Below are positions 1 to 64,000 of a stretch of DNA of 64,000 nucleotides, one piece after another; the first letter of the stretch is position 1, and each line of letters opens with the position of its first letter. The DNA comes from an uncultured delta proteobacterium (GTDB taxonomy: Bacteria > Myxococcota_A > Polyangia > Polyangiales > Polyangiaceae). Where the stretch lies: assembly GCA_963827955.1 (NCBI GenBank), contig CAWHDJ010000018.1, positions 1,053,297 to 1,117,296 on the forward strand, in the 5' to 3' direction. Both the position numbers and the translations under genes were made by a program. A model generated the notes under the pieces. The model searched no databases and was not told the DNA's origin. It saw only the letters and a list, made by a program, of their open reading frames with translations.

Positions 1-1065
1 GCGCCCTCGCAATGCGCTTTGTTCTGGGGTCGCTGCGTCGTCGCACGAATGGGGATGGTGACGTCGCCGAGCGCGGTCCTGACCTCGTCGGTGTGGTTCG
101 AGGGCTTGTTGTCGAGCAGCAGCGCGAGCGGCTCCTCTTGCGTCGTGGTGATGCCGTCGGCGAGGGCCTCCGTTATGGCGGCGCTGTCCTCCTCCTCTCG
201 GATGGACATGCCGACGAAGCCCCCGCTGTACGTGTCGACCATCAGCTCGAGGTTGAAGACGAAGCGCTGGCCGTTGAGCGTGACGGCGATCGGCGAGCCG
301 TCGCCAATCCACTGCGCGCCGCCGAAAAAGGTGGCGAAGGAGTTGCGCAGCGCGTCCTCGTCGGGCGAGCGTCCAGGCCGCCGTCGCGGCCGGCGCTTGC
401 CGTACACGGAGAGGATGTTGGAGATGAGCGCGGGCCCGAAGGAGACGCGCTGCTCCTCGCGCAGGTACTTGCAGAAGTCCCGGAAGGTGCCCTCCCAGCC
501 CTTCCAAGAGGCGAGCACCACCTCGATCTCCGCGCTCGGGTGCACCGTGCCCGGTGCGTCCGCGTTGTCATCACCATCGGGCGCGCCATCACGGCCCCCA
601 CTGCCTACGCCCGCGGCGAGCCAATCCTTCAAGGTGCCCAGCGGGATCATGACCGCCTCGGCGAAGTGCTCGAGCTTCCACGTCGCGGTGAAGCTCGCGC
701 AGCTCCAGGACGTACCGGCGGAAGGCGTCGCCGTAGTAGGTCCGCTGGGGCCCCTCCGAGACACAGCCCGGGTGGGCCCTTATGAAGGCCGTGACGGCGC
801 GCAGCAGCGTGTACGCCACGTCGCGGTTGACCTCGCATGGCGGCGACGGGGGCCGGCCGACGGGGCGCAGCACCGAGGGCAGGACGCGGCGCAGCTCGTC
901 GCGCACCTCGTAGGCGCGGCTACGCGAGACGCCCGTGGCCGCGGTGATCTCTTCGACGGTGGGACCGGCCAGCCCGCGGGCGCGCTGGTGCTCGTGCGCC
1001 AGCAAGAGCACGCCAGCGACGAGCACGGTGGAGACAGCGGCGCCGATATCGGCTACGGCCGCCAT
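1..1065 (-). mobile_element. DDE (rve/integrase-core) transposase. N-terminal HTH part lies in ORF 589..1065. The catalytic core (WIGDGS ... LLLDNKPSNHT) lies in a different minus-strand frame from about 780 down to 1. The C-terminus is cut by the window edge and there is an apparent frameshift near 660-780.
   Basis: Manual translation of the minus strand 1-780 gives ...WKLEHFAEAVMIPLGTLKDW...FCKYLREEQRVSFGPALISNILSVYGKRRP...FFGGAQWIGDGSPIAVTLNGQRFVFNLELMVDTYSGGFVGMSIRE...PLALLLDNKPSNHTDEVR, which is an rve-type DDE core. The upstream ORF 589..1065 carries an HTH (TVEEITAATGVSRSRAYEVRDEL). The plus-strand ORFs 12..785 and 19..1230 are its antisense. Confidence 0.55.
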
Positions 1066-1383
1066 CTGGTCCTTCGGAGCGGACGATGCGCGGACTTCAG
1101 CCTGCTCGGGTCCATCCCCCGCTCTCCGTCCAGCGGCGCTACGTCTGCGAGGCCATTGAGGTCGTCGGCTCTCCAGAGCGGGGGCTACGCGTCGATGTCG
1201 GCGAGGAACTCACCGCCTGACCCGATCTGATCGTGCGCACGACGCAGGTCGGACGCGCCTTCTCATGCGGCCAGGGTATCGTCACGCCGACCATCCGCGG
1301 ACGATCGTGTGCCGCCACTGGACGTCGAACGTCGGTCCGGCAGCGCGCTGTACGATGAAGCATGAGACCCACGTCCATCGTAC

Positions 1384-2361
1384 TCAGCGCGGCTCCGATG
1401 GCGCCGCGCGCCGACCCGGAGCGATCTCGACGCCACAGACCACACGCGACTCTGGCGCGCCGAGCTGCTGGCTGCCGAGCCCTACGCCGATCCTCAGTCG
1501 GAGCAGGAGCCCCGTGACCGCCGGCCCTTCGAAGCGGCTCGTCAGGAGCCCTTCCACCGCCGTGCCCGTCTCACCGAAGAACGAGCGCAGCGCCGTCGCG
1601 CCGAAGACTTCGGGTCCGACGATGAGGGACCAGTCGTCGCGTCGCCCGAAGGGCAGCCTCACGCCGCCGGCGAAGCCGAAGAGAAACTCGCTGCCGTGCG
1701 GGGCCCCGGGGGCGGGCGCCTCGTCGAGCGGTCGGACGTGGACGCCGACGTGGCCCGCGTACGTGAAGGCGTGCGCGTCGCCGGCAAAGAGGAGCCGGAA
1801 CATGCCCCGGAACGTGTCGTCGGTCGCGTAGTCGGAGCGGTTGCCGTTCGGGATGAAGAGCTGAGCGCCGGCGCCGAGACGGAACGGGGCCCGCCTTTCG
1901 CCGAAGAGGCGCACGTCCGCGCCAAGGCGCACGTCGGAGATCGGGTCGGGGTTCGACCCCGGGTCGAGCGACGGGCCGGTGAACCCGTACCCGCGCACCG
2001 TGCCGCTGTCGCCCTGGATAGCGAGCGGCGAGGTGGCGTTCAGGTAGAAGCGGAAGCGGTCGTAGGTGATCGAGGCCCCCACGTCCATGAACGCCTCGTC
2101 GGAGACGACGGCGAGGCGGTGGGTGCCGTCGCCGACGCGCAGCGGGTTCCTTGCGTATCCGAACGTGAGCCCCATGGCGCCATGCAGGCCGCCGTACAGA
2201 TCGAGCTCGTCCATCACGAGCCAGCCGCCGCCCGGGGCCGAGGGATAGAAGCGCTCGACCGCGAACCCCTGGACGGGCTGCTGCGCCAGCGCCCGCGACG
2301 GGGCGGCGGCCATCACCGCGAGGACGGCGAGGCCGAGCGCGCGGCGGCTAGAACTCCGCAT
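1384..2361 (-). CDS. Secreted or outer-membrane protein of unknown function, with a signal peptide and a likely beta-rich fold.
   Basis: ORF 1384..2361 starts MRSSSRRALGLAVLAVMAAAPSRALAQQ, a cleavable signal peptide. It is Gly/Phe/Tyr-rich with alternating hydrophobics. It lies 10 bp downstream of the porin gene in the same orientation. Confidence 0.55.
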   Translation of the reverse strand: MRSSSRRALGLAVLAVMAAAPSRALAQQPVQGFAVERFYPSAPGGGWLVMDELDLYGGLHGAMGLTFGYARNPLRVGDGTHRLAVVSDEAFMDVGASITYDRFRFYLNATSPLAIQGDSGTVRGYGFTGPSLDPGSNPDPISDVRLGADVRLFGERRAPFRLGAGAQLFIPNGNRSDYATDDTFRGMFRLLFAGDAHAFTYAGHVGVHVRPLDEAPAPGAPHGSEFLFGFAGGVRLPFGRRDDWSLIVGPEVFGATALRSFFGETGTAVEGLLTSRFEGPAVTGLLLRLRIGVGLGSQQLGAPESRVVCGVEIAPGRRAAPSEPR

Positions 2362-3815
2362 GGATCTTCATCCCCGGGATGTGCGATCGGGCCCGCGCGA
2401 TCGGCGTTGTAGCCGGGGTTCCAGATGAGCTGGTAGTCGGCTGCCAGCCGAATCGCGCGGAAGAGGTTCGCGCTGTAGAACGTCTCGACGAGGCCCTCGG
2501 GCGCCTGGCGGAGGTGGCCGTCGCCGATGAACCCGTCGACGCCGCCCATCGCCAGGTACTTCGCGTGGATCTGCGAGATCCAGCTCATCTGGAAGCCGAT
2601 GCCCGTGATGTCGAGGGGACGCCTCCAGGGGGCGCCCCGCGCCACCACGGCGAACGAGAGGTCCGCGTCGGCGGAGTCGTAGGCGTCGACCTCGGACTGG
2701 CCGTCGGAGATCATGGCCCGCAGCGCGAGCCCGACGTCCTTGGTGACGAGCTGGTCGGCGTTGATGCCGACGCCGAGCTTGGCGTTGGCCCTCCGCACCC
2801 AGCAGAAGTCGGGCGCGGTGAAGTTTTTCGAGCCGTAGTTGTAGCTGCCGGCGGGGCAGTCGCCGGCGTTCTTGCGCGGATCGGCCTCGAAGGCCGCGAT
2901 GGCCTCGTCGAATCGCCCGCTGTACACGTGGTTCAGGTAACCGAGGAGGCGCAGGGTCCCGGGCTGCCCGCCGATCGTGTGGCGATGCTCGAACTCCAGC
3001 GACTCGCCGAAGCGCTCCCAGAAGCGGAAGTCGAGCGACTGCTCGTTGGGGTTCTTGGGCGGGAGGTAGTGGCCCCACCGGATCGTCCAGTCGTCCCAGT
3101 ACAGCTCGAGGGCGGGGCCGACGGTGAAGCCGCGGGCGTCGGCGGGGAAGTCGTAGGACGAGTGCGTCATGAACGCCTCGTTGAAGAACGTGTGCCGCGG
3201 GTCCTCGAGGACGTTGTTCTTGTCGAAGAGGTCGATGACGCCGTAGTTGCCGAACGTGAGGACGAGCCGCCGGCTCTGGACGTCGCCGCCGAGCTGGAGG
3301 GGCTTCGAGTCCTGGTGTTGCGTCGCGCCGCCGAGGTTCCACGTCTGCCGGAGGAAGATGCGCGCTCGGTAGAAAGTCGGTGTCACGGAGCCGGTCTTCT
3401 GGAGCTCAAAGTCCTCGGTCACGCCGCCAAGCCCGTGGAGGCCCGAGAGCGCCCGCTCCGAGAGGATGTCGGGCTCGTAGTAGAGCTCTCCGCCAGGCCA
3501 GAGCTTCGCGCCAAGGAACAGCGAGAACGTGGCGGTGAAGCTCCGCTCGTAGTGGGTGTTGAACGAGTTGGTGCTGCCGTTCGCGTTGGTGTACGGCGCG
3601 CTGAACGGGAGCTTGAAGGCGGTGATGTACGAGAACTGCCCGTAGGCGTTCCAGCGCTCGTCGGTCAGATCGTGGAGCCCGCGGCTCGCGAGCAGGCTCA
3701 TGATGCTGAAGGTGGCGTCCTCCGCCGGCGGCGCCGGTGCGGGCTCGGCGCCCGCGCGCGCAGAGGCGCACAGGACGCAGGCGACGAGGCCAGCCTGGAG
3801 CAGGCGCGCGATCAT
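2348..3815 (-). CDS. oprB: Carbohydrate-selective porin of the OprB family.
   Basis: Internal Met of ORF 2313..4475 at position 3815 (MIARLLQAGLVACVLCASARA, signal peptide). Motifs MSWISQIHAKYLAMGG and YQLIWNPGYNADR are present. The true C-terminus ...HIPGMKIHAEF* (stop at 2348-2350) is only recovered after a 1-nt frame change near 2378-2385. Confidence 0.8.
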
Positions 3816-4325
3816 GGGCGCGCGGCGCTCGTCGTGCAGGTCGCGGCGTCGTAGGCGAGCCCCGCGAAGTCGGTTGGAAAGGCGCGCTGGGTGAGGAAGT
3901 CCGCCTCCTCTTGGCCGATGAAGCTCCCCGCGGCGCAGTCGCCGGCGAACGCCGTCGCGTCGATGGAGATCTCGAAGCGTGCCGTCGAGGTCGACCGCGA
4001 AGCCTTCCCGCGATACCACGGCGACGAGGGCCGTCGGCGGCGAGGCGCTCGTCGGGTCCCACCCCGGCGCAAGGACGGCATACGCCGTGTTGGCGGACGC
4101 GGGCACGGTGCTCTGCGGCGTCGAGGAGGCGCCGGGCAGGAGTGGCGCCGGCAGCGACGTCGCGACCCACAGCGCGTCGTAGACGACGACGTGCCTCGCC
4201 GCGTCCCGCGGGTAGCCGTTCTCGAAGACGAGGTTCGTGCTCGGTGTGTCGCACCCCGTCACCGAAAGCGACGAGAGGGCACCAGCCAAGGCGGTGGCGC
4301 GCATGAGGAGAGCGAGCGACGGCAT
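3812..4325 (-). CDS. Lipoprotein of unknown function, with an apparent frameshift near 3985.
   Basis: Met at 4325 gives MPSLALLMRATALAGALSSLSVTGC with a VTGC lipobox. The plausible C-terminal half (ISIDATAFAGDCAAGSFIGQEEADFLTQRAFPTDFAGLAYDAATC) sits in the frame of ORF 3812..4081. Its stop overlaps the oprB start codon as ATGA. Confidence 0.45.
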
Positions 4326-4559
4326 CGGGCGGCGCGCCCCAGCAACGGGCGTGCCGTCCCGCGGTCTCCGCGCGTCCGGGCAGTCCGCGTCCGTTGCTCC
4401 CGCGTCCCGGCAACTTGCCGCACCGTCGGGGCAACGAGCCGGCATTTTGCCGGGTCGGCTCTCGTACGGGGGCACGGCCTGTCGGTGGGCTCGGCGTGAC
4501 TCGGCTCACGTGCTCCGCGTGGGGGCCCAGGCACGGTACGTGCTCCATGCCCCCGCCTC

Positions 4560-5493
4560 ATGAAGCGAGAGCTCAGCGGTGCGATCGCCGTCGTGCTCGC
4601 GACCAGCGTGTGCGTGGCGTGCGCGCCGGACCGGCGCGCGCGCACCGACTCGCCGCCGCGGAGCGACGCCGTGCCCGAAACGGCGCGGCTGGAGAGGAGC
4701 TGCGAGGTCGAACAAAACGCGGAGGCGTGCCTCTCGCTCGCCGAGAACCTGCGCGACCAGGCTGGGGGCGTCGCGAGCCGCGAGGCCCGCATCGGCGAGC
4801 TCCTGGAGCGCGCGATGAAGCTCTACCGCGAGCGATGCGATCGGGGAGACCGGGACGCGTGCGGCGTCGTGGCCCGCGTCGCGAATCGAAGGCTGCTCTC
4901 GATCCCGCGCGGCGATCCGGCAGGAGACGACGTTGCGAGGACGCTCTTCGAGGCCCTGGAGAAGGGTTGCCTGGCCGGCGACGGCGCGAGCTGTCGGGAC
5001 GCGGCGAGAGCTTACGTGCGCGGCGAGCGCCTGACGCGAGATCCCGCGCGGGCGCGCGAGCTCGCCGAGCGCGGCTGCGGCGACACGCTCACCCAGGGCT
5101 GTACGGAGCTCGGGTTCATCTATGCGGATGGCGTGGGCGTCGATCCGGACGCGCGGCGCGCGCGCGATTCTGTTCGAGCGAGGCTGCGCCGGGGGCGACG
5201 GGGGCGGCTGTCTCGCGCTCGGCGGGCTCATCGCCGAGCCGGGCGATCCCTCGCCCGACATGGTGCGCGTGACCAGCCTGTTCGAGAAGGGTTGCCGGCT
5301 GAAGTACGCGCCGGCTTGCTCGGCGCTCGGTCGGCTCCTTTTGCTAGGCCAGGGCATCCCGAGGGACGAGGCGCAGGGGCTCTCGTGGATGGCGCAGGCT
5401 TGTGAGCTGGGAGACCTGTCCGCTTGCAACGAGGTCCACGCGCGGGCTCCGAACCGGCCGCCGGTCGCGCCCGCGCCGAGCCCGCTCTTCTGA
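4560..5493 (+). CDS. Sel1/TPR-like repeat lipoprotein, with a frameshift near 5150.
   Basis: MKRELSGAIAVVLATSVCVACAP (lipobox) followed by repeated ACxxLAxxYxxGxGVxxD Sel1 units. The repeats continue in ORF 5122..5493 (FEKGCRLKYAPACSALGRLLLLGQGIPRDEAQGLSWMAQACELGDLSACNE). Confidence 0.65.
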
Positions 5494-5508
5494 GGCCGCG
5501 CGAAAGCC

Positions 5509-6920
5509 ATGTCCGGCCCCGTCCGTGCTAACACGCGCGCCAACGTGCAAGGCGCCTTCCCGTCCGATTGGTCCGTTCTCGTGATCGACGACGATCGGGG
5601 GTCCGCCAGTCCCTTCGCCTCTGCCTCGAAGCCGCCGGTGCGCGCGTGTTCGGCGTGGGCACCAAGAGCGGCGCCATCGAGGCCCTCGAGCGGCGGCGCT
5701 TCGACGTGGTCCTCCTCGATCTCTGGCTCGGCGCCGAGTCGGGGCTCGACGTGCTGCCGGAGATCCTCCGACCAGCAGCCTGGCGTCGCCGTCATCGTCA
5801 TCACCGCGTTCGCCACGTTCGAGAGCGCCGTGCAGGCGATGAAGCTCGGCGCGGTCGACTATCTGCCCAAGCCGTTCACGCCGGAGCAGGTACGGCATGC
5901 GACCCAGGCGGGTCGTCGAGGCCCGCGTCCTGAAGCAGCGCGTCTCCGAGCTCGAGGAGCGGCTCGACGAGGCGGGCGCCGCCGGCTTCTTCGAGTCATC
6001 GAGCGCCTCGTTCCGCGGGTTCCTGCAAACGGCCGCGCGCGTGGCGGCGGCCGACTGCACCGTGCTCCTGCGGGGCGAGAGTGGGACCGGGAAGAACGTG
6101 ATGGCGCAGTGGGTCCGCGCGCACAGCCCGCGCGAGGGCGCGCCCTTCGTCAGCGTCAACTGCCCCGCGCTCTCCACCGAGCTGATGAGCAGCACCCTCT
6201 TCGGGCACAAGAAGGGGACGTTCACCGGGGCCGACGCCGACGCCGTCGGCAAGGTGCAGAAGGCCGAGGGTGGCACGCTCTTCCTGGACGAGGTTGGCGA
6301 CCTCGCGCCGGACGCGCAGGTGCGGCTGCTGCGCTTCCTCAACGATTGGTCCTACGAGCGCCTTGGGGAACCGAAGGAGCGCACAGCCGACGTCCGCCTC
6401 ATCGCCGCTACGAACCGGCCGCTCGAGGAGGAGGTTCGCGCAGGCCGCTTCCGCGAGGATCTCTTCTTCCGGCTCAACGTGGTGACGCTCACCTTGCCGC
6501 CGCTGCGCGAGCGGCTCGAGGACGCGTTGCCGCTCGCCCAGCACTACCTCCGGTTCTTCGCGAGGCGCAGGAGCCAGGAGCCGTGCGAACTCTCGCCCGA
6601 GGCGGAGCAGGCGATCCTCGCGCACGGTTGGCCCGGCAACCTGCGTGAGCTGTGCAACGCCGTAGAGCGCGCGACGATCCTCGCCCAGAGCCGGGTGATC
6701 CAGCCGCACGATTCCGGGCATCCCGAGCGTGGCGGGGCCTGTCTCGCGCCGCTCGGGCGCGGCGGTCGCGCTCGGTGCCGACGTCTCGCTGGACGAGCTG
6801 GAGCGCGAGCACATCGCGCGCGTGGTCGCGCGGGCGCCCACGCTGGAGGCCGCCGCGCGTACGCTCGGCATCGACGCGCGCACGCTACAGCGCAAGCGCA
6901 AGCACTACGGCCTCGCGTGA
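5509..6920 (+). CDS. Sigma-54-dependent response regulator of the NtrC family (receiver, AAA+ and Fis HTH domains). At least four frame changes are needed, near 5590, 5770, 5910 and 6720.
   Basis: Receiver pieces: SVLVIDDD, LRLCLEAAGARVFGVGTKSGAIEALERRRFDVVLLDLWLGAESGLDVLPEIL, and DQQPGVAVIVITAFATFESAVQAMKLGAVDYLPKPF. AAA+ sigma-54 core: LLRGESGTGKNVMAQWVRAHS...GAPFVSVNC...ESELFGH-like...GTLFLDEVGDL...RLNVVTLTLPPLRER. C-terminal HTH: REHIARVVARAPTLEAAARTLGIDARTLQRKRKHYGL. Confidence 0.8.
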
Positions 6921-6939
6921 GCCGGGGAGCCTCGGGGCG

Positions 6940-8809
6940 ATGATCGAGCTCAGCCTTCGCGCGCGTTTCCTCGTCTCCGGCGCCGCGCTCGTCCTCACCA
7001 CGGTCGCGTCCGGAGCCTGGAGCGCCATGGCGTTCGCGCGTCTGAGCAGCGTGGTCGGCGAGACCCTGCGCGACACCGAGCAGACCACAGCGGCGACCGC
7101 GGCGGTCGCGAACGCCCTCGAGCGGGAGGACGACGCGCTCCTCCTGTGGCTCTCCGGTGACCCGCAGGCGGAGCGGCGACTCGCGGACGAGCGTGCGAGC
7201 GTGGGGGCGGCGTTCGCCCGGCTCGACGCGCTGCTCACGACGCCGAGCGAGCACGAGGCTGCGGGCGCGCTGCGCCGCGACGTCGATGCGTACCACAGCG
7301 CCGGCGACGCCCTCGTCGCCGCCGCGCGCCACCCCGACGCCCTCGCCGGCTACCACCGCGGCGTCAACCCCCTGCTCCGGCGCGCGGTGACCGACGCCGG
7401 GAGCATCCGGGACCAGCACTTCAGGTCGACCCAGGAGGCCGCCGCCTGGGCGCGGGATGAGGCGCGCCGCGCGACCGGCATGGTCGCCGGCATCTCCTTC
7501 GCCGCGCTGCTCCTGTCGGTGATCGTCTCGTTCCGCCTGGCGCGACGGATCGTACTGGCCACTGCGCCAGCTCACGACGAGCGTCGACGCCGTTCGCCGC
7601 GGCGACTTCGAGCGTCGGGTGGAGCCGGCGTCGGACGACGAGCTGGGCCGGCTCGCGGAGGGCTTCAATCGCATGGCAGAGCACCTCGCCGAGTTCCGCC
7701 GCGCCAACATCGGGGAGGTTCTGCGCGCCAAGGAGACGCTGGAGGCGACGATCGCGGCGCTGCCGGACGCCGTCATCGTCGTGGACCCCGACGGGACGGT
7801 CTCCTCCATCAACGCGCTAGCGCGGAGCATCCTCGGCCTGGCGGCGCCGGACGAGCCCAGGGGCATGGACGATCTGCCGCTGCCGGCAGCCGCCTTCGTC
7901 GCGCTCCGCGAGGCGCTGCACGCGGACCGCCGCGAGGTCCCGACCATGCGCCTGGATCGGGCTATCGTGGTCTCGCTGGGCGGGAGGGAGCGGGCGCTCC
8001 TGCCGCGCGTCGTCCCCGTGCCGGGCTTCGCCGGCGGGCGCCGCGGCGCGGTGCTCGTGTTGCACGACGTCACCGAGCTCGTACGGCTCGACGAGATGCG
8101 CCTCGAGCTCATCGCTGTGGCGTCGCACGAGCTGCGTACGCCGCTGACGACGATGCGCATGACGCTCCTGATGCTGAAGGAAGACGCGGGCGCGCTCGCC
8201 CAGCGGCACCAGGACCTGCTCGCGACCGCGCTGCTCGGCGTGGAACAGCTCGCGGGCACGATCGACGAGTTCCTCGATCTCACCCGTATCGAGGCAGGTC
8301 AGCTCCGGCTCGCGTGGGACCGTATCGACGTCGCCGCGCTGGTCGCGCACGCCGTGCGCCCGCTCAAACCGCGCTGCGAGGAGGCCGGCGTGGCGCTCTC
8401 GGTGCGGATTGAGGAGGGCGCGCCCACGGCCCTCTGGGGGGACCCCGCGCGGCTCCAGGTCGTCGTCACGAACGTCCTGACCAACGCGCTCAAGTACACG
8501 CCGACGGGCGGGGACGTGACCGTGCGGGTGTCGCCCGACGGAGCCTGCGTGCGGATCGCCGTGACGGACACGGGCTCCGGCATCCCTCCGGAGTATCGGG
8601 AGCGGATCTTCGAGAAATTCTTCCGCGTCGAGCACGTGCAGGGCGGCGAACAGGGGGTGCGCGGGTCCGGCATCGGGCTCTACCTGTCGAGGCAGATCGT
8701 CGAAGCCCACGGCGGGCGCATCGTGTGCTTGCCGGGTGAAGGTGCGCGCGGCACGACCATCGCGTTCTCGCTGCCCGTCGAGCGGGCGGACGGCGCACCA
8801 GCGTCCTGA
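6940..8809 (+). CDS. Sensor histidine kinase (TM, HAMP, PAS-like, HisKA and HATPase_c domains), with a frameshift near 7565.
   Basis: Starts 20 bp after the regulator stop (MIELSLRARFLVSGAALVLTTVASGAW). HAMP: DELGRLAEGFNRMAEHL. H-box: VASHELRTPLTTMRM. ATPase N, G1 and G2 boxes: NVLTNALKYTP, VTDTGSGIPPEYRERIFEKFFRV, GSGIGLYLSRQIVEAHGGRI. Confidence 0.8.
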
Positions 8810-8825
8810 GCGGCGCCGCGGCGCC

Positions 8826-10022
8826 TCAGCTCGCCGGAGCTTCCCACTCGAGGGACCGGTGGATGGCCTCGATTCGGTCGACGTCGACGGGGACTCCGAC
8901 CGCGTCGCCCGCGCGGGCAAGGAAGCGCCGCTCCGGATGGCGGGTCGGGCCGCGCAGCCCAGCGACCACCGCCATCGCGTCGGCGAGCGCCGCGCGCTCG
9001 CGCGCGCCGAGCAGGGACACGCGTTCCAGCCAGCACCGCTCGTCGGGCGCGTCGATGTGCCGAGCGTCGTGCAGCGCCGCCGCCCTCTCGTCGTCCGAGA
9101 GAGACCGAGCAATGGCCGCGACGACCAGGAGCTCTTCGTACGTCGCGACGCCGTTGGCGGTGGCGAGCAGCCAGGCGCCTTCGACGAGGAGGGCGCGGGG
9201 CCCGTTGAAGCTCGCGTTTCGTAGCGCCTCGCGCAGGGCGGCGCGCCGGCGGACGAAGCAGCGGGCCGTTGCACCTACGCGCATCGTGGCCCGGTAGCTG
9301 CCCGCCGCGCCCACCGGGATGCCAACAAACGGCACGAGACCGAGCACCGCGTCCTCGAGGATGCTGCGCCCGAGCCGTGCCAGGATCTCGTCCGCCGTCG
9401 CCAGGCGCGAGGCTTCGCCAGCGCGCCACGGTCCGTCTGCTTTGCTGGCGTGGAGCGCGAGGTCGAAGATCTCTGCCAGCTCCGCCGTGTCGCGCACGTC
9501 GGACGGCACGCCGTAGATCGACCCGAGGTCGAAGACCAGCTCGATCTGCACCTTCGCGGACGCGACGATCTCGCCCGCAAGCGACGCTACAACGGCCGGG
9601 ACACAGATCGGCGCGGCGAGGCCCTCGGTCAGGATCGTCAGAACCTCGCCGACCTGGGCGCCTGCGGCCGCGAGCCCGCCGGAGAGCGCCGCTCGGCGCG
9701 CGGCGTGCGCGATGTGGCGATCGGCGCGCTCGTCCGCAGTCATGCCGGGGTAGAGGGCGTCCCAGTCGGGGCTGTTCCTCTCCGCCAGCGAGCGCTCCAC
9801 GCGCTCGCGCAGGAGCTCGCCGAACCAGCCAAGCCCCTCGGTCGGCAACACGCCGAGCCGCCGCGCGCTCGCGCGCAGCCCTTCGATGTCCAGGCTACTG
9901 GTGGTGTCCCGGCAAAATGCCGGCTCGTAGGCCGAGACGGGGGGCGAAACGCCTGGACGAGATGGGCGCGCGAAGCGCGGGAGCAGCCGCCGGACGGTGG
10001 TCGTGATGGCGCGGGTTACCAT
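8826..10022 (-). CDS. Hypothetical protein, possibly EcsC-like.
   Basis: 398-aa ORF with coding-like composition throughout. No diagnostic motif was recognised. The EcsC suggestion comes only from its Gly/Ala-rich mid region and is weak. Confidence 0.45.
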   Translation of the reverse strand: MVTRAITTTVRRLLPRFARPSRPGVSPPVSAYEPAFCRDTTSSLDIEGLRASARRLGVLPTEGLGWFGELLRERVERSLAERNSPDWDALYPGMTADERADRHIAHAARRAALSGGLAAAGAQVGEVLTILTEGLAAPICVPAVVASLAGEIVASAKVQIELVFDLGSIYGVPSDVRDTAELAEIFDLALHASKADGPWRAGEASRLATADEILARLGRSILEDAVLGLVPFVGIPVGAAGSYRATMRVGATARCFVRRRAALREALRNASFNGPRALLVEGAWLLATANGVATYEELLVVAAIARSLSDDERAAALHDARHIDAPDERCWLERVSLLGARERAALADAMAVVAGLRGPTRHPERRFLARAGDAVGVPVDVDRIEAIHRSLEWEAPAS

Positions 10023-10218
10023 GGCGCTCGCGGAGGACGCACGCTTCGTGCCCGAGTTGCCTCCTCCTTATGGAGGAGAAAGGTCCCGGCTGTTCGTGAA
10101 CTGGGCCACCGCGAGAAGACGCCCGTGCGAACGGTTTGCTGCCACACGCCTGCACGGCCCCAGGCGGTGTTCGATCGGAGGTTCGGAGGCAAGCTCCCCG
10201 CGTCGTCGCCGAGCGCGA

Positions 10219-11616
10219 TCAGGGGCGGGCGTCCGCCGGCAGCTCGAGCAGGCGCTGGCCGAGAAGCCACACCTCGGCCACGCCGCCCTTGCTCGTGACC
10301 TTGAAGAGCTCCAGGCACCGCTCGCGCAGGTCGAGCAAGTCGCTCGCGTCGCGGCCGGAGCCCGCCTCGATGCGCGCGAGGACCTCGTTGACGCGCCCGT
10401 AGTATCTGTCAGCCGGAACAAGCAGGCCGCCGAGGGCGTGGTGCGTACGCGCATGGTTGTACCAGTGCAGGTGAGCTACGAGACGCCGCCGCATCTCTGC
10501 CGAATCATAGAAGCGATGGGCGTCGAACAGCTCCTTGTGGAGATTGGCGTTGAAGACCTCCACCTTCCCATTCCACTCTTTGTGCTCGGCCTCGAGGTGA
10601 TCGATCCCGAGCTCGGTCAAGAGCGCCGTGAAGCGCGAGACACCCTTCCACGACCAGAAGGCCGCGCCCTTGTCGCTCATCACCATCTCGGGTCGACCGT
10701 GGCGCGCGATTGCCTCCTCGAAGGCGGCGATCACGAAGTCGGCTCGCTCGCCGCCCTCGTCCACGCCATGGCCGACAACGTAGCGCGAGAAGTCGTCGAT
10801 GATGATCAGCGTGAAGGTGTTCGCGCGGTGGATGTTGCGCTGCACGAAGTCCAGATGCCAGAGGTGATTCGGGCGCGTCGCCTCGTAGCGCTGGTCGTGC
10901 ACCTTGCGCTCCACCTTCGGCGGGCGATACCCCGCCCCCTCCATCACCCGGCGCACCGTGTTGACGCTCGTCCGGATGCCCTTGCGCCGGAGCTGGTTGC
11001 GGATCTGGCTCGGCCCGAGCCCCGGATGGCGGTGCCACTCGTCGAGGATCTCCTTGTCGCGCTGCGCCTCGATCTCCTTCGGCGCCGGCCCCGACGTCGG
11101 CGATGGGCCGTTGCCCGCCGCGGCGCTGTGGACCTTCCGCTGCCAGCCGTAGATCGAGTACCGGCTCACGCCGAACTTCTTGCTCGCCTCGGTGATCCCA
11201 TGCGCGGCGGCGTGCTCGAGGACCTCGGCCTTCTGCGACGGCGTGTAGATCATTGCCACCCGCCTCTTGAGCGGTCGACGCACCGGCGGTTGCATGGTTG
11301 CCGCGGGCTCCTCGCGCTTCGCCTCGGCCGGCGGCGCCCCTACCTTCGTGTTCTCGGCCTGCTCCGCGCCGGCCTGCCCCGCTGCCACCTGCCCATCGCG
11401 CGTCTCCTCCTCCGCGGCTCCCTTCCGCTTGCGTCTGGGCCGCGCTCTTTCCTTCGACTTGCGCGCCATCGTCTTCGCCCCCGCTACTTGAGCCCACTTG
11501 GTCAGGGTCGTCTGGGGGACGCCATGCTTCCTCGCCGCCGCGCTGATTCCGAGCGCGGGAACGTCCACCAGCACCGCCTCGCGCTCCTCATTCGTGTAGC
11601 TTCGTCGCGCAGCCAT
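10219..11616 (-). mobile_element. Intact transposase ORF of an IS481-like (rve DDE) insertion sequence. The element probably spans about 10150-11700, but terminal inverted repeats were not resolved by eye.
   Basis: 465-aa uninterrupted ORF. It has two N-terminal HTH segments (RKHGVPQTTLTKWAQ; KKFGVSRYSIYGWQRK) and then HLWHLDFV...IIDDFSRYVVGHGV...SDKGAAF...HARTHHALGG, the DDE/rve signature. Confidence 0.8.
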
Positions 11617-11735
11617 CCGGTCCTCCTGCCGCGTGGGGCGCCTCGGGAGCGTCCGGAGTTTCAGCCCCGATCACGGACGGGCAGATGATGGACAAGCGCA
11701 CCTACCGCGATGGATGGGTAGAAGGGAGCGAACCC

Positions 11736-13046
11736 ATGACCTACCGCGCTGCCATCCCCGACCGTCTCTATCTCTGCCCCGCCTGCGGCGCCCCGGAGAA
11801 TGCGCCCATCCAGGGAGGACGGGTTGCCTGCACGCAGTGCCGCGCGAGCCACGTGCTGGCCGACCGCACCACCCTTCCCACGCATCCTGCCGTGTTCGAG
11901 ATGCCCCCGAACGATCCGGTGCGCCTCCAGTACCTCCGCGCGCAGGACGGGCGCCCGCGCCAAGTCCCGCCGACGCTCCAGGCGGTGCTGGGCGGGACGA
12001 GCGTACAGCCGGGCCGCGAGCAGGAGGCCCTCGCCATCTGGCAGTCGCTCCGCGCGCGGTCGCAGCGGGGTGACGTCGCGGCGAGCGAGGATCTCACGAC
12101 GCTCACGTTGATCCTCGTCCAGATGCCCTCGACGCGGCCCGAGCTCTGCGACGCGCTCTCGGAGAGCGCGTTCGACGCGGCGGTGCTACCGCGCCACCAG
12201 CAGGAGATGCTCGGCCGCCTCGCACGCGCCGCGATCGCGCGCGGGGATCGCGACCGCGCGCAGCGCTACCTCTCCTGGATGGCGCCGTGGTCGCCCGAGC
12301 TGGACATGGACAGCGAGCTTCGCCTCTCTGCCGCCGCGCTGGCGACCCTAGATCGCGATGGCCGGCGCGTGCTCGCCCTGCTCGGCGGACAGAAGGACGC
12401 GATCCCGATCGCCGACTCGATGGACGCGCTCGCCACAGTCTTCCGGGCCAACGCTTACGAGATGCTGGGCGACCCCGAAACCGCCGCACGTACCCTCCGC
12501 GAGCTGCCCGAGGCGAGGATGCTGCCGCTCGTGTGCAACGCCTTCTCGTCCTTGCGTCTCTGCCAGCAGTCGGCATCGGCGTACACCGCAGCCACGACTC
12601 ACGAGGCGGCGCGCCGTGCTGCATCGAGTGCGGAAGGTTTCGGCTTGATGTTCGGCGTCATTCTCGTTCTCACCGCGCTGCTCCAGGTGCCGTTCGCCTT
12701 CGTGGGCCGCCGCGCGAGCTACGTCAACCTCGTGATTGGCGCGATCATGGCGCTCGTCGGCGTCGCCGTCGCGGCACGCGCACAGGTCAAGGGCAAGCAC
12801 GCGGCGTGGCTGCGAGTGCATGGCCTCTCCCTCGCTGCGCGCATCCTGAGCGTTGAACCCACCGGCACGCGGATCAACAACGTGCCCATGTGCCGCGTCA
12901 GAGTCGAGGTCGCCGGCCCCGATGGGCCCTACTCGACCAGCTTCGACAAGCTGGTGCCGGAGCACCAGCTCGCGATGTTGGCCGGCGGAGACGTTCGCGT
13001 GCGAGCCAACCCGGGCAACCTCCAGGAGGTCATCCTCGAGGAGTGA
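11736..13046 (+). CDS. Hypothetical protein with a zinc-ribbon N-terminus and C-terminal transmembrane helices.
   Basis: ORF 11685..13046. The N-terminus has CPACG...CTQC and there are two hydrophobic helices near the C-terminus (GLMFGVILVLTALLQVPFAF; LVIGAIMALVGVAVAA). The start was chosen at MTYRAAIPDRLYLCPACG, although the ORF opens at 11685 just 69 bp from the IS transposase start. Confidence 0.45.
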   Translation: MTYRAAIPDRLYLCPACGAPENAPIQGGRVACTQCRASHVLADRTTLPTHPAVFEMPPNDPVRLQYLRAQDGRPRQVPPTLQAVLGGTSVQPGREQEALAIWQSLRARSQRGDVAASEDLTTLTLILVQMPSTRPELCDALSESAFDAAVLPRHQQEMLGRLARAAIARGDRDRAQRYLSWMAPWSPELDMDSELRLSAAALATLDRDGRRVLALLGGQKDAIPIADSMDALATVFRANAYEMLGDPETAARTLRELPEARMLPLVCNAFSSLRLCQQSASAYTAATTHEAARRAASSAEGFGLMFGVILVLTALLQVPFAFVGRRASYVNLVIGAIMALVGVAVAARAQVKGKHAAWLRVHGLSLAARILSVEPTGTRINNVPMCRVRVEVAGPDGPYSTSFDKLVPEHQLAMLAGGDVRVRANPGNLQEVILEE

Positions 13047-13392
13047 AGGCTGGGGACCGACCCCATCGGCCGCAAGGTGGCCCCGCTCCTCACTACGCGC
13101 ACCCCGCCTGCCGACGGTCTAACGCAACGCGACACGCTCGCCGCATTAGGCGTGCGCAGCGCCCACAGCCCGCAGCCACGGCCGCTTCCATCGACCATCA
13201 GGAACCGCTCTGGTCGCGCATCCGCACGCTCTCCCGGGCCCGGCGCCACGTACGAGAACGCCTCGCGCGTCGATTTCCCTAAAAAAAGACGGACACCGGG
13301 AAGGGCCCTACAGCGATGGACGGGTAGAGGCGGTGAAAGGACCGGACCGGCGCCCCGGGGGGGGCGGCGCTTTGCCCGGAGAAGGTGACCCC

Positions 13393-15688
13393 ATGCACGA
13401 CGTCTTCAAAATCAGCTCCCCCGCGCTACCCAAGGACACGGGTGTGGTCGGCTTCCGCGGCTCGGAGGGTATCTCCCGGCTCTACGCGTTCGAGATCCAC
13501 CTGGCGCTCGCCCCTGGCGACGCGGATGCCTTCGAGCTCCCCTCGCGCCGTGGGCGCCAAGGGCACCCTCACCGTCGACCGGCACGACGGCCGCCCGCCA
13601 TTCGCCTTCCACGGCATCTTCGCCGAGGCGACGCTCGTCCACCAGGAGCCCGACGGCCGCGCCTTCCTCCGGGCCGTCCTGGTGCCGCGCCTCTGGCAGC
13701 TCACGCAGTCGCTGCACAGCCGCATCTTCACCCAGCAGTCCATCCCCGACATCCTGAAGAAGACGCTGGAGGATGGCGGGCTCACCTCCTCTGACTTCAG
13801 CTTCCAGCTCACCGGCCAGTACGCCACGGAGGAGCACGTCTGCCAGTACCGCGAGAGCGGCTTCGCCTTCTTCTCGCGGTGGATGGAGCGGGAGGGCCTC
13901 TACTACTTCTTCGAGCACGGCGACGACGGGGAGAAGCTCATCATCGCCGACGACAAGTCCGCGCACGAGGGTCTGGTGCCCAAGCCGGTGCGGTACTTTC
14001 CCCTTCTCGGGCATGACATGAGCGCTGGGGAGTGCCTGCACACCTTCCTGTGCCGGCAGCGAGCGCTTCCGGCCAGCGTGACCTTCAAGGACTACGACCA
14101 CGCGAAGCCCTCGCTCGACGTCTCCGGAACGGCGCCCGTATCCGCGACGGGCGCCGGCGAGGTGCACGTCCACGGCGCGCGATTTTTCACGCCCGACGAC
14201 GGCAAGCGCCTCGCCAAGCTTCGCGCGGAGGAGATGCTCGCCCGCCAACAGGTATTCACCGGGACCGGCACCGCGCTCTACCTGCGGTCGGGCTACACGT
14301 TCGACCTGACCGATCACCCGCGGGCTGCCTTCGACGCGACGTACCTCGTGACCGAGGTGGAGCACTTCGGTAACCAGGCGGCCAGGACCCCGGAGATGCT
14401 CAGGCTCACGGGGCTCGCGGAGGTGGCGGAGGACGAGGTGTACCGCGCCGAGGTCACGGCCATCCCCGCTACCGTGCAGTTCCGGGCAGAGCCGCGAGCG
14501 GTCTGGCCGCGGATTTATGGCACCGAGCACGGCACGGTGGACGGGGAGGCCGACAGCGAGTACGCGCAGCTCGACGACCATGGGCGTTACCTCGTCCGGT
14601 TCGCGTTCGACGAGAGCGACCTGGCCGATGGGAAGGCGTCGACCCGCGTCCGGATGATGCAGCCTCACGGCGGCGGGGTCGAAGGCTGGCACTTCCCGCT
14701 GCGAAAGGGGACGGAGGTGCTGTTCACGTTTCTGGGCGGGGACCCAGACCGACCCGTAATCGCGGGCGTCGTGCCGAACACGGAGAAGCCGAGCCCGGTG
14801 ACGAAGGCGAACCAGACACGGAACGTGATCCAGACGGGCGGGCGCAACAGGCTCGAGATCGAGGACAAGAAGGGGTTCGAGCGGATCACGTGGACCACTC
14901 CGTTCGCGAACACGATGATCCGCATGGGCTCACCGAACGCCGACCACGAGATGATCATCCGGACCGACGGCGCCACGCAGCTCGACGCAGGGCAGGATTG
15001 GGATGTCACTGTTGGCGGACACCTGTTCGAGCATGTGACCGGCCCGGTCGCCGAGAACTATGACACCGGGCATGGGACGACGATCAAGGGCGGTCGAATC
15101 CAGAACGTGACGTCGGGCGGGATGACCACCGACGTCGTTGGTGGCTGGTCCCACACGGTGGACGGTGGGGGCAAAATGGACATCGACGGCGGCTTCAAGG
15201 TGAACGTCACCGGCGACGCGATCACGACCGTGAGCGCTGACGCGGAGACCTTCGTAGGTGCCAACGAGGCGCACGTCGTCGGCGGCACCGCGACGCACAT
15301 CGTCTGCGGCTCGGTATTCCAGAACTACGGCCCAGTGACGGCTGTGTGCGCGAGCCTAGACTGGAGCATCCCCGGCGGCGCGACGGTCCACACGCCAAAG
15401 TGGGAGGTCCAGTCGCCCGAGAAGAACTGGCTCACGGCGCAGGGCATCGAGACGAAGGGCATCAACAAGGAACTCACTGGCCTCAGCTTCGAGACCACTG
15501 GGGTCCTGGTCGAAAGCGTCGGCGGTCACGTGGAGAACGTCGGTCTGCACGTCGAGACCATCGCTCTTCACTTCGAGACCGTCGGAATGCACGGAGCCAA
15601 CAAGCCGATCGAACTCGAAAGCCTCGGCACGTACGTGGGCCAACTCGGCGCGCACATCAAGTCGGCCGTGCTTCACGTGCTCAAGTGA
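13393..15688 (+). CDS. vgrG: Type VI secretion spike protein VgrG (TssI), with a frameshift near 13545.
   Basis: N-terminus MHDVFKISSPALPKDTGVVGFRGSEGISRLYAFEIHLAL in ORF 13333..13794 continues in ORF 13385..15688 with FFSRWMEREGLYYFFEHGDDGEKLIIADD, the gp27-like VgrG hallmark. A Gly-rich gp5-like beta-helical C-terminus is present (GGHLFEHVTG...GGRIQNVTSGG...). Confidence 0.85.
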
Positions 15689-15704
15689 AGGTGCGAGGCA
15701 CGTC

Positions 15705-18330
15705 ATGAAGGTCATCAAGCCCATCAAGCTCCCGATTCTCACCCGCATTGTAGAGCGCGCCCATAAGCCGGAAGCTCCACGTTGCCGCCATGCTCGGCTT
15801 CTCGCTTGACGCCCCCCGCGCCCTCCTCGACGAGATGGCCTTCTGGTCCACGGTGGCCGACGCGCTCGGCGCCTCGGGCGTGGTGGACGAGGGGTTCGCG
15901 AAGTGCCGGGGCGAGCTGCTCGTCGCCGGAAGCTTCTTCGCACCGGACGGGATGCCGCTGGCTGCCTCGTACGTCCGCACGAGGGTCGGCGCGGCGGACA
16001 AGCGCCTCGCAGTTGTCGGCAACCGCCTATGGAAAGACCATGCCGCGACCGATCCGGAGCCGATGGTGTCGATGCCGATCGACTGGGCGCACGCGTTCGG
16101 CGGTCCGCGCTTCGACCGGAACCCCTACGGCAAGGGCATCGACCCGCTGGTGAGCGGGGGGCTGGCGATCCCGCTCCCCAACGTCGACCACTACGGCGCG
16201 ATTACGCGCTCACCGGCCGACCGCGGCCAGCCCGCCGGCTTCCTGCCGATGGACGTCACCTTCGCCCAACGGCGGGCGCGCGCGGGGACGTACGATCAAC
16301 ACTGGCTCGACGAGCACTTCCCGGGCCTAGCCGCGGACGCAGCGCCGACCTTCTTCAACGTCGCGCCCGAGGATCAGTGGATCGAAGGCTTCTTTCGCGG
16401 CGATGAGGAAATCCTCGTCGAGAACATGCACCCCGAGCGTCCCCGTATCGAGGGCCGGCTCCCGGGCCTCGCCGCGCGCTGCTTCGTCACCCAGCGCGTG
16501 CCCGAGGGTGAGCGCTTCGTCGAGGTCCCGCTCCGCTGGGACACGGTCTGGCTCTTTCCCTCAGCCGCGGCCGCAGTCGTTATCGCGCACGGTACGCACG
16601 CGGTCTCCGAGGACGACGCCGCGGACGTGGTGCACCTGATCTGTGGGTGCGAGGACCCGACGTCGCAGCGGCCGGCGGAGCATTACCAGCAGGCGCTCGC
16701 ACGCCGCCTCGACAAGGACAAGGGCGCCCTCGCCGGGCTCTCGGACAGTGACCTGATGCCGCCGCGCGCGTCGGGCGTGGCTCCGAATATCGGCGAAATC
16801 GACATCGCGCGGTGGGTGAAGAGCGAGGGCCTGCACGCGAAGAACATGCGGCGGGGCGCACAGCGGACGCGCGCGGAGGTGAGGGCGATGGTCGAGGCAA
16901 ACGGGCTCGACCCGAAGGACTACGGACTCGGCGAACCTCTGCCCGAGCTAGAAGAGCCGCCGGTCGACGACCTCGATGCGCTGGCGGCCTACATGGAGGC
17001 GCAATCGGCGCGTGCGGACGCGATGCTCGCGGAGGCCAGGGACAAGGAGGCGAACGCGCAGGAGGACGTACGGAGGAAGTGCGCGGAGATGGGGGTCGAC
17101 CTCGACGCGATGATGGCGGAGGGAAAGAAGGGGGGCGTGGGGCCGCCGAAGCTCGACGCCGCGACCGAGGTCGAGAGGCTGCGCGATGTAGGCGTGAGAG
17201 GTGCGGAGGTCGACGCACTCAAGGCCGACGTGCGGCGGCAGGAGCAGGGCCTGATCGAGATGTACCGGCGCTTCGGGCACATGCAGCCCGCTGCGACCGC
17301 CATGGATCCGGAGGCGGCGGCGCGGCTGCGGGTGCTCGTCGCGCTCGCGATCGAGACCGGAGAGAGCCTCGCAGGGCGGGACTTTACGGGCGCGAACCTC
17401 TCCGGAATGCGCCTTGGCCACGTCGATCTCGCAGGGGCCTTCCTCGAAGCGGCCGACCTCTCGGACTGCTGGCTCGGCGACGCGAATCTGGAGGGCGCCG
17501 TGCTCGCGAAGGCGACCCTGCGGGGCGCCAGTCTCTTCAGAGCGAGGCTGCGTAGCGCGAATCTCGGCGGCGCTGTGCTCTGCGATGCGGTGTTCGAGCA
17601 CGCGGATCTCACCGATGCCGTGCTGAGCGAGGCCGACCTTGCCGGCGCGCGGTTCGCGGGCGCGACGCTCACGGGCGCGGATTGGATCGAGGCGAAGCTC
17701 GCCGGGGTGGACTTCTCCGGCGCCGTGCTGAGTCAGTGCAACCTGATCAAGGCGGACCTGCGCGGCACGCGCTTTACCCGTGCGGACCTGTCCGACGCGA
17801 ACCTCGTCGAGTGCACACTCGACGGGGCGGACTTCTCGGGCGCCAAGCTGGTGAAGACTACGTTCGTGGGATGCAAGGGTGAAGGAGTGTCGTTTCGCGA
17901 GGCGAATGTCCGGCAGGGGGTCCTCGTGCACGGCTCCTCCTTCGTGCGCGCCGACTTCCGCGATGCAGACATGGAGAAGGCCAACCTCCGGGGGACCGCC
18001 CTCGCGGGAGCGCACCTCGACCGGGCGAACCTCACCGGCGCGGACCTCTCCGAATGCGATGCCACTGGGGCCACCTTCGAGCGCGCAGTCCTCAAGGGGG
18101 CGCTCATGATTCGCACCGGCCTCGTCGACGTAACGCTGCGGGGCGCGAACCTGATGGATGCCCTCGCGTCCAAGGCTCGGCTCGCCGGGGCCGACTTCTC
18201 GGGGGCCAACCTCTTCCGCGCAGACCTCTCCCGTGTGGTCGGTGATGAACGGACGACGTTCGCCGAGGCGGAGCTGGGTCACGTGCGGCTCCTCCCGAAG
18301 GCCAACGTGCATCCCGGAGGTGCCCGATGA
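15705..18330 (+). CDS. DUF2169-like N-terminal domain fused to a long pentapeptide-repeat C-terminus. This is a T6SS accessory or adaptor candidate, with a frameshift near 15770.
   Basis: ATG at 15705 gives MKVIKPIKLPILTRIVER..., a DUF2169-type start. It is then out of frame with ORF 15790..18330. The C-terminal approximately 350 aa are A(D/N)LxGA-type pentapeptide repeats (ANLSGMRLGHVDLAGAFLEAADLSDCWLGDANLEGAVLAKATLRGASLF...). Confidence 0.75.
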
Positions 18331-19424
18331 ACCGCGATCTGCTCATGGACAAGGTGCGGCACGGCGAGCCCATCCGCCGCATGGATCTCTCGCATGTCGA
18401 TCTCGAAGGCGCCGATCTTTCCGGGGCCGTGTTCGAGGAGGTCCGCTTCCCGAAGGCGCTTCACGGGGCGCTGCTCAAGGAATCGGTCTTCGTGTCGTGC
18501 GACTTCACGGAATGCGACCTAGCCGGCGCGGACCTGCACCTCGCCACCGTGTATCGCTCGAAGCTCGACGGTGCGCTCTTCGATGCGGCCAAGCTGATCG
18601 CGGCGAGCTTTGTCGAGAGCAGCGCTGACGGCGCTTCGCTCACAAGCGTCGAGGCCCCGATCGCGAGCTGGGTGAAGACCTCGCTCCGACGCGCGTCGTT
18701 CGTGGGCTCGAACCTCGACCGAGCGAACCTCGTGGAGATCGACGCCGAGGATGCAGTGTTCACGAACGCCAACCTGGAGAAAGCGACGCTCTACCAGGCC
18801 GACCTGCGCACGACCGACCTCGCGGGCGCGAACCTCACGCTCACGACGCTGGTCGAGGCCAAACTGGGGCCGAAGTCCTTCTCCGGCATCCGGCTCTTCC
18901 GGACGCAGTTCATGAAGAGCGACCTCGCGGGCGCCAGCTTCGCAGGCGTCGACTGCACGCAGTGCAACTTCATGGCGGCGGACCTCCAGGGGGCGACGTT
19001 CGAGCGGGCCACGGGGCCGCAGTGCTTCTTCGGCGAGGCGAAGCTCCAAGGTGCGAGGCTCGTCGGCGGCGACTTCCGCCAGGCCGTGTTCGAGAAGGCG
19101 GACCTCTCGAAGGCGGATCTCTCTGGCGCGATGCTCGAGGAGGCGTACTTCGCGCTCGCCGTCGCCGTGGGAGCTCGCTTTCGCGACGCCAGGCTGCGAG
19201 AGGCGAACTTCTCTCACGCCGACGCCACGGCGGCCGACTTCTCCGGGGCGGCTCTCTTTCGGACGAGGTTCCACCGCGCGAAGCGCGACGGCGCCGCCCT
19301 CGCCGAGCTGGCGGGGTGGCTCGGCGATGACGAGAACCTCGCAAGGATCGAACGCTGGCAGCCGCAACACGGGGCGGCGCCTGATCGAGATGTGGACGGG
19401 CAAAGGAAAGGGTCGGAACGATGA
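18327..19424 (+). CDS. Pentapeptide-repeat protein associated with the T6SS module.
   Basis: Start overlaps the upstream stop (ATGA). Repeats include DLSHVDLEGADLSGAVFEEVRF, ANLEKATLYQADLRTTDLAGANLTL and ADLQGATFERA. Confidence 0.8.
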   Translation: MNRDLLMDKVRHGEPIRRMDLSHVDLEGADLSGAVFEEVRFPKALHGALLKESVFVSCDFTECDLAGADLHLATVYRSKLDGALFDAAKLIAASFVESSADGASLTSVEAPIASWVKTSLRRASFVGSNLDRANLVEIDAEDAVFTNANLEKATLYQADLRTTDLAGANLTLTTLVEAKLGPKSFSGIRLFRTQFMKSDLAGASFAGVDCTQCNFMAADLQGATFERATGPQCFFGEAKLQGARLVGGDFRQAVFEKADLSKADLSGAMLEEAYFALAVAVGARFRDARLREANFSHADATAADFSGAALFRTRFHRAKRDGAALAELAGWLGDDENLARIERWQPQHGAAPDRDVDGQRKGSER

Positions 19425-20065
19425 ACGCCGCGAAGAAGCTCGCTAGCACGGAGACGTACCTCGAGACCGGGACGGTGGAGCGCATCCTCAGCGGGACGGT
19501 CGAGGTGCGGCACGCCTCGGGAACCTGCCAAGCCCGGCGCGCGAAAGGTTGCCTCGTGCCTCCCGAGATCGGCGACACGGTGCTCTGCGCGCGAAGCGCG
19601 GAGGGCGCGTGGGTGCTCACCGTGTTGGAGGGCGAGGCGGGCGCGCCGACGCGGCTCGTCGGGGACGGCGACGTGCACATTCAGTCCCAGGGCGGCCGGG
19701 TCACGATCTCCTCGCCCGAGCGGGTCGACCTCGTGAGCGGCGGCGCCGTCGCGGTAAGCTCAGCCGAGCTCCACGTGCACGCCCGCAAGGGCTCCGTCGC
19801 CGTGGACGAGCTGGGCTTCCTCGGCAAGCTGGTGCGGGCGGAGGTGGCGAAGATCGTCGTGGTCGCCGAAGAGGTGGACTCCGTTCTCACGCGGCTGACC
19901 CAGCGGGCCAAGCGCGTCTTCCGCTTCGTCGAGGAGATCGACCAGACGCGCGCCGGCACCGTCGACATGCGCGCCCAGAACCTCGTCGGCATCCGCGGGG
20001 AGAACGCCGTGATCTCGGCGCGGGTGCTCGCCAAGATCGACGGTGAGCAGATCCACCTCGGCTGA
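19421..20065 (+). CDS. DUF3540-like protein, which commonly follows pentapeptide-repeat genes in vgrG islands.
   Basis: 214-aa ORF with overlapping start (ATGA). The call rests on gene context and size and was made from memory of the family, not from a search. Confidence 0.6.
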   Translation: MNAAKKLASTETYLETGTVERILSGTVEVRHASGTCQARRAKGCLVPPEIGDTVLCARSAEGAWVLTVLEGEAGAPTRLVGDGDVHIQSQGGRVTISSPERVDLVSGGAVAVSSAELHVHARKGSVAVDELGFLGKLVRAEVAKIVVVAEEVDSVLTRLTQRAKRVFRFVEEIDQTRAGTVDMRAQNLVGIRGENAVISARVLAKIDGEQIHLG

Positions 20066-20092
20066 GCGACGAGCAAGGAAGGAGGCTCCTCC

Positions 20093-20494
20093 ATGTTGGC
20101 GAAGACATCCGCTGGCGGGCTCTGCACCGCATTTCCGGACGTGTGCCTGACACCCGCACCGCCCGCGCCCGCGCCGGTCCCGATCCCCTACCCGAACATC
20201 GGCGCCAATCCCACCAACGTGAGCTTCGTGCCCAACGTGCTCCTGACGTGCGCCCCGGCGCACAACATGGGCACGCAGCCACCGATGACGAACGGTGACA
20301 ACGCCGGCCTGGCAACCGGCGTCGCCTCCGGGACCGTGATGGGCCCGGCGCGCACGGTGACCGCGGCGTTCACAGTTCTCGTCGGGGGCATGCCGCTCGC
20401 ACGGCTCACCAGCGTGACGATCCAGAACAACACGAACGCCCCCGGCGCCAAGGTCGTGCCCAGCGCCACCAACGTCCTCGTCCTGGCCCCGTGA
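20093..20494 (+). CDS. DUF4150 (PAAR-like) domain protein. It is a standalone 133 aa with no fused toxin domain.
   Basis: MLAKTSAGGLCTAFPDVCLTPAPPAPAPVPIPYPNIGAN..., the PAAR-like DUF4150 N-terminal signature. It ends 10 bp before the next ORF, which is in a different frame. Confidence 0.7.
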   Translation: MLAKTSAGGLCTAFPDVCLTPAPPAPAPVPIPYPNIGANPTNVSFVPNVLLTCAPAHNMGTQPPMTNGDNAGLATGVASGTVMGPARTVTAAFTVLVGGMPLARLTSVTIQNNTNAPGAKVVPSATNVLVLAP

Positions 20495-20504
20495 GAACGC
20501 GCAC

Positions 20505-21953
20505 ATGAACGAGCAGAACCGACAGCGGCTAGGGCGCATCGCCACGCGGCACACCCGTTGCGTGGCGCATGGGCAGAGCGAGACCGAGAGCGACGCGACG
20601 TTCATCGCCGAGTTCGGACGCGTCCGAGATGAAGTGCTGCGACCCGTCATGGATGAGGTGGGTCTCCAGCTCCAAACGGACGGGTACGAGTTTCGGATCG
20701 CCAATGGGGGCACCGAAGCATCGCCCGCGGTCGAGTTCCACGTCGTGATCCCGGGCCGCACCGACGCGAAGGACACGATCCGGCTTTTCGCGCACAAGGA
20801 CGCCTTGCGTGGCTGGCAGGTGATCGCCGAGATCGAGCTCAAGCGAAGCCCGATGGAGCTGGCTCGCTTTGACGCCGGCGACCCGATCACGCGGGACGTC
20901 GCCGAGCGGCTCATCGTGGACGCGACGGAGCAAGTGTTCGCGTCGGCGCTGTCGGCCCCGAGCCGAGAAGCAGAAGCGCGCGCAACGCCGTCGGAGTCGG
21001 TGTCACCGCGACCGCCGGTAGCGGACGTGGCTCCAGCGGCCACTGGCCCGCACCCTGCGGAGGGCGCAGTCGGCGCGCGCGCCCTCGTCCTCCAGCGGCT
21101 CCGTGCCGGCCGCCTTCTCTACGGTCTCAACCTCGTTGGCGCCGACCTCCACGGCATCGACTTTACGGACCGTATGATGCCCGCGCTCGACCTCCGAGAA
21201 GCGAACCTGAGCGGCTGCACCCTCGTCGGGGCGCGACTCGTCGCCGCACGGCTCGACGGCGCCGACCTCACCGACACGGACCTGACGCGCGCCGACCTCA
21301 CACGCGCCAACCTCATCGGCGCTACCCTGACGGGCGCCCGGCTCGACGGAGCCGTGCTCAGCGATACGGTGGGCTTGCAGCTCGCTCCCGCAGACGCTCC
21401 CGAGCCCGAGCCGGAGCCGGAGCCTCGCGCTGTAGAAGCGCCCGCGGAGCACGTCGACGTCTTCGCCGTGCCCGACAAGCCGCCTCCGCTGCCGCCCTTG
21501 CCCGCGGGCCCGGAGATCCGCTGGGCGGGTTGGGCTGGAGAGCAGCGCATGGGCGACACGGAGGAGGTGGACGTGCGGGTCTTCCAGCGACGCGCACTTC
21601 CCTTCGCTGAGGGGCCCCCGGCACCGGAGTTCTTTGCCGCTGCGGACGCCGCGAGAACGGAGCCGCGCGTCTCGCGACCCCCGGGAAACGAGACCGTGGC
21701 ACTGCCCGTGCTCCAGGTGCCCGACGAGCCGCTGACCGTGGAGCAGTACGCCGCGTTCTGCGCGGAGCTGTCGGTCTTTCCGGACGCTGCGGACAGCATC
21801 CATCGGCAGTACGGCGTGCCCGGCGCGGAAGCGCGTGGCCTCCTCGATGCGGCGTTCGCGCGACGGTTCGCCGCCGACCCGACGCTCGAGCGAAAGTGCC
21901 GCGCGCTGGTCCGGCACTACGAGGGCTGGTTCCGTCGCGAAGGTCCGCGGTAG
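20505..21953 (+). CDS. Unknown three-part protein with a novel N-terminal domain of about 150 aa, central pentapeptide repeats and a novel C-terminal domain of about 150 aa. It is a candidate T6SS cargo or immunity protein.
   Basis: Central repeats: LNLVGADLHGIDF...LREANLSGCTLVGARLVAARLDGADLTDTDLTRADLTRANLIGATLTGARLDGAVL. The flanking domains match nothing I recognise. Confidence 0.65.
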   Translation: MNEQNRQRLGRIATRHTRCVAHGQSETESDATFIAEFGRVRDEVLRPVMDEVGLQLQTDGYEFRIANGGTEASPAVEFHVVIPGRTDAKDTIRLFAHKDALRGWQVIAEIELKRSPMELARFDAGDPITRDVAERLIVDATEQVFASALSAPSREAEARATPSESVSPRPPVADVAPAATGPHPAEGAVGARALVLQRLRAGRLLYGLNLVGADLHGIDFTDRMMPALDLREANLSGCTLVGARLVAARLDGADLTDTDLTRADLTRANLIGATLTGARLDGAVLSDTVGLQLAPADAPEPEPEPEPRAVEAPAEHVDVFAVPDKPPPLPPLPAGPEIRWAGWAGEQRMGDTEEVDVRVFQRRALPFAEGPPAPEFFAAADAARTEPRVSRPPGNETVALPVLQVPDEPLTVEQYAAFCAELSVFPDAADSIHRQYGVPGAEARGLLDAAFARRFAADPTLERKCRALVRHYEGWFRREGPR

Positions 21954-22148
21954 CCGAACGGCTGCCGGCGCAACGCCCCACCATGACTTCAACGCCCCCT
22001 GCGGCAGGGGTGCGCAGAACTGCGCCCGAAGGGTCGCGAGCCCTCACGGGCCAAGGGACGCGGTGTGCTTCACGCGACCGGAGAGGGAGGAGTGGACGAT
22101 GATGAGCAGCGATCGAGCAAAGGCGATGGAACGACGCGGAGGCAGTCG

Positions 22149-23318
22149 ATGAGCACGACCGCACCGCCAGCATCGGGACCTCGTCCCGCCCCCAACCATC
22201 CCTCGGCGACGACCAGCGCGCCAGCGCCGTGCGCGCCCGCGCTCCTGCCAGCGGCCGGGATCGCCCTCGGGGAGGAGCTCGGCGGCGACGCCCTGGACGC
22301 GGGGGCCGCTCATCGACCCGAGGTCGACGTCGAGACCATGCGCTCCATCCATGCGCAGGTGCGCGATCTGGTACGGAGGGAATCGTCCGTGGGTGCGCCG
22401 GGATTCCGATTGGTCTGCGTGCTCGAAGGCGACATCTCCTGGCGCGACATCCGAATCGACGGGCCTGGCTACGCGGTCCTTGGCTCGCATCGCGGGTGCG
22501 ACGTCGTGCTCGCGCGCGATCGCGGCATCTGGAGACGCCATCTCGCCGCGATCTGCGTCCCCGTCGAGGATGGGCGCGTGGGCCTACGGCTGGTCGGTCT
22601 CGCGACCGACCAGCCGTTCTTTCTTGACGATGACACGCCACGACAGGCGGTCCTGGTGCGAGGGTCCTTCGCGATGCGCGTAGGCCGCCATGTCATCTGC
22701 GGCTTCCCCATCGGAGAGCGCGCAGACATCGGCAGCCCGTCCGAATTCACCCTCTGCCCGCCCGTCTCGCAACTTGGCGCGGTCAGCTCGGTCGGTGACG
22801 TCCGAGTGATCCTGGTCCGCGGCCACGTCGGAGCCGTCGTTGACCTTCCGGCAGCGGCGTTCGATGGCGGCGTGCTCATCGGCCGGGCGCTCCGATGCTG
22901 CGACGAGGGGCTCCGTCGGGTCTGCGGGGACGCGATCTCGCGCGGTCACGTGCTCATCGTGCGCGTCGGCGGAGACATGCTCGCCTTCGATCTCTGCTCC
23001 AGCAACGGCACCCGGGAGGCCGGGGTCCGCGTGCGGCGGGCCCGGCTGCGCGGCGCCGCACCAAGACTTCAGCTCGGCAAGGACGTGATCCTGACAATCG
23101 CGCTCCCCGGGCTTTGGGTCGGAGGGGATCCGCATGCCGACATCCGCGCTCGGGTACCCGGTCACCCAACGTTTGGAGACTGCTCCGAGCGCGAGTGCAT
23201 GGTCTGCGGCGTACGAGACTGCCCTCGCGGGGACCCTCTTCACTACCAACAGGATGGCTGCCCAGCCTGCGGGGTTGATTCCCCCCGCGGACCGGCCACG
23301 CCAGGAGATGCCGCATGA
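22149..23318 (+). CDS. Protein with two FHA domains. The start is uncertain.
   Basis: GYAVLGSHRGCDVVLARDRGIWRRHLAAICVPVEDGRVGLRLVGLATDQPFFLDDD and GVLIGRALRCCDEGLRRVCGDAISRGHVLIVRVGGDMLAFDLCSSNGTREAGVRV both fit the FHA pattern (GR..cD..l.d..vSR.Ha.i......l.Dl.S.NGT). Confidence 0.6.
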   Translation: MSTTAPPASGPRPAPNHPSATTSAPAPCAPALLPAAGIALGEELGGDALDAGAAHRPEVDVETMRSIHAQVRDLVRRESSVGAPGFRLVCVLEGDISWRDIRIDGPGYAVLGSHRGCDVVLARDRGIWRRHLAAICVPVEDGRVGLRLVGLATDQPFFLDDDTPRQAVLVRGSFAMRVGRHVICGFPIGERADIGSPSEFTLCPPVSQLGAVSSVGDVRVILVRGHVGAVVDLPAAAFDGGVLIGRALRCCDEGLRRVCGDAISRGHVLIVRVGGDMLAFDLCSSNGTREAGVRVRRARLRGAAPRLQLGKDVILTIALPGLWVGGDPHADIRARVPGHPTFGDCSERECMVCGVRDCPRGDPLHYQQDGCPACGVDSPRGPATPGDAA

Positions 23319-23570
23319 ACCACACTTCCCACGGAATCGTGGCCGCACGGCAGGCGTTGCTCGACAGCATCGCGGCGGAGGTGAGCGCGTTCCTGCCTCG
23401 GCTTCCCAGCCGTCGCCCACGAAGCGTCGCCGCGGTTCAAGCGGGTGTATGAGAACTTGGAGACGAACTCCCGCGGGGGCCTTCGATCCTCGGCGGAAGC
23501 GCTCTCCTTTCACCCTCCCGACCCTCGCGGGTCGAGCCGACGCCTGTAGGAGTGTATCCTCTGGCGTTCC

Positions 23571-26500
23571 ATGGAAGCTGGAGCCATTTTGCAGGGTCGC
23601 TACCGCGTGGTCCGCGCAGCGGGCGCCGGCGGCATGGGCGGCGTCTATCGCGCCGACAATCTCGCCACGGGCCGCGCCGTCGCGCTGAAGGTCCTCCTGC
23701 ACCAAGACGCCGCCGCGTCGAGCCGCTTCGTGCAGGAGGCCCAATCGCTCGCGGCGGTGAGCCACCCGGCGATAGTCGGCTACGTGGACCACGGCGTGGC
23801 CGAGGAGGGGCGCCTCTTCCTCGTGATGGAGTGGATCGAGGGCGAGGATCTCGCGGCGGTGCTGGCGCGCGGGGCGATGGCTCCGACGGAGGCGCTCGCC
23901 GTCGCGCGCCGCGTGGCGGCCGGGCTGGCCGCGCTACATGCGGCGGGCGTCGTGCACCGCGACCTGAAGCCCGCGAACGTCGTGCTGGAGAGCGGCGATC
24001 CGGCGCGCGCGCGCATCGTCGACCTCGGCATCGCACGTGCAGGATGGCGCACGCGGGCACTGACACGCACGGGCGCCATCCTGGGGACCGCGGGCTACAT
24101 GGCCCCTGAGCAGATCGAGGCGTCGCGCGGCGCCGACTCGCGCGCGGACGTGTACGCGCTCGGGTGCGTCCTGTTCGAGTGCCTCGCGGGCCGGCCGGCG
24201 TTCGATGGCGGGCACCTGCTCATGGTGCTCGCGCGGGCGTTGGGCGACGAGCCGCCGCGCCTGCGCGAGATCGTCCCCGGCGTGCCGGACGAGATCGACG
24301 CGTTGGTTGCGCGGATGATGGCGCGCCACCCGGCGCAGCGCCCCGAGGACGGCGCCGCGGCTCTTGCGGCCCTCGAGCGCGTCGCGGCGTGGGGGGACGC
24401 CGCCTCCACCGCGGCGCCGGGCGCGGCGGAGGGCGTGCCTCTGCGGGGGGAGCGGAGGCCCCTGGGCCTTGTGCTCGCGCGCGCGCCAGACGACCTAGCC
24501 GACGCGACGATGGACGCCGCCGACGCCGGAGCCGCGCACGCGGCCGCAGATGTGGTCGCGGCCCGCTGGGGAGCGCGCGCGTGGAGCTTCGGCGCCGACG
24601 CCCTGGCGCTCGTCGTTCAGCACCCGGGCGGCGCGCGCGAGCAGGCTGCGCGATCCGCGCGAGCGGCGCTCGATCTGGAGGCGAGGCTCCCCGGGTGGAC
24701 CCTCGCGGTGGCGACCCCGAGCGCCGACATGAGCGGCGAGGTGCTGGCCGCCGTAGTCGACCGCGCGGCGGGGCTGCTCGTGGCGGGCGCCGGAGGCGTG
24801 CGGCTCGACCCGGTGACGGCCGCGTTACTCGACGTGGGCTTCGACGTCGAGCACACGGGCGCGGGGGCGCTCCTCTGCGGCTTCTCGGCGGCGCGCGACG
24901 ACGCCCGGCCGCTCCTGGGCAAGCTGACGCCGTGCGTGGGCCGCGAGGCGGAGCTGCGGTTGCTCGAGGGCGCGCTCGCCGCGTGTGACGACGAGCAGGC
25001 CCCGCGCGCGGTGGTCGTGCTCGCCGACGCGGGCTGGGGGAAGTCCAAGCTCCGCCGCGAGATCATCGCGCGCGCCCGCGAGCGGGGGACGGTGCGCGTC
25101 GTTCAGGCGCGCGCGGAGATGGACGGCGCGCTACACGGCCTCGGGATCGTGCGCTCGCTGCTCGCCGACGCCGCCGGGCTCGGCGACGAGGCGGGCTCAG
25201 CGCGCTGGCGGGCGCTCGCTGGGCACGTCGAGCGGACGATCGCGGGGGCGAGTGCGGACCTCGTGGAGATTTGCGGCGAGCTCGCGGGCGCGCCCCCGCC
25301 GGAGCCGGGGGAGGCGCTCCGAGCCGCGCGCAAGGATCCCGCGGAGCTGCGCTGGCGGGCGATCGAAGCGGTCGCGGCTTGGCTGCGGGGCGAGGCCCGC
25401 GAGCGGACGGTGCTCGTGTCGCTGGAGGATCTGCACCAGGCGGACGCCAGCAGCGTCGGGGTGCTCGTCGAGGCATGGAAGGAGCTGGGCGACACGCCGG
25501 TGCTCCTCGTCGGCACCGCCCGACCCGAGGTCGACGACCTGCACCCTCACCTCTTCGCGATGCGCGGGATGCAGACGGTGCGGCTCGGCCCGCTAGCGCG
25601 CCGCGCAGCGGAACGGCTCGCGCGGCAGGCGCTCGGCGACGGGACGCCGGCGGATCGCGTCGCCCGGATCGTCGACCGCGCGGGCGGCCACCCGCTGCTC
25701 CTGGAGGAGCTGGTGCGCCACGCAGCCGCCGCGCGCGACGACGCCGAGGCGCCGGCGTCGGTGCTCGCGCTCCTGCAATCGCGCCTGCTCGCGCTCGATC
25801 CGGCGGCGCGCCGCCTGCTCCGCGCGGCGAGCGTGTTCGGGGAGCGCTTCCCGCCCGAGGGGGTCCTCGCTTTGCTGCCGGAAGGCGCACGCGCCGACGT
25901 CCCCGTGCTGCTCGACGCGCTGACGCACGAGGAGCTGGTCGTCGCCCCTCGGCGGGGCGCGACGGACGCCGAGGGGTACGTCTTCCGGCACGCGCTCGTG
26001 TGCGCCGCCGCCTACGACATGCTGCCCGCGGACGAGCGCGCGGCCGCCCACCGCGCGGCGGCCGCATGGCTCGCAGCGCGCCCCGAGTCCGACGAGGCGG
26101 CCGTCGCCGATCAGCTCGCGCGGGCCGGCGACGCCGCCGCAGCCGCGCCGTGGTTCCTCCGGGCGAGCCGGAGAGCGGCGGAGCGCAGCGGGGTCGTCGA
26201 GGCGATCGCGCTCGCGCGCCGAGGGCAAGCCGACGGCGTGGACGTCGGGCTCCACGTCGAGCTGGTCGTCGAGGAAGCCTGGGACCTCATGAACCTCGAA
26301 GACCTTGCCGCCGCTTTCACGGCGCTCCACGACCGGGTGCCCTGGTCCCGCCTCCGGGTCGGGTCGCCCCTGTGGGTGATGGCGAAGGCGAGCGAGGCGG
26401 CGCTGGCCGGCTTCGCCAGCGAGCCAGGAGCGCTCGTCGAGGGCGTCGGCGCCCTGCTCGCGCAGACGGTCGAGCCCCCTCCTCCCATCGAGACGTGGGG

Positions 26501-27413
26501 CCGCGCTGTCGCGCTGCTGGTGCCCGCGCTCGTCCACCTGGCGATGGTGGACGAAGTCCGTGCGCTGCTGGCGCTCGCCGAGCGAAGCGGGCCGCTGCGA
26601 GATGACGATCCCTTCCTGGCGTTCCTCGAATTTGCACGCGCTGGCCATCACCTGTGCACCGACAGCGGGGCCGCGATCGCCGAGATCCGTCGGTGCGTCG
26701 ATCGGTCGAAACGGGCCGGCCTGCGCGATCGCCACGGGTTCGCCGCGGTCGCAGCCGTTATCCTCGCGGTCGCCGGCTGCGCCGGCGAGGCGACCTCCGT
26801 CGCGCGCTCGACGCGCGCGCACGTCGAGCGCCGGCGCGAAGGCTTCTATGCCAACTGGATCACAATCGCGGAGCTGCTCACCCGCATCTACCGCGAGTCG
26901 CCGGAGAATTGCGAAGCGTACGCGGCGCGGCTCAACACGACAGACTGGGTGAGCTTCGCGTACGGAAAGGCGGACGCCAGGATGAGCGCGGCGCTCGCGG
27001 CCCCTGGCGATCGCGGTGTGGTCGATGCGGTCTTCGCCGACATCTCGGGGATGGCGGAGGCACTCGTGACGTTCTCGACCGTCTCGATGACGCTGGCCTC
27101 GTTCCTCGCGCACCTCGAGCTGATGCGCGAGCACCCCCTCGAGGCGCTCGCCCACTCCGATCGCGGTCTGCGAGACTTCGTGACCGGAGACATAAGCGCG
27201 CGCACCTCGCTGCGGCTGTCGCGGATCCGCGCCCTCGCGGCGCTCGGCCGGCACGATGACGCGCGCGCCGCGCTGCACGAGGCCCGTGCCCGCATCGCGC
27301 GCATCGCCTCTGAGATCGAGCGCCCGGAGGACCGGGCCGCCTTTCTCGCGCACCCGCTGAGCGCGGAGACGCTCGCATTCAACATGTCCAGCCCGGCGGG
27401 GCTCGGCGCCTGA
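23571..27413 (+). CDS. Ser/Thr protein kinase with a large C-terminal ATPase/TPR-like regulatory region (1280 aa).
   Basis: Hanks kinase motifs: GAGGMGGVY, VALKVL, HRDLKPANVVL, DLGIARAG, GTAGYMAPEQ. A P-loop-like segment (ADAGWGKSKLRRE) lies downstream, followed by Ala/Leu-rich helical repeats. Confidence 0.85.
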   Translation: MEAGAILQGRYRVVRAAGAGGMGGVYRADNLATGRAVALKVLLHQDAAASSRFVQEAQSLAAVSHPAIVGYVDHGVAEEGRLFLVMEWIEGEDLAAVLARGAMAPTEALAVARRVAAGLAALHAAGVVHRDLKPANVVLESGDPARARIVDLGIARAGWRTRALTRTGAILGTAGYMAPEQIEASRGADSRADVYALGCVLFECLAGRPAFDGGHLLMVLARALGDEPPRLREIVPGVPDEIDALVARMMARHPAQRPEDGAAALAALERVAAWGDAASTAAPGAAEGVPLRGERRPLGLVLARAPDDLADATMDAADAGAAHAAADVVAARWGARAWSFGADALALVVQHPGGAREQAARSARAALDLEARLPGWTLAVATPSADMSGEVLAAVVDRAAGLLVAGAGGVRLDPVTAALLDVGFDVEHTGAGALLCGFSAARDDARPLLGKLTPCVGREAELRLLEGALAACDDEQAPRAVVVLADAGWGKSKLRREIIARARERGTVRVVQARAEMDGALHGLGIVRSLLADAAGLGDEAGSARWRALAGHVERTIAGASADLVEICGELAGAPPPEPGEALRAARKDPAELRWRAIEAVAAWLRGEARERTVLVSLEDLHQADASSVGVLVEAWKELGDTPVLLVGTARPEVDDLHPHLFAMRGMQTVRLGPLARRAAERLARQALGDGTPADRVARIVDRAGGHPLLLEELVRHAAAARDDAEAPASVLALLQSRLLALDPAARRLLRAASVFGERFPPEGVLALLPEGARADVPVLLDALTHEELVVAPRRGATDAEGYVFRHALVCAAAYDMLPADERAAAHRAAAAWLAARPESDEAAVADQLARAGDAAAAAPWFLRASRRAAERSGVVEAIALARRGQADGVDVGLHVELVVEEAWDLMNLEDLAAAFTALHDRVPWSRLRVGSPLWVMAKASEAALAGFASEPGALVEGVGALLAQTVEPPPPIETWGRAVALLVPALVHLAMVDEVRALLALAERSGPLRDDDPFLAFLEFARAGHHLCTDSGAAIAEIRRCVDRSKRAGLRDRHGFAAVAAVILAVAGCAGEATSVARSTRAHVERRREGFYANWITIAELLTRIYRESPENCEAYAARLNTTDWVSFAYGKADARMSAALAAPGDRGVVDAVFADISGMAEALVTFSTVSMTLASFLAHLELMREHPLEALAHSDRGLRDFVTGDISARTSLRLSRIRALAALGRHDDARAALHEARARIARIASEIERPEDRAAFLAHPLSAETLAFNMSSPAGLGA

Positions 27414-28215
27414 GCCGAGTTCTGCTCCGTTGTCTCTCGACCCTCGGCGGCCTCGTCGACCCGCTCGTCGACTCCGTGCGGTCGTTCTGCTCGGGCGCTG
27501 CGACGCGTTCTCGCCGACGCTTTCAACTTGCTCGTCGCGGAGGCAACCAGCCCGGTCTGCCCAGCCCTCGGGGTCCCCGGGGGCAACTGGACCATCTTGA
27601 GGGACGACGAGCCCGCCAATCAACCGACTGGAGAGGGGAGGAACATTTGATCGCCCGAGGGAGGAGGAACTGATCGCCGCTCCCAGGGCTGGTGCGCCTC
27701 CGGGATCTCATGGGGCCCGTCGGGCTCACACGCTACCGGCTGCCGGCGCGCTGCACCCGCAAGATGCGGGCACCCAGCATGCCACCGAGGGTGCGCGCGT
27801 CCCCCACCCCTCGTCCTCGGTAGGACGGTGACGCCCCCCTGGCTGACAAGGCCGTCGGCCCCTTCACGCCGCTTGCGGCCTACCTCGGCGAGGTCATTCG
27901 CCTCGTCTGCCGGACGAGCACGCGGCCTGGGCGGCGGCCCAGGACGCGGCCATCTGCCAGCCAGCCCGTCCTGTGGTCAAAGCACCCTGCCACCGCTGAG
28001 TCGCGGACGCGTGCGGTCGCTGACCATCATGATGCTCACAGCGCGCCCCGAGGGGTTGACGCCATCTGGGAAGCGCGCGCTATGCGCAAGGCCATGCTGG
28101 GCCTGGTAGTCGCGATCACAGTCCGTCAGCCGCACGAACGCGTCGACGAAGGGGATCGCCCGCCGCGCGTGCCGGTGTTAACGCGGTCGCGAGGCGCGCG
28201 CTACACGCCCGCACC

Positions 28216-28863
28216 ATGTTGGGGCTCGTCATCTCCACGGGCATCGCGGTCGGGCCGCCGTCCCCATCCGACGGCGGCTTCATCACGCGGCACAAGATCC
28301 ACGTCTTCACTTTCGACAAGGAAGAGCGGGAAGATACCCCGCCGCCGGTTGAAATGGGCCGGATTGAACTGGCCGTGGTCCACGTCGCAGCAGCGGATGA
28401 GAGCGCGGCCAGTCTAGGCGACGTGCTGTACTGCGCGGGCCCGGACTTCAGGAAGCTGCACGACACGTACTTCGACGAGTTCGGACTCTTCAGGCATCCG
28501 TTCCGCAGCAGTCCCGGCGCGGGCCTCGCGTTCGTGGAGCGCATCACGCTCGACCCTCCGTGGCTCGGGCGCAACATCGACCTCGCGATCGTCCATCGGC
28601 TACGGCAGACCCTCGCCGAGGGCTGCAAGCTCCTCGTCGTGGACTCCGCCTCCCGCGAGGAGGCGGAGCACTGGATGCAGATCGGGTTCGAGCACTCTCG
28701 CGCCGGGCAGGAGCACGGCTTCATGCACCTGTCAGGCCGCGGTCATCCGCGAATCGCAGAGGAGCCGAACGACGAGCATCGCTTCAAGGTCGTCCCGCCG
28801 AGTCGGTTCGCGTGGGTAGACGAGGACGACAAAGCAGACGACGAGGGCGACGAAGACGCTTGA
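28216..28863 (+). CDS. Hypothetical protein of 215 aa with an acidic C-terminus, inside the putative integrated element.
   Basis: Coding-like ORF (…ELAVVHVAAADESAASLGDVLYCAGPDFRKLHDTYFDEFGLF…LAIVHRLRQTLAEGCKLLVVDSASREEAEHWMQIGFE…). No recognisable domain and the start is uncertain. Confidence 0.4.
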   Translation: MLGLVISTGIAVGPPSPSDGGFITRHKIHVFTFDKEEREDTPPPVEMGRIELAVVHVAAADESAASLGDVLYCAGPDFRKLHDTYFDEFGLFRHPFRSSPGAGLAFVERITLDPPWLGRNIDLAIVHRLRQTLAEGCKLLVVDSASREEAEHWMQIGFEHSRAGQEHGFMHLSGRGHPRIAEEPNDEHRFKVVPPSRFAWVDEDDKADDEGDEDA

Positions 28864-29031
28864 CGTGCGCCGCTCCAGCGCGGCACGGCAGCACGGTGGC
28901 TGCACGACAACCGTCCCGATGGTGCGGGTGCTGCTTGCCCCGCGATGGCTCTCCTCGGCATCGCCGCGGGGCGCGCGCCGCGCTGAAGCACGCGCGCGCA
29001 GCACCAGCGCAAGCTAACGTCGTCGCGACAA

Positions 29032-29514
29032 TCAGGGGCGTCTCTTTCGGGGAGGTTCCTGCTTGGACTGTATGCGTCCGGCTATCGCGTCGCTGCGCGC
29101 TCCGGGTCGGGAGAGATCCGCGCTCGCGGTCATCACGCTCACATGGGAGCCTCCATCCACGACCGTGACGACCCCGAGGTTGTGGCACACCATCCAAGTC
29201 AATAGGGGAGCCAGCTCGGGTCGGTGCATCGCGGCGCTTCGGGAGGTCACGCAGTCCCCGGTCACCGGGTTGCTGTGGGTGGTGCCAGCGTCGGGCGGCC
29301 ACGCATCGCCCAGGAGTTGTTCGGGAAGCACGCACAGTGCCGCAGCCAAGAGCCGCAGGTTCTGCTCCTTCGGCGGATACGCCCCGTACTCGTACCGCTG
29401 GATGCGCTTCACATCGATGCCCGTGCGCTCCGCGAGGGCTTTCTGCGTCAGGCGCGCGAGTCGGCGAAAGTGTGCGAGGCGCTGGCCGAACTCGGCGTTC
29501 TCGGATGGCGACAT
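29032..29514 (-). CDS. XRE-family (Cro/CI-type HTH) transcriptional regulator.
   Basis: Internal Met at 29514: MSPSENAEFGQRLAHFRRLARLTQKALAERTGIDVKRIQRYEYGAYPPKEQNLRLLAAALCVLPEQLLGD, a classic XRE HTH. The upstream part of ORF 29032..29820 (MDRLMDRLMDRL...) is read from the tandem repeat and is rejected as coding. Confidence 0.6.
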   Translation of the reverse strand: MSPSENAEFGQRLAHFRRLARLTQKALAERTGIDVKRIQRYEYGAYPPKEQNLRLLAAALCVLPEQLLGDAWPPDAGTTHSNPVTGDCVTSRSAAMHRPELAPLLTWMVCHNLGVVTVVDGGSHVSVMTASADLSRPGARSDAIAGRIQSKQEPPRKRRP

Positions 29515-29775
29515 CGGTCGGGAAACCTCCGCAAGCGGGATTGACGGCTGCGAGCGCGCGCAGCGGGTCCACCCACGGGAGCGCCCCGGTGGATGGCGTG
29601 CGCTGACGGCGTACCCATCAGGCTCATCGACGCGTGCCCAACCCGAGTTGCGTGGATCACCAAATATTTTCGCGCGGCGTCTGGTGCGCAAACAATCGCC
29701 CCAGCGCTCAGCCACGATGCCCCGGATCCGCACGCCTGTCCGGCAACCGCATCGGGGCGCTTTTGTCAAGCGAGG

Positions 29776-29822
29776 GACGGTCAACAGACGGTCCATCAGA
29801 CGGTCCATCAGACGGTCCATCC
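29776..29822. repeat. Four tandem copies of a 12-bp unit (GACGGTCAACA, then GACGGTCCATCA twice, then GACGGTCCATCC), lying between the XRE gene and the serine recombinase gene.
   Basis: Read directly: gggacggtcaacagacggtccatcagacggtccatcagacggtccatccagg. Confidence 0.85.
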
Positions 29823-30619
29823 AGGCTGGCCGTGCGCGTGGGGTTCGCTATCCCTTGCGCCCTCTCGCCCCACCCAGTGCCACGTGATGGCGAGGCCGCT
29901 CGGCTTCCCTCTCGGAGCCCCCCGACGGCGCGGTGCGGGAGGGATGTGAGCAAGCCGTGAACGAATCGACGCAGAGCGAGTCAGCAGACCAGTCCTCGAA
30001 CCCCGCGGATGTCCCATCCCAGCCGGCCGCGGGCCTTCCACCACGTACACGCAGACCGATGCGTGACGTACCGATGCTCGGAGCACCGCCGTGGCTCTGG
30101 GCGGCCAGACCGTCGCCGAGCACGTCGTTCGGTACGCCAGCCCACCATGCGAAGCGGTTCGGTGCTCGACGGCGTCGACGGCCCGCTGGCCTTCGTGTGT
30201 ATCATCGGTCCGCAACGAGGAGGATGTGCTCGCCGCCCAAGCCCACAAGCTCGACGACGCTGCGCTGGCGCCGCAACCTCGCGACGTCCGTGGTGGTCGC
30301 AGGAGCCGCGTCGTGAGCGGCGACGGAGCCCGCAGGCACCCGAGGACCCCCGCGACGCGCACGCGGGAATGCTGCGGCCGCCCTCGAGCGTCTTACCGTG
30401 TGCAGGTCGAGCGCTCGGCGCCCGACGCGTACACCGCTCAGATCAAGGTCATGGACGACGCCGCCACTCCACATCCCGACGAAGAGCTCGCACCGGGCGT
30501 GTTCGATGTGGTGGGAGAGCTGCTGCTGGAGCTGACGCGCGAGGGGACGGGATGAAGCACATCGGCGAGAGAGTGCGGCTGATTCTGTTCGTGGACTGGT
30601 GCGGCTCCGGAACGCTTCC

Positions 30620-32290
30620 ATGCGTTCTACGTCCGGGTCACGAAGAAGGAGTCGCTGCGGACGGACCTGTCGATCCCCAACCGAGATCGCAAGGTCTCAC
30701 GAGGTGGCGGCGCAACGCGGCTGGGGCGACTACTGCATCTACGTCGAGCTGACCGACGTCAATGCCAAGTGGTGGGTGGAGAAGCGACCGGCGTTCAAGC
30801 GGCTCGTCGAGGACATCCGCGCGCGGCGCGTCATCGCGGTCTGTGCCCGGCACACGGACCGGCTCTGGCGGGGCGACATCCAAAACAAGTTCCTGAAAGA
30901 GCTGAGCGATCATCGCGCCGAGCTGTGGGACTTCACGTGCCAGCGCGAGTTCAAGAGCGCACAGGGCCGCTTCGCCATCCAGATGCTCAGCGCCGCGGGC
31001 GAGTACGAGGTGAACCTCACCGGCGAGCGCATCCGCGAGATGAAGCGTGGCAAGGCGCTCGGGGGCCAGCCCGGCGGTGGACCGCCTCCCTTCGGCTACA
31101 CCTCACAGTCCCGCCGCAAGCTGGCCTTGGTCGAATCCGGAGCCGAGGACGATGAAGCCTACCGTCAAGCGTGCGTGGCGTTTCCCATCGGTAACGCGTG
31201 GTACATCGACGAGGTTGAGGGCCCGGTCGTCCGGATCATCTTTGCGCTCTACACCGCGCCGGACACGCAGTGGGGTACGAAGCGGATCGCACGCTACCTC
31301 AGCGCGAACGGCCATAGAGCGCGCGAAGGGGGGCCGTGGTCCTCGAACACCATCCGCAAGCTCATCGCGAACCCGGTCTACGGCGGCTACACGACCTTCG
31401 ACGAGGATGCCTACACGGAGAAGGTTCCGTCATCGCTGCCGCGCCGCCGTCAGAAGCGCTTCCAGGGGAAGCATCCGCTCATCATTCCTGCTGAGCAGTG
31501 GGAGCGCGCGCAGGAGATCCGCGACACCCAGCACTCGTTCAAGCGCACGCGTCCGGGCCCCAAGTCGAGCGAGGTCTTCTCGCTCGTCGGCATCCTGCGG
31601 TGCCCGAAGTGCGGCAAGAGCATGATCGGCAAGCTGGCTGGCAGCTCAAACAAGTCGCAGAGGCGCTACTACATGTGCGGCCTTCGCCACACTTCGGGCC
31701 CTGACCAGTGCGACTTCCCGCTGATCGACGCAGTGGCCCTTCAGCGTGAGGTCTGGAGCTGGCTGCACGACGTCCTGCAGCTCACCCGCCTACGTGCACG
31801 AGCACGTGCAGCGGCTGCAAGCGAAGCTCGCGGCGCAGATCCCGGACCTCGAGCGCAGCGTCGGCGTGCTGGACCGGCGCGAGACCGAGGTGCGCGCGGC
31901 GATGGCCAAGTATTTCCGCTTGCTCGAGGCGTCCGACGATCGCGAGCGTGACGCGCCCCTTCTGGAGCGGGTGCGCGAGCTGGGCGCTGAGCTGCGTAGC
32001 GTACAGGCCACGCTCACGGAGGTGCGACGTGAGGCGGTGGCGGTTCCCGCGCCGACGATCAGCGTCGAGCAAGTTCAAGCGTACCTGGCAGCGCTGCGCA
32101 CCCGCGTTGACGAGCGCCCGGGACTCCAGCGAGCCGTGTTCCACCAGTTTCGCCAGGACCACGACCTGGACGTCCGCCCCGTCTCCAAGACCGAGTTCGT
32201 CCTGTCGATCGCCTTCCGCGCCGGCCAATTCGTGCATACCGGGAACGCGGGGCGGAAGGGCACCGGGCGGCTGTACGCCGTGGTGAGCCC
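30620..32290 (+). CDS. Large serine recombinase with resolvase catalytic domain, recombinase domain, zinc ribbon and coiled-coil. At least three frame changes are needed, near 30625, 30680 and 31780. The end is approximate.
   Basis: AFYVRVTKKESLRTDLSIPNQ (catalytic Ser region) appears in one frame. Then LEIARSHEVAAQRGWGDYCIYVELTDVNAKWWVEKRPAFKRLVEDIRARRVIAVCARHTDRLWRG follows in ORF 30599..31951. The recombinase domain has FGYTSQ and ANPVYGGY. The zinc ribbon is CPKCGKSMIGK...YYMCG. The coiled-coil continues in ORF 31746..33140 (VQRLQAKLAAQIPDLERSVGVLDRRETEVRAAMAKYFRLLE...). Confidence 0.8.
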
Positions 32291-32319
32291 AAGCACATCA
32301 CGGGGTGGGTCAGAGGGCG

Positions 32320-33083
32320 CAGGTTTGCCGGATCCCGCGCTGCCGAGGACGAGGAGGGGCTCGGCCGGGTCGCGGTCGAGGATGGCGCGCTGCTCGGCGT
32401 CGAGCAGCGCCGTGATCCGGCCGGCGCCCCGCGGCTCGGCGGGGGCATCCGCCTCGACGGCGAAGCCGGAGGGCCCGCGCTCCGCCTCGAAGCGCCACGC
32501 GCCTCCGCCGCGCACCAGCGCTCCGCCCGGCACGCCGATCGCCGCGAAGCTCGCCCTGCTCGAACGCGAGCACGTGCCGGCGCTCCAGCACCCCCTCGAT
32601 CACCCTCCCGTCGGCCTCGACCTCGTAGTCGTCCCCGGGCTCGGCCGTGAAGAGCACCTCGGCGATCGGGGCCCTCTTCCAGTCGACCACGGTGACGCCG
32701 CGCGCCGGGTCGAGGAAGGGGCGCGCCCCGAGGAGCACGTCGCGCGATCGGCCCGCCGTCCGCACGCGCAGGTGGGCGAAGTACGGCTCGTCCAGGTCGG
32801 GCAGGCGCGCGGCGGACGCCGCCTCGTCGCGCGCGGCCTCCTCGTGGAGCTGCGCCAGCACCGCGGGCCGGTCCTCCTCGCCGGCTGCCGCGTACGCCTC
32901 GCGCAGCGACGCGAGCGCCCCGAGCCTCGCCTCGGCGCGCGCGGGCTTCCTGCAGCGCGCCTCGCCCACCGCCTCGCGCACCGCGGCGAGCAGCCGCTCC
33001 TCGTCCACCGCGATGGAAAGCTCCTCGGCCGTGAGCGGCCGCGCGTGCCTCTCCTCCATCGTCCCTCCGTGCCGGCGTCGCAC
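32320..33083 (-). pseudogene. 5' fragment of a HelD/UvrD-like helicase gene. It has an N-terminal domain and reaches the Walker A motif GSAGSGK, then loses coding character exactly where it meets the recombinase gene's 3' end. There is also an internal frameshift near 32520.
   Basis: ORF 32310..33083 has a plausible N-terminal domain. ORF 32075..32533 carries ITALLDAEQRAILDRDPAEPLLVLGSAGSGKP, a UvrD-type N-terminus. Downstream of that, the minus strand is antisense to the recombinase C-terminus. No helicase motifs Ia to VI are found anywhere else in the window. Confidence 0.5.
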
Positions 33084-33129
33084 TGCGAGCCTCCGGCGTT
33101 CGCGGAAGGTAGCCTCGGCGCCTATCCGT

Positions 33130-34074
33130 TCAAGCCTTGAAAAATAGGGGGATTTTGCTAGTCTTTGAGTGCGTCGCGGAGGGTGGGAGGCCGCGATTGC
33201 GCACAGAGCTCATCCACCCGGTGGGGGCGGGCACGGGGGCGCCTCGGGGTTCGTGAGTATCCAGGCGGTTCCACGTGCTGCACTCCGGCTGCCCCGCGCT
33301 GAGGCTGGCGATCCAGGCGGTGAGCCCGAGCTCGGGGAACTCCATGTAGGCGGCGTCCCCGAAGGAGCCCACCACGCACGTGTTCTGCTGCTGGCAGGTC
33401 TGCGAGGGGAGGAAGCCCGGGGCGAAGGTCGCGATGAGCGCGTCGTAGAGCTCGTCGACCTCCTGGTCGAACTGCGGGTTCTGGTTGAAGCCCGCCAGGT
33501 TCCAGTCGAGCGTGAAGGGCGCCCCGTCCTTCTGGACCTGCTTGCCCGAGACCGAGAACGCGTAGCTGTGCGTCCCGTCGCGGGACTTGAAGCTCAGCGT
33601 GCCGAGGTAGCCCGGCCAGACGTTGAGCGCCGAGATGACCTCGTTGGACGTCGAGAACATGGCCCCGAGGGCCCCGCTCCCGCCGAACGTGCAGTACCCG
33701 GTCTGGCCAGATCCACCCGTGCCGGCGCCGCTGCCTCCGCCCGTCCCCATCGAGACGCACGCGCAATCGATCTTCTCGGCCTCGGGAATGGTCAGGCCCG
33801 TGCCGCTCGGCCCGGCGAGGTCGAGGTTTCCGGCGCGGGCAGGGACCAGCAGGATGGGGGCCCCGGCGAAGTCGGTCGAGCACGGGTTGCCGCCCCCCGC
33901 TCCGCCGGCGCCTGTCGCTCCGCCTGCGGACGACGTGGTCACGGGCGTGGCGCCGCCGCCGGACGTGGACGATCCCGCCGTGGAGCCTCCGTTCACGGAG
34001 ACGATGTTCGAGCTGCAAGCAACACCGAGGAAGAGGGACGCTGGGACGAGGGCCAGCAAGGATCGAGAGGTCAT
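33130..34074 (-). CDS. Lipoprotein of unknown function, with a Gly/Ser/Thr-rich linker.
   Basis: MTSRSLLALVPASLFLGVACSS (lipobox) followed by a low-complexity linker and then a Cys-containing globular part. Confidence 0.55.
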   Translation of the reverse strand: MTSRSLLALVPASLFLGVACSSNIVSVNGGSTAGSSTSGGGATPVTTSSAGGATGAGGAGGGNPCSTDFAGAPILLVPARAGNLDLAGPSGTGLTIPEAEKIDCACVSMGTGGGSGAGTGGSGQTGYCTFGGSGALGAMFSTSNEVISALNVWPGYLGTLSFKSRDGTHSYAFSVSGKQVQKDGAPFTLDWNLAGFNQNPQFDQEVDELYDALIATFAPGFLPSQTCQQQNTCVVGSFGDAAYMEFPELGLTAWIASLSAGQPECSTWNRLDTHEPRGAPVPAPTGWMSSVRNRGLPPSATHSKTSKIPLFFKA

Positions 34075-34083
34075 CCCCCCGCT

Positions 34084-35262
34084 CTACGTGCGCGACACGG
34101 CAGAGACAACCTCACGCTCGACGAGCGACATCACCGTGCCGTGTCCCGGAAACTCTCCGCCGTGGCCGTCGGATTCGAACCCGGACGCGAGCGCCCCCTC
34201 CGCGAACGCGAGGAGCGCGTCGCGCATCGCGGGCGTGAGGCTCGGGTACCAGACGGGGCTCGCCACCACGAGGGCGCGCCAGGCGAAGAAGGGCGGGATG
34301 ACCTCGAGCACCTCGCGGTCGCCGCTCCGGTCGAGGTACGTCGACCAGAAGGCCCCCCAGACGGGCTCGATCCCGCGACGCCACGCGCGCGGGGACACGA
34401 CGGCGCCGAAGACGTAGTTGATGGTCAGCGCGGCGAGGTCGTCGGCGGGGTCGCCCCGGCCGCCGCGGCTCGCGTCGAGCAGGGTGAAGTCGGCGTCCTC
34501 GCGGAACAGGATGTTGTAGGGGTGGAAGTCGCCGTGCGTGCGGCGGAGGCGGTGGGCGCGGCCGCGGATCTTCCAGCGGAAGTCGACGCAGGCTCGCTCC
34601 AGCGCGGCGAGGCGCTCGAAGGGCACGGGGCCGCCCTCGGGGTAGCTGTCGGCGATGCCGAAGACGCCCTCTCCGCTGCCGACCAGGTTGCGCACCGCGC
34701 GCTGGTAGACCTCGGGCGGCCCAGGTTCGGCGGGCGCGCGGTGGAGGTCTGCGAGGTAGGAGGCGAGCGCCTGGGCACGGGCGACGTCGCGCGGCGTCGC
34801 CTCGCCGCGCTGCTCCAGCGCCCGCAGATCGCGGGCGTAGAGCGTGCCCTCGGCGTACTCCGTGAGCAGGTAGAACTCCCCGTCGCCGGCGAGCGAGACG
34901 AGGCTCCCCTCGGCGTCGAAGGCGCCGACGTCGAGGACGCGCGTGTGCCGGGGGACCTCGCCGTACGTGTCGGCGGCGAGGAGCACGAGCGCCGCGCGGT
35001 CCGCCCTCCGGTCGTGGCCGAACGAGTTGGGCGCCATGGTGTGCAGGACGCAGCGCTTCTCCCGCCCGCCGGCGCGGTAGCAGAGCAGCGCGGGCTCGCC
35101 GTAGCCGACGTGCTTGAGCTCGGTGGCGCCGCGGTCGTCGGCGATCGAGCCGAGGTGGACGAGCTCGACGGGGACGCCCTCGATGCGGCGCAGCGCGGCC
35201 TCCACGGCGGCGGGGCGGATGGGGGCGGCGCGCAGCTCGGGCGGATCGACGTGCTGGGTCAT
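34084..35262 (-). CDS. Aminoglycoside phosphotransferase (APH) family kinase.
   Basis: Catalytic loop HGDFHPYNILF (the HGDxxxxN motif) and a DxxR-type motif (LLDASRGGRGDPADD). Confidence 0.7.
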   Translation of the reverse strand: MTQHVDPPELRAAPIRPAAVEAALRRIEGVPVELVHLGSIADDRGATELKHVGYGEPALLCYRAGGREKRCVLHTMAPNSFGHDRRADRAALVLLAADTYGEVPRHTRVLDVGAFDAEGSLVSLAGDGEFYLLTEYAEGTLYARDLRALEQRGEATPRDVARAQALASYLADLHRAPAEPGPPEVYQRAVRNLVGSGEGVFGIADSYPEGGPVPFERLAALERACVDFRWKIRGRAHRLRRTHGDFHPYNILFREDADFTLLDASRGGRGDPADDLAALTINYVFGAVVSPRAWRRGIEPVWGAFWSTYLDRSGDREVLEVIPPFFAWRALVVASPVWYPSLTPAMRDALLAFAEGALASGFESDGHGGEFPGHGTVMSLVEREVVSAVSRT

Positions 35263-35345
35263 GCGACGCTGGAGGGTACTACGCGACGCGCCCCGCGTCC
35301 GGCGCGCTTGCCGGCCGCGCCGCCGTCCCGATACATTTTCACATC

Positions 35346-37658
35346 ATGGATTCTTGGTACGCCAACCTGGGCTCGGTGCTCCTCCTCTCGCTCGCCGTGG
35401 CCGCGGGCGCGGCGGCGTGCGGCGGCGGCAGCAACGCCACAAGCAGCGCCGGCAGCGCGGGCGGTGCCGGAGGCCACGCGACCAGCAGCGGCACCGGCGG
35501 CACGCAGAGCAGCGCGAGCGGCACCGGCGGCATCTCGCTCAGCACCTCCGGGTCCGGCGGCAACACGCAGGGCTTCGACGTGGAGCCGAAGGCCCTGCAG
35601 ACGATCAAGGTCACCGCCGGCCAGACCAAACCGACCGTGACGTACAAGGCGACGCTGAACGGCAAGGCCATCAGCGTCGGCTGGGGAGTCGACCTCGGCA
35701 ACGTCGCCACCATCCCCTCCGGCCCCTCGCCGGCCGCGCTCTTCGCCCCCACCGGGAACGCCGGCGGCATGGTCACCATCACGGCCGGCCTCAACGGCAA
35801 GACCATCCAGCGCCAGGTCATGGTCGAGCTCACCGCGACGCAGAACGGGCCCGGGACGAGCCCCGCCGAGCAGGCGCAGATGCCCGGCGGCGTCGCCGAC
35901 CTGACCAACGGGGGCGGCGTCGGCGGCGTCGGCGGCGAGGGCCTGGGCTCCTCGTTCACCGGCTTTCCGAGCACGACCATGCCGGCGGCCATGGGCCTCG
36001 CGTTCCTGTACCCCTACGACAAGACGGTCTGGCCCCGCGGCCTGCCCGCGCCGCTGCTCCAGTGGACGTGGGCGCCCGGCGACGCCGACGCGATCCGGAT
36101 CGGCCTGAAGACGGCGAACGGCTCGTTCACCTACACGGGCACCTTCGGCCCCCCGCCGATCCTGAAGCAGACGAGCGGCAAGTTCACCCGCATGCCGATT
36201 CCGCAGGACGTGTGGGACATGGCCACCAACAGCGCCGGCGGGGCGGCGAACCCGCTGACCGTGAGCCTCACGGTCGCCAAGGGCGGCGCGGCGTACGGGC
36301 CGATCACCGAGACGTGGACCATCGCGCCCGCGCGGCTCTCGGGCACCATCTACTACCAGTCGTACGGGACGCAGCTCGTGCAGAACGAGTGCTGCAACAC
36401 CAACGGCACCAGCTTCGGCGCCGCGGTGCTGGCCATCCACGTGGGCGACACCGCGCCGAAGGTCATCGCCGGCAACGGCGGCGAGTGCCGGACCTGCCAC
36501 TCGGTGGCGGCGTTCGGAAAGCGCCTCATCGCGATGCCCTACGGCAACTACTCGGACTACGAGCTCAGCCCGAGCGGCGCGACCGAGATTCCCCTGTCCA
36601 ACTCGGGCGCGTGGTTCCCCGGCCTCTACCCGGATGGATCCATGATGCTCACGGGCGACGGCGCGCTCATCCCGCTCCCCAACGGCGGCACGCCCATCAC
36701 GACCACCGGCCTGTCCACGCCCAACCCGTACATGCCCGCGTTCTCGCCCGACGGGAAGCTCGTCGCCTTCAACCCGGCCGTCGGCAGCCAGCTCGTCGTC
36801 ATGGGATTCGACGCCACGAGCAACACCTTCTCGAACCAGGTCGTCGTCGCCGACGACACCGCGGGCGGCGCCACGCCCGGGTGGCCCGCGTTCTTCCCGG
36901 ACGGCAAGTCCGTCGTCTTCGAGCAGGAGACCGCGCCGAGCGCGCTGGACGGCCACGGTGACGGCATCCTCTGGACGCGCGAGAACGCCAAGGGGCACAT
37001 CGCGTGGACCAGCGCGGCGGGCTCGGGGAGCGTCACGGACCTCGACCAGCTCAACGGCAAGGGCTACCTGCCGGCGATGGCCTCGCCCATCCAGTTGAGC
37101 TGCCTGGGCGACAACGGCTACCAGGAGGGCACCAACCTCGACGGCGCCCACGCCACCGACGCGGACATGAACTACGAGCCGACGGTCAACCCGCTCCCCT
37201 CGGGCGGCTACGCGTGGGTCGTGTTCACCAGCCGCCGCCTGTACGGCTCGGTCGCCGCCATCCCGCCCTACTGCAGCGACCCGCGCGGCGTCGACCTCAT
37301 CGACAACATCACGACGAAGAAGCTCTGGGTCTCGGCCATCGACCTCGGCGCCAAGCCCGGCACGGACGCGAGCCACCCGGCGTTCTACCTCCCCGCGCAG
37401 GAGCTGCTCGCCGGCAACTCGCGCGGCTTCTGGGTCCTCGACCCCTGCCAGGCCGACGGCACGTCGTGCACGACGGGCGACCAGTGCTGCAACGGCTACT
37501 GCGAGGCGGACGGCGACGGCGGGGCGCTCATCTGCTCCAACATGCCGCCGAGCGGCACGTGCTCGATGCCGGGCGACAAGTGCAAGTCGAGCTCCGACTG
37601 CTGCGACGCCGGGGATCTCTGCATCAACGGGTTCTGCACGCAATCGACCCCGCAGTAG
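35346..37658 (+). CDS. Large secreted lipoprotein with a Gly/Ser/Thr-rich region and a C-terminal Cys-rich knot.
   Basis: MDSWYANLGSVLLLSLAVAAGAAACGG (lipobox). The C-terminus is DPCQADGTSCTTGDQCCNGYCEADGDGGALICSNMPPSGTCSMPGDKCKSSSDCCDAGDLCINGFC. Confidence 0.6.
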   Translation: MDSWYANLGSVLLLSLAVAAGAAACGGGSNATSSAGSAGGAGGHATSSGTGGTQSSASGTGGISLSTSGSGGNTQGFDVEPKALQTIKVTAGQTKPTVTYKATLNGKAISVGWGVDLGNVATIPSGPSPAALFAPTGNAGGMVTITAGLNGKTIQRQVMVELTATQNGPGTSPAEQAQMPGGVADLTNGGGVGGVGGEGLGSSFTGFPSTTMPAAMGLAFLYPYDKTVWPRGLPAPLLQWTWAPGDADAIRIGLKTANGSFTYTGTFGPPPILKQTSGKFTRMPIPQDVWDMATNSAGGAANPLTVSLTVAKGGAAYGPITETWTIAPARLSGTIYYQSYGTQLVQNECCNTNGTSFGAAVLAIHVGDTAPKVIAGNGGECRTCHSVAAFGKRLIAMPYGNYSDYELSPSGATEIPLSNSGAWFPGLYPDGSMMLTGDGALIPLPNGGTPITTTGLSTPNPYMPAFSPDGKLVAFNPAVGSQLVVMGFDATSNTFSNQVVVADDTAGGATPGWPAFFPDGKSVVFEQETAPSALDGHGDGILWTRENAKGHIAWTSAAGSGSVTDLDQLNGKGYLPAMASPIQLSCLGDNGYQEGTNLDGAHATDADMNYEPTVNPLPSGGYAWVVFTSRRLYGSVAAIPPYCSDPRGVDLIDNITTKKLWVSAIDLGAKPGTDASHPAFYLPAQELLAGNSRGFWVLDPCQADGTSCTTGDQCCNGYCEADGDGGALICSNMPPSGTCSMPGDKCKSSSDCCDAGDLCINGFCTQSTPQ

Positions 37659-38086
37659 CGCGACGCCCAATAATCCGTTTGCGCTCGCTACCCTTTCGAC
37701 CGCTCCGTCTCTGACCGGAGCAGAAGGTTCCGCAGCAGACGTGAGGCTCGTGCGAAGGCGCGCGCGACATGGCGGGCGTCGAAGCTGACACAGAGCGGCG
37801 CATGCCGCGCTAAATTTAGAGCGGCGTGCGTTTGCATTGGGTACGCGCCTACCGAACCGCGAGCGCGAGCGAGCGGGTGCCAGACGGCGCGACGCTTTCG
37901 TGCCCTCGCATGCGTAGCGCTACAGGCAGCGCGACGCGGGCAAGGGCGTGGCGCGTAGGCGCCCTCTGGCACCCGCTCCCTGGCGGTCGCGGTTCGGTAT
38001 GTACTCATCCCGAACGCACGCCGCTCTAGCTCCGCGTGTTTCCTCGTGATCGTGGCCTGGCACACCGGATGCTCATGGAGCGCTCC

Positions 38087-38375
38087 ATGAAGCTTCTTGG
38101 AATTCTCGGTCCCATGCTCGCGGTTGGTCTCGTTGCCTGCGGTGGCGTTTCGTCCGGCGGAAGCCCCACCGGAAGCAGCACGGCGAGCAGCGGGCCGAGG
38201 AGCAGCGGTAGCCATGGAGGGCGGTGGCGGTGGTGGCCAGATCACGCAAGGTTCGATCGAGATCGTGAGCATCGACGCGACGCACGTCGAGTACGAGCTG
38301 ACGGGCGTGAACCCGCCGGAAGCCAACTGGTCCGTGTCGGTCGACGGTTCCCACATCGCTGAACGCTGCCAGTAA
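38087..38375 (+). CDS. Small lipoprotein, with a frameshift near 38220.
   Basis: MKLLGILGPMLAVGLVACGG in ORF 38036..38362. The C-terminus QITQGSIEIVSIDATHVEYELTGVNPPEANWSVSVDGSHIAERCQ is in ORF 38097..38375. Confidence 0.4.
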
Positions 38376-38513
38376 CCGACGGGGGTGCCGCCCACCGGAG
38401 GCGCCCCAAAAGCGAACGGCCGCCGGCCCGGAGTTGCCGGGCGGCGGCCGCGCGCCGAGGGCCCCCCGAGGAGGGGCCCTCACTCTGTTTGTCGCTCTCG
38501 GCCGGTCATCCCC

Positions 38514-39170
38514 TCACGGGAACGTGACGACCACGGCGACCGACCAGTCCGACTTGGCTTGCCCGCGCAGGAGCGCGAAACGAACCAGTACCTGCGTGCC
38601 CGGCGCGCCCGTCAGCTTGCGGGACTTGCCGGTGCCGTCCAGATCCGTGTAGCTCGGCGTCGCAGTGTTGGGGCTCCACTGCGCCGCGTACTTCTGACGG
38701 GTCTGGCCCAGCTCGTGGACCGAGGCCGTCGCCTTGCCCGAGCCCTTCTTCCCGGGCTTGATGTCGATCTGCTCGGGGGGCACGAGGGGGGGCGGCGGCG
38801 GCCTCCCCGCGTAGGCGAGGAGGCCCATGCTCGTGATGTCGGACTCGCTCGTGGCGTTGTTCTCGACCAGCTTGCGGATGAGCCCGAGGCTCTTGTTGAC
38901 CGCAATCTGGGCCGATTCCTCCGCCGCGACGTCGAGCGCGTGCTGCTTCGCGCTCTGCCCGGCCGTCTGCCGCGCGCCCACCAAGGTGGCCTGGACCTTC
39001 CCCAGGTTCGCCACCTCGTCTTGAATGCCTTTCACCGCGTAGAGTGGGCTCTGCGGCGCCATCTTCAACATGGCGGCCACGAGCTTCTCCTGGGCGTTCG
39101 GATCCGCGTTGAGCGCGTTGAGCGCCAGGAGGACGTGGTACTGGTTCGTCGGTTGCTTCTTTTTGGCCAT
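38514..39170 (-). CDS. Hypothetical protein.
   Basis: Internal Met MAKKKQPTNQYHVLLALNALNADPNAQEKLVAAMLKMAPQSP... of ORF 38514..39281, with coding-like composition. Confidence 0.45.
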   Translation of the reverse strand: MAKKKQPTNQYHVLLALNALNADPNAQEKLVAAMLKMAPQSPLYAVKGIQDEVANLGKVQATLVGARQTAGQSAKQHALDVAAEESAQIAVNKSLGLIRKLVENNATSESDITSMGLLAYAGRPPPPPLVPPEQIDIKPGKKGSGKATASVHELGQTRQKYAAQWSPNTATPSYTDLDGTGKSRKLTGAPGTQVLVRFALLRGQAKSDWSVAVVVTFP

Positions 39171-39479
39171 CGCTTTCACCTCCCTTCCAAGAAAATGTTC
39201 AGAGCGCGGCACGGGCTCGCACGACCCCCGCCGGCGCTCCGGAGAGCGGCCGAATGGCCGCCCCCTGGAGCGCCCGCCCACTCTGCCTCCGACACGCTAC
39301 CAATTAGCATCGGCGGAGAGTCGTGCAAGGGGGGACCGAGAGGAAAACGACCGATCGTCGAAAAAAAGAGATCGCCGTGCATCGATGGTGCTCTGCACAC
39401 GCACCACCGGCGGCCATCGGACCGAGCTTTCGGCGGGGATGGGGTGGGCTGAGCACCGCGATCCGCGCACGTAGGTGCC

Positions 39480-40570
39480 GTTCAACAATACCGCGTCACC
39501 ATCGAACGGAGCCTCGGTGCTGTTCGACAAACCCTTGGCGCCGTCGAACCGGTCCGCGGCGCCGTTCGACGCGCCCGCGCTCCGTGTGCGCGACCCGGGG
39601 CTCGATGTGCGCGACCCGGGGATCCATGTGCGCGACCCGGGGCGCCATCAAACGGACCCGCGGGGCGATCACACGGACCCGCGGGGTGATCGAATGGATC
39701 CGCGGGGCGATCACACGGACCCGCGGCGCCGTTTGCATTCCCCGCGCGCCGTTGTGTCGGCCGCGCGGCGTCGTGACCGGATCCCCTCGGCGCCGTTCGA
39801 CAAACCCTTGGCGCCATCAAACGGACCCGCGGTGCCGTTCGACAAACCCTCGGCGCCAGTACACGGACCTGCGGGATGATCGAATGGGTCCGCGGGGCGA
39901 TCACACAGACCCGCGGGGTGATCGCATGGATCCGCGGGGCGATCACACGGACCCGCGGGGCGATCACACGGACCCGCAGGGCGATCACACGGACCCGCGG
40001 CACCGTTTGATCGCCCCCGCGGTCGGTCGAACGAATTCCACCGCCGGTGTACGTACCGAAACGCGTCGTGTGAGATGCGCCGGCGCGCCTTCAAACGGCG
40101 CGCGGGGCGATCGAACGGAGCCCGCGACCGGTTGGATCGAGCCCGCGACCGGTTGGATCGAGCCCCGGTGCCGTTCTATGGGGCCGCGGACCGGTGCAAC
40201 GACGCCGGGGGTCCGTGTGATCGCCCCGCGGGTCCGTGTGATCGCCCCGCGGGTCCGTTTGATGGAGCCGCGGGCCCGTGTGATCGCCCCGCGGGTCCGT
40301 TTGATGGAGCCGCGGTCCTGCTCAACGGCGTCGCGGGTCCGTTTGATGGAGCCGCGGAGCGCGCAGACGGAGCGGCAGGAGGCGAAGACGGCGCTGCGGC
40401 CCGTGTAGAAGGAGGGGCGGGGCGCGGAGACGGCGCTGGGGGATCGTTCGACGGCGCCACGGCGCACGCAGATGGTGTCGCGGCTTCGGGAGACGGAGCC
40501 GCGGCGCACGGCCATGGATCCGAGGGGCGCGGAGACGGAGCCGCGGTCCATGTAGAGAAGGAGGGGCGCC
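39480..40570. repeat. Intergenic array of 21-bp tandem repeats organised as inverted arms. Arm A (about 39575-40010) has units CGATCACACGGACCCGCGGGG. Arm B (about 40190-40340) has units GGTCCGTGTGATCGCCCCGCG, the reverse complement. Further 21-bp-periodic units (GAGACGGAGCCGCGG...) run to about 40560.
   Basis: Read directly from the sequence. There are at least 12 units per arm. The spacer contains its own 21-bp direct duplication (gagcccgcgaccggttggatc twice, near 40118-40160). There are no unique spacers, so this is not CRISPR-like. Confidence 0.85.
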
Positions 40571-40600
40571 AGGAGACGCACGAGCCGGTGGGCCGAGGCT

Positions 40601-42305
40601 TCACGGCAGGAGCAAGCCGCCGATCGCGTAGCTCGACCCGGCGGCCTGCGTCCACACGAGGGCCGGCTTCGCCCCGCTCGCGGGGGCGTAGCCGCCCAGG
40701 TAGTTGCGCTGGTTCGAGTCGGAGGGCGTGAGGATGGCCCACATCGACCACGCCGATCCGTCGAAGTACGTGTAGACGATTCTGGCTGCCGTCGTCGGGG
40801 CTGAGCGCGAGCAGGATCACGCCGTCGCCGTAGGGCGCGAGGAAGATGCCGGAGGCCATCAGCGTGCTCAGCGGCTCGATGGTGCCACCCGCTGTCCAGG
40901 TGCCGCCGACGGAGGACAGGATGGCGTGGTCGAAGCCGCACCCGGTGCGCCGGACGACGTGGACCTGGCCGTTCTGGACCGTGGCGGCCCAGTCGTCGTG
41001 GTCGATGGGCGCGCCCGTCGAGAAGACGAGCGGAGGCGTGACGAAGTTGCCGGAGGCGGGCTCGACGGGGGCCCACGCGCCGTTCGTGAAGACGTTCGAG
41101 AGGATGTTGCCGGGCTGCTCGCTGCCCGCGTCGTCGTAGAGCACGAGCGCCGCGTCGTCGAGCGCGAGGACCTGGTGGGATCCGATCGTGCCGGGCACGC
41201 ACCAGAGCACCTGGTGCGTGAAGAGCGCGCTGTTGAAGCCCGACGAGCCGTCGTCCTTGTCCACGCTGGCGAAGACGTCGGAGTCGCCCGCCCCGCAGTC
41301 GCCCATCGCGGAGAGGGAGCCAGGGGGCGAGAAGTCGCCCGTGTTCTCGTACCCGGTCGCGTCCACGACCTGCCCGTTCGAGAGGATGGCGGTGGCGGGG
41401 CCGTCCGGCCAGGCCATCGGCGTGCCCCCGCCCACGAGCTTGTTGATCGACTGCGAGGTGCCGAAGGCGACGTGGCCCGCCGAGATGGTCGCCCGGAGGT
41501 GATAGACGCCGAGGGCGGGGGCCGAGGCGTCGGCGTAGCCCTGCGTGACGTGCACGACGTCCGTGCCCGCGATGAGGCGGTAGGCCACGCTGAGGTCGCG
41601 CCCGTCGCCGTCGGGGCCCGGCTCGGGGGCGAAGATGAGGCTCTCGCCGTCCTGCCACGTGGCGAAATCGGCGCTGAAGCGCGTCGCGAGCTGCCCGCCG
41701 GCCGCCGGGTCGTGGAAGAGCCACCACTGCGAGGCGCCCTCGGCGTACACGATGTGGGTCTGCGATCCGTGGCCCGTGGCCGTGGGGAGCTCGCCGGTGC
41801 TCGCGAGGACGGTGGGCGTCGCGGTCTGGTGGACGGTGACGGCGGCCTCCGCGCTCTTGCTCCCCGCCGTCGCCTTGACGTGGAAGGTCTGGTCCTCCTG
41901 CGGGGCGCGGTAGACGCCCTGCGGTGAGGTGATGGTGCCGCCGCCCGCCTCGACCACGCTCCAGGTGACGTCGGCCGGAGCGCCGTCGAGCGTCGCCGTG
42001 AAGGTGAGCGTGGTCAGCGAGAGGAGCGTCGCCTCCGGCGGCGAGATGCTGAGCCCCGTGCTCTGCCCGCCCGCCCCCGCGGCGCCGCTCGATGTCGACG
42101 TGGCGCTCGCGGTCGACGTGGCGCTCGCGGTCGACATGGAGGACCCGTGGCTTCCCGTCGACGTCGCGGCGGCGCCGCCGCTGCCGCTGCCACCGGCGGC
42201 GCTCGTGGTCGGGACGCCGCTCGAGATCCCGAAGATCGCGTTGCACCCCGCGATCGCGAGGGGGACGACGGCGACCGCGACGGACCATCGTCCTCGGCGC
42301 ATCAT
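40601..42305 (-). CDS. Lipoprotein with a Ser/Thr/Ala-rich linker and a large beta-rich globular domain. There is a frameshift near 40780.
   Basis: Met at 42305 (MMRRGRWSVAVAVVPLAIAGC, lipobox). A long coding-like stretch in ORF 40176..44126 runs to ...LALSPDDGSQ. The true C-terminus ...RIVYTYFDGSAWSMWAILTPSDSNQRNYLGGYAPASGAKPALVWTQAAGSSYAIGGLLLP* is recovered in another frame and ends at the stop at 40601-40603. Confidence 0.6.
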
Positions 42306-42450
42306 GGGCCGGCATCGTAGGGTGGGCGGGCCGCCGCAGTCTACGGACGACGGCGCCGCGGGCACGGAGACGGGGTGGGGAGGGGAGACGGGGCGGAGGG
42401 TACGTAGAAGGAGAGGCGGGGAGGGGCGGAACGCGTCGGGCGCAAGGGCC

Positions 42451-42514
42451 GTGCCAGTGGTCCGGAAGCGATCGACATCGAGCCCTTCACTTTCTTGGAC
42501 ACTCACCCCCCTCC
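42451..42514. repeat. 64-bp element GTGCCAGTGGTCCGGAAG(C)GATCGACATCGAGCCCTTCACTTTCTTGGACACTCACCCCCCTCC, copy 1 of 2. A TTGTAGGAGC motif lies downstream.
   Basis: Identical apart from one base to the copy at 44689-44752. Confidence 0.85.
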
Positions 42515-42572
42515 AGCCGACCGTTTGTAGGAGCACCGCTTCTTGTAGGAGCCCCGAGCACGACCGGCGAGG

Positions 42573-43712
42573 ATGCCCATGGACTACCGGAACGAGCGAG
42601 ATGCCCTGCGGGGGCGCGTCGAGCGCCTGGAGCAGGACCTGGAGCAGGCGCAGCGGGAGCTCGCCGAGGCGCGGCGGATCGCGGGCGAGGCGGCGGCGGA
42701 GGGGTCGCGGGCCGAGGCGGAGCGGCTCGCCGGGCTCGAGGCGGCGATGCCGGAGGCCGAGGCGCTCATCTACAGGCTGCGGAGGGAGCTGGCGGCGGTC
42801 GAGTTGATGCACCGGGAGCGGCAGGCGACGGTGCAGGACCCCAAGGCGGTGGGCGGCGAGGCGCCGGAGCCGAGCCCTCCGCGGGCCGCGCGCAGGCGAT
42901 GGAGCGCGCTGCTCGCGCTCGCCGTCGTCCCTGCGATGGCGGGTGGCGCTCTGCTCGCTCAGCGATACCGGGTCCACGAGCGGGAGCAGCGGGAGCAGGA
43001 GCAGCGCAACCTGCAGACATGCCAGAACGCCTTCGCCTGTTGCCTGCGGAACAAGGAACCGGGCGACCCTGACTGCACGTGGGCGGTGACGCACTGCGAC
43101 GACTATCTGAGTGAGCACGACTGCTCGGAGCCCCGTCCGCGCAGCCGCGCCGCGCCCGTCCCGCCCACCGCGCAGCCCACGCCGCCCCCGCGCACGGTGG
43201 CCCCCGAGCAGGCTTCGGTGAGGAGACCGTCGCTCGGCCAGGTTCGCCACGCGGTCTGGTCCGGCCGCGTCACGAGGACGACCGGCAGCGCCCCCCCGCC
43301 CGGCTCCAGGTGCATCGTCGAGGCCGAGCTGCAAAGCGCATCCATCGGTATTCGCCTGACCGACTTGACCGTGACGTGCGGCGGCAAGAAGCTGTACTGG
43401 ACCGAGGGCGAGCTCGCGCGCGCCTCCGGAACCAACGGGATCGTCCTCGAACAAGCAGGCCGTACCCCGGGCACGTTCGTGTACGGCCTCCACTACGAGG
43501 AGGCCGGCTTCAGCACCGGACAGAGCGGGTTGGTCGCGATCAACACCGCGCTGGGGCTCGGCGCCGTCTGGCGCGACACGCTGCCGGCGTTCCGGGTCGA
43601 GCTCTCGCTGGCGAAGTCGAGCGAGCCCGTGGCGGGGGAGCCGTTCGCCGATCCCCCGCGTGCAGAGGGGAAGGGTTCGACGCCCGGTGCGACGCGCGCT
43701 GGGGGGGATTAG
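42573..43712 (+). CDS. Hypothetical protein with coiled-coil, a transmembrane helix and a C-terminal domain. First of two tandem paralogs.
   Basis: MPMDYRNERDALRGRVERLEQDLEQAQRELAEARR..., a TM helix (WSALLALAVVPAMAGGALLA) and a C-terminal domain ...TVTCGGKKLYWTEGELARASG...AVWRDTLPAFRVELSLAKSSEPV. Confidence 0.55.
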   Translation: MPMDYRNERDALRGRVERLEQDLEQAQRELAEARRIAGEAAAEGSRAEAERLAGLEAAMPEAEALIYRLRRELAAVELMHRERQATVQDPKAVGGEAPEPSPPRAARRRWSALLALAVVPAMAGGALLAQRYRVHEREQREQEQRNLQTCQNAFACCLRNKEPGDPDCTWAVTHCDDYLSEHDCSEPRPRSRAAPVPPTAQPTPPPRTVAPEQASVRRPSLGQVRHAVWSGRVTRTTGSAPPPGSRCIVEAELQSASIGIRLTDLTVTCGGKKLYWTEGELARASGTNGIVLEQAGRTPGTFVYGLHYEEAGFSTGQSGLVAINTALGLGAVWRDTLPAFRVELSLAKSSEPVAGEPFADPPRAEGKGSTPGATRAGGD

Positions 43713-43715
43713 GCC

Positions 43716-44664
43716 ATGGACTACCGGAACGAGCGAGATGCCCTGCGGGGGCGCGTGGAGAGTCTGGAGCAGGAGCTGGACGACGCGCGGCGGGAGCTTG
43801 CCGAGGCGCGACGGGTCGCGGGCGAGGCGGCGGCGGAGGGGGCGCAGGCCGAGGCGGAGCGGCTCCAGAGGCTCGGGGCGGCGATGCCGGAGGCGGAGGC
43901 GCTCATCCACCGGCTGCGAGGGGAGCTTTCGGCGGTCGACGAGATGCACGCGGCACGTGCGCGTGATGTGAAGGAATCGGAAAGGCAGGCGCCGGTCGGC
44001 GAGGTCCTTCCAGCAAGGGCGCGGCAGCGGATCTCGCCGACGTTGAAAGCGATCCTGCCCGCGATCGTTCCGCTTGCGGCGTTCATCATCTTCGGCGCGA
44101 TTCGGTACTGCACCACGCGAGAGCACGAGACCAAGCCGCCCGCGCCGCCGATCGCAACCGCCTCGCTCAGCGCGCAGCCCTCAGCGGAGGCGCCCGTGGG
44201 CGAAGCTCCGGCCCGTGACGCGAGGTCACCACGAGCTGCACGCGTCGTGGTTCGGCGGCGTGACGAACGCTACCGGGAGCGCTCCGCCGATTGGCTCGTC
44301 GTGTATGATCGATGCCGCCTTCGCAGGCGCGGTCCACGACATCCGCCTGAAGGAGCTCGACGTCACGTGCGGTGACGAACGGATCTTCTCCTCCGCGAGC
44401 GAGCTCGTCGTGCCCGCGGCGAACGAGGCCATCTCCGCGTTCGAATCGCACCCCGACAAGTATGGCATCCACTACGACGAGGAGGGTGTCGGCGGTGGGG
44501 AGCGCGGGCACATCATCGTCGACAGCGCGCACGGGCGGTGCACCGTGTGGCGGGATGCGTTTCCCGCGTTCCGGGTCGAGATCGCCATGGAGGAGAAGAG
44601 CGAGCCCGTCGACCTGAAGGGGCGTCGGGCCGAGGGTGCCGAGCCGGAGAAGGGGCGACCGTGA
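43716..44664 (+). CDS. Paralog of the preceding gene, with a frameshift near 44215.
   Basis: MDYRNERDALRGRVESLEQELDDARRELAEARR... with a TM helix (ILPAIVPLAAFIIFGAI). The C-terminal domain is in ORF 44074..44664 (DVTCGDERIFSSASELVVP...TVWRDAFPAFRVEIAMEEKSEPV). Confidence 0.5.
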
Positions 44665-44688
44665 GCTTCAGGCGATCGCGCAACTGCC

Positions 44689-44752
44689 GTGCCAGTGGTC
44701 CGGAAGAGATCGACATCGAGCCCTTCACTTTCTTGGACACTCACCCCCCTCC
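44689..44752. repeat. Second copy of the 64-bp element, about 150 bp upstream of the vgrG remnant.
   Basis: gtgccagtggtccggaagagatcgacatcgagcccttcactttcttggacactcacccccctcc. Confidence 0.85.
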
Positions 44753-44897
44753 TGCCGCGCGTTTGTAGGAGCACCCGATTGGCAGGCCCCGCGGGGGCGA
44801 CCTGGTAGACGAGCGAACCGCGCCTTCGTAGGAGCCCCAAGCAACGCCGACCGTTGACGCTCGCCACAGACCAGACCAACCACGCCCCCAGGAGACG

Positions 44898-45060
44898 GTG
44901 ACCATGTCCGACATCTTCACGACCAGCTCCCCCTCGCTCCCCAGGGTGGATGGAGCGCGAGGGGATCTACTACTTCTTCGAGCAGGGCGACGACGGGGAG
45001 AAGCTCATCGTCGCCGACGTCCCGGACACGCTCGTGGTCTTCCCCGATCACGCGCGCTTC
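44898..45060 (+). pseudogene. vgrG: Degenerate vgrG 5' remnant. The VgrG N-terminus (MSDIFTTSSPSLP) joins directly to the WMEREGIYYFFEQGDDGEKLIVADV segment, with about 150 codons missing in between.
   Basis: ORF 44898..45161 (MTMSDIFTTSSPSLPRV) and ORF 44950..45171 (MEREGIYYFFEQGDDGEKLIVADVPDTLVVFPDHARFF) are collinear with the intact VgrG at 13393 (MHDVFKISSPALPKD ... WMEREGLYYFFEHGDDGEKLIIADD). Confidence 0.55.
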
Positions 45061-45316
45061 TTCGTCGTCGCGCGGCGCGCGTTCGTCTACCAGTTCCGTC
45101 GAGCGCAGGGTATTCGCAGGGTACCGCGCGGCCCCGCAAGCGCCGCGGTTGGCCCCAATGAACGAGCCTGAGGACCCAGCCCGCCACGGCGCGTGGCCCA
45201 CGCCGCGCGAGCTACCGGACCGCTTCCCCGAGGTGGGAGACGACGAGACGATGCTGCTCGAAGGGGTGAAGGCGTTCATCGACGGCACGCTCGTGACCCC
45301 GGGCGGGGAGGCGTGA

Positions 45317-46162
45317 ATGGGGGTGCTGAGGCGTTTCATCGACGCGTTCGTGCGGACATGGAGGGAGCTGCAAGCGATCTCCGAGTTGGACACGGAGGGG
45401 GAGTATCCGCTCGACCTGCGGCTCCTGGATGCGGATGTAGGCCCCTACATGCCTCTGGACGAGGTCGCTTTGGAGTACGCGCTCCAAGAGGTACGCGCCG
45501 GCCGCATTCCGAAGCGTTCTCGAAAGGCGCTCCGAGACGCCTTCGTTGAGCGCGTCGCCTGGCTCGGCCCCCCGTGGTCAGTTATTGGGGTGCTCTTGCT
45601 TGGCGTCGTCCCAGGCAGCATTGCGGCGAGGAGTCCCCCGTGTGTAATCTTGCTATACTTCGTCCTCTTGATCGGCGGCCTCCTCGTGCCCACGGTCCTG
45701 TGGTGGCGCCTCCGACGTGACGTGCGCGAACAGCGGCTCCGGATCGAGGAGGGCGAGCTCACGCGCAAGTGGATTCGCCCCGCGTTGCGCCCCAAAGCCT
45801 CGGTCGACGTGATGTGCGTTCGCATCGGCGGCCACTGGCATGACGTACGCTCCCCCGCCCTGTTCGCGCAGCTCGGCTTCGGGGTCCGGTATCGCATGTA
45901 CGTGAGCGCGCACGCCGGTCGCCTCATCGCGATCGAGTCCGTCGAGCGCGAGGCGCCCGCAGGGTACCGCGACGCGCCGGCAGGAGCGCCGCGGTTGGCC
46001 CCCATGAACGAGCCCGGGGACCGTGCGCAGCGCGGAGCGTGGCCCACGCCGCGCGAGCTGCCGGACCGCTTGCCCGAGGTGAGCGACGACGAGACGATGC
46101 CGCTCGAAGGGGTGGAGGCGTTCATCGACGGTGCGCTCGTGATGCCAGGCGGGGAGGCGTGA
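45317..46162 (+). CDS. Membrane protein of unknown function, the full copy of a tandemly repeated cassette. Candidate orphan immunity protein.
   Basis: 281-aa ORF with TM helices (VIGVLLLGVVPGSIAARSPPCVILLYFVLLIGGLLVPTVLWW). Its C-terminal tail ...GYRDAPAGAPRLAPMNEPGDRAQRGAWPTPRELPDRLPEVSDDETMPLEGVEAFIDGALVMPGGEA also occurs, about 85% identical at the DNA level, at 45120-45316 fused to the vgrG remnant. Confidence 0.5.
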   Translation: MGVLRRFIDAFVRTWRELQAISELDTEGEYPLDLRLLDADVGPYMPLDEVALEYALQEVRAGRIPKRSRKALRDAFVERVAWLGPPWSVIGVLLLGVVPGSIAARSPPCVILLYFVLLIGGLLVPTVLWWRLRRDVREQRLRIEEGELTRKWIRPALRPKASVDVMCVRIGGHWHDVRSPALFAQLGFGVRYRMYVSAHAGRLIAIESVEREAPAGYRDAPAGAPRLAPMNEPGDRAQRGAWPTPRELPDRLPEVSDDETMPLEGVEAFIDGALVMPGGEA

Positions 46163-46673
46163 ATGGGAGCGCTGAGGCGCATCGTCGACGCGGCCGCGCG
46201 GCGGTGGAGGGCGTTTCGGGGGATCTCCGAGATGGAGGTCGACGGGCAGTTCCCTCTCGTTCTCACGCTGACGGACGGTTTTCGGCCGTCGGGGCAGGAG
46301 GTTCAGGAGCTCAATGCGGGCCGAATCCCGGAGCGCTGCCTGGACGCCCTCGGAGAGGTGGCTACCAGGCGGGCGCCGGGAACCCGCCTTGCGTGGGTCG
46401 TCGGGCTCCCCCTCACATTCGCCGCCGTGATGAGCATCTGCGTCGGTCCTCCCGATGGCGAGCCGTCCCGTGTCGGATCCGTGCGATGGCTCGTGGTTTT
46501 CTGCGTACCGCATGTACTTGAGTGCGCGAGCGGGACGGCTCATCGCGATCGAGTCCGTCGACCGCACCGTCGGGCGCGATGTATTCGCAGGATATCGAGC
46601 GCCCCCGGGCAGGAGCACCGAGGGCAGCACCATGAAGGAACCTGAAGGCCAAACGCAGCGGAGCCGCCCATGA
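46163..46673 (+). pseudogene. Third, truncated and frameshifted copy of the cassette.
   Basis: MGALRRIVDAAARRWRAFRGISEMEVDGQFPLVLTLTDG... parallels MGVLRRFIDAFVRTWRELQAISELDTEGEYPLDLRLLD. The tail YRMYLSARAGRLIAIESVDR in ORF 46455..46673 parallels YRMYVSAHAGRLIAIESVER. Confidence 0.45.
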
Positions 46674-47623
46674 TGCAGACACCCCTCACCAGGGAACCGG
46701 AGAAGGCCGTCGCGGCGGCCGACGGGCCGCTCGGCGTCGAGCGCTACGCGGAGGTGCTGGCGCACATCGTCTACTTCAAGGTCCCGTCGAGGCCGGAGGT
46801 CCTGCAGCGGCTCGGGATCGACCCGTCGGCATGGGCGGCGGCGGACGCGAAGTGGATGCAAGCGCTCGTGGACGAGGCGCTCGAGGACGAGCACCCCGTG
46901 GCGGCGGCCTTCGCCGCGGCCTTCGCGCCCGTGCTCAAGCGGCTGAAGGCGGAGAAGCCGTCGATCGACTCCATCGGCACGCCGCCCTCGCCGCCGTCTC
47001 CTCCGAAAGCGCGGTCTGCCGCCCCCGTGCTCCCACCCCCTGCGCCGCCGCCGGTCGACGAACCTCCCGCGCCCGCCGTCGGCACGGAGCTGCCCACCTA
47101 CCTCCTGCCCTCTCGTCCCCCGGTGCCCGCTCGCTCCCCGCTCGCCGCGACCTCGCTCGCCCTCGACCTCCCCATCGGCCCCGCGCTCCCCTTCGCCAAG
47201 AGCACGGGCGCCGAGCCTCCCGCGCCGTCCCCACCGACGCCCCCTTCACCCAGCGTCGCCGGCGACAGCGCGGCCGCACCGACGCTTCCGCGCGTCCAGA
47301 AGGCACCGGCGCACCTCACCGGGACCATGAGCGTCAGCGACCTACCCGTCGCGGCGGTGCTCCCCTTCGCGCAGGGCGCCGCGGGCGAGGCTCCGGCGCT
47401 CACCCTGGAGGAGTACGCGTCGCTGCGGGCCAGCCTCACCGTGAACGGAGAGGAGGACGCGGCGACGTGGAAGCAGTTCGGGATCGTTTCGCAGGCGATG
47501 AAGGAGGCGCTCCAGGCGCGCTTCGCGGCCAGGTTCCGCGACGACGCGGAGGCGCGGGACCGCTTCGTGGCGCTGCTGCAGCGGATGGTGGGCGAGCTGC
47601 GCGCCAAGGCTCACGGTGGCTGA
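46670..47623 (+). CDS. Pro/Ala-rich hypothetical protein.
   Basis: 317-aa ORF with structured N- and C-terminal regions and a PxxP-rich middle. The start overlaps the preceding stop. Confidence 0.45.
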   Translation: MMQTPLTREPEKAVAAADGPLGVERYAEVLAHIVYFKVPSRPEVLQRLGIDPSAWAAADAKWMQALVDEALEDEHPVAAAFAAAFAPVLKRLKAEKPSIDSIGTPPSPPSPPKARSAAPVLPPPAPPPVDEPPAPAVGTELPTYLLPSRPPVPARSPLAATSLALDLPIGPALPFAKSTGAEPPAPSPPTPPSPSVAGDSAAAPTLPRVQKAPAHLTGTMSVSDLPVAAVLPFAQGAAGEAPALTLEEYASLRASLTVNGEEDAATWKQFGIVSQAMKEALQARFAARFRDDAEARDRFVALLQRMVGELRAKAHGG

Positions 47624-47647
47624 ACTGATCTTCGTGGAGCGTTCATC

Positions 47648-47920
47648 ATGAACGAGACCGACACATCGCAAGAAGCGCAGATCAAGGCCCTCATCGACGC
47701 CGAGGTCTCGCGCGTGCTCGCCCCGTACAAGGCGATGGGCGTACCGGGCGAGGTGCTGAGGGAACAGGAGATCCTGCTCCGCATCGCGCTCCGCACGCAC
47801 CCGGACGCGCAGTTCTACCTGCGTCAGCTCGTGCGCGATCCCGCCGTGGACGCGAGCGACTCGGTGAGGACGCGCGAGATGGATGAAGCCGCGGCGGAGG
47901 CCGAGCCGGAGGGGAAGTGA
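47648..47920 (+). CDS. Small hypothetical protein of 90 aa.
   Basis: MNETDTSQEAQIKALIDAEVSRVLAPYKAMGVPGEVLREQEILLRIALRTHPDAQFYLRQL... Its stop overlaps the next start (ATGA). Confidence 0.4.
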   Translation: MNETDTSQEAQIKALIDAEVSRVLAPYKAMGVPGEVLREQEILLRIALRTHPDAQFYLRQLVRDPAVDASDSVRTREMDEAAAEAEPEGK

Positions 47921-48699
47921 GCCACGGAGGAAGCTCGGGGAGCCTGCCGCCCACGCTCACGCCGGAGCAGCACGAGCTCTTCCTCTCCGAGCCCCAGGTG
48001 CCCTGGCGCGCGATCAACGCGGTCGTGCAGGCGCTGGGCGACGATGTGCCGGGCCTGTCCCGGGATGCGATGCTCGTGGTCGCCGTGCGCGGGGCGGTGG
48101 AGGCGGCGGCGACGTACGATCCAGGGCGCGGCGTTACGTACGCGCAGTGGGGGCTGTACTACGCCATCCATGCGCTCCTGGAGCGGTTGCGCAAAGACCA
48201 CGGCGGGGACAAGCCGACCCTGGCGCGGGTCCGGAGGGCGATGTGCGGCTTCCTGGCGCACGAGAAGCGGGAAATCGATCCCTGGATGGTGACCCGCGCG
48301 AGCGCCACGCGGAGCCTGACGAGCTTCGCCGATACCATGGCGGTGAGCGGCCTGCTCGCGTGGGGAGGCGTGGCGACGGTGCTCGCACGCGGGGAGTCCG
48401 GCGTCGAGGAGCTGCAGGCAGCGGCGAGCGCCGGGGATGCGCTGAGGAAGGTGATGGGTGAGCTGCGCCCGGAGCAGCGGTGGTTGATCGAGCGCTGCCA
48501 CGCGTACGAAGAATCCGTGAAGAAGGTCGCGGCCGAGCTGGGAGGCAAGGGGTACCGCGCGGTGCTGCGCGAGTACCACGATCTGCTGGAGCTGATCGGG
48601 GCGCGGATGGCGAGCCTCGGGATCAAGGAGATGCCGCCGTGGCGCGCGGACGTGTCGGGGCAGGTGCTCGAGGGGCCGCCGGCGAACGACGATGGATAG
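47917..48699 (+). CDS. Sigma-70-family-like regulator. The match is weak.
   Basis: Region-2-like LVVAVRGAVEAAATYDPGRGVTYAQWGLYYAIHALLERLRK and region-4-like LRPEQRWLIERCHAYEESVKKVAAELGGKGYRAVLREYHDLLELI. Confidence 0.4.
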   Translation: MSHGGSSGSLPPTLTPEQHELFLSEPQVPWRAINAVVQALGDDVPGLSRDAMLVVAVRGAVEAAATYDPGRGVTYAQWGLYYAIHALLERLRKDHGGDKPTLARVRRAMCGFLAHEKREIDPWMVTRASATRSLTSFADTMAVSGLLAWGGVATVLARGESGVEELQAAASAGDALRKVMGELRPEQRWLIERCHAYEESVKKVAAELGGKGYRAVLREYHDLLELIGARMASLGIKEMPPWRADVSGQVLEGPPANDDG

Positions 48700-48809
48700 G
48701 GGCGGACGCGTGCGTGAGCCTGGCGCGTGCGCCCCCGTTGCGGTGCCGGTCATGATGGAGGAGCGCACCGGCCTTGCGCTCCGTGCCGCCCCCGGTCCAA
48801 GGTCGCGCC

Positions 48810-50402
48810 ATGAAGCGCCGATTCAACACGGCCGGGCCCTGCCTCGCGTGGATGCACTACATGATCCCGCCCGAGCGCCGTCTGCCCGAAGCGCCCGGCC
48901 TCGTGGAGGAGCTCGGCTACTTCGTGGTGCACGCGCCCCGGCAGACGGGCAAGACGACGGCCCTCCGCGCGCTGGCGCAGGACCTGACGGCGTTGGGGCG
49001 GTACGCGGCGCTGCACTTCTCGTGCGAGGAGGGCGAGGTGGCCGGCGACGACTACGGTGCGGCGCAGCGGGCCGTGCTCGGCGCAGTGCGCCGGCGAGCG
49101 GAGGTCGACCTGCCGCCGGATCTCCGGCCGCCGCCCTTCTCGCAGGAGGCCTACGAGGGCATGCTCGGCGACTTCTCGACGGTCTGGGCGCGCGCCTGCC
49201 CTCGCCCGCTCGTGCTCTTCTTCGACGAGGTCGACGCCCTCCAGGGCAAGAGCCTCGTCAGCGTTCTCCGTCAGCTCCGCGCCAGCTACCCCGATCGACC
49301 GAAGAGCTTTCCCGCTTCCGTCGTCCTCTGCGGCCTCCGCGACGTGCGCGACTACAAGGCCGCGAGCGGTGGCGATCCGCAGCGGTTCGGGACCTCGAGC
49401 CCCTTCAACATCAAGCTGACCTCACTGCGGCTCGGCGACTTCACGCCCGACGAGGTCCGCGAGCTGTACGGGCAGCACACGGCCGACACGGGGCAGGTCT
49501 TCTCGGACGCGGCGATCGTGCGCGCCGTCGAGGTGACGGCCGGGCAGCCCTGGCTGGTGAACGCCATCGCTCGCGAGATTGTCGAGAAGATCGTGCCCTC
49601 GCCGGAAGAGACCATCCTGGTCGAGCACGTCGACGAGGCGAAGGAACGGCTCATCCAGGCGCGCGCGACCCACCTCGACTCACTCGTCGCCAAGCTCAAC
49701 GAACCGCGCGTGAAGCGGGTCATCGAGCCCATCCTGGCCGGCACGGTGGCGGCGGAGGACATGACGTACCAGGACGACGTCTCCTACGTTCGGGATCTGG
49801 GTCTCGCTGCCCGCGACCTTCCGCTCCGCATCGCGAACCCCATCTACAAGGAAGTGATCGCCCGGGTGCTGGCGAGCGGCGTCGAGGAGCGGGTGCTCGC
49901 CGTGCCGCGGAGCTTCGTCCTCCCCGATGGTCGCCTCGCGTTCCGGCGCCTCCTCCGCGAGTTTGCCGCATTCTGGCAGGAGCACGGCGAGGTCCTGGCG
50001 GCGGGGCTGCCGTACCACGAGGTGGCCCCGCAGCTCGTGCTGATGGCGTACCTCCAGCGGGTGGTCAACGGGGGCGGGGTGATCGATCGGGAGTACGGGG
50101 TGGGGCGGGGGAGGATCGACCTGCTCGTGCGGTGGCCGTACCGGGACGCGAACGGGGCGCGGCGGGTGCAGCGGCGGGCGATCGAGATGAAGCTGTGGCG
50201 GGACGGGGAGCCGGATCCACGGAGCAAGGGGCTGGAGCAGCTCGACGGGTACCTCGCGCGGCTCGGGCTGCCGTCGCGGAGGTCGAGGGCGGCGGTGCTG
50301 GTGATCTTCGACCGCCGCGCGAGGAGGGGGAGGGCGGTGGGGCCGCGCTTCGAGGACGCGGTGGCGCCCTCCGGGCGCCGCTTGATCGTGCTCCGGGCAT
50401 GA
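48810..50402 (+). CDS. AAA-ATPase-like protein with a C-terminal PD-(D/E)xK-type domain. It belongs to the family with the MKRRFNTAGPC...HY N-terminal motif.
   Basis: MKRRFNTAGPCLAWMHYMIPPERRL. Walker A: VVHAPRQTGKTT. Walker B: LVLFFDEVDAL. The C-terminus has GRGRIDLLV...EMK (nuclease-like). Confidence 0.65.
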   Translation: MKRRFNTAGPCLAWMHYMIPPERRLPEAPGLVEELGYFVVHAPRQTGKTTALRALAQDLTALGRYAALHFSCEEGEVAGDDYGAAQRAVLGAVRRRAEVDLPPDLRPPPFSQEAYEGMLGDFSTVWARACPRPLVLFFDEVDALQGKSLVSVLRQLRASYPDRPKSFPASVVLCGLRDVRDYKAASGGDPQRFGTSSPFNIKLTSLRLGDFTPDEVRELYGQHTADTGQVFSDAAIVRAVEVTAGQPWLVNAIAREIVEKIVPSPEETILVEHVDEAKERLIQARATHLDSLVAKLNEPRVKRVIEPILAGTVAAEDMTYQDDVSYVRDLGLAARDLPLRIANPIYKEVIARVLASGVEERVLAVPRSFVLPDGRLAFRRLLREFAAFWQEHGEVLAAGLPYHEVAPQLVLMAYLQRVVNGGGVIDREYGVGRGRIDLLVRWPYRDANGARRVQRRAIEMKLWRDGEPDPRSKGLEQLDGYLARLGLPSRRSRAAVLVIFDRRARRGRAVGPRFEDAVAPSGRRLIVLRA

Positions 50403-50549
50403 TCCTCCGGTGGGCGCGCCCACTCGGAGGCCTCGCCGGGGGGCAGAGGGGGGTGATTGAGGGTGCGACGAGTTTGACACCCCTTTCGACCCCCCGATAT
50501 CTTGGGCCCCCGCCCGGGACGGCTTCGGAGTGGGATCCGCCCTGGAAAC

Positions 50550-53494
50550 ATGACCAAAGTCCTCGTTTTCGAAAGCCGATTCGATCGTTCGCCGGGGAGC
50601 TTCGCGCCGAGCTGGGGCGCCTGGGCGCGACCGTGCAGGTGGTCGACGACGGCAACGTCGGGCTGCAGGCGGCCAGCACCGACCGGCCCGACCTCATCCT
50701 GCTCTCCATCGAGCTGCCGCGGATGAACGGGTTCTCGGTGTGCAACAAGCTGAAGAAGGACCCTCACCTCAAGGACGTGCCGCTCGTCATCATGTCGAGC
50801 GAGTCCAGCGAGGAGACCTTCGAGCAGCACCGGAAGCTGCGGACGCGGGCCGAGGACTACATCCACAAGCCGATCGCGTTCGGCGAGCTGCTGCAGCACA
50901 TCCGCGCGTTCGTCCCGCTGGAGCGACCGGCGCGGCCGACGCCGAGGGGATCGTGATCGACGACCTCGACATGGCGGTCGAAGAGGACGCCATGGCGACG
51001 ACCACGGTGCAGGCCCCGTCCCCCCTCCGCAAGTCCGCCGCCCCGCCGGCGCCCGCGCACCATGCCCCGCCCGCCGCGCCGGCCACGCTGGTGTCCCCTG
51101 CCCAGGCCGCGCACGCGCCGGCGGCGCGGATGCCGAAGGCCGACGCCGAGATCGAGGACTTCCTCGGGGGCGCGTTCGGCGACCTGCTCGCGGACGACGA
51201 AGAGGCGATGACGGCGGTGAAGCCGCTCTCCGACTTCGCCGACGTCCTCGGGCCGGCGGCACGGCTCGCGCCCGCTCCCGCTCCGTCGGCGCCGCCGCCC
51301 GTCGCCCACCCTCCGGCGGCGCCCGTCGCCAAAGGGCCGACGGTGGACAGCGGCGTCCACGGCAGGCCGGTGCGGCTCGGCCGCTGACCGCGCCCCCTCC
51401 GGCCGCGGCCGCGCCCTTCGCGTCGAAACCCATCGTGGCCTCGAAATCGAGCGCGATCGCGGCCCCGAGGGCCGCCACCGCGCCGCCGCCGGCTCCCCAG
51501 CCAGCCCCTCACCCGGCCTCCCCCGCGGCCGCTCCTGCGACCCCGCGATCCCCGTCGCCGATACGGCCGAGCTCGAGCGGCTCCGGGCGGAGCTCGAGGC
51601 GCGGACGCGCCGACGCCGAGCGGGCGCGGGCCGAGCTGGAGGAGCACACGAAGGCCGCCGAGGCGGCGCGCGCCGAGCTGGAGCGGAAGCTCGCCGAGGC
51701 GGTCGGGGAACGCGCGGAGCTTTCGCAGGCCAAGGACGAGCTCGTCAGGCTGGCGCGGGAGGCCGACCAGGCGCGGGCGACCGCCGGCCGCCTCGAGGCC
51801 GAGGTGGAGCTGGCGCGCGAGGGCGCCGCCGAGGCGGCGCGGCTGCGGCGCGAGCTCGAGGAGCTGAAGCGCGGCGCCCGCGCGGCCCCCGCGGCGCCGG
51901 TCAAGGCGGGCGCGGTGTCGAGCCGCGAGTTCCTCGATCTGCGCGAGGCGCTCAACAAGAAGGACAAGGAGATCCTCGAACGCTGCGCGACCAGCTCTCG
52001 CGCCAGCGACAAGGAGCTCATCGACGACGCGCGATCAGGGCCTCGCGCTCGAGCGCGAGAAGGCCGACCAGGAGGACAAGCTCCTCGAGCTGGAGCGCGC
52101 CAAGAACGAGCTCGAGGTCCAGGCGGAGGCCGCCGCGGCCGAGAAGGAGGCCGCCCAGCAGCGCCTCGACGCGCTCGAGGCGCGCTCGCGAGCGGGCGCG
52201 AGCAGGCCGAGGCGCGACGCCGGCCGACCGCGACGCGAGGCCCGCGAAGACGAGCGCCGCAACGCGCAGGCCTGCCGCGAAGCTGGTGCACGCGGCGGCG
52301 ATCTGCCGGGGAGCGCGGCCGCGCGCACGAGGCGGCGCTCGGCCGCCGCGGCGGCCGAAGGCGGCGGGGCGCCAGCGGCGAGGCGGCCGCCGTCGGCGGC
52401 CGAGCGCGAAGGGCAAAGGCACGCGACGCGGCGGTCGAGGGCGCCAGGGCCGAGCACCGCCGCGAGCTCGCCGCGCTGGAGGAGAAGGCGGCGCGCGCGC
52501 TCGAGGATCGCGAGGCGGCGCGCTGCGCGCCGAGATGGGCGCGAAGGAGGCGGCGGCCGCCGAGAAGCTCGCGGCCCGCGGGCGCGCGCTGGCGGAGGTG
52601 CGGGCGGCGGCGCTGGCCGAGCAGGCGGCGGCGCTGGCCGCCGAGAAGGCGAGCTCGTGGGGCGCCTCGCCGCGGGCCGGACGCGCTGGCCGAGGCGAAG
52701 GGCCGCGCGCGAAGGCGGAGGAGCGGGCGGCGTCGCCGACGCGGCGCTGGCCGCGCGGCACCGCCGAGCTGGCCGGGCTGAAGGAGATGCTCGCCGCCGC
52801 GGAGGAGGACCTGCGCGCGCACACCGCGGCGCTCTCGGAGGCGCGGGAGAAGCTGGCGGCCGCCGAGAAGCGATTCTCGCGGCGCCGCACGGCGGAGCGC
52901 GACGCGCTCGGCGTCGACCTCGAGAAGCGGGCGGCGGAGCGCGACGGGTTCCGGGCCGACCTCGACGCGCGGACGGCGGAGCGCGACGGGCTGCGGGCGG
53001 ACCTGGAGAGCTCGACGGGGAGCTGGGCGACCGCACCCGCGAGCGCGACGGGCTGCGCGTCGACCTCGCCCAGCGCACCGAGGAGCGCGAGGCTCGGCCG
53101 GCGAGCTGGAGACGCGTACGCGTGAGCGCGACGGCCTGCGCATCGATTTCGACGCGCGCACCGCGCGAGCGCGACGGCCTCCAGGGCGAGCTGGACGCGA
53201 CCCGCGACCGGCTCGAGGCCGCGGAGCAGAAGGCGGCGGTGCGCGAGGCCGACCTCGGCGGCCCGGACCGAGGAGCGCGATCAGCTCCAGGGCGAGCTGG
53301 CGAGCCGCACCGACGAGCGCGACGCCGCCCGCGGCGAGAGGCGAGCGGCTCGCCGCCGCTCGCCCGCGAGGGGCCCGGCTCGAGAAGGCGCGCGTCCGCT
53401 GGGGCGAGGACCGGCAGGCGCTCGATGCGGCGCGGAGGCGCTCGCCGCCGTGGCGGCGCAGATCGAGGCGGCCGCCGAGCGCCCCATCGAGTGA
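50550..53494 (+). CDS. Response-regulator receiver domain, then a Pro/Ala-rich linker, then a long coiled-coil. This is a FrzS/AglZ-like architecture. Many frame changes are needed.
   Basis: Receiver: MTKVLVFES... then ELRAELGRLGATVQVVDDGNVGLQAASTDRPDLILLSIELPRMNGFSVCNKLKKDPHLKDVPLVIMSSE...DYIHKPIAF. Coiled-coil: ELERKLAEAVGERAELSQAKDELVRLAREADQARATAGRLEAEVELAREGAAEAARLRRELEELKRG, with later periodic units of the form R-T-x-E-R-D-G-L-R-x-D-L. Terminal IEAAAERPIE* ends at 53494. Confidence 0.5.
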
Positions 53495-53593
53495 CCGCGG
53501 ACGGACGGGCGCCGGCTGCGCACGTTTTCGACGCGGGGGGTCTGAATAACGGTGCCGGTCGTCCGTCAACGTACCGGAGGAAGAGCCAACCCC

Positions 53594-54175
53594 ATGAAAC
53601 GCTATCGAGCGCCCATCGCCGCCGCCGGGATGCTTCTGCTTTCGCTCGCGGCCCTCACGGCCTGCAAGCGGCACCACAAAGACCAGGGGCCCGGGTCCGA
53701 CGAGGACACGGATTCCCCTCCCGCCGCCACGGTGGCCGTCGCCGCGACCGTGACGCCCACCGCCGTGGCCGCGACCGCGACCGCCGCGGTCGACGACCCG
53801 CCGCCGCCGGCGGCCGACGTGCCAGATCCGCCCGCGCCGCAGCCGGAGGAGCAGGGCAAGCCCCCGAGCAAGGATCACATCTGGGTTCCCGGCTACTGGC
53901 ACTGGACGGGGGCCCGCTACACGTGGATCTCGGGGCGCTGGACGTTCCGGGTCGCGACGACGCGGCCGCCGCCCCCCAAGGTCGAGGTGCCCATCGGCCC
54001 GGCGCCGAGCCGGCGTCACGTGTGGGTCCGGGGGTACTGGAAGTGGGACGGCCGGCAGTATGTCTGGATCAACGGCTACTGGGACCTCCGCGTCGGCGGC
54101 GGCCGGTGGGTCGACGGGCACTGGGACGAGCGGGGTGGCCGCTGGTTCTGGGAGCCCGGGCACTGGACGCGGTAG
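53594..54175 (+). CDS. Lipoprotein with YxW(I/V)xG(Y/R)W repeats.
   Basis: MKRYRAPIAAAGMLLLSLAALTAC, then HIWVPGYWHWTGARYTWISGRWT, HVWVRGYWKWDGRQYVWINGYWD and WVDGHWDERGGRWFWEPGHWTR. Confidence 0.6.
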   Translation: MKRYRAPIAAAGMLLLSLAALTACKRHHKDQGPGSDEDTDSPPAATVAVAATVTPTAVAATATAAVDDPPPPAADVPDPPAPQPEEQGKPPSKDHIWVPGYWHWTGARYTWISGRWTFRVATTRPPPPKVEVPIGPAPSRRHVWVRGYWKWDGRQYVWINGYWDLRVGGGRWVDGHWDERGGRWFWEPGHWTR

Positions 54176-54184
54176 CGCGCCTCC

Positions 54185-54600
54185 TCAGCTCTCCAGCGCT
54201 CCGCGCGGAAGGCGTCCGGGAGGAGCGCCTCGAGCGAGGTGAGTCCGGGGGCGGCGGCGTTGTCCGCGACCAGCAGGCGGATGGGGAGTCGTGCGCGAAC
54301 TCGGCCAGCGTCTGCCGGCACGCGCCGCACGGGGTGCCGAGCACGGGGCCCGCGCGTCACCACGACGATGGCCGCCGGGTCGCGCTCGCCGGCGGCGACC
54401 ATCTGCACGATGGCGGATCGCTCGGCGCAGATCGCCGAGCCCGTACGACGCGTTCTCGACGTTGCAGCCGGCGAAGACGGACGCCCGACGCCACCTGCAG
54501 CGCCGCGCCGACGTGGTAGCGCGAGTAGGGCGCGTGGGCGCGCCGCTGCACGGCGCGAGCGCGCGCGCTCGAGCGCGGGCCCAGTCGATCACGCGCCCAC
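54185..54600 (-). CDS. cdd: Cytidine deaminase, reconstructed across at least three frames.
   Basis: APYSRYHVGAAL (ORF 54357..54734), FAGCNVENASYGLG (573-aa ORF) and TPCGACRQTLAEFA...LLPDAF (ORFs 54069..54344 and 54076..54408). Together these match the cytidine deaminase zinc-binding motifs. Confidence 0.5.
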
Positions 54601-54619
54601 CGCCGCGCCGACGCGGCGG

Positions 54620-55446
54620 ACCCACGCCGAGAGCAGCGCGGTGAAGCGCTCCCGGCCTTCGCTTCGCCGTGGCCTCGACCTCGCTGTGGTCGAGCTTGGT
54701 CGGCGAGAGGCCGGCCGCCAGGTTGGTGATGCACGAGACCGCCGCCGCGCGCACGCCCATGTGGCGGAGCGCGATGACCTCGGGCACCGTGCTCATGCCC
54801 ACCGCGTCGGCGCCCAGCGTGCGCAGCATGCGGATCTCGGCGGGCGTCTCGTACGTCGGCCCGAGCAGGCCCGCGTAGACGCCCTCGCGCAGCGCGACGC
54901 CGGTCTCCCGCGCGGCGACGCGCGCCAGCTCGGAGAGCTCGCGGTCGTACGCCTCGGTCATGTCGGGGAAGCGGGGCCCGAGCGCCGCCTCGTTGGGGCC
55001 GGCGAGCGGGTTCTTGCCCATCAGGTTGAGGTGGTCGGTGACGAGCATCAGGTCGCCCGGGCGTCCACGCCGGCGTCGAGCCCGCCCGCGGCGTTGGTGA
55101 GCAGCACGGCGCGGCAGCCGAGCCGGGCGAGCAGGCGGACGCCGAACACGACGCGCTCGGGGTCGTGCCCCTCGTAGAGGTGGACGCGCCCCTGGAGGCA
55201 GGCCACCGGGACGCCCCCGGCCTGGCCCAGGCAGAGGTTCCCCGCGTGGCCGACGACGGTGGAGCGGGCCATGTGGGGGATCTCCGCGTAGGGGATCCGG
55301 GTCAGCGAGCCGAGGCCGTCGGCCCAGGCGCCCAGCCCGGAGCCCAGCACCACGCCGACGGCCGGCGGCCCGGGTCCCCCGGCGCGCGCACGGCCGCGGA
55401 CCGCCTCGTCGAGCTCTTCGATCACGCTCATGGTCTGGAGGCTCAT
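54620..55446 (-). CDS. Purine nucleoside phosphorylase (PNP/DeoD family II), with a frameshift near 55060.
   Basis: N-terminus in ORF 55048..55446: MSVIEELDEAVRG...VGVVLGSGLG...VVGHAGNL..GQAGGVPVACLQGRVHLYEG...LLTNAAGGL. C-terminus in the 573-aa ORF: VTDHLNLMGKNPLAGPNEAALGPRFPDMTEAYD...GVYAGLLGPTYETPAEIRMLRTLGADAVGMSTVPEVIALRHMGVRAAAVSCITNLAAG. Confidence 0.7.
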
Positions 55447-55574
55447 ACCGCGGCGCGGCGCGCGAAGTGCGAAGCCGTGTTCCGGGCCGATCGCAAGACC
55501 GTTCGCTGGTGCGAAGCCGGAAGGCTCGTGCTAGCTTCGCCGCCCCTTTCCGCCGGTGGTGAAACGAGACGAGC

Positions 55575-55955
55575 ATGGCTACCAAGATCGAAGACTTCCT
55601 CAAGGAGAAGAAGATTGACCCCCGCCGCATCCTCGTGGCGTCCGCCGAGCTCGAGCGGCTGCGCCTGGAGGATCGCCAGAATCCGGCTCGCCAAGCGGGC
55701 AGCCCGGAAGAGCGAGGACCCGGCGAAGAAGAAGGAGGGGCTCGCCGCGCAAGAAGCCCCGCAGCGGTCGCCCGGTGACGCAGGAGGCGATCCACGCCGC
55801 CTTCGCCGGCAAGCACCATCAGCGGCCCGCAGAAGACGCGGATCCTGCGCGCGCTCAACCACGTCCTCGCGCAGAAGAAGCAGGACGAGATTGAGCTGGC
55901 CGCCATCTTCGAGCCGACGCCCCGGCCGAAGAAGGTCGTCGAGAAGGCCGAGTAG
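55575..55955 (+). CDS. Small basic hypothetical protein, reconstructed from three frames.
   Basis: MATKIEDFLKEKKIDPRRILVASAELERLRLEDR... then ...RLAKRAARKSEDPAKKKEGLAA... then ...TISGPQKTRILRALNHVLAQKKQDEIELAAIFEPTPRPKKVVEKAE*. Confidence 0.35.
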
Positions 55956-56460
55956 CCCGCCCCGGCTCAGTCGGTGACGATGGGGGAGACCCCATACCCC
56001 CGGCCCACTCGGCCGGCCCCTACCCCTTGAGCTTCGCCCGGCCGGTGTCGTTCGGCCTGTTGGTGAGGTCGAGGAGGTCGGCTGCCACGAGCGCGAGGAG
56101 CAATCCGGCGGCGATGATGAGCATGCGCCGACCCTCGCTCAAAAAAGCGCACAGGAACAACTTTGGTGCGCCACGTCGCGTCAAGCCGTCCGTGACGCAG
56201 CCGTGCCTCGCCTGCCGTTTCCGGTGAATGAAGCGTGTCGCCCCTGCAACGTAAGCAGGCGTGGAGTCGGTGCTTGCATTGCCGCGGTCGGGTGTGGAGC
56301 CGCCCCCAGGGGCGCCCCCAAGTCCCAGACACGCCTGTCCCTTGTCCCCCGTCCTCCGAGCCCCGGGCCTGCTCAGGGTCCAGCGCGGCCCCGGCCAGCG
56401 GCGGTGCCTCCCCCGGCTCCCTCTACAATCTCGCGGACACCGGCGCAGGTCGGTAGGCTG

Positions 56461-57045
56461 GTGGGTGTGACCGAAGCCCACGACGTGGACGATGTGGTCG
56501 CGCGGGCGCAGCGTGGCGATCGCGCGGCGTTCGCGGAGCTGTTCCGGCGCCATCGCGGCGACGTCTCGCGCCTCGTCTTCCGGATGCTCGGGCCCCTCGG
56601 CCGACTCCGAGGACGTGGTGCAGGAGGTCTTCCTCCAGGTGCACAAGAGCCTGGCGGAGTTTCGCGGCCAGGCGAAGTTCAGCACCTGGCTGCACCGGGT
56701 CACGGTGAACGTGGTGCTCATGGTGCGGCGCGCCGCGCGGAGCCGGCCGGTGTTCGCGGGCGAGGCGGTGGAGGACCAGGAGCCCGACCGGGGGCTGCTC
56801 CCGGACGAGGACGCGGCGCGTCGCGCGCGGATGGAGGCGTTCCGCCGGCTGCTCGACCGGCTCCCGGAGAAGAAGCGGACGGTGTTCGTCCTGCACGAGA
56901 TCGAGGGGCTCGCCCCGGTGGAGATCGCCGAGATCGTCGACGCGCCGGTGCTCACGGTGCGCACGCGCCTCTTCTACGCGCGCCGCGAGCTCGCCGAGAT
57001 GATGCGGACGGAGCCGACGCTCGCGCAGCTCACGGAGGAGCTGCG
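56461..57045 (+). CDS. ECF sigma factor, with a GTG start and a frameshift near 56600.
   Basis: VARAQRGDRAAFAELFRRHRGDVSRLVFRML then EDVVQEVFLQVHKSLAEFRGQAKFSTWLHRVTVNVVL (region 2) and TVFVLHEIEGLAPVEIAEIVDAPVLTVRTRLFYARRELAEM (region 4). Confidence 0.7.
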
Positions 57046-57059
57046 GCCAGCGCGGAGAG

Positions 57060-58476
57060 GCCCAGAGGTCAGCGGAAACGGAGGCAACGTGAGCCAGACG
57101 CACGACGAGATCCGCGCGCTGCGCGTGATGGTGGAGGAGCTCCGGGCGGAGCCCGTGCCCGAGCTCCGCTGGGACGCCATCGAGCAGCGCCTGCTCTCCA
57201 GCATCGCTGCCCATCCTGGAGCGCGCCCGGGAGCGCGCTCCGACGAGCTGACCCACGGCCGCGTGGCCTCCGGCGGCTTGCACGGCGCGCTGCGGGTGCC
57301 CAGCCCGCTCGTCCGCGTCGTCGGCTTCGCCGCCGCCGCGGCCGCGCTGGCGCTGGGCATCGGATCGATCGCGGGCTCGGGCGCGATGCCCGCGGCCTCG
57401 GCGAAGGCACACCACCGGGTCGAGGTCGCCTCCATCGGCATGGAGCCCGGCAACGCCCACGCCCGGGACCTCTCCGCCCTGCGCGCCGGCGACGTGGTGG
57501 AGGCGGGCGACACGCCCGTCCAGCTTCGGCCGCGCAGGGCTCGCGACCTGGACGCTGACGTCCGGGTCCGCGGTGCGCGTGATCTCCACGGGCGACGCCG
57601 CGTCCGGGCGTCGGGTACACGGTCGCGCTCGAGCGCGGCGCGATCCGCGCCGAGGTCACGCCGCGCGATCCCTCGGAGGGCCTGGTCGAGGCCTTCGCCG
57701 TCGAGGTGGGAGGGACGCGCGTGGCGGTGCACGGGACGGCTTTCTCGGTGAAGATCGACGGCGACCGGGCCATCGTCGACGTGGAGCACGGCGCGGTGGC
57801 GGTCGGCCCCGTCGGCCACGTAGGCGAGACCTCCGGGCACCTCCTGGTCGGCCCCTCGCGCGCGACGTTCTCGCTCGACGGCGGTCGGAGCGCGCGCCTG
57901 CTCAATCGCCAGAGCAGGCTGCTCACTGCGAGCGAGCTCGAGATGGCCGAGCCCGTCGCGCTGGACGGCTCCCGCACGGCGGCCTCGAAGCCCCTCGGCC
58001 AGCCCTCGGCGCTGGTCGCGGCGGTGGACGCTCCGGCGGCCGTCGAGCCGGTCACGATGGGGGGAGACCCCCCATACCCCCCGGCCCAGCCGGAGGTTCG
58101 CACCGCGTCGACCGCCCCGACCCCGAGGCTGCCGACTGCGCACGCCCCGGCCGTCGAGAAGGCGGAGGCCCACCCCGCTGCCGTTCCGCCCACCACCGAG
58201 GCTCCTCCCGAGCCCCCGCGGCTGAGCGTCGCGTCCGTGCAGGCCCGTCTCAACCGGTGTGCGCGCCTGAACTACGGCTCCGGCGGGAGCGGGGACTCGG
58301 TCACCACGATCTCCGGCACGTTCCGGATCGACGTGAACCCCGACGGCAGCATCCGGAGCATGCGCGTCGAGCCGCCGATGAAGCCCGAGATGATGGGCTG
58401 CGTGGGCGCCTCCGTCAGCGGCCTCTTCCCGGAGAACACCGGGCACCTGGACATCCCGTTCTCGTTCCAGCCCTAG
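57060..58476 (+). CDS. Anti-sigma factor with a transmembrane helix and a FecR-like periplasmic domain. There are frame changes near 57560-57720.
   Basis: TM: LVRVVGFAAAAAALALGIGSIAG. FecR-like: TLTSGSAVRVISTGDAASG...YTVALERGAIRAEVTPRD...VEVGGTRVAVHGTAFSVKIDGDRAIVDVEHGAVAV. The boundary with the sigma gene is unresolved because no in-frame stop is seen. Confidence 0.5.
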
Positions 58477-58493
58477 TTTCCGCGGCCGCGCGC

Positions 58494-60686
58494 TCAACCC
58501 TCCGAGATCGTCCGCACCCCCGCCGCGCGCAGCACCTCCCGCGGCGGGATGCTCCCGATCATCACGAGCGCCGCGTCCCACCCCATCGAGGCTTCCCCTT
58601 CCGGCCCGCGCAGCGTGAGGTGGTCGGCCGCGAGCGCGGCGACCTCCGTCCGCAGGTGGAGCGCCACGCGCCCCGCGTCGACGAGCCGCTTCACCTCCGC
58701 GATGTTGCGCGCCTTCCCTCGCGCAAAGCCCTCGCCGCGGTGGACGAGGGTCACGCGCGTGCCCGGCTGGCGCGAGAGCGCGACGGCGGCCTCCATCGCC
58801 ACGTCCCCGAGCCCGACCACGACCACGCGCATCCCCTCGAAGCTCCTCGCGTCCGCCAGGTGGTAGTGCACGCGCGCTTCGACCTCGGGGGCGAGCGGGA
58901 AGCCGAGCCGGCGCGGCGATCCGCGCTGGCCGATGGCGAGCAGCACGCGCCGCGCCCGGATCACCTCGGTCGCGCCGCCCTCGCGCGGCGCGACCGTGAC
59001 GAGGAACCCGCCGTCGTCCCTGGCGAGGTCCGTCATGCGCGTGTCCTCGCGGATGGGCAGCCGCGCCTGCCGCACGATGCGCAGCCAGTGCGAGAGCAGC
59101 TCCTCCTTCGTCGACTCTCGCAGCCAGAGCTTGCCCGTCACCGGCAGCTCGAGAGGCTGGTCGAAGACCAGCTTGCCGCGCGGGAAGCTCCGGATGCTCT
59201 GCGCGACGCTCCCCTGCTCGATCACCTGCAGAGAGAGCCCGAGCTCGCCCGCGCGGAGCGCCGCGCTGATGCCCGCCGGCCCCGCGCCCACGATCAAGAG
59301 GTCGAGCGCGCCTCCGCCGCGCGCCCGGTCGCCGGCGCCGAGGCTCGCGGCGACGCGCTCGGCGGCGCGGGCGCCCTGCAGGATGGCGTTCTTGATGAGC
59401 GGGAGGCCGGTGACGTCTCCGGCCAGGTAGAGGCCGGGCACGTCGAGGCTGTCGAGGTCTGCGCCGAGGCGTGGGCGGTCGCCGATGGGCTCGCCGTCGG
59501 CGATGCGCAGCGACCCGTTCGGGCAGCGCTGCTCGCAGAGCGTGAGGCCACAGCAGGCGTCGGGGCGCACCACGACGGCGACGTAACGCTCGACGTCGAT
59601 GACGTCGTAGGGGCAGGCGTCGACGCACGCGTAGCAGCCGAGGCACGTGCTGGTGTCGATCTGCGGCAGGCGCACCCGGGGCGCGGCCTCGGGGACGGTG
59701 GAGGGCGCGGGCCGCCTCCGCCTGCGTCGCAGCGCGTCGGCGCCGCGGACGCAGGCGAACGCGAGCGCGGCGGCGCCGAGCCCCGTCGAGAGCCCGATCC
59801 ACGCGCCCCCCGCGGACGCCGACGCGCGGACCACCGGCACCAGGGCCGCCGCCTCGCGCGCCGCGTCCCAGGCGACGGCGCGGTCCTGCGTGTGGTTGCC
59901 CGCGCAGACGGCGCCGCCGCGATCGCCCTCGCCGGGCCTGCGCCGGCCGCCCGCATCGTCAAGAGCCCTCAGCGGGGGTTTGGGGGCGAAGCCCCCATCG
60001 TCGGCAGGGAGCGCGGGGGTGTGCTCGTCGAAGCAGACGACGGGGCGGGCGTCGCCGAGCGCCTCCTGCCCGTGGAGGAAGCAGCGGGCGATCGGGTCGT
60101 TCGGCGAGGCGACGTCGTGGCAGGGCTTGCAGCTCCCGGCGCTGGGGATCGCCACCGTGGCGCGGCGCGCCGGGTGGAAGCCGACGCCGGCGACCTCGAC
60201 CTCGGCCCCGGGGGCGAAGCGAACCGGGGTGGCATCGGGCGCGAAGACGACGCCCTGGTCGCCGAGGTGGATGGGGTGGCAGGTGGCGCAGGTCATGGTG
60301 CCGCGCGCGAGGGCCGCGGTGTGGCCGCGGCGGATGGACGAGTGCGCGCCGTGGCAGCCCTTGCAGGCGGCGCTCGCGGGCGGGGCGGCGCGATCGCCCG
60401 GGCCGGCGCCGGTGTGGCACGCGCTGCACGAGAGCTGCGCGTCGAGGTGGGGACGCGAGAGCGGGCCGGGGGCGCCGCCCGTGCCCGGCGGGGAGACGAG
60501 GCGCACGGCGATGAACGCGGCGGCGCCGCCTGCGACGGCGGCGGCGAGCACGCCCCGGAAGCGGCTGACGTCCGAGGTGGGCTCCGCGCGCGCGACGGCG
60601 CGGCCCCGGGCGCGGGGCAGGGGGAGCGCCGCGCGATCGCGGGCGTCGGAGAGGCCGGCGGTGAAGAGGGACTTGTCCGAGGGCAT
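58494..60686 (-). CDS. Multi-domain redox protein with an N-terminal TM anchor, four CxxCH heme-c motifs, a second TM helix, a 4Fe-4S ferredoxin module and an FAD/NAD(P)-binding pyridine-nucleotide-disulfide-oxidoreductase-like domain.
   Basis: Internal Met at 60686 (MPSDKSL...GVLAAAVAGGAAAFIAVRLV). Heme motifs: CSACH, CKGCH, CATCH, CKPCH. TM: GLGAAALAFACV. Ferredoxin: CLGCYACVDACP...CEQRCP. FAD fold: LLIVGAGPAGISAAL...VVVVGLGDVAMEAAVAL. The 86 codons upstream, from the ORF start at 60944, are read from the 21-mer repeat array and are treated as non-coding. Confidence 0.6.
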   Translation of the reverse strand: MPSDKSLFTAGLSDARDRAALPLPRARGRAVARAEPTSDVSRFRGVLAAAVAGGAAAFIAVRLVSPPGTGGAPGPLSRPHLDAQLSCSACHTGAGPGDRAAPPASAACKGCHGAHSSIRRGHTAALARGTMTCATCHPIHLGDQGVVFAPDATPVRFAPGAEVEVAGVGFHPARRATVAIPSAGSCKPCHDVASPNDPIARCFLHGQEALGDARPVVCFDEHTPALPADDGGFAPKPPLRALDDAGGRRRPGEGDRGGAVCAGNHTQDRAVAWDAAREAAALVPVVRASASAGGAWIGLSTGLGAAALAFACVRGADALRRRRRRPAPSTVPEAAPRVRLPQIDTSTCLGCYACVDACPYDVIDVERYVAVVVRPDACCGLTLCEQRCPNGSLRIADGEPIGDRPRLGADLDSLDVPGLYLAGDVTGLPLIKNAILQGARAAERVAASLGAGDRARGGGALDLLIVGAGPAGISAALRAGELGLSLQVIEQGSVAQSIRSFPRGKLVFDQPLELPVTGKLWLRESTKEELLSHWLRIVRQARLPIREDTRMTDLARDDGGFLVTVAPREGGATEVIRARRVLLAIGQRGSPRRLGFPLAPEVEARVHYHLADARSFEGMRVVVVGLGDVAMEAAVALSRQPGTRVTLVHRGEGFARGKARNIAEVKRLVDAGRVALHLRTEVAALAADHLTLRGPEGEASMGWDAALVMIGSIPPREVLRAAGVRTISEG

Positions 60687-60699
60687 CCGCGACCGAGCG

Positions 60700-61200
60700 A
60701 GCGTAGCCCGGCACGCCGTGCCCCGGGGAGCCGCATACGACGGGCTGGCCCCCGCATACGACGGGCTGGCCAACGCATGCGATGGGCTGGCCACCGCGTA
60801 CGATGGGCTGGCCACCCAATGCGACGGGCTGGCCCCCGCATACGATGGGCTCGCCAACACATGCGACGGGCTGGCCCCCGCATACGACGGGCTGGTCACC
60901 GCATACGATGGGCTGGCCAGCCCATACGACGGCCTGGCCACCAAATACGACGGGCTGGGTCATCGCATACGATGGGCTGGCCCCCGCATACGACGGGATG
61001 GCCAGCCCATACGACGGGGTGGCCAGCCCATCGTACGCGGTGGCCAGCCCATCGTACGCGGTGGCCAGCCCATCGTACGCGGTGGCCAGGCCGTCGTATG
61101 GGCTGGCCAGCCCATCGTACGCGGTGGCCAGCCCATCGTACGCGGTGGCCAGCCCGTACGACGGGGTGGCCAGCCCGTACGACGGCGTGGCCGGGGCGTC
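60700..61200. repeat. Second intergenic array of 21-bp tandem repeats with inverted arms. Arm A (about 60727-61010) has units GCATACGACGGGCTGGCC(ACC/CCC). Arm B (about 61020-61150) has units CCATCGTACGCGGTGGCCAGC, the reverse complement. A short run reverts to arm A orientation at 61150-61195.
   Basis: Read directly. There are about 14 units in arm A and about 6 in arm B. It sits immediately 5' of the cytochrome-fusion gene start and 3' of the MglA-like gene. Confidence 0.85.
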
Positions 61201-61266
61201 CAATTCGCGAGGGATTACGCGCGCCTGGAGCGGCAGCGGGGCGGAGCCGCCGGCCCGGTGGGCCGG

Positions 61267-62700
61267 CTAGTGGATCGAGCTGCGCGCCAGGCGACAGTCG
61301 ATCGCGAACGCGTACGCCGCGAGGGCCTCCCGGGCGGTGATCAGGCCGTCGCCGCGCGCCTCGCGCACGATGCTGCGGAAGGAGAGGTAGCGGCGGCCGT
61401 CGAGCCCGAGGAGCATGGGGACGACGGTGGCGTCGCGGGGCGCGCCGGTGGTGCCGAAGAGGCCCGCGGCGCTCGCGAGGACACGAGAGACCAGCGTCTC
61501 GCAGAGCTCGATCGCGCGCCAGTAGCGGCCGCGGTGGATCGCGTCCTCGACCTCGCGCACCGTGTCCTGCTCGCCCTCGGGCCACAGCTCGGCGAACGAC
61601 AGGCCCGATGGCCCGGCCGCGTCGCGCAGGAGCGACGGGGCGGCGACGCTCGCCGGCGCGGGCTCGGGGGACGGCTCCAGCAAGGATCCGATGGATCCAA
61701 CGGCGCCGGCGCCGTCGGGTGGGGGAGGAGAGGTGGCGAAGCTCGGACGCACCAGGGGCAGCGGGCGGCTGTCGGTGTCCTCGAACGCCATGGCGGGGGC
61801 GGCGAGGCCGTCGCCGGGGCGAGCGGCGGGATCCGGAGAAGTAAGGATGAGGGACGCCTCGGGGAGGGTCGCCGCCTTGGGGATCTCCGGGGGGGCCGGC
61901 GGCGGCTCGCTCGGGGGGCTCGCCGCCGTGAACGACTCCTCGAACGGCGTCGGCGTCTCCGGCGGGATCGAGGGGTGCGCGCCGGGGGCGCCGATGCGGG
62001 CGAAGACGACGTCGCTCGGGGGCTCGGCGCGCACCGAGGCGTCGCGCAGCGCGGTGACCAGCCCGCCCTCGGCGGGCTCGAAGCTGCCGTCGATCTCGCC
62101 GTCGGTGAGCTCGGGCAGCCGGTCCTTGAAGGCCGTGAGGACGCGCTCGCTGATCTTCTCGAGCGCCTCGTAGATCCCCTCGCCGGTCCTGGCCGAGGTG
62201 GGGATCGAGGGCGCGCCGAAGGGGTTCAGGATGCTGTCGAGCTCCTCGACGGGGAGCAGGTCGGGCAGATCGCGCTTGTTGTGCTGGAAGACGAGGGGCA
62301 TCGTCGCGAACTCCCGCCCTTGTTCGGCGAGGTTCTCGCGCAGGTTCTCCAGGCTCTCCAGGTTGGCGTCGGCCCGCACGAGCTGCGAGTCGCCCACGAA
62401 GACGACGCCGTCGGCGCCCGTGAGCACGAGCTTGCGCGTGGCGTTGAAGTACACCTGCCCGGGGACCGTGAAGAGCTGCAGGCGGACGTGCATCCCCCGC
62501 ACCGGCGGCAGGCGCACGGGCAGGAAATCGAAGTAGAGCGTCCGGTCGACGGGCGTCGCCAGGCTGACCAGCTTGCCGCGGTGCTCGGGCTTCGCGGTGG
62601 CGTGGATGTGCTCCAGCGTGGTCGTCTTGCCGCCGAGCCCGGGCCCGTAATACACGATCTTGAAGACGAGCTCGCGCGAGAGCGGGTTGACCGACGCCAT
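61267..62700 (-). CDS. MglA-family Ras-like small GTPase with a Pro-rich C-terminal extension of about 290 aa that ends in a helical domain.
   Basis: Met at 62700: MASVNPLSRELVFKIVYYGPGLGGKTTTLEHIH...DRTLYFDFLPV...LFTVPGQVYFNATRKLVLTGADGVVFVGDSQ...QHNKRDLP. The P-loop, switch and NKxD motifs are close to M. xanthus MglA. The extension (...SFAELWPEGEQDTVREVEDAIHRGRYWRAIELCETLVSRV...) is unrelated to MglA. Confidence 0.8.
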   Translation of the reverse strand: MASVNPLSRELVFKIVYYGPGLGGKTTTLEHIHATAKPEHRGKLVSLATPVDRTLYFDFLPVRLPPVRGMHVRLQLFTVPGQVYFNATRKLVLTGADGVVFVGDSQLVRADANLESLENLRENLAEQGREFATMPLVFQHNKRDLPDLLPVEELDSILNPFGAPSIPTSARTGEGIYEALEKISERVLTAFKDRLPELTDGEIDGSFEPAEGGLVTALRDASVRAEPPSDVVFARIGAPGAHPSIPPETPTPFEESFTAASPPSEPPPAPPEIPKAATLPEASLILTSPDPAARPGDGLAAPAMAFEDTDSRPLPLVRPSFATSPPPPDGAGAVGSIGSLLEPSPEPAPASVAAPSLLRDAAGPSGLSFAELWPEGEQDTVREVEDAIHRGRYWRAIELCETLVSRVLASAAGLFGTTGAPRDATVVPMLLGLDGRRYLSFRSIVREARGDGLITAREALAAYAFAIDCRLARSSIH

Positions 62701-62919
62701 GTGGTACGGGCGCGACGATATCACCAAACGTCGCCGGGGCTGATTTTTGAGACCCGGTTCCCCTGCGGCGGCCTCCCGTGGGCGGCCCCGTAAGATCGCG
62801 CCCCCTTCGCCCGTTCTCCCTGCGTGCAGCTCGCCGCGATCCCCGCCTGGCCCCTGGCCCTCGCCGCGCTCGGCGGCGGGGGGCCTCCGCCGGTCGTGCG
62901 GCCTCCGCCGCGTCCGGGT

Positions 62920-63546
62920 ATCGTGGCGCGCGTGGCCGTCGCCCGCACCGACCTGGAGGCAGAGCGCGCGCTCGTGGGCCGCGCCCACGCGGGCGACCGC
63001 GGCGCGCTCGGCCAGATCCTGCGGCACCACGGGCCCTCGCTCTACCGGTCGGTGCTCCTGCCCAGGCTCGGATCGGAGGCGGCCGCGCAGGACGCGCTGG
63101 CCGAGACGTACGCGCGCGTGGTGGAGCGCTTCCACCAGTTCACGTGGCAGAATACCGGCGTCTACCCGTGGCTGCGCGTGGTCGCGCTCCGCATCGCCCT
63201 CGACGCGCTCCGGGCGCGCCGGCGCGAGACGCTCTTCGAGCCCGACGACCTGGAGCGCGAGATCGACGCCTCGGAGCGCGACCTCTCCCGCACGGGGGAC
63301 GCCGAGCTCTGCGAGAAGCGCGATCTGGCCGAGGCGCGCGCCCGCGTCGAGGCCGCGCTCGGCAAGCTCAACCCGCGCTACGCGAGCGCGATCCGCCAGC
63401 GCGTCCTCGAGGAGCGGTCCCGTGAGGAGGTGGCCGCCGCGCTGGGGGTGAGCGTGGCCACCTTCGACGTGGTCCTGCACCGGGCCATGGGCTCGCTGAA
63501 GAAAGCGCTTGCAAGCGGGCAGAGCGGGCCCAAGGAGGAGTCGTGA
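62920..63546 (+). CDS. ECF sigma factor. The start is uncertain; the ORF opens at 62824.
   Basis: GRAHAGDRGALGQILRHHGPSLYRSVLLPRLGSEAAAQDALAETYARVVERFHQFTWQNTGVYPWLRVVALRIALD (region 2) and RYASAIRQRVLEERSREEVAAALGVSVATFDVVLHRAMGSLKK (region 4). Confidence 0.7.
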   Translation: MVARVAVARTDLEAERALVGRAHAGDRGALGQILRHHGPSLYRSVLLPRLGSEAAAQDALAETYARVVERFHQFTWQNTGVYPWLRVVALRIALDALRARRRETLFEPDDLEREIDASERDLSRTGDAELCEKRDLAEARARVEAALGKLNPRYASAIRQRVLEERSREEVAAALGVSVATFDVVLHRAMGSLKKALASGQSGPKEES

Positions 63547-64000
63547 TGAAGGGCGAGCGCAAGCTCCGGCTCGTGAAAGGCGGCGGGGATCCCCCGCTTC
63601 GCCCCCGGCCCCTCCGGCCGACGAGCCGCCGTTCACGGAGGAGGAGCTGGCCGCTGCCGCCGCGCTGCGCGACGCGCTCGACGTGGGGGAGGACCCGCTC
63701 GCGCTCGGGCTCCGGGGGGCGTACGCGCCCGCGCCGCTCGTCGAGGCCGACCTCGACGCCATCGTGTCTCGGGCGCTCGGCGACGAGCTCGCCGCGACGG
63801 GCACCGAGCGCGCCGCGGCCGAGCGGCTGCGGGCGGAGCTGGATGGAGAGGTGCTTCCAGGGGACGGGGCGGAGCTCTTGCTGGCGGTGAAGCTCGCGGC
63901 CCACCCCACGGCGCTCCCGCCCGCGCGCAACGAGGAGCTGATCCAGACGGCGCTCCGGGCGCCCTTCCGCGCGCGCGTCCGGCGCATCGCGCCCGTCACG
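63543..64000 (+). CDS. Putative anti-sigma factor. It is 3'-partial at the window edge and has a frameshift near 63620.
   Basis: ATG overlaps the sigma stop (GTGATGA). The sequence MMKGERKLRLVKGGGDPP then continues in another frame as DEPPFTEEELAAAAALRDALDVGEDPLALGLRG..., typical of anti-sigma N-termini. Confidence 0.4.

What the first reader, a model, noticed from the sequence alone, without database searches (positions are those of the whole stretch)
13393..21953. Orphan type VI secretion spike and cargo module with vgrG, DUF2169 fused to pentapeptide repeats, a second pentapeptide-repeat protein, DUF3540, DUF4150 and an unknown protein
Six co-oriented, tightly packed genes are seen. Three junctions use ATGA overlaps and one gap is 10 bp. 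VgrG has the gp27-like motif WMEREGLYYFFEHGDDGEKLIIADD. The next protein begins MKVIKPIKLPILTR (DUF2169-type) and ends in about 350 aa of pentapeptide repeats. A second pentapeptide-repeat protein, a DUF3540-sized protein and a PAAR-like DUF4150 protein (CLTPAPPAPAPVPIPYPN) follow. No tssB/C, hcp, tssM or clpV lies anywhere in the 64 kb, so this is a satellite spike-loading module, not a core cluster. From established knowledge, DUF2169 proteins act as adaptors for DUF4150-fused effectors in Agrobacterium (the Tde2/Atu3641 pair). By inference, the pentapeptide repeats and DUF3540 are poorly understood accessories and the last gene is cargo.
Basis: partly seen in the sequence, partly recalled or inferred. 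Interest (0 to 1): 0.7.

Follow-up and report, generated by a model that had tools for sequence, protein, structure and literature searches.

The report
Orphan T6SS spike-assembly (Tvp class III) module
This is a satellite copy of an already described type VI secretion "spike-tip assembly" gene set (VgrG, TvpAB, TvpB, TvpC, PAAR-like) in a Polyangiaceae-type myxobacterium; the only new part is a sixth gene that, in this lineage, always follows the PAAR-like gene and whose role is unknown.

Summary
The six co-oriented genes are real and every domain call holds: VgrG, DUF2169 fused to pentapeptide repeats, a pentapeptide-repeat protein, DUF3540, and DUF4150 with a PIPY motif.

Corrections to the observation:
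- vgrG and the DUF2169 gene each carry a +1 frameshift near the 5' end.
- There are two ATGA overlaps, not three.
- The "unknown" last protein also contains pentapeptide repeats.

The five-gene core is a known system: Tvp class III of Serratia (EMBO J 2026), DUF2169 synteny type C (JBC 2025) and Burkholderia tagAB/tagB/tagC/tagD. A TvpC trimer that mimics VgrG nucleates a pre-complex with the PAAR-like cap, TvpAB and TvpB, and VgrG then replaces TvpC.

No T6SS core gene lies in the 64 kb, and none was found in the scanned flank ORFs of five related Polyangiaceae loci.

The sixth gene belongs to a family defined by a ~150-aa N-domain. In about ten independent loci this gene lies next to the Tvp genes, in most directly after the PAAR-like gene. 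It has no toxin domain and no conserved partner gene, and it often occurs as the 150-aa domain alone. An accessory or adaptor role is therefore somewhat more likely than classical toxic cargo, but neither is shown.

Verdict: a new member of a known kind, of modest interest.

The parts
13393..15688 (+). vgrG (TssI spike). It is 764 aa once one C of the CCCC run at 13539-13542 is removed. About 300 residues follow the OB-fold and carry no added effector domain.
   Evidence: Pfam Phage_GPD 1e-67 and Phage_base_V. The corrected protein matches TIGR03361 at 321 bits. The frameshift was located by comparison with homologues.
15705..18330 (+). tvpAB (tagAB): DUF2169, a helical middle region and about 300 aa of pentapeptide repeats. 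It is 874 aa once one base at ~15772-15774 is removed. As deposited, the intact ORF runs 15790-18330 (846 aa).
   Evidence: Pfam DUF2169 1.3e-74 and Pentapeptide 4.6e-57. PDB 8vth (a DUF2169 protein) matches at 3.6e-15. N-termini were compared with homologues. The listed full-length homologues are ~864-960 aa and align over the whole query, N-terminus included.
18327..19424 (+). tvpB (tagB): a stand-alone pentapeptide-repeat protein of 365 aa. Its start overlaps the tvpAB stop as ATGA.
   Evidence: Pfam Pentapeptide 5e-49. It is 59-76% identical to the same-position gene in related loci. Junction sequence read.
19421..20065 (+). tvpC (tagC): a DUF3540 protein of 214 aa. In the literature this family is an OB-fold plus beta-prism trimer that mimics VgrG. 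Its start overlaps the tvpB stop as ATGA.
   Evidence: Pfam DUF3540 3e-64 across the full profile, plus a weak DUF2345 (VgrG C-terminal) hit. Junction sequence read. The structural description comes from PMC13373197 and was not modelled here.
20093..20494 (+). PAAR-like cap (DUF4150 / 'PIPY' domain; Paar1/TagD equivalent). It is 133 aa and has no fused toxin.
   Evidence: Pfam Tox-PAAR-like 2.6e-37. The PIPY motif is visible in the translation. It is 85-97% identical across nearly all related loci.
20505..21953 (+). Sixth gene (482 aa). Its parts are: a conserved N-domain (aa 1-150, nt 20505-20954); a disordered linker; a pentapeptide-repeat insert (aa ~190-292, nt ~21072-21380); a disordered region with an RWAGWAG...LPF...PPAPxFF motif; and a C-terminal four-helix domain (aa ~410-480).
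   Evidence: The N-domain model is helix-helix-five strands-helix with pLDDT 82. The gene lies 10 bp after the PAAR-like gene. Homologues hold the same position in L005, L007, L008, L010, L011, L014, L015 and L017.

Best explanation
The locus is an orphan (satellite) class III Tvp module of a type VI secretion system, in an uncultured Polyangiaceae-like myxobacterium of ~70% G+C.

Mechanism, taken by homology from the Serratia marcescens system:
1. [quoted passage not shown]
2. The PAAR-like PIPY cap sits on that trimer.
3. The DUF2169 domain of TvpAB shields the hydrophobic face of the cap, and the helical and pentapeptide-repeat parts of TvpAB wrap the prism.
4. TvpB closes the assembly like a seat belt.
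5. The long-prism VgrG then replaces TvpC. This gives a capped, chaperoned spike that a T6SS baseplate encoded elsewhere can load and fire. The chaperones stay behind.

The sixth gene is a lineage-specific addition that is tightly coupled to the PAAR-like gene. Its N-domain most likely binds the capped tip as an extra adaptor or co-chaperone, or as a passenger. In this copy it has also acquired a TvpB-like repeat segment.

What is shown and what is inferred:
- Shown here: gene identities, gene order, conservation and the orphan context.
- Inferred from literature: the assembly mechanism.
- Inferred from context only: the role of the sixth gene.
For: All five core families were recovered with strong scores.

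The gene order VgrG-TvpAB-TvpB-TvpC-PAAR is identical to the class III / synteny type C / tagAB-tagD arrangement described in PMC13373197, PMC11883445 and PMC13584744.

The same order is conserved in Sorangium cellulosum So ce56, Sorangium sp. So ce1014, Minicystis rosea, two Polyangiaceae MAGs and several metagenome contigs.

NCBI itself names homologues 'DUF2169 family type VI secretion system accessory protein'.

The corrected VgrG is 764 aa with about 300 residues after the OB-fold. This falls in the 700-800 aa range the paper reports for Tvp-associated VgrGs; it reports longer prisms for class III.

No T6SS core family was found in about 45 window ORFs, nor in the scanned flank ORFs of the relatives.

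Sixth gene:
- Its homologues lie directly after the PAAR-like gene in most of about ten independent loci.
- Eight further contigs appear to hold both a homologue of the sixth gene and a TvpAB homologue. This is inferred from matching contig lengths.
Against: vgrG and tvpAB each carry a +1 frameshift in the deposited sequence. If these are real, the module is non-functional.

No T6SS core was seen, so function depends on a machine that could not be looked for.

No structure of TvpC, and no model of the complex, was computed here.

Distant members of the N-domain family occur outside T6SS contexts and in an archaeon.
Confidence: 0.85

Rival explanations
1. This is a spike-loading module whose last gene is the toxic cargo. 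The cargo docks on the PAAR-like cap or on VgrG through its conserved N-domain and is delivered into target cells.
For: The gene sits where cargo effectors usually sit, 10 bp after the PAAR-like gene. It has a conserved N-domain followed by variable C-terminal parts, as in modular effectors. Pentapeptide repeats also occur in secreted T3SS effectors such as PipB/PipB2; the match is weak and below cut-off. The module has no other candidate effector.
Against: No toxin domain was found in Pfam, NCBIfam or PDB searches. The gene downstream differs in every locus, so there is no conserved immunity partner. Many relatives are the 150-aa N-domain alone. The C-terminal 'ALPF motif plus helical domain' also occurs in an unrelated ORF of the same window at 46670-47623. 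In the Serratia class III model system no separate cargo gene exists.
Confidence: 0.22
2. The module is a decaying relic. The two frameshifts are real, vgrG and tvpAB are pseudogenes, and the island is being eroded by mobile elements.
For: There are two +1 frameshifts. An IS3-family transposase lies ~1.8 kb upstream of vgrG, at 10219-11616. A 75-nt vgrG fragment is found elsewhere in the window, at 44945-45019. The related locus L011 is interrupted by an IS21 element. The deposited record calls the same truncated 846-aa ORF.
Against: A third, unrelated gene nearby is also frameshifted: the sigma-54 activator, whose HTH_8 domain lies in a shifted frame at 6699-6917. This points to assembly indel errors. 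The vgrG site is a homopolymer run and the tvpAB site lies at an AA doublet. Apart from the single extra base, both genes are full length, with high third-position G+C (0.87-0.88) and no internal stops.
Confidence: 0.2
3. The locus is the edge of a canonical T6SS cluster that begins just outside the window.
For: Only 13.4 kb lie upstream of vgrG. In Serratia the equivalent vgrG1 is the first gene of the main cluster.
Against: About ten unrelated genes fill the 13 kb upstream (a porin, a Sel1 protein, a sigma-54 activator, a histidine kinase, a transposase). The 42 kb downstream hold no core gene. The scanned flank ORFs of five related loci, including three complete genomes, show no core gene within 10 kb either.
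Confidence: 0.05

Closest known systems
Serratia marcescens Db10 VgrG1-TvpAB-TvpB-TvpC-Paar1 (class III Tvp system; Monlezun, Earl and Coulthurst, EMBO J 2026, PMC13373197)
   Same: The five protein families are the same. The tvpAB-tvpB-tvpC-paar order downstream of vgrG is the same. The PAAR-like cap stands alone. The VgrG is long (764 vs 786 aa) and has no recognisable toxin domain.
   Different: The Serratia set lies at the start of the main T6SS cluster, and an immunity gene (vai1, DUF3192) and another ORF lie between vgrG1 and tvpAB. Here the set is orphan, vgrG and tvpAB are 16 bp apart, no DUF3192 gene was seen, and a sixth gene follows the PAAR-like gene.
Burkholderia T6SS-5 tagAB-5/tagB-5/tagC-5/tagD-5 (Shalom et al. 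2007, as summarised in PMC13584744)
   Same: The domain set and arrangement are the same. In Burkholderia these genes are required for sheath assembly and Hcp secretion.
   Different: The Burkholderia genes are embedded in a core cluster, and VgrG5 carries a C-terminal effector domain. Neither is the case here.
DUF2169 'synteny type C' (Sachar et al., JBC 2025, PMC11883445)
   Same: A multidomain DUF2169-pentapeptide protein, then a pentapeptide-repeat gene, DUF3540 and a DUF4150/PIPY protein, with a vgrG. This type accounts for about 37% of all DUF2169 genes.
   Different: No conserved gene after the PIPY gene is described for that synteny type.
Agrobacterium tumefaciens VgrG2-Tap2(Atu3641)-Tde2 (class I) and Pseudomonas aeruginosa VgrG1b-PA0096-PA0097-PA0098-Tse7 (class II)
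   Same: A DUF2169 chaperone paired with a DUF4150 cap on a dedicated VgrG.
   Different: In both of those systems the cap is fused to a toxin and there are no pentapeptide-repeat partners. Class II uses a short DUF6484 mimic and TvpD in place of DUF3540 and TvpB.
Myxococcota VgrG/DUF2169/OB-fold/PAAR clusters next to COMMD-like genes (Liu et al., Nat Commun 2026, PMC13392464)
   Same: The same kind of module in Sorangium and Polyangium. A trimer plus three single-copy partners was predicted there independently. Ser/Thr kinases are often nearby, as they are here (23571-27413).
   Different: No COMMD-like protein could be recognised in this window by sequence.

Membership tests
Class III Tvp system (TvpAB/TvpB/TvpC/Paar1 with VgrG) | A TvpA (DUF2169) domain fused to a C-terminal pentapeptide-repeat domain (TvpAB) | tested here: met
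   Pfam DUF2169 1.3e-74 and Pentapeptide 4.6e-57 in one ORF. PDB 8vth (DUF2169) matches at 3.6e-15.
Class III Tvp system (TvpAB/TvpB/TvpC/Paar1 with VgrG) | A separate pentapeptide-repeat protein (TvpB) encoded next to TvpAB | tested here: met
   The 365-aa ORF at 18327-19424 matches Pfam Pentapeptide at 5e-49. It overlaps tvpAB as ATGA.
Class III Tvp system (TvpAB/TvpB/TvpC/Paar1 with VgrG) | A long TvpC of the DUF3540 family (not DUF6484) | tested here: met
   Pfam DUF3540 3e-64, profile positions 2-199 of 199.
Class III Tvp system (TvpAB/TvpB/TvpC/Paar1 with VgrG) | A DUF4150 (PIPY) PAAR-like protein | tested here: met
   Pfam Tox-PAAR-like 2.6e-37. The motif VPIPYP is present.
Class III Tvp system (TvpAB/TvpB/TvpC/Paar1 with VgrG) | A dedicated VgrG of about 700-800 aa with an extended beta-prism | tested here: inconclusive
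   The corrected VgrG is 764 aa and matches TIGR03361 at 321 bits. About 300 residues follow the OB-fold and match no other domain. The prism length was not modelled.
Class III Tvp system (TvpAB/TvpB/TvpC/Paar1 with VgrG) | TvpC trimer folds as an OB-fold plus beta-prism, and the pre-complex TvpC3-Paar-TvpAB-TvpB forms and is then exchanged for VgrG | not testable with these tools
BLASTP of TvpC against VgrG shows no sequence similarity, as expected for a purely structural mimic.
Class III Tvp system (TvpAB/TvpB/TvpC/Paar1 with VgrG) | Intact reading frames | tested here: inconclusive
   vgrG and tvpAB each have one extra base. A neighbouring sigma-54 activator gene is also frameshifted, which suggests assembly error. 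No independent reads cover these sites.
Functional T6SS accessory module | A T6SS core (TssA-M, Hcp, ClpV) in the same genome | not testable with these tools
   None was found in the 64-kb window. The rest of the 1.78-Mb source contig could not be retrieved.
T6SS cargo effector (for the sixth gene) | A toxin domain together with an adjacent conserved immunity gene | tested here: not met
   No toxin family was found in Pfam, NCBIfam or PDB. The downstream neighbour differs in every locus.
COMMD-like protein linked to myxobacterial VgrG clusters | An HN helical domain plus a COMM domain (three strands and a long helix) | tested here: not met

The most novel reading that the evidence does not exclude
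The ~150-aa N-domain family encoded right after the PAAR-like gene is a previously undescribed sixth component of a Polyangiaceae sub-clade of class III Tvp modules. It could be either an extra tip co-chaperone or adaptor, or an immunity-less passenger that rides on the PIPY cap. In some members, including this one, it has captured a TvpB/TvpAB-like pentapeptide-repeat segment. In most loci that lack it, a second DUF2169-pentapeptide paralogue is present instead.
Probability: 0.4. Interest if true: 0.5.

Novelty: new member of a known kind. Interest (0 to 1): 0.3.

Why it matters
The core module adds nothing new in principle. It shows that the recently defined class III Tvp spike-assembly set exists as compact orphan islands in Polyangiaceae, next to transposase and recombinase genes.

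The part that can be used is the sixth gene. It is a small, well-conserved domain with a confident predicted fold and a fixed position after the PAAR-like cap. That makes it a concrete candidate for an additional spike-tip partner in myxobacteria, a group where T6SS cargo and loading are little studied. It could be tested directly by complex modelling and pull-downs.

The finding also warns that automated annotation of this record truncates tvpAB and splits vgrG.

Tried and rejected
1. Sigma-54 promoter upstream of vgrG. A TGGCAC-N5-TTGC scan gave 15 matches against 15.6 expected, and none lies in 13047-13392. The sigma-70 promoter and terminator scans were at chance level.

2. TvpC against VgrG by BLASTP: no similarity.

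3. COMMD-like protein in the window, as reported near such clusters in Myxococcota. PDB sequence searches with the 215-aa ORF and with a concatenate of eight unassigned ORFs found nothing. This is not a strong test.

4. Fold search with the full model of the sixth protein returned only pentapeptide-repeat structures. The AlphaFold-database library was unavailable.

5. Retrieving the source contig to look for a T6SS core or an independent copy of the frameshift sites. Only a 3.4-kb Logan contig was returned. It covers 20051-23484 and differs from the window by 3 substitutions and 1 indel. Look-ups for TvpAB, TvpC and P0277 failed. P0277 is simply the window's own truncated ORF.

6. Neighbouring genes as conserved module members. 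The upstream 453-aa protein (11685-13046), the FHA protein (22149-23318) and the Ser/Thr kinase have no counterparts at equivalent positions in related loci.

7. A tRNA or integration site bounding an island. The only prediction is a doubtful tRNA-SeC at 39027-39118.
Full report
**Observation.**
The window has ~70% G+C with a strong third-position bias. Six + strand genes fill 13393-21953.
- Phage_GPD/VgrG, E 1e-67.
- DUF2169 (1.3e-74) fused to pentapeptide repeats (4.6e-57).
- A second pentapeptide-repeat protein, 5e-49.
- DUF3540, 3e-64.
- Tox-PAAR-like/DUF4150, 2.6e-37.

The quoted peptide motifs are all present. The PAAR-like motif contains PIPY, the hallmark of DUF4150 caps (PMC11883445).

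- Only two junctions are ATGA overlaps, at 18327 and 19421. The other gaps are 16, 27 and 10 bp.
- The repeat tail of the fusion protein is about 300 aa.
- The 'unknown' last protein itself carries about 100 aa of pentapeptide repeats.

**Frameshifts.**
The long vgrG ORF listed by the ORF finder (13385-15688) is not in frame with the real start at ATG 13393. Comparison with homologous N-termini places a +1 shift in the CCCC run at 13539-13542. Removing one C gives a 764-aa protein that matches TIGR03361 from profile position 1, at 321 bits.

The DUF2169 gene likewise starts at ATG 15705 (MKVIKPIKLPILTR...) but has one extra base at about 15772-15774. The intact ORF therefore begins at 15790 and lacks 28 residues. 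The listed full-length homologues (about 864-960 aa) align over the whole query, N-terminus included. The public record holds the same truncated 846-aa ORF, so that record is not independent evidence.

A third, unrelated gene 7 kb upstream is also frameshifted. It is a sigma-54 activator whose HTH_8 domain lies in a shifted frame at 6699-6917. Three single-base frameshifts in 12 kb, in otherwise full-length genes with normal codon bias, one of them in a homopolymer run, are more likely assembly indel errors than decay. I could not settle this.

**What it is.**
The five-gene core is a described system, known under three names:
- DUF2169 'synteny type C' (Sachar et al. 2025).
- Burkholderia tagAB/tagB/tagC/tagD.
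[quoted passage not shown] 2026).

In Serratia, TvpAB, TvpB, TvpC and Paar1 are each essential for firing of VgrG1-containing machines. TvpC (DUF3540) is predicted to be an OB-fold plus beta-prism trimer that mimics VgrG. A TvpC-TvpAB-TvpB-Paar1 pre-complex forms first, and VgrG1 then replaces TvpC. DUF2169 shields the hydrophobic face of the cap, and TvpB closes the assembly.

The window's set matches each sequence-level criterion; see the membership table. The structural and biochemical criteria could not be tested here.

**Context.**
Pfam and NCBIfam scans of about 45 ORFs across the 64 kb found no TssA-M, Hcp or ClpV.
- Upstream: a porin, a Sel1 protein, the sigma-54 activator, a histidine kinase, an IS3-family transposase (10219-11616) and a 453-aa zinc-ribbon/TPR/two-transmembrane protein.
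- Downstream: an FHA protein, a 1280-aa Ser/Thr kinase with an AAA_16 domain, an HTH protein and a serine recombinase.

A genome-collection scan with TvpC found the same module in Sorangium cellulosum So ce56, Sorangium sp. So ce1014, Minicystis rosea and two Polyangiaceae MAGs, at 58-67% TvpC identity. This places the source among Polyangiaceae-like myxobacteria. The flanking ORFs I scanned in those loci show no core genes either. These modules are therefore orphan islands in the family, some of them next to transposases. Whether the source genome has a core T6SS could not be checked.

**The sixth gene.**
Homologues fall into one family defined by a conserved N-domain of about 150 aa, 55-75% identical among close members. 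Downstream of that domain the proteins vary:
- nothing, or a short tail;
- or a disordered region with an RWARWAG...LPF...PPAPxFF motif and a four-helix C-terminal domain;
- with or without a pentapeptide-repeat insert of about 100 aa.

A full-library profile search found 180 cluster representatives. Most of the distant ones are stand-alone proteins of 145-170 aa.

Genomic position:
- In the window, L005 (Minicystis), L007, L008, L010, L011, L014, L015 and L017 the gene lies immediately after the PAAR-like gene. In L018 it lies next to tvpC.
- Eight more contigs appear to carry both a family member and a close TvpAB homologue, judged by matching contig lengths.
- A distant member (L012) is not T6SS-linked, and one hit is archaeal.

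Other observations:
- The gene after it differs in every locus.
- The C-terminal motif-plus-helical module also occurs in an unrelated ORF of the window at 46670-47623. It is therefore a general myxobacterial module.
- The repeat insert is most similar to the repeat part of a second DUF2169-pentapeptide paralogue. That paralogue is present in the five named relatives and was not seen in the loci that carry the full sixth gene.

Taken together, the gene is a genuine, lineage-specific member of the module and probably a physical partner of the capped tip. A classical toxin with an immunity partner is disfavoured, though a passenger without immunity is not excluded. My estimates are:
- about 0.4 that it is an accessory or adaptor;
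- 0.2-0.25 that it is cargo;
- the remainder for immunity, regulatory or unrelated roles.

**Comparison and verdict.**
The locus works like, and by sequence criteria is a member of, class III Tvp systems. It differs from the Serratia and Burkholderia examples in three ways:
- it is orphan;
- it has no genes between vgrG and tvpAB (no Vai1-like immunity gene);
- it has the added sixth gene.

The mechanistic framing should be updated to the Tvp model, and the cargo assignment is unproven.

Novelty: a new member of a known kind, with a possibly new accessory family attached. Interest is modest (0.3).

Noticed in passing
window 5897-6943 and 6699-6917: The sigma-54 activator gene (AAA+ domain and lid) has its C-terminal Fis-type HTH_8 domain in a shifted frame. 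This is a third single-base frameshift near the module, which suggests indel errors in the assembly.
   Followed up: partly
window 44945-45019 (also 42440-46565): A 75-nt copy, 93% identical, of the vgrG segment 13878-13952 encodes MEREGIYYFFEQGDDGEKLIVAD. It sits among direct repeats: 42577-42812 matches 43714-43949, 42440-42537 matches 44678-44775, and 45095-45413 matches 45938-46259. It looks like a relic of a second vgrG or a recombination scar.
   Followed up: partly
window 46670-47623: This 317-aa ORF has two copies of the helical 'L(T/G)xEQYAxL...' domain and repeated ALPF motifs. It is the same module as the C-terminal half of the sixth gene family, so the module is probably a widespread myxobacterial one of unknown function.
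   Followed up: no
L002 11177-13672(-), L003 11369-13744(-), L004 1339-3735, L005 191-2569, L006 10916-13216: A second DUF2169-pentapeptide paralogue of about 770-830 aa lies next to the module in all five named Polyangiaceae relatives. No second PAAR-like gene is detectable nearby. It was not seen in the loci that carry the full sixth gene.
   Followed up: partly
window 10219-11616(-) and 30599-31951(+): An IS3-family transposase ~1.8 kb upstream of vgrG and a large serine recombinase 8.6 kb downstream of the module. The recombinase ORF overlaps the next ORF (31746-33140) by 200 nt, which may be another frameshift. No island boundaries were identified.
   Followed up: no
window 22586-22617: A perfect 14-bp G+C-rich hairpin followed by a T-rich tail lies inside the FHA-protein ORF (22149-23318). 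That ORF has the lowest third-position G+C of the region (0.77). A Logan contig (L001) differs from the window by one base inside this ORF, at 22935.
   Followed up: no
window 39512-40462 and 60729-61200: Long imperfect inverted and direct repeats (68-84% identity over 200-550 nt) appear in the self-comparison of the window. Their nature is unknown.
   Followed up: no
window 35346-37658: A 770-aa ORF with extreme third-position G+C (0.98) has no Pfam or NCBIfam match. The 1316-aa ORF at 40176-44126(-) is likewise unassigned.
   Followed up: no
window 50400-53550: About 3 kb of Arg/Pro/Ala-rich sequence with coding-like signal that switches between frames and has no clean long ORF. It is either low-complexity sequence or a gene with several frameshifts.
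   Followed up: no
window 39027-39118: ARAGORN predicts a tRNA-SeC that overlaps the 5' part of the minus-strand ORF 38514-39281. It is possibly a false positive.
   Followed up: no

Follow-up and report, generated by a model that had tools for sequence, protein, structure and literature searches.

Class III Tvp cassettes, which correspond to DUF2169 synteny type C, are the closest described relatives of the locus analysed here. Tvp cassettes were defined only in 2025–2026, almost entirely from Proteobacteria and with five described components, and the proteobacterial Class III cassettes are described without a sixth gene (PMC13373197). Formation of a pre-complex of TvpAB, TvpB, TvpC and Paar1, from which VgrG then displaces TvpC, has been shown only in Serratia marcescens (PMC13373197). 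The DUF4150 protein of Class III/type C cassettes (Paar1, TagD) is small and lacks an effector domain (PMC13373197, PMC13584744, PMC11883445); TagD in particular has been described as a PAAR-like protein without such a domain (PMC13584744). In Serratia, no separate VgrG1 effector has been found.

The window, i.e., the whole stretch of 64,000 nucleotides that was analysed, contains an operon (13385–20494) which, by its domain content, is a Class III Tvp (type C) cassette for loading of a VgrG spike. It has the five components of the S. marcescens (VgrG1-TvpAB-TvpB-TvpC-Paar1) and Burkholderia (TagAB/TagB/TagC/TagD) cassettes in the published order, namely VgrG, DUF2169 plus pentapeptide repeats, pentapeptide repeats, DUF3540 and DUF4150, connected by 4-nt overlaps or short gaps (Table 1). 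The start of the tvpB gene overlaps the end of tvpAB by 4 nt, as does the start of tvpC the end of tvpB. In contrast to the S. marcescens cassette, there is no vai1/DUF3192-type gene between vgrG and tvpAB. A syntenic VgrG is encoded in all related loci. The region is flanked by an IS3-type transposase gene on one side and a serine recombinase gene on the other, and the window ORFs scanned with Pfam gave no match to T6SS core families. By homology, the pre-complex mechanism of Serratia may be carried over to the present cassette. Frame errors, which a preliminary description of this DNA had considered rampant, do not affect the operon, since all six genes, including the one behind the DUF4150 gene, match the lengths of their homologues.

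The 133-aa DUF4150 ORF (ATG at 20093, TGA at 20492–20494) is followed after 10 nt by a 482-aa ORF with a pentapeptide-repeat core (ATG at 20505, stop at 21951–21953), which lies in the +1 frame [(20505 – 20093) mod 3 = 1]; up to this point, coordinates and sequence are as described before. Both ORFs are real genes. Their GC3 values, determined over one continuous frame, are 0.90 and 0.83, respectively, and full-length homologues were found with matches down to E 1e-183. The 133-aa protein, which harbors the PIPY motif at residues 30–33 (nt 20180–20191) and is 90–97% identical to the 133-aa orthologues of loci L002–L006 and L010, is judged by sequence to be a complete tip protein of the Paar1/TagD type without an effector domain, and not half a toxin. 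The stand-alone DUF4150 protein had initially appeared unusual; it is the rule in Class III/type C cassettes (PMC13373197, PMC13584744, PMC11883445).

A spacer of merely 10 nt and a downstream gene in the +1 frame would also be expected if an indel at 20480–20510 had cut DUF4150 off its effector body, so that the two ORFs were a split or frameshifted specialised effector, as initially proposed. In Class I and II systems, DUF4150 is indeed fused to the N-terminus of toxins, as in Tde2, Tse7, PefE and VP1415 (PMC13373197, PMC11883445). However, the whole DUF4150 profile fits within the 133 aa, a small stand-alone PAAR protein is characteristic of Class III, and the junction is unchanged in a separate assembly (L001, run ERR11523675; possibly not independent of the source genome), which deviates from the window in six positions along 3.4 kb, all of them outside 20208–22113. 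Eight window-independent loci, moreover, encode a PAAR-like protein whose C-terminus, directly before the stop codon, is V-[LV]-[VI]-L-A-P in one of four variants, and the product of the gene that follows begins with a related MxExxR sequence (MNEQNR in four of them). The spacers between the two genes in window-independent loci are –4, –4, 8, 9, 14, 16 and 39 nt long and represent all three frame relations. No fusion of DUF4150 to the downstream protein was seen, the two genes being separate in all loci compared. A split effector is therefore rejected as exceedingly improbable; the 133-aa and 482-aa proteins are encoded by two separate genes that end one operon.

Table 1. Features of the Tvp cassette, the adjacent 482-aa protein and related or neighbouring genes (positions refer to the window)
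Feature	Position	Strand	Evidence or remark
VgrG spike protein, 767 aa, heads the cassette	13385–15688	+	TIGR03361 E 3.6e-89, Phage_GPD E 1.1e-67
TvpAB/TagAB-type protein, 846 aa, N-terminal DUF2169 and C-terminal pentapeptide repeats	15790–18330	+	Pfam: DUF2169 (residues 3–266) E 1.3e-74, Pentapeptide E 4.6e-57
TvpB/TagB-type stand-alone pentapeptide-repeat protein, 365 aa	18327–19424	+	Pentapeptide E 5.2e-49
TvpC/TagC-type protein, 214 aa, long DUF3540 type	19421–20065	+	DUF3540 E 3.1e-64, profile 2–199/199
Paar1/TagD-type stand-alone DUF4150 (PIPY) tip, 133 aa	20093–20494	+	Tox-PAAR-like E 2.6e-37, 2–108/108
Spacer GAACGCGCAC between tip gene and 482-aa gene, 10 nt	20495–20504	+	Same in separate assembly L001
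482-aa protein, residues 1–150: family-defining N-domain, acidic, predicted alpha/beta	20505–20954	+	pI 5.2
482-aa protein, residues 151–185: Pro/Ala-rich disordered linker	20955–21059	+	pLDDT <50 at residues 162–186
482-aa protein, residues 186–295: capping helix and about 4.5–5 coils of pentapeptide-repeat beta-helix (predicted)	21060–21389	+	
482-aa protein, residues 296–333: Pro-rich disordered linker	21390–21503	+	36% Pro
482-aa protein, residues 334–405: conserved short-linear-motif region	21504–21719	+	pLDDT 40–79, short helices
482-aa protein, residues 406–482 and stop: four-helix C-terminal domain (predicted)	21720–21953	+	
Next gene, FHA domain	22065/22149–23318		E 5e-6
Pkinase+AAA_16 gene	23571–27413		
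Tail-module relative outside the cassette, 317 aa	46670–47623	+	BLASTP E 5e-7, 29% over 110 aa

The 482-aa protein is predicted to be organised like beads on a string, in which the N-domain is followed by a short helix of pentapeptide repeats, the motif region and a C-terminal domain of four helices. AlphaFold2 models the N- and C-terminal regions as folded (pLDDT >90), in line with the earlier expectation of additional folded domains. The predicted N-domain has two helices at its N-terminus, an antiparallel sheet of five strands and one helix at its C-terminus. The pentapeptide-repeat core consists of tandem A(D/N)LXX repeats, likely forming a quadrilateral beta-helix; compared with Rfr, MfpA/Qnr and TvpB, it comprises few coils and is set between two unrelated domains. 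Derivation of this core from the TvpAB or TvpB protein of the cassette was considered and rejected: its identity to their repeats is 28–37%, versus 40–58% over short stretches to unrelated pentapeptide-repeat proteins, and since the TvpAB/TvpB repeats are no closer than unrelated ones, nothing points to a specific origin. The motif region contains the conserved stretches PExRWAxWAG, GDT352EEVDVRVFQRRALPF367, GPPAPxFFAAADAAR and GNET397VALPV. Among 12 sequences, T352, L365-P366-F367 and E396-T397 do not vary, and position +3 after each of the two threonines is V, L or M in nearly all of them.

Pfam annotates the 482-aa product with Pentapeptide families alone (about residues 205–288). The N- and C-terminal parts gave no Pfam match at E ≤10, no NCBIfam match and no PDB match in profile searches; that neither part is recognisable had been stated before, and none of the sequence libraries tried recognises them. 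Likewise, Pfam annotates no N- or C-domain family in the stand-alone and extended relatives, and residues 1–155 did not match the Pfam profiles of known adaptors and chaperones (DUF4123 Tap/Tec, DUF1795 Eag, DUF2169 and DUF2875) at E ≤10. A Foldseek search against the PDB retrieved generic fold matches only, none of them significant (E ≤1e-3). Type III secretion class I chaperones (ExsC, ShcA, SycH, SicP, Spa15) and frataxin/CyaY-like alpha+beta sandwiches share ≤14% identity with the N-domain, and these folds lack its long N-terminal helical hairpin (residues 3–58). The literature was searched for the ALPF/LPF motif and for T6SS cassettes of myxobacteria, with no relevant result.

Profile comparisons place the 482-aa protein in an undescribed myxobacterial family, the defining part of which is the 150-aa N-domain. 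A search of 1.84 billion proteins with the N-domain profile yielded 168 representatives. Of the best 150, about 130 are stand-alone proteins of 140–170 aa; 17 members are extended, with 375–637 aa. All named members are from Polyangiaceae, Sorangium or Chondromyces. The pentapeptide repeats are dispensable in the family, many members having only a remnant of them or none at all. The N-domain gene adjoins a DUF4150 gene in each of the 16 independent loci inspected, among them Chondromyces crocatus, three Sorangium strains and one distant 168-aa member. It follows the DUF4150 gene immediately and on the same strand in 14 of these loci (with a 4-nt overlap in three); in the remaining two, the genes are neighbours but convergent. 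One genome scan with a peptide pattern, which the protein of the window itself does not match, returned six Sorangium/Polyangiaceae loci. No other product of the cassette diverges as fast as the N-domain, which shows 28–31% identity to Sorangium, versus 59–63% for Paar1 and 38–40% for TvpC. Most members have an N-domain pI of 5–6. Its acidity contrasts with the basic and hydrophobic character of Paar1 (pI 8.6, GRAVY 0.42), and most relatives consist of the N-domain alone, with a gene that comes immediately behind the tip gene and often overlaps it; both observations would fit an accessory role.

An even chance is given to the reading that the 482-aa protein is a lineage-specific sixth spike-associated accessory or adaptor. 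The N-domain would bind Paar1, or the Paar1-TvpC/VgrG tip complex, and act as a sixth accessory subunit of the chaperone or adaptor type. In the sub-clade to which the protein of the window belongs, the N-domain would additionally carry a non-enzymatic interaction tail on flexible linkers, composed of the short pentapeptide-repeat helix, the TxxV...ALPF region and the four-helix domain. Such a tail might serve as a space filler of the baseplate, be needed to pass an assembly checkpoint, or link the spike to an endogenous partner. Counting against an accessory subunit, the five-component Class III system as described (PMC13373197) implies that a sixth gene is not needed for the basic mechanism.

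The tail is not confined to the cassette. A 317-aa protein encoded elsewhere in the window (gene GC3 0.91) matches residues 382–477 of the 482-aa protein by BLASTP; it comprises a helical domain, a Pro-rich linker, two ...GT...P.GPALPF units and a helical C-terminal domain of the same type, and has no Pfam match. The tail thus appears to be an uncharacterised module of motifs plus helices shared by at least two proteins of the window, and its presence on a protein outside the T6SS suggests an endogenous partner. These observations bear on the possibility, which we regard as rather unlikely, that the 482-aa protein is a non-enzymatic cargo effector, docked on Paar1/VgrG through its N-domain and acting by binding after delivery of the tail. 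The last place in the operon, after the PAAR gene, is a common site for cargo effectors, and in type C loci the effector is expected by Sachar et al. to be a protein of its own (PMC11883445); adjacency to the DUF4150 gene throughout the loci examined and the rapid divergence of the N-domain point in the same direction. An immunity gene would be unnecessary if the target were eukaryotic or the action not self-toxic. On the other hand, most relatives comprise the 150-aa domain alone and have no part to be delivered, and the tail is not polymorphic: all extended members inspected have the same type, with 1–5 motif units, and none of ten further extended members scanned with Pfam has a toxin domain. 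Occurrence of the module on a non-T6SS protein and the absence of a conserved downstream immunity gene likewise argue against cargo. No catalytic domain was recognised in the 482-aa protein by Pfam, NCBIfam and PDB searches, nor in its extended relatives by Pfam. The preliminary label of a possible novel T6SS effector holds for the T6SS link, which strict synteny supports, whereas the effector part is not established, since the core of about 150 aa is mostly found on its own, its extensions are all of one kind and non-enzymatic, and neither a toxin domain nor an immunity partner was found.

The next gene encodes an FHA protein, as noted earlier, and is followed by a Pkinase+AAA_16 gene (Table 1). 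Downstream of the homologues, the gene content varies, with FHA, an opposite-strand PP2C gene, DUF4379, an HNH helicase or small unrelated ORFs; the downstream gene differs in every locus, so that, in agreement with the preliminary description, there is no candidate for an immunity gene. The invariant T352 and T397, with V, L or M at +3 in nearly all sequences, might be phospho-sites read by FHA domains, e.g. by that of the next-encoded protein, with the neighbouring Ser/Thr kinase as writer and PP2C phosphatases as erasers; the 482-aa protein would then be a regulatory scaffold linking the spike cassette to Ser/Thr phosphorylation. Control of T6SS assembly by threonine phosphorylation (PpkA/PppA/Fha) is an established form of regulation. 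In L003 and L004 there are PP2C genes close to the homologue, and in L008 and L010 kinase genes. However, the FHA gene is not conserved beside the homologues (tblastn match in L001 only), and the stand-alone 150-aa members lack the threonine motifs entirely. Myxobacterial genomes contain hundreds of kinase, FHA and PP2C genes; since they are so rich in them, finding such a gene within 10 kb in about half of the loci would seem near expectation. We consider a phosphorylation scaffold improbable.

A cytoplasmic immunity or anti-toxin-like protein directed against the activity of the VgrG-Paar1 spike itself would be conceivable as well, with a very low probability. The immunity protein Vai1 of Serratia, a periplasmic DUF3192 protein with a membrane anchor whose gene immediately follows vgrG1, is unrelated to the 482-aa protein in sequence, location and gene position: Pfam detected no DUF3192 in the latter, and inspection by eye revealed neither a signal peptide nor a transmembrane segment. 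Moreover, the long interaction tail would be unexpected in an immunity protein, and the fold match is generic.

A more specific proposal, to be taken as speculative and unlikely to hold in all its parts, is that the N-domain is an unrecognised sixth component of Class III Tvp cassettes in Polyangiaceae-type myxobacteria which binds Paar1, and that its fusion, in a sub-clade, to a TxxV...ALPF/four-helix scaffold shared with non-T6SS proteins couples spike loading to another system, possibly FHA and Ser/Thr-kinase signalling, or makes it a binding-type effector delivered to prey. The locus reveals neither a new kind of system nor a new toxin. A sixth gene with strict synteny in predatory myxobacteria, whose genomes are large, would nevertheless extend the Tvp scheme, and may provide a handle on the load of the VgrG-Paar1 spike or on its check before firing.

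With the DUF4150-fused effectors Tde2, Tse7, PefE, VP1415 and TseV, the locus shares the DUF4150/PIPY tip and the association with VgrG and DUF2169. Unlike in these, the DUF4150 protein stops after the domain and the following protein is encoded by a separate gene in every relative; this protein, moreover, lacks a toxin domain and an immunity partner. The closest parallel to the proposed accessory is TvpD (PRK06147/thiolase-like), the PAAR chaperone of Class II (PMC13373197), likewise an extra, class-specific accessory proposed to act on DUF4150 beside a DUF2169 protein. The two proteins are not related in sequence (Pfam, NCBIfam) and differ in size and fold; the TvpD gene precedes the PAAR gene, whereas the 482-aa gene follows it, and TvpD accompanies a PAAR-toxin fusion, whereas the 482-aa protein accompanies a stand-alone PAAR protein. 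What sets the present cassette apart from the Class III Tvp cassettes described so far (PMC13373197, PMC11883445, PMC13584744) is the conserved sixth gene behind the DUF4150 gene.

The preliminary description had placed a 133-aa DUF4150 ORF, a 10-nt spacer and a 482-aa ORF in the +1 frame next to each other, and coordinates and sequence confirm this layout (see the table). The 133-aa protein contains the Tox-PAAR-like/DUF4150 domain in full (Pfam E 2.6e-37, profile positions 2–108 of 108), with a PIPY motif at residues 30–33; the sole Pfam matches of the 482-aa protein are pentapeptide-repeat families, at about residues 205–288. Both genes are real, as judged from codon-position GC, which supports one continuous frame for each (GC3 of 0.90 and 0.83, respectively), and from strong homologues with E values down to 1e-183. 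They form the 3' end of a tightly packed operon.

Features of the operon and modules of the 482-aa protein (window positions for genes, residues for modules)
Feature	Position	Strand	Remarks
VgrG	13385–15688	+	first gene of operon
DUF2169 + pentapeptide repeats	15790–18330	+	
Pentapeptide-repeat protein	18327–19424	+	overlaps preceding gene by 4 nt
DUF3540	19421–20065	+	overlaps preceding gene by 4 nt
DUF4150 ORF, 133 aa	20093–20494	+	TGA stop at 20492–20494
Spacer, 10 nt	between DUF4150 and 482-aa genes	+	GAACGCGCAC
482-aa ORF	20505–21953	+	+1 frame relative to DUF4150 ORF
N-domain	residues 1–150		predicted helices 3–21 and 26–58, five antiparallel strands, helix 130–150; pLDDT mostly >90
Linker	residues 151–185		largely disordered; pLDDT <50 for 162–186
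Linker, 36% proline	residues 296–333		low confidence; pLDDT <50 for 304–326
Conserved region, short helices	residues 334–405		pLDDT 40–79
Four-helix domain	residues 406–482		pLDDT 95–98

It had been suggested that a frame error might have split a single effector gene at this point. However, the junction is identical in L001, a separate assembly of run ERR11523675 that is not necessarily independent of the window's genome: over 3.4 kb, six positions distinguish L001 from the window, and all of them fall outside 20208–22113. We also compared the junction with those of related loci recovered from metagenomes and genomes. The PAAR-like protein comprises 130–133 aa in every locus compared, and directly before the stop it carries a common six-residue motif in four variants (VLVLAP, VVVLAP and VLILAP among them). 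The start of the second gene is likewise related across loci, reading MNEQNR in four, MNKLNR, MKEHNR or MHELSR elsewhere, and xNEQNR with a GTG start in L008. The spacers, however, are of −4 (L004/L005), −4 (L008), 8, 9, 14, 16 and 39 nt, and the frame of the second gene relative to the first is 0, +1 or +2. Since both gene ends are conserved while spacer and frame vary, an indel in a fused ancestor cannot have produced this arrangement. The remaining operon genes equal their orthologues in length, so the operon has no sign of the suspected frame errors. The DUF4150 gene and the 482-aa gene are separate and intact, and we rejected the view that they are one interrupted effector, the probability of which is close to nil.

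Genes 1–5 of the operon match VgrG1, TvpAB, TvpB, TvpC and Paar1 of the Class III Tvp systems, which are T6SS VgrG spike-loading cassettes (Monlezun, Earl and Coulthurst, EMBO J 2026, PMC13373197); equivalents are Burkholderia TagAB/TagB/TagC/TagD and the DUF2169 synteny type C (Sachar et al., JBC 2025, PMC11883445). The window cassette is thus a Class III Tvp. Class III systems pair with small PAAR proteins devoid of effector domains (PMC13373197), and the PAAR-like TagD also lacks one (PMC13584744). The stand-alone DUF4150 protein, previously regarded as unusual, is therefore ordinary for its cassette class and already explained by the recent literature. No Pfam match to T6SS core families was found among the window ORFs scanned. 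Upstream of the cassette is a gene for an IS3-type transposase (rve, HTH_Tnp_1; 10219–11616, − strand), and downstream of it one for a large serine recombinase (30599–31951, + strand). The cassette resembles an auxiliary vgrG module and may be located in a mobile or auxiliary region. In two related loci, a second DUF2169+pentapeptide gene directly precedes vgrG (L008, 1–2658, −; L017, 1–1607, +), without its own TvpB, TvpC or PAAR gene within view.

The flanking domains of the 482-aa protein had been described as unrecognisable, and residues 1–155 and 337–482 indeed lack a Pfam match even at E ≤10; NCBIfam gave sub-threshold pentapeptide repeat protein (PRP) matches only, and a profile search of PDB sequences returned only PRPs. 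An AlphaFold2 model built with a 40-sequence alignment (mean pLDDT 80.6, pTM 0.40) predicts a fold for both flanking domains, in keeping with the additional domains suspected earlier, and depicts confident modules without a fixed mutual arrangement. Modelled separately (54 sequences), the N-domain reached a pLDDT of 88.7 and a pTM of 0.76. Its fold matches, T3SS class I chaperones and frataxin/CyaY-like proteins, all have ≤14% identity, and Foldseek returned nothing at E ≤1e-3; the topology is a common alpha+beta sandwich, and the fold likeness is no evidence of homology. The N-domain is acidic (pI 5.2; 5–6 in most relatives), and Paar1, the DUF4150 tip protein, is basic and hydrophobic (pI 8.6, GRAVY 0.42). 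Residues 334–405 contain the motifs PExRWAxWAG, GDT352EEVDVRVFQRRALPF367, GPPAPxFFAAADAAR and GNET397VALPV. All 12 sequences compared have T352, L365-P366-F367 and E396-T397 unchanged, and nearly all have V/L/M at +3 after T352 and T397.

The invariant threonines lie in T-x-x-[V/L] sites that look like FHA ligands, and the 482-aa gene is followed by an FHA gene, as noted earlier (22065–23318; E 5e-6), and then by a Ser/Thr kinase gene; PP2C or kinase genes also occur near several homologues. Homologues, however, do not have the FHA gene as a conserved neighbour, and genomes of this kind are so rich in kinase, FHA and PP2C genes that chance may account for the association. We consider it improbable that the protein is a phospho-signalling scaffold with these sites as FHA ligands. 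The sole indel between window and L001 (1 nt at window ~22934, L001 ~2885) lies inside the FHA gene; the window is probably correct there, because its frame retains the FHA domain and the 376-aa version of L001 has no Pfam match. The FHA ORF also contains a perfect 14-bp GC-rich hairpin with a T-rich tail (22586–22617, +), the only strong terminator-like site in 13–23.6 kb, where the number of sites does not exceed the shuffle expectation.

The 482-aa gene belongs to an undescribed, narrowly distributed family, all named sources being Polyangiaceae, Sorangium or Chondromyces. Among 1.84 billion proteins, the N-domain profile retrieved 168 cluster representatives at E ≤1e-3 and 59 at E ≤1e-10. 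About 130 of the best 150 matches are stand-alone proteins of 140–170 aa, and 17 have 375–637 aa. Full-length relatives are few (44–63% identity); others match in the N-domain and in the C-terminal part but have no PRP. The extended members inspected have one kind of tail, with an optional PRP, 1–5 units ending in [AS]LPF and usually a helical C-terminal domain (absent from P0015), and 10 further ones scanned contained no Pfam toxin domain. Given the prevalence of stand-alone members and this common tail, the 150-aa domain is the ancestral, defining unit and the tail a clade-specific addition, in which the PRP is dispensable. A degenerate repeat remnant in the extended member P0172 (566 aa, residues ~195–235; GLSGANLSRANPPKAVLAGARFDDAVMVD) suggests that the extended clade originally had the PRP, which deletion then removed in several lineages. 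The C-terminal region alone has 24 database relatives, mostly fragments.

A 317-aa protein outside any T6SS cassette (46670–47623, +; no Pfam match) begins with a helical domain, continues through a Pro-rich linker and two ...GT...P.GPALPF units, and ends in a helical C-terminal domain, which is 29% identical to the 482-aa C-terminus (BLASTP E 5e-7) and strongly resembles those of the proteins P0007, P0176 and P0177; the motif-plus-helical module is thus free-standing. A 754-aa ORF (48692–50956, +) with a response-regulator receiver domain at residues 637–738 shares most of its stretch with a codon-bias-supported 542-aa ORF in a different frame (48774–50402, +; GC3 0.93); this may reflect a frame problem, or overlapping calls, around position 50400. 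A 910-aa ORF running to the window edge (61267–63999, −) weakly matches small GTPases of the Ras/Arf type at residues about 487–620 (E 1.3e-4 and 7.8e-4).

The N-domain gene adjoins a DUF4150 gene in all 16 independent loci with enough context, within a cassette of VgrG, DUF2169-PRP, PRP, DUF3540 and DUF4150. It lies directly downstream on the same strand in 14 of them, with a 4-nt overlap in three. In the other two, both Polyangiaceae MAGs, the genes are adjacent yet convergent (L015, 8001–8480/9711–10100; L016, 8001–8507/8647–9039), so the linkage survives inversion. Members with this linkage include the stand-alone 148-aa proteins found in Chondromyces crocatus and in three strains of Sorangium, as well as a distantly related one of 168 aa (profile E 5.9e-8). 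The gene that follows varies (FHA; PP2C on the other strand; HNH helicase; lipoprotein; small ORFs; an opposite-strand DUF4379 gene with an integrase after it); with no conserved downstream gene across loci there is no immunity candidate, as the preliminary description had surmised.

The 482-aa protein is hence modular and non-enzymatic-looking, with a family core strictly linked to the DUF4150 gene. The N-domain may be an additional accessory subunit, a chaperone or adaptor that would bind Paar1 or the tip complex, with the tail as a putative interaction scaffold; this proposal has about an even chance of being correct. In its favour are the predominance of the 150-aa module alone, the tight and often translational coupling to the PAAR gene, the chaperone-like properties of the N-domain, the single tail type without a recognisable toxin domain in the extended members examined, and the absence of an immunity gene. 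A further argument for it is that the tail module recurs on the 317-aa protein of the same window, away from any T6SS genes, which suggests an endogenous partner. On the other hand, we infer the binding to Paar1 or the tip, and the fold matches are generic; five-gene cassettes function without a 482-aa-type gene (PMC13373197); and the accessory role is weakened by the N-domain being the fastest-diverging cassette product (28–31% identity to Sorangium versus 59–63% for Paar1). The final position after PAAR also suits a binding-type cargo effector, and type C clusters are expected to encode the effector separately (Sachar et al., PMC11883445); we regard a cargo effector of this type as possible but rather unlikely. 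The initial interpretation is supported in part: the flanking domains are unrecognised and predicted to fold, and no immunity gene follows, but the split gene is refuted and no toxin domain is recognised; an effector function is putative. An immunity-like role is very improbable. With the accessory role preferred, the N-domain would parallel the proposed action of TvpD in Class II Tvp systems, and the 482-aa family adds a sixth conserved gene to the known Tvp system.

What the first reader, a model, noticed from the sequence alone, without database searches (positions are those of the whole stretch)
27420..32320. Lower-GC insert of about 5 kb bounded by a large serine recombinase gene that abuts a truncated HelD/UvrD-like helicase gene, a candidate small integrative element
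The stretch 29000-30600 is visibly less GC-rich than its surroundings. That is an estimate by eye, roughly mid-60s percent against about 70%. The insert contains an 800-bp apparently non-coding leader, a hypothetical 215-aa protein, an XRE repressor-like gene on the opposite strand, a 4x12-bp tandem repeat, a possible small ORF (approximately 30091-30555, ending ...AYTAQIKVMDDAATPHPDEELAPGVFDVVGELLLELTREGTG) and a large serine recombinase with a zinc ribbon and coiled-coil. The recombinase 3' end meets, head-on, a helicase gene that stops making sense exactly at that junction (Walker A GSAGSGK, then noise). The rest of the helicase is not present anywhere in the window. This fits an element that integrated into, or next to, a helicase gene, with subsequent loss of the distal part. 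The alternative is that the helicase fragment is cargo of the element.
Basis: partly seen in the sequence, partly recalled or inferred. Interest (0 to 1): 0.55.

Follow-up and report, generated by a model that had tools for sequence, protein, structure and literature searches.

The report
Recombinase element end splitting helicase gene
This stretch is one end of an old mobile element that inserted itself exactly at the ATP-binding-loop codons of a helicase gene. Its recombinase belongs to a myxobacterial family that normally targets the same motif in comM and, oddly, has threonine where the catalytic serine should be.

Summary
The features are real, but this is not a self-contained 5-kb element. 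Window 32324/32325 is a base-exact junction. To the right, the helicase N-half and its upstream genes are collinear with a related genome. To the left, collinearity stops inside the Walker A codons (GSAGSG|K), next to a recombinase arm (GGTGGGTCAGAGGGCGCAGGTTT).

The recombinase belongs to a family from Polyangiaceae and related Myxococcota. The family's ~50-bp attP lies inside its own reading frame, and its usual attB is the Walker A codons of comM; here the target is a HelD/UvrD-like helicase.

The missing helicase C-half is not deleted. It is protein P0286, on the same 1.78-Mb source contig but outside the window. Its leader GGSEGAGF|GKTT matches the partner arm.

No left attachment site exists in the window. 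The element is therefore either longer than 32 kb or was later broken near 27.4-28.2 kb.

The recombinase reads in four frames (three +1 shifts) and the helicase N-half has one +1 shift. This looks like decay, although sequencing error is not excluded.

All ~87 family members carry Thr at the nucleophile position, which I found unreported.

The parts
27414..28215 (.). Unassigned spacer between the kinase stop codon and the 215-aa gene. It is the candidate position of a later truncation or rearrangement breakpoint. It is not an att site.
   Evidence: There is no convincing ORF and only a weak GC3 signal. No arm motif or inverted partner was found. Relatives show no homology here.
28216..28863 (+). 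215-aa hypothetical protein with an acidic C-terminus; presumed cargo.
   Evidence: GC3 is 0.85 and GC is 65.9%. There were no Pfam, PHROG or NCBIfam hits. The sequence is 99.9% identical (2 mismatches in 1666 nt) in the independent Logan contig L001.
29032..29511 (-). XRE/Cro-C1-type HTH regulator (about 160 aa; the 262-aa ORF running to 29820 is probably over-extended).
   Evidence: Pfam HTH_31 6.8e-11 and HTH_3 3.8e-8. PHROG transcriptional repressors and NCBIfam RstR-like hits are below cutoff. The GC3 frame signal covers only 29050-29550.
29776..29821 (.). 12-bp direct repeat GACGGTCCATCA, 3.9 copies, in the divergent intergenic region. Possible operator or binding sites; this is inferred.
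   Evidence: TRF score 78, 94% matches. The independent contig L001 ends inside the repeat.
30226..30555 (+). Small acidic ORF conserved immediately upstream of every family recombinase. Candidate accessory or directionality factor; this is inferred.
   Evidence: The conserved C-terminal motif ..F.LSD..LDVV..LL.E.ARE is present in L002-L016. tblastx matches L002. A GAGGAGGAT Shine-Dalgarno sequence precedes the GTG at 30226, and the stop overlaps the recombinase ATG as ATGA.
30552..32326 (+). Large 'serine' recombinase, interrupted. Homology runs in frames starting at 30552, 30589, 30677 and 31779. The +1 shifts lie at about 30588, 30684 and 31778. The ORF is also cut off from any C-terminal extension by the att junction.
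   Evidence: Pfam Resolvase, Recombinase and Zn_ribbon_recom. Three tblastn HSPs fall in three frames against P0002/3/5/6. There are 6-7 changes at otherwise invariant family positions, against a median of 1 in the other members.
32304..32335 (.). Hybrid attachment site. The element arm GGTGGGTCAGAGGGCGCAGGTTT occupies 32304-32326. The shared core TTGCCG (reverse complement CGGCAA) lies at about 32325-32330, and the inferred central CC at 32328-32329. Helicase codons follow.
   Evidence: Comparison with intact attB in L018, L019 and L021. Comparison with attP in L017 and hybrid sites in L003 and L008. The reciprocal leader is in P0286.
32324..33059 (-). N-terminal third (~245 aa) of a HelD/UvrD-like helicase. 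It ends at Walker A GSAGSGK and carries one +1 insertion at ~32546.
   Evidence: tblastn with P0120, P0129 and P0130. DNA alignment with L018, L019 and L021. Synteny with L021. Full-length homologues match HelD/HelR NCBIfam models below the cutoff.

Best explanation
Window ~28.2-32.3 kb is the recombinase-proximal end of an integrated mobile element of a Myxococcota family of large 'serine' recombinases (LSRs).

**Family mechanism**
- The enzyme recognises a ~50-bp attP with inverted-repeat arms (GTGGGYCWGAGG ... CCTCTGACCCAC) that lies inside its own reading frame.
- It recombines attP with an attB made of the Walker A codons (GxxGxGK[T/S]) of a P-loop NTPase gene, usually comM.
- Exchange occurs at a central GG/CC dinucleotide placed within a few bases of the third glycine codon.
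- Integration cuts the recombinase off from a C-terminal CxCGCG/HTH extension and leaves it reading into the target gene.

**In this genome**
- The target was a HelD/UvrD-like helicase. Its N-half (33059 to 32324, minus strand) now faces the recombinase 3' end.
- Its C-half (P0286) lies elsewhere on the same contig behind the partner arm.
- The copy is probably old and immobile. The recombinase has three +1 frameshifts, and the orphaned helicase N-half has one at a similar density.
- The low-GC 5 kb is not a complete element. I think it most likely that a later rearrangement or deletion, with a breakpoint in 27414-28215, separated it from its left part. The alternative is an element longer than 32 kb that runs off the window.

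**Shown:** the junction to the base, family membership, the split rather than deleted helicase, and the absence of a left att site in the window.
**Inferred:** the exact crossover dinucleotide, the DNA sequence of the partner arm (only its protein translation was seen), the reality of the frameshifts, and the rearrangement.
For: - **Domains and family.** The ORF has Resolvase, Recombinase and Zn_ribbon_recom domains. There are 90 relatives at 31-60% identity.
- **Recombinase 3' ends abut comM halves broken at GPPGxGK** in L003, L008 and L012-L016. At least 37 of 90 relatives have tails that are antisense comM P-loop, and 7 of 90 are uninterrupted with the extension.
- **Intact attP lies inside the ORF** in L017, L022 and L023.
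- **The window junction is GGTGGGTCAGAGGGCGCAGGTTT|GCCGGATCC.** This is the arm followed by the antisense of GGA TCC GGC AAA. Intact orthologues read ...GGCTCCGGCAA|GACCACGG.
- **blastn synteny with L021** (window 33862-32325 and 37656-35288) stops at 32325.
- **Full-length helicases of 750-780 aa** align only up to Walker A.
- **P0286 (520 aa)** is on the same 1,783,973-nt contig and begins MARSNRMGGSEGAGF|GKTTVALH. This is the same peptide as the recombinase tail, SRGGSEGAGL.
- **Frameshifts** are documented. The neighbouring host genes of 314, 392, 770 and 1280 aa are intact.
- **GC dip**.
Against: - The DNA at the P0286 junction could not be retrieved. The partner arm and the 50-bp attP reconstruction therefore rest on a 9-residue peptide plus codon inference.
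- The distance and orientation between the two helicase halves are unknown, so 'rearranged' and 'very large element' are not resolved.
- The frameshifts could be consensus errors. A relative with a nanopore-style contig name (L021) shows four indels in the same GC-rich gene. No read data were available.
- Only one helicase-site insertion is documented. A second candidate, P0120, could not be checked.
- The window copy is the most divergent family member, so its excess of changes at invariant sites is confounded by phylogenetic isolation.
Confidence: 0.8

Rival explanations
1. The element is intact and large (>32 kb), extending leftwards beyond the window and carrying the kinase, the VgrG cluster and other genes. 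The frameshifts are sequencing errors, so the recombinase could still be active.
For: The helicase C-half with its partner arm exists on the same contig. No left end lies within 32 kb. Relatives' elements are longer than 10 kb and ICE/plasmid-like. L021 shows that indels in this GC-rich gene occur in similar assemblies.
Against: Genes left of 27413 are host-like: porin, sigma-54 activator, histidine kinase and STK, with the kinase at GC 75.5% and GC3 0.90. The GC dip is confined to 28-32.3 kb. The four indels cluster in 2.5 kb, while long neighbouring ORFs of 770-1316 aa are intact. The window copy deviates at 6-7 otherwise invariant residues.
Confidence: 0.25
2. One reading: a complete ~5-kb integrative element bounded at 27420 and 32320, with the distal helicase part deleted.
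For: The GC dip is about 5 kb long and starts just after the kinase stop codon.
Against: The helicase C-half is not deleted (P0286). No arm, core or inverted partner lies near 27420. No recombinase C-terminal extension is present in the window. No family member is seen with a partner comM half within 10 kb.
Confidence: 0.04
3. The helicase fragment is cargo carried by the element rather than a disrupted host gene.
For: None beyond the adjacency.
Against: The fragment and its upstream neighbours (314-aa and 770-aa genes) are collinear with L021 at 74% nucleotide identity, up to the junction base. Helicase GC3 is 0.98, which is host-like.
Confidence: 0.01
4. The junction is an assembly chimera in a metagenome-derived contig.
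For: The source looks like a MAG. The indels cluster locally.
Against: The break falls exactly at the family's crossover position, with the conserved arm. The reciprocal product exists. A random misjoin would give neither.
Confidence: 0.03

Closest known systems
Phage WO sr1WO large serine recombinases, which integrate into the Wolbachia magnesium chelatase (comM/yifB-type) gene (PMC9203015)
   Same: An LSR-driven insertion splits a Mg-chelatase-family gene, leaving halves on either side. A secondary attB (WOCauB3) is described, as are prophages later rearranged so that each fragment keeps one gene half. That is the situation I infer here.
   Different: The hosts are Myxococcota. The window copy is in a HelD/UvrD-like helicase, not comM. 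The family has Thr at the nucleophile position and attP inside the recombinase ORF. I did not test sequence relatedness to the WO recombinases.
Gene-splitting LSR elements: SPbeta SprA in spsM and skin SpoIVCA in sigK (established knowledge; skin in PMC5025042, SPbeta integrase structures in PMC11722253)
   Same: A large serine recombinase gene sits at one end of an element that interrupts a host ORF. attP/attB are ~40-50 bp. Excision needs a small directionality factor.
   Different: Identity is only ~25% (PDB 9dxh hit, E 3e-4). There is no sporulation-linked excision. Here the recombinase is frameshifted and the two gene halves are not within 32 kb of each other.
comM as a hotspot for mobile elements (AbaR/Tn7-like and others in Acinetobacter; PMC11472951)
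   Same: The target gene is the same as the one used by most members of this recombinase family.
   Different: Those insertions use Tn7-like transposition, not an LSR, and are not described as aimed at the P-loop codons.
Pseudo-attB / secondary-site use by serine integrases (PhiBT1 in Nocardia, PMC5937489)
   Same: An LSR integrates at a site that only partly resembles its normal attB. Aligned codon by codon, the helicase P-loop shares about 60% of bases with a composite comM site, concentrated in GGC...GG. AAG ACC (my reading of the sequences printed).
   Different: It is unknown whether the window lineage had switched specificity or mis-integrated.
Integration-dependent truncation of a phage gene by an internal attP (mycobacteriophage BPs/Brujita; recalled from memory, not checked here)
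   Same: attP inside a coding sequence means that integration changes the C-terminus of the protein.
   Different: Those phages use tyrosine integrases, and the affected genes are the repressor or integrase degradation tag. Here an LSR loses a Zn/HTH extension.

Membership tests
Large serine recombinase (LSR) family | N-terminal resolvase-type catalytic domain | tested here: met
   Pfam Resolvase 1.3e-11 for the window ORF (profile positions 21-141). The first 20 profile positions lie in another frame. The match is full-length in P0021.
Large serine recombinase (LSR) family | Serine nucleophile in the Y-x-R-x-S motif | tested here: not met
   The window reads FYVRVT. 87 family members have Thr in the column where canonical relatives (P0092-P0119) and Gin (sequence recalled from memory) have Ser. 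The conserved Arg and the DRLxR motif are retained.
Large serine recombinase (LSR) family | Recombinase domain plus zinc-ribbon domain with an embedded coiled-coil | tested here: met
   Pfam Recombinase 5.2e-19 and Zn_ribbon_recom 5.6e-10. The segment 31779-32200 aligns with the family's post-ribbon region. No coiled-coil predictor was run.
Large serine recombinase (LSR) family | ~40-50-bp attP/attB with inverted half-sites around a central dinucleotide that sets orientation | tested here: met
   attP in L017 is 48 nt with 13-nt arms carrying 2 mismatches. attP is also present in L022 and L023. Hybrid sites diverge from attP at the centre. A central GG goes with the recombinase facing the sense C-half, and CC with it facing the antisense N-half. 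The window attP is reconstructed only in part.
Functional, mobile integrative element | Intact recombinase ORF | tested here: not met
   Three +1 frameshifts. Their reality could not be verified without reads.
Functional, mobile integrative element | Both junctions (attL and attR) flanking a contiguous element | tested here: not met
   Only one junction lies in the window. The other is inferred from P0286, at an unknown position on the same contig.
comM-targeting subgroup of this recombinase family | Recombinase 3' end abuts a comM half broken at GPPGxGK | tested here: not met
   The window contains no comM. The abutting gene is a helicase.
HelD / UvrD-like SF1 helicase (the target gene) | N-terminal domain followed by the UvrD-helicase, AAA_19 and UvrD_C domains | tested here: inconclusive
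   Full-length orthologues carry PF00580, PF13245, PF13361 and PF13538. They match the HelD/HelR NCBIfam models only below the cutoff (108.7 bits against 419). The window keeps only the N-terminal domain up to Walker A.

The most novel reading that the evidence does not exclude
The window gene is a decayed member of a widespread, naturally active clade of 'serine' recombinases. In this clade the nucleophile is threonine, or the invariant serine four residues later. The attP lies inside the enzyme's own ORF, so integration removes a Zn/HTH C-terminal domain. The attB is the near-universal Walker A coding sequence, which would let the clade hop between P-loop genes, from comM to a HelD-like helicase here.
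Probability: 0.45. Interest if true: 0.8.

Novelty: new variant of a known kind. Interest (0 to 1): 0.58.

Why it matters
**For this genome.** The locus is a dead or dying remnant. It explains a split helicase gene and a local GC dip, and little more.

**For the field.** The recombinase family behind it is of wider interest, for four reasons.
- It would be the first recombinase clade of this superfamily with Thr in place of the catalytic Ser. It is evidently mobile in nature, because both attP forms and integrated forms exist. That makes the chemistry directly testable with T-to-S, T-to-A and S(+4)-to-A mutants.
- It gives a sequence-level reason why comM is a recurrent integration hotspot: the attB is the P-loop codons themselves. 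It also gives a natural example of the same machinery landing in another P-loop gene.
- An attP inside the recombinase ORF, which removes a Zn/HTH domain on integration, suggests a built-in switch between the integrating and resident forms of the enzyme.
- LSRs are genome-engineering tools, so a clade with a short, motif-defined target may be useful.

Tried and rejected
- **Left att site.** I searched for the arm motif with up to 2 mismatches and for direct and inverted repeats over 20-34 kb. Only chance-level matches appeared.
- **Recombinase C-terminal extension in the window.** tblastn found nothing.
- **Rest of the helicase in the window.** tblastn with full-length homologues found nothing.
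- **Position of P0286.** Cluster look-up gave no accessions, only the contig length.
- **DNA of P0120**, a possible second helicase-site insertion. The sample file was too large, and the contig was not returned by the metagenome scan.
- **Synteny for the left flank.** L018-L021 share nothing with window 1-27413.
- **tRNA or ncRNA as the target.** There is no tRNA in the region (the only one is tRNA-SeC at 39027) and no Rfam hits.
- **Function of the 215-aa protein and of the 'leader'.** Pfam, PHROGs and NCBIfam gave no hits, and six-frame inspection found nothing.
- **Conserved cargo across family loci.** Only the recombinase and the small upstream ORF are shared.
- **Solved-structure alignment to place the nucleophile.** The alignments start after residue 70, so I used MAFFT with canonical relatives instead.
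- **Literature on Thr-nucleophile recombinases.** Nothing was found.
- **Methylation-motif-linked nanopore errors as the cause of the indels.** Considered, because GATC and CTGCAG lie nearby. Rejected as a general cause, because such motifs are frequent and other genes are intact.

Full report
**1. What is in the sequence**

The window is high-GC (71.7%). Its gene content and best homologues (Polyangium, Sorangium) are myxobacterial.

Composition of the flagged stretch:
- The stretch 27420-32320 has 68.0% GC, among the lowest 1% of 4.9-kb windows.
- It sits between a 75.5% GC Ser/Thr-kinase gene (23571-27413) and a 78.0% GC helicase fragment.
- The only other comparably low stretch is a VgrG cluster at 13.4-18.6 kb.

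Contents, from left to right:
- About 800 bp with no convincing coding signal.
- A 215-aa ORF with no family match.
- A minus-strand XRE-type HTH gene, probably only ~160 aa.
- A 12-bp direct repeat, 3.9 copies.
- A small ORF ending at 30555.
- A recombinase with Resolvase, Recombinase and Zn_ribbon_recom domains.
- A convergent helicase fragment.

An independent short contig (L001, Logan assembly of ERR11523675) reproduces 28149-29814 with two mismatches.

**2. The recombinase is not an intact gene**

tblastn with the closest intact homologues (P0002, P0003, P0005, P0006; 55-57% identity) gives three collinear HSPs in three frames:

| Segment | Content |
|---|---|
| 30589-30684 | SWTGAAPERFHAFYVRVTKKESLRTDLSIPN |
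| 30677-~31778 | middle of the protein |
| 31779-~32330 | C-terminal part |

- The likely start is the ATG at 30552. It overlaps the small ORF's stop as ATGA and lies in a fourth frame.
- Each change of frame is a single extra base. The contexts are CTG-T-TCG, AAC-CGAG-ATC (against CAG) and CTG-C-AGC.
- The reading frame has no stop until 33140.
- The helicase fragment also carries one extra T at ~32546 relative to three orthologues.
- Neighbouring host genes of 314, 392, 770 and 1280 aa, and several others over 700 aa, are uninterrupted. General assembly error is therefore unlikely.
- Indel density is about the same in the orphaned helicase N-half (1 in 0.74 kb) and in the recombinase (3 in 1.77 kb). 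This fits both having drifted since insertion.
- The window copy differs at 6-7 otherwise invariant family positions, against a median of 1. This is weak support, because it is also the most isolated lineage.
- Caveat: a relative with a nanopore-style contig name (L021) shows four indels in the same GC-rich gene, and I had no reads. The frameshifts are therefore probable, not proven.

**3. The junction**

- Full-length homologues of the helicase are 750-780 aa. They carry UvrD-helicase, AAA_19 and UvrD_C domains and resemble HelD/HelR below the curated cutoffs.
- They align to the window only up to Walker A, ending at 32324. Nothing else in the 64 kb matches them.
- Three metagenomic orthologues and one MAG (L018-L021; 57-75% identity) have the gene uninterrupted apart from L021's four small indels.
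- In helicase sense they read ...CTCGGCAGCGCGGGCTCCGGCAA|GACCACGGT....
- The window reads ...CTCGGCAGCGCGGGATCCGGCAA|ACCTGCGCCCTCTGACCCACC....
- blastn of L021 against the window shows collinearity of the helicase N-half and the upstream 314-aa and 770-aa genes. It stops exactly at 32325.
- None of L021's downstream genes is present in the window.

This rules out 'natural short helicase' and 'helicase is cargo'.

**4. What the recombinase family does elsewhere**

Ninety relatives at 31-60% identity were found. Loci came from one genome scan, one viral scan and exact look-ups.

Targets:
- In L003, L012, L013, L015 and L016 the recombinase 3' end meets the antisense N-terminal half of comM, broken at GPPGxGK.
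- In L008 and L014 it meets the sense C-terminal half (GSGKTMLARRLP...).
- At least 37 of 90 proteins have read-through tails that are antisense comM P-loop (...PGGP...). Two are in-frame fusions to the ComM C-half.
- Other members sit in a VgrG gene or a secreted-protein gene, so targets have diversified.
- No second comM half lies within 10 kb upstream.

Nature of the elements:
- Cargo differs between loci. Only the recombinase and a small acidic upstream ORF are shared.
- One relative carries Replic_Relax, DUF87, TrwB-like and R-M genes. Another carries a 1613-aa primase-polymerase.
- These are therefore ICE/plasmid-like elements well above 10 kb.

**5. attP lies inside the ORF**

- Seven proteins (695-751 aa) are uninterrupted. 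They continue into a conserved C-terminal extension with CxCGCG...HGHH and a MerR-like HTH.
- In L017 (IMG/VR contig) the ORF runs through GTGGGCCTGAGGG-AACAAGCTGCG|GAAAGCCCGAG-CCCTCTGACCCAC, a 48-nt site with inverted arms. L022 and L023 have equivalent sites.
- Integrated relatives match attP up to the centre and then switch to comM. Compare L008 ...GGCAGCG|GAAAGACCATG and L012/L013 ...CTTGCC|CGTGCC with L022 ...CTTGCC|CAAGACC.
- The centre is GG when the recombinase faces the sense C-half and CC when it faces the antisense N-half. This is as expected for a polarity-setting central dinucleotide.
- The crossover lies within a few bases of the third Gly codon of GxxGxGK.
- The window junction (GGTGGGTCAGAGGGCGCAGGTTT|GCCGGATCC) fits this pattern. 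The arm is identical over 12 nt to L003's, the centre is CC, and the break lies in G|GC AAA.

**6. The other helicase half exists**

- I searched with the C-terminal 503 aa of the L018 orthologue. This returned P0286 (520 aa, 73% identity, 100% coverage) from a contig of 1,783,973 nt.
- P0286 begins MARSNRMGGSEGAGF|GKTTVALHRVA. GGSEGAG(F/L) is the peptide encoded by the arm at 32304-32326 (recombinase tail ...SRGGSEGAGL).
- L017's partner arm, read in reverse, also encodes RGSEGSGF.
- The GK codons (CGGCAA) occur at both junctions, as a common core should.
- This gives a ~50-bp attP: arm-CGGC-inverted arm. The DNA of the second arm is inferred from the peptide only.
- The helicase was therefore split by insertion, not truncated by deletion.
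- I could not retrieve P0286's position.

**7. Extent of the element**

- The right boundary is exact.
- There is no left boundary in the window: no arm, no extension ORF and no helicase C-half.
- Genes left of 27413 are an OprB porin, a sigma-54 activator, a histidine kinase, an IS, a VgrG-PAAR cluster, an FHA protein and an STK. They look chromosomal or accessory rather than part of this element. GC steps up sharply at the kinase.
- I therefore favour a later rearrangement or deletion with a breakpoint in 27414-28215, at roughly 55-60%. The alternative is an element longer than 32 kb, at roughly 25-40%. Phage WO offers a precedent for prophage halves that each keep one target-gene half (PMC9203015).

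**8. Comparison with what is known**

- LSR elements that split host genes are well known (SPbeta, skin).
- LSR integration into a Mg-chelatase/comM-type gene is described for Wolbachia phage WO, including secondary sites.
- comM is a known hotspot for other element types.
- The window feature is thus a new, degraded member of a known kind, at a new target.

Three family features go further:
- All ~87 members with an N-terminus have Y-x-R-[VL]-T-x-x-E-S where canonical enzymes have Y-x-R-x-S-T-x-x-Q. I found no report of this.
- attP is internal to the ORF.
- The target is the P-loop codons themselves.

**9. Verdict**

It is wrong about size, completeness and loss of the distal half.
- The locus itself is of modest interest. 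The recombinase family it exposes deserves follow-up.

Noticed in passing
window 30610-30627 (FYVRVT); all family proteins P0002-P0091: Threonine occupies the column of the catalytic serine in every family member with an N-terminus (84 match [YFC]xR[VL]T and 3 more read ERVT or QRVT). Distant canonical relatives keep Ser. The +4 position, Gln in the canonical RVSTxxQ, is an invariant Ser here. I found no literature on this.
   Followed up: partly
L017 11612-11659; L022 ~1916-1965; L023 within 10001-12247: attP lies inside the recombinase ORF. Uninterrupted proteins (695-751 aa) carry a C-terminal CxCGCG..HGHH plus MerR-like HTH extension. Integration separates this extension from the enzyme.
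   Followed up: partly
window 30226-30555 and the region just upstream of the recombinase in L002-L016: A small acidic ORF with a conserved C-terminal helix (..LDVV..LL.E.ARE) always precedes or overlaps the recombinase start. It may be a directionality or accessory factor.
   Followed up: partly
P0286 (same source contig, outside the window): The arm-encoded leader recreates a P-loop-like GAGFGKT in front of the helicase C-half. The 520-aa ORF has no frameshift, unlike the N-half.
   Followed up: no
P0120 (JGI 3300047160, 1506-nt contig): A 66%-identical helicase orthologue breaks a few codons after Walker A (GSGKTTV|DPRG). VDPR could encode the GACCCAC arm motif, which would make this a second helicase-site insertion. 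The DNA could not be retrieved.
   Followed up: partly
L021 9452-11704: The closest relative's helicase is called as two proteins (160 + 567 aa) because of four small indels. The contig name is nanopore-style, so this is a warning about indel errors in very GC-rich genes.
   Followed up: yes
L002 2462-3856; L006/L007/L009 downstream of the recombinase; L010 ~4140: Some family members use targets other than comM: a VgrG gene, a secreted protein beginning ...FCGFYVAGADD, and a gene encoding ..IVAEGMGSLHG.
   Followed up: no
P0077, P0080: These are recombinase ORFs fused in frame to the ComM C-terminal half (Mg_chelatase and Mg_chelatase_C Pfam hits). They are products of sense-orientation integration.
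   Followed up: no
L023 (Logan SRR27730035, 27-kb contig); L003 3495-8336: Relatives' elements carry Replic_Relax, DUF87, TrwB-like and Eco57I/XamI R-M genes plus a tyrosine integrase (L023), or a 1613-aa primase-polymerase (L003). They are ICE/plasmid-like rather than tailed-phage-like.
   Followed up: partly
window 13385-20494: A VgrG-DUF2169-pentapeptide-DUF3540-PAAR-like cluster forms the other low-GC stretch of the window (about 67-68%).
   Followed up: no
window 10219-11616: A minus-strand IS-type transposase (rve, HTH_Tnp_1).
   Followed up: no
window 39027-39118: A tRNA-SeC (anticodon TCA) is the only tRNA in the window.
   Followed up: no
window 29776-29821 / end of L001: The independent Logan contig ends inside the 12-bp repeat array, and its other end is at 28149. 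The ends may mark assembly-graph branch points.
   Followed up: no

Follow-up and report, generated by a model that had tools for sequence, protein, structure and literature searches.

A duplicated in-frame join between a membrane-protein gene and a DUF2169 chaperone tail in the apparent remains of a second T6SS spike gene cluster of a Polyangiaceae contig

Three described systems are close to the locus presented here. In the Vibrio cholerae model, immunity arrays arise by sequential displacement through homology-facilitated illegitimate recombination, with 3' fragments of the upstream genes left behind (Kirchberger et al. 2017, PMC5361080). In the Tvp/DUF2169 accessory systems (Sachar et al. 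2025, PMC11883445; Monlezun et al. 2026, PMC13373197), DUF2169 (TvpA) is the chaperone of VgrG-PIPY/DUF4150 spike tips. The Rhs/CDI-type orphan C-terminal displacement arrays (Jackson et al. 2009), as far as they are summarized in PMC5361080, are strings of displaced 3' gene ends with a small gene 3' of each end, made by recombination at conserved upstream sequence.

The locus lies at 44.9-46.7 kb of a stretch of 64,000 nucleotides from an uncultured member of the Polyangiaceae (the window). It resembles the orphan arrays of V. cholerae (PMC5361080) in its position in the variable 3' region of a vgrG cluster, in its diverged tandem paralogs of one small gene, each preceded by a 3' fragment of a conserved upstream gene, and in the persistence of downstream genes where the upstream ones were replaced or lost. 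Unlike in those arrays, the 3' fragment comes from a chaperone gene (DUF2169) and not from an effector gene, this fragment continues the preceding cassette in frame, through a join that is duplicated, the upstream machinery including vgrG is wholly decayed, and the cassette is only putatively an immunity gene. As in the Tvp/DUF2169 systems, the genes for VgrG, a small TvpC-like protein and DUF2169 follow one another as expected in intact relatives of the locus. However, the module of these relatives contains two DUF2169 genes with a protein between them that is without detectable DUF4150 similarity, and a membrane protein and its partner, which we name memb and X for easy description, are absent from the described components (PMC11883445, PMC13373197). 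The two-DUF2169 module shows no obvious fit to the Tvp class descriptions of the same two papers. The locus shares the string-like build of the Rhs/CDI arrays in so far as these are outlined in PMC5361080, but it has no Rhs/CdiA core and no toxin domain, and its repeated unit is a chaperone tail plus a membrane protein.

The gene remnants of this stretch give good support to its interpretation as the remains of a second T6SS spike gene cluster of the auxiliary type. The following features were identified, the two chaperone genes of the module being numbered DUF2169#1 and DUF2169#2.

44678..44775, + strand: leader element 5' of the vgrG remnant, 94% identical to 42440-42537, upstream of gene 42573-43712
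44904..44944, + strand: vgrG 5' fragment (MSDIFTTSSPSLP...), ~13 codons, ATG at 44904, 79% to the start region of vgrG-1 by blastn
44945..45021, + strand: vgrG internal fragment (WMEREGIYYFFEQGDDGEKLIVADV), in a frame different from that of the 5' fragment, 93% by blastn
45022..45096, + strand: fragment of DUF2169#1 (TvpA-type; PDTLVVFPDHARFFVVARRAFVYQF), 75 nt, in frame with the vgrG internal fragment
45095..45184, + strand: unit A, memb 3' stub (SVERRVFAGYRAAPQAPRLAPMNEPEDPAR), last 30 residues only
45185..45316, + strand: tail T_A (HGAWPTPRELPDR...DGTLVTPGGEA*), last 43 DUF2169#2 codons and stop
45317..46030, + strand: unit B core, intact memb CDS of 238 codons without the native last 4 codons
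46031..46162, + strand: tail T_B, 43 C-terminal DUF2169#2 codons and stop, fused in frame to unit B
46163..46673, + strand: unit C, memb-paralog pseudogene with the native C-terminus ...RSRP*, matched by the memb HMM in two frames
46670..47623, + strand: X, conserved memb partner gene, 317 aa, with a repeated helical domain and Pro-rich linkers

Only the 3' end of the spike module survives, and the vgrG and chaperone genes are reduced to scraps. In self-blastn, the 5' end of the full vgrG (13375-13435) is matched by 44888-44946 (79%, E 1e-7) and its interior (13878-13952) by 44945-45019 (93%, E 1e-26). The internal fragment also matches Pfam Phage_GPD (E 5e-5) and positions 164-188 of the VgrG HMM (E 1e-6). 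Around 443 nt (~148 codons) are missing between both scraps, in agreement with the deletion described by the first-pass annotation. The two pieces are nevertheless not the in-frame fusion described there, because the ATG at 44904 and the WMEREG stretch from 44947 stand in different reading frames. A functional spike gene (PF05954) would be a complete gp27/gp5-like CDS of ~600-800 aa in one frame; what is left at the locus is ~13 5' codons and 25 interior codons, out of frame. The 25 codons of DUF2169#1, absent from the earlier annotation, sit between the vgrG scrap and the first memb unit (blastp 60% over 48 aa, E 5e-12; hmmsearch positions 278-313, E 3e-12), and their counterpart in relative L001 reads PDTLCVFPDHARFYVVARRAFVYEF. 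Together with the two 43-codon extensions from beyond the domain, the DUF2169 remains of the locus amount to 75 nt and 2 x 132 nt only, and no DUF2169 domain (PF09937, ~290 residues) survives within 44.9-47.6 kb.

The module of intact relatives is ordered vgrG, small TvpC-like protein, DUF2169#1, a 250-280-aa protein, DUF2169#2, memb and X (L001, L002-L004, L007, L009 and L012). The scraps of the window, in the order vgrG, DUF2169#1, DUF2169#2 tail, memb and X, are collinear with the intact genes of L001, L002 and L012, which supports the earlier proposal that a second spike locus has decayed here. In the close relative L012, memb is single-copy (DUF2169-memb-X). T_B and the 5' end of unit C match L012 contiguously at 84%, the same level as that of X (83% nucleotide identity), and the segment T_B-C-X therefore appears to be the resident one. 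X starts within the stop of unit C (ATGA overlap). Its homologs follow memb in L001, L002, L007 and L012, an X-like N-terminus follows memb in L006, and X is always kept with memb. The association with T6SS genes expected from the earlier annotation was found on seven of ten memb contigs, where memb adjoins vgrG and/or DUF2169 (L001, L002, L007, L008, L009, L010 and L012); each of the remaining three is under 2 kb. In the more distant Nannocystis/Polyangia loci L013-L017, memb and X are absent 3' of DUF2169#2, which marks this place as a variable slot, and in L010 memb stands upstream of DUF2169, after the small TvpC-like gene. No toxin was recognised in the module. As a candidate DUF4150/PIPY tip, the 250-280-aa protein was rejected, with no Pfam match at E 0.1 and an hhalign probability of 0.1% against the window's own DUF4150 protein.

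The memb family, as defined here, has N-terminal G..PL.L and RAGRIPxR motifs, two TM helices, the motif RD[LV]RERRLRxEEGELTxKW and a beta domain with VRIGxR...LGxGVRYRxYLSAHAGxLxAIES, and its fold is predicted by AF2 with a pLDDT of 80. The family is both tiny (26 representatives among 1.84 billion at 50% identity) and fast-diverging, with a mean column identity of 23-27%. Scanning of the GTDB species representatives with memb peptide patterns gave no match, and a metagenome scan gave one further locus. One paralog (P0002, 270 aa) sits on the same 1.78-Mb contig as the window. Tandem memb genes occur elsewhere, as an in-frame double (P0009) and as two TM/beta genes beside vgrG (L008). Neither memb nor X nor the upstream Y genes matched known families, immunity families included for memb, in Pfam, NCBIfam, PADLOC or PDB sequences, and the function of memb is named by no known family or fold. 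The small membrane-anchored beta-domain proteins of DUF2500/YhhM type (PDB 3q6c, 3rd4) resemble memb with weak scores and ~10% identity, without a sequence-profile match. Based on the rarity of memb and the seven of ten contigs with vgrG or DUF2169 beside it, the very rare pair of memb and X is put forward as a candidate for a new cargo or immunity module of the myxobacterial T6SS.

Three memb units are indeed present, as the first-pass annotation had it, but they are not equal-age copies from one duplication: A and B form a recent pair (84-88% identity), and C is an older paralog (72-79% to B in the alignable 5' and 3' ends, which are the best-conserved parts). Unit A is 84% identical to unit B at 45938-46026 and aligns with the C-terminal region of the memb family. 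Unit B carries all memb family motifs, and its core matches the memb HMM with an E of 1e-79. Together with T_B it forms a 281-aa chimeric ORF (45317-46162, GC3 0.84), for which TM helices had been predicted; two hydrophobic helices were found at residues ~80-104 and 106-130, with AF2 helices at 67-103 and 108-138. Unit B probably sits in the inner membrane and combines an N-terminal helical region, a hairpin of two helices and a small beta domain with a disordered foreign tail. A cytoplasmic location is probable for both soluble parts, given the Arg/Lys-rich flanks and the short periplasmic loop. Unit C is best read as an older, diverged memb paralog disabled by one deletion. A single out-of-frame internal deletion of ~300 nt, which accounts for both the truncation and the frameshift reported for the third copy, has cost it TM2, most of the beta domain and the RDVRERRLRxEEGELT motif. 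Within this copy, 46505-46565 matches 45889-45949 at 85%. The N-terminal part of unit C is closest to P0005 from another sample, its C-terminus ...RSRP* is the native one also found in P0002 and P0003, and it holds the position that P0003 has in L012; B, C and P0003 are related as mosaics. The reported unit boundaries with TGAATGGG are present at 45314-45321 and 46160-46167. Unit B and X are the potentially functional remnants of the locus.

The stretch before unit B had been described as a near-copy, ~200 bp long, of the 3' tail of the following gene. The repeat is present, but it starts at 45095 and not at 45120, and the tail is not native to memb. In the self-comparison, 45095-45413 matches 45938-46259 at 81% over 322 nt (E 3e-84), and the first copy consists of two parts, the memb 3' end at 45095-45184 and the DUF2169 tail at 45185-45316. 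Judged from its sequence, the repeated tail corresponds to the C-terminal 43 residues of the second DUF2169 gene. T_A is 85% identical in amino acids to the C-terminus of P0006 and matches positions 350-390 of the DUF2169_2 HMM (E 1e-14). P0006 and P0007 (PF09937) end with ...IVWHGAWPTPRDLPDRFPEEGDDETMDLEGVEAFIDGALVPPGGAP, and the Pfam DUF2169 domain spans residues 17-344 of P0006, with the tail just past it. The join to memb is in frame, four codons before the native memb stop. It is the same in A and B, where A keeps CAC (H) and B has CGC (R), and T_A and T_B are 88% identical at the nucleotide level without gaps. This identical join indicates that it arose once and was later duplicated. MAFFT/blastp also gave a 140-residue alignment of the memb beta domain with the C-terminal part of DUF2169#2; homology of the two families was rejected, as a memb profile without the tail reached a probability of 0.06% against DUF2169#2 in hhalign and the likeness is confined to the captured tail. 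Docking of the tail onto memb was rejected as well, residues 239-281 being disordered in the AF2 model of the 281-aa chimera (pLDDT below 50). The dN/dS of the tails is 0.5-2.0, calculated from 13-17 differences, and neither this ratio nor the model of the full chimera gives a sign of a functional tail.

A stepwise history can be proposed for this arrangement. The resident state would have been DUF2169#2-memb(C type)-X, as L012 still has. A second memb (B type) may then have been joined by illegitimate recombination, at a point four codons short of its stop, to DUF2169#2 at codon H344, the end of the Pfam DUF2169 domain, either in a tandem duplication or in a displacement as proposed for the Vibrio immunity arrays, placing a memb::tail chimera directly 5' of the resident memb. 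The join-bearing unit would have been doubled again, probably via unequal crossing-over between tail copies, to give A::tail-B::tail-C. At least four deletions would have followed, removing the vgrG middle, the stretch from the vgrG 3' part to DUF2169#1, the stretch from the DUF2169#1 3' part through most of unit A, and the central part of C. This order of events is inferred and, given the mosaic relation of B, C and P0003, can be reconstructed only approximately. It is highly improbable that the repeat structure is an assembly artefact or that the pseudogenes are sequencing errors, even though the source resembles a long-read metagenome assembly and both vgrG-1 (near 13540) and the gene copy 43716-44664 contain single-base frame breaks. 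Identity among the copies is just 72-88%, with many substitutions, and copies at 81-88% are too different for an assembly duplication. The junction sequences are unique, and the defects are deletions of 75 to >1000 nt and not homopolymer indels, too large to be indel errors.

An immunity-like role of memb is plausible, with effector and accessory roles as alternatives, and a retained immunity-type protein, directed against membrane-acting cargo of the spike module, is the function that we tentatively prefer. The persistence of diverged memb paralogs after the loss of the upstream genes has the look of an orphan immunity array (PMC5361080), with tandem paralogs of a small gene (A, B and C, of which B and C are diverged) kept at the 3' end of an effector locus. 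In intact relatives, the cassette does not lie directly 3' of an effector gene; memb follows DUF2169#2, a gene of the chaperone family. Counting against immunity are this position, without a recognisable toxin gene, and the probably cytoplasmic soluble domains. The same position could instead mean that memb is a membrane-inserting effector loaded via DUF2169#2, with X as its immunity protein or partner and the array as duplicated effector genes. In favour of this, DUF2169 proteins chaperone a neighbour-encoded protein (PMC11883445, PMC13373197). The stop codon of DUF2169#2 overlaps or abuts the memb start codon, which couples the translation of the two genes; memb and X are conserved as a pair with an ATGA overlap, like effector-immunity pairs, and both fill the variable 3' slot. 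We consider this reading unlikely, because in searches of Pfam and NCBIfam neither memb nor X had a delivery or toxin domain (PAAR, PIPY, MIX or another), tandem memb paralogs come without a doubled X (window; L006, L008), and the soluble X with its Pro-rich linkers would be an unusual immunity protein for a membrane toxin. Moreover, retention of an intact memb despite the destroyed vgrG and both chaperones would be pointless for an effector.

An accessory or assembly role of memb and X in this spike type, such as docking of the VgrG-chaperone pre-complex at the membrane, with the extra copies as neutral by-products of recombination, is also unlikely. The probable cytoplasmic location of both soluble memb domains, the several class-specific accessory proteins of Tvp systems (PMC13373197) and the varying position of memb within the cluster (L010) are consistent with such a role, but memb and X are missing from otherwise similar modules of Nannocystis and other Polyangia, and the fast divergence (23-27%) and tiny family are seen more typically in cargo or immunity proteins than in structural helpers. 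Improbable, too, is the more far-reaching proposal that memb and X form a new cargo/immunity (or effector/immunity) pair of a two-DUF2169 Polyangia-type spike module, in which the 281-aa chimera is a live neo-gene, an orphan protective membrane protein with a captured chaperone peptide. If it were true, the peptide would normally dock DUF2169#2 to its partner and the fusion would record a physical interaction. Collectively, the remains of an auxiliary spike module with a stepwise history, in which memb is preferably of immunity type, constitute a probable reading of the whole.

All features of the first-pass annotation were found at or near their positions, and none is a chance match. The locus is an instructive, fairly ordinary case of gene-island decay, with one chimeric intact memb copy, one stub and one broken copy beside vgrG and chaperone scraps. 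The rebuilding and later abandonment of the variable end of a T6SS spike island may be followed step by step, through an in-frame join, its duplication and deletions, and the outcome is a chimeric intact ORF that annotation pipelines label an ordinary hypothetical protein. None of this alters how T6SS evolution is currently understood; known patterns are extended to a new lineage and new families.

Rfam, promoter and terminator scans of 42.0-47.8 kb gave nothing usable, and a link between memb and the upstream Y genes was dropped, as it consisted only of a coiled-coil match over 76 residues (36%) with the P0012 C-terminus. Elsewhere in the window, the frameshifts of vgrG-1 and Y2 are possible long-read indel errors. 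The same window holds a textbook class III Tvp cluster at 13.4-20.5 kb. A 42-nt core of the leader element is exact in both copies, with 0 such matches expected by chance.

Self-comparison of the window recovered every repeat seen in the first-pass annotation, which had read 44898-46673 as a vgrG remnant followed by three tandem membrane-protein cassettes. Positions 45095-45413 match 45938-46259 with 81% identity over 322 nt (E 3e-84), 46505-46565 match 45889-45949 with 85% identity, and TGAATGGG is present at each of both unit boundaries. The units of this two-helix membrane-protein gene (named memb) are a 3' stub (A), a copy within an intact 281-aa ORF (B), and a deleted copy (C). The ORF (45317-46162) has a coding-type composition (GC3 0.84) and encodes two hydrophobic helices. 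Units A and B share 84-88% identity, against only 72-79% between B and C where their 5' and 3' ends can be aligned. The nearest sequence to B is P0002 (75% aa identity), encoded by a paralog at another place on this contig; for the N-terminal part of C it is P0005, a homolog from another sample. The third copy is broken, as described earlier, but a single out-of-frame deletion of ~300 nt accounts for both the truncation and the frameshift.

Only seven matches to the 281-aa protein were found among 5.8 billion protein clusters. Two of them (P0006 and P0007) are DUF2169 proteins ending in ...IVWHGAWPTPRDLPDRFPEEGDDETMDLEGVEAFIDGALVPPGGAP, with similarity limited to the last ~45 residues. The tail is thus a short extension after the DUF2169 domain, since the Pfam domain covers residues 17-344 of P0006. 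The native ending of P0002, P0003, and unit C is ...EP(G/E)D.A.RSRP-stop; therefore the 281-aa protein is a chimera, and the repeat previously assigned to the 3' tail of the following gene belongs to DUF2169 instead. In this ORF, memb is cut four codons before its stop and fused in frame with codon H344 of a DUF2169 gene. The join also occurs in the upstream stub (unit A ...EDPAR/HGAWPTP, unit B ...DRAQ/RGAWPTP, with CAC to CGC in B), and the tails after A and B (T_A and T_B) are 88% identical and gap-free, which argues for one illegitimate event followed by duplication; two independent joins at one codon are very unlikely. The tail is disordered in the AF2 model, and comparison of its copies gave no clear sign of purifying selection. 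Homology between memb proper and DUF2169 was rejected, as profile comparison detected none.

Scraps of a spike module lie directly upstream. Positions 44888-44946 match the 5' end of the full vgrG of the window (vgrG-1) with 79% identity and 44945-45019 match its interior with 93% identity (E 1e-26), with ~443 nt of vgrG-1 missing in between. The proposed joining of a vgrG start to an interior segment holds for both pieces and the gap, but their frames differ (ATG 44904; TGG-ATG from 44947). Because 45022-45096 (PDTLVVFPDHARFFVVARRAFVYQF) is the counterpart of PDTLCVFPDHARFYVVARRAFVYEF, near the end of the first chaperone-family gene (DUF2169#1) in the relative L001, the remnant keeps the order vgrG, DUF2169#1, DUF2169#2 tail, memb, and X (46670-47623). 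This is the order of the intact module of relatives, and the decayed second spike locus suggested before is well supported.

Gene orders around memb in relatives
L001: vgrG, 143-aa protein, DUF2169 (376 aa), 253-aa protein, DUF2169 (P0006), memb (P0004), X homolog (445 aa)
L002-L004: seven genes as in L001
L007, L012: DUF2169#2 end bearing the same tail, memb, X
L009: DUF2169, memb
L010: vgrG, small protein, memb, DUF2169
L008: memb, second TM-plus-beta protein, vgrG start

From these orders, the search for homologs of the 281-aa protein near T6SS loci places memb beside spike genes on seven of ten contigs; the other three are each <2 kb. In more distant genomes (L013-L017), the core vgrG ... 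DUF2169, 250-280-aa protein, DUF2169 is present and memb and X are absent; the two genes belong to the variable 3' slot. L012 is a close relative (X 83% identical at the DNA level) with single-copy DUF2169#2, memb (P0003), and X, and the same memb/X ATGA overlap. Its DUF2169 tail and memb 5' end align contiguously with T_B and the start of unit C (84%), so T_B-C-X is the resident, orthologous segment.

The conserved 250-280-aa protein always lies between the two DUF2169 genes (L001 8098-8859; L002 6554-7393; L013-L016 about 9000-9900), where a PIPY/DUF4150 tip protein is expected. It has no detectable DUF4150 similarity and a hydrophobic or amphipathic C-terminal third, and is put forward as a candidate for a novel spike tip or effector.

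The simplest history would have five steps. From a resident DUF2169#2-memb(C)-X state, a second memb type would have arrived or duplicated, its 3' end being illegitimately joined to the DUF2169#2 tail, and the join-bearing unit would then have duplicated. Deletions would have taken the vgrG middle, vgrG 3' to DUF2169#1, and DUF2169#1 3' to most of unit A, followed by the deletion within C. Such a course closely parallels the 'sequential displacement' model of Vibrio cholerae immunity arrays, in which homology-facilitated illegitimate recombination leaves upstream-gene 3' ends in the array (PMC5361080). The structure is of a known kind, an auxiliary T6SS island that has decayed and carries a cassette array built by illegitimate and unequal recombination. 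The protein families are uncharacterised, and a chaperone tail captured in frame adds a minor novelty.

The memb family is tiny, with 26 representatives at 50% identity among 1.84 billion. Its members contain an N-terminal part (helix, G..PL.L motif, conserved RAGRIPxR), a middle part (two transmembrane helices, RD(L/V)RERRLRxEEGELTxKW, variable linker), and a beta domain (VRIGxR...LGxGVRYRxYLSAHAGxLxAIES, then GYR). The AF2 model from a 20-sequence alignment (pLDDT 80) folds residues 67-138 into a helical hairpin and 140-208 into a domain of five strands. Family-wide, the hairpin has Arg/Lys-rich flanks and a short, acidic or neutral connecting loop, which makes a cytoplasmic location probable for both soluble parts. 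X is soluble, with a repeated helical domain and Pro-rich linkers between repeats; the final gene in the class III cluster of the window has a related domain at its end. X, too, has only a handful of homologs, all unannotated. In P0009 (444 aa; L006 112-1446), two memb copies are naturally fused in frame, and L008 1-1357 carries memb, another TM-plus-beta protein of distant similarity, and a vgrG start; genes of this type have therefore multiplied in tandem in other organisms as well.

The earlier 'immunity-like' label for the cassettes is a reasonable, putative one, and we tentatively regard memb as possibly an immunity-type protein. Tandem diverged paralogs in the window, the double P0009, the gene pair in L008, fast family divergence, and patchy distribution are consistent with this role, as is the intact copy that outlasts destruction of every delivery gene at the array. 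Against it, no toxin was identified in the module, the gene follows a chaperone gene and not a toxin gene, the domains look cytoplasmic, and X is always kept alongside. The gene coupling would match memb as an effector loaded by DUF2169#2 with X as its immunity protein, but retention of memb in the absence of any spike matches this poorly, and we consider it unlikely. An accessory role seems similarly improbable, and some other function is given an equally low chance.

The window has 71.7% G+C and its relatives are myxobacterial, with a MYXO-CTERM sorting domain in one L002 protein; the closest genomic matches of the chaperone (DUF2169) are Nannocystis radixulma and Polyangia/Myxococcales MAGs. 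The window also holds a complete spike cluster, classified after PMC13373197; DUF2169 proteins are chaperones of VgrG-PIPY/DUF4150 spike tips (PMC11883445).

Class III cluster and its surroundings
10219-11616 (-): IS3-family-like transposase (HTH_Tnp_1 and rve integrase core), ~1.8 kb upstream of the class III vgrG cluster
13.4-20.5 kb: complete class III Tvp-type spike cluster, plus one extra pentapeptide gene after it; VgrG (Phage_GPD E 1e-67), DUF2169 with pentapeptide repeats, pentapeptide protein, DUF3540, Tox-PAAR-like/DUF4150, further pentapeptide protein
13385-21953: cluster span including the gene after Tox-PAAR-like
13385-15688: full vgrG, true start ATG 13393 (MHDVFKISSPALPKD...) in a frame different from the long ORF
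20505-21953: pentapeptide repeats and a C-terminal domain related to that of X

The frame of vgrG-1 switches near 13535-13550, within a C-rich run, through either a genuine 5' frameshift or an indel error from long-read sequencing.

Next to the array, 42573-44664 holds two tandem copies of Y, another rare gene, for a membrane protein with a coiled coil, a single TM helix, a Cys-rich stretch, and a beta domain. The copy at 42573-43712 is intact and that at 43716-44664 is split across two frames. Y has 13 homologs, some of them partial ones in Sorangium. A 98-nt non-coding element, without an Rfam match, lies upstream of both the first Y copy (42440-42537) and the vgrG remnant (44678-44775); its copies are 94% identical with an exact 42-nt core, and a GTAGGAGC(A/C)CC motif follows both. 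At 39579-40546, where coding potential is doubtful, 21-nt tandem repeats (unit GACCCGCGGGGCGATCAAACG) extend over ~1 kb as two arms of opposite orientation around 40100-40170.
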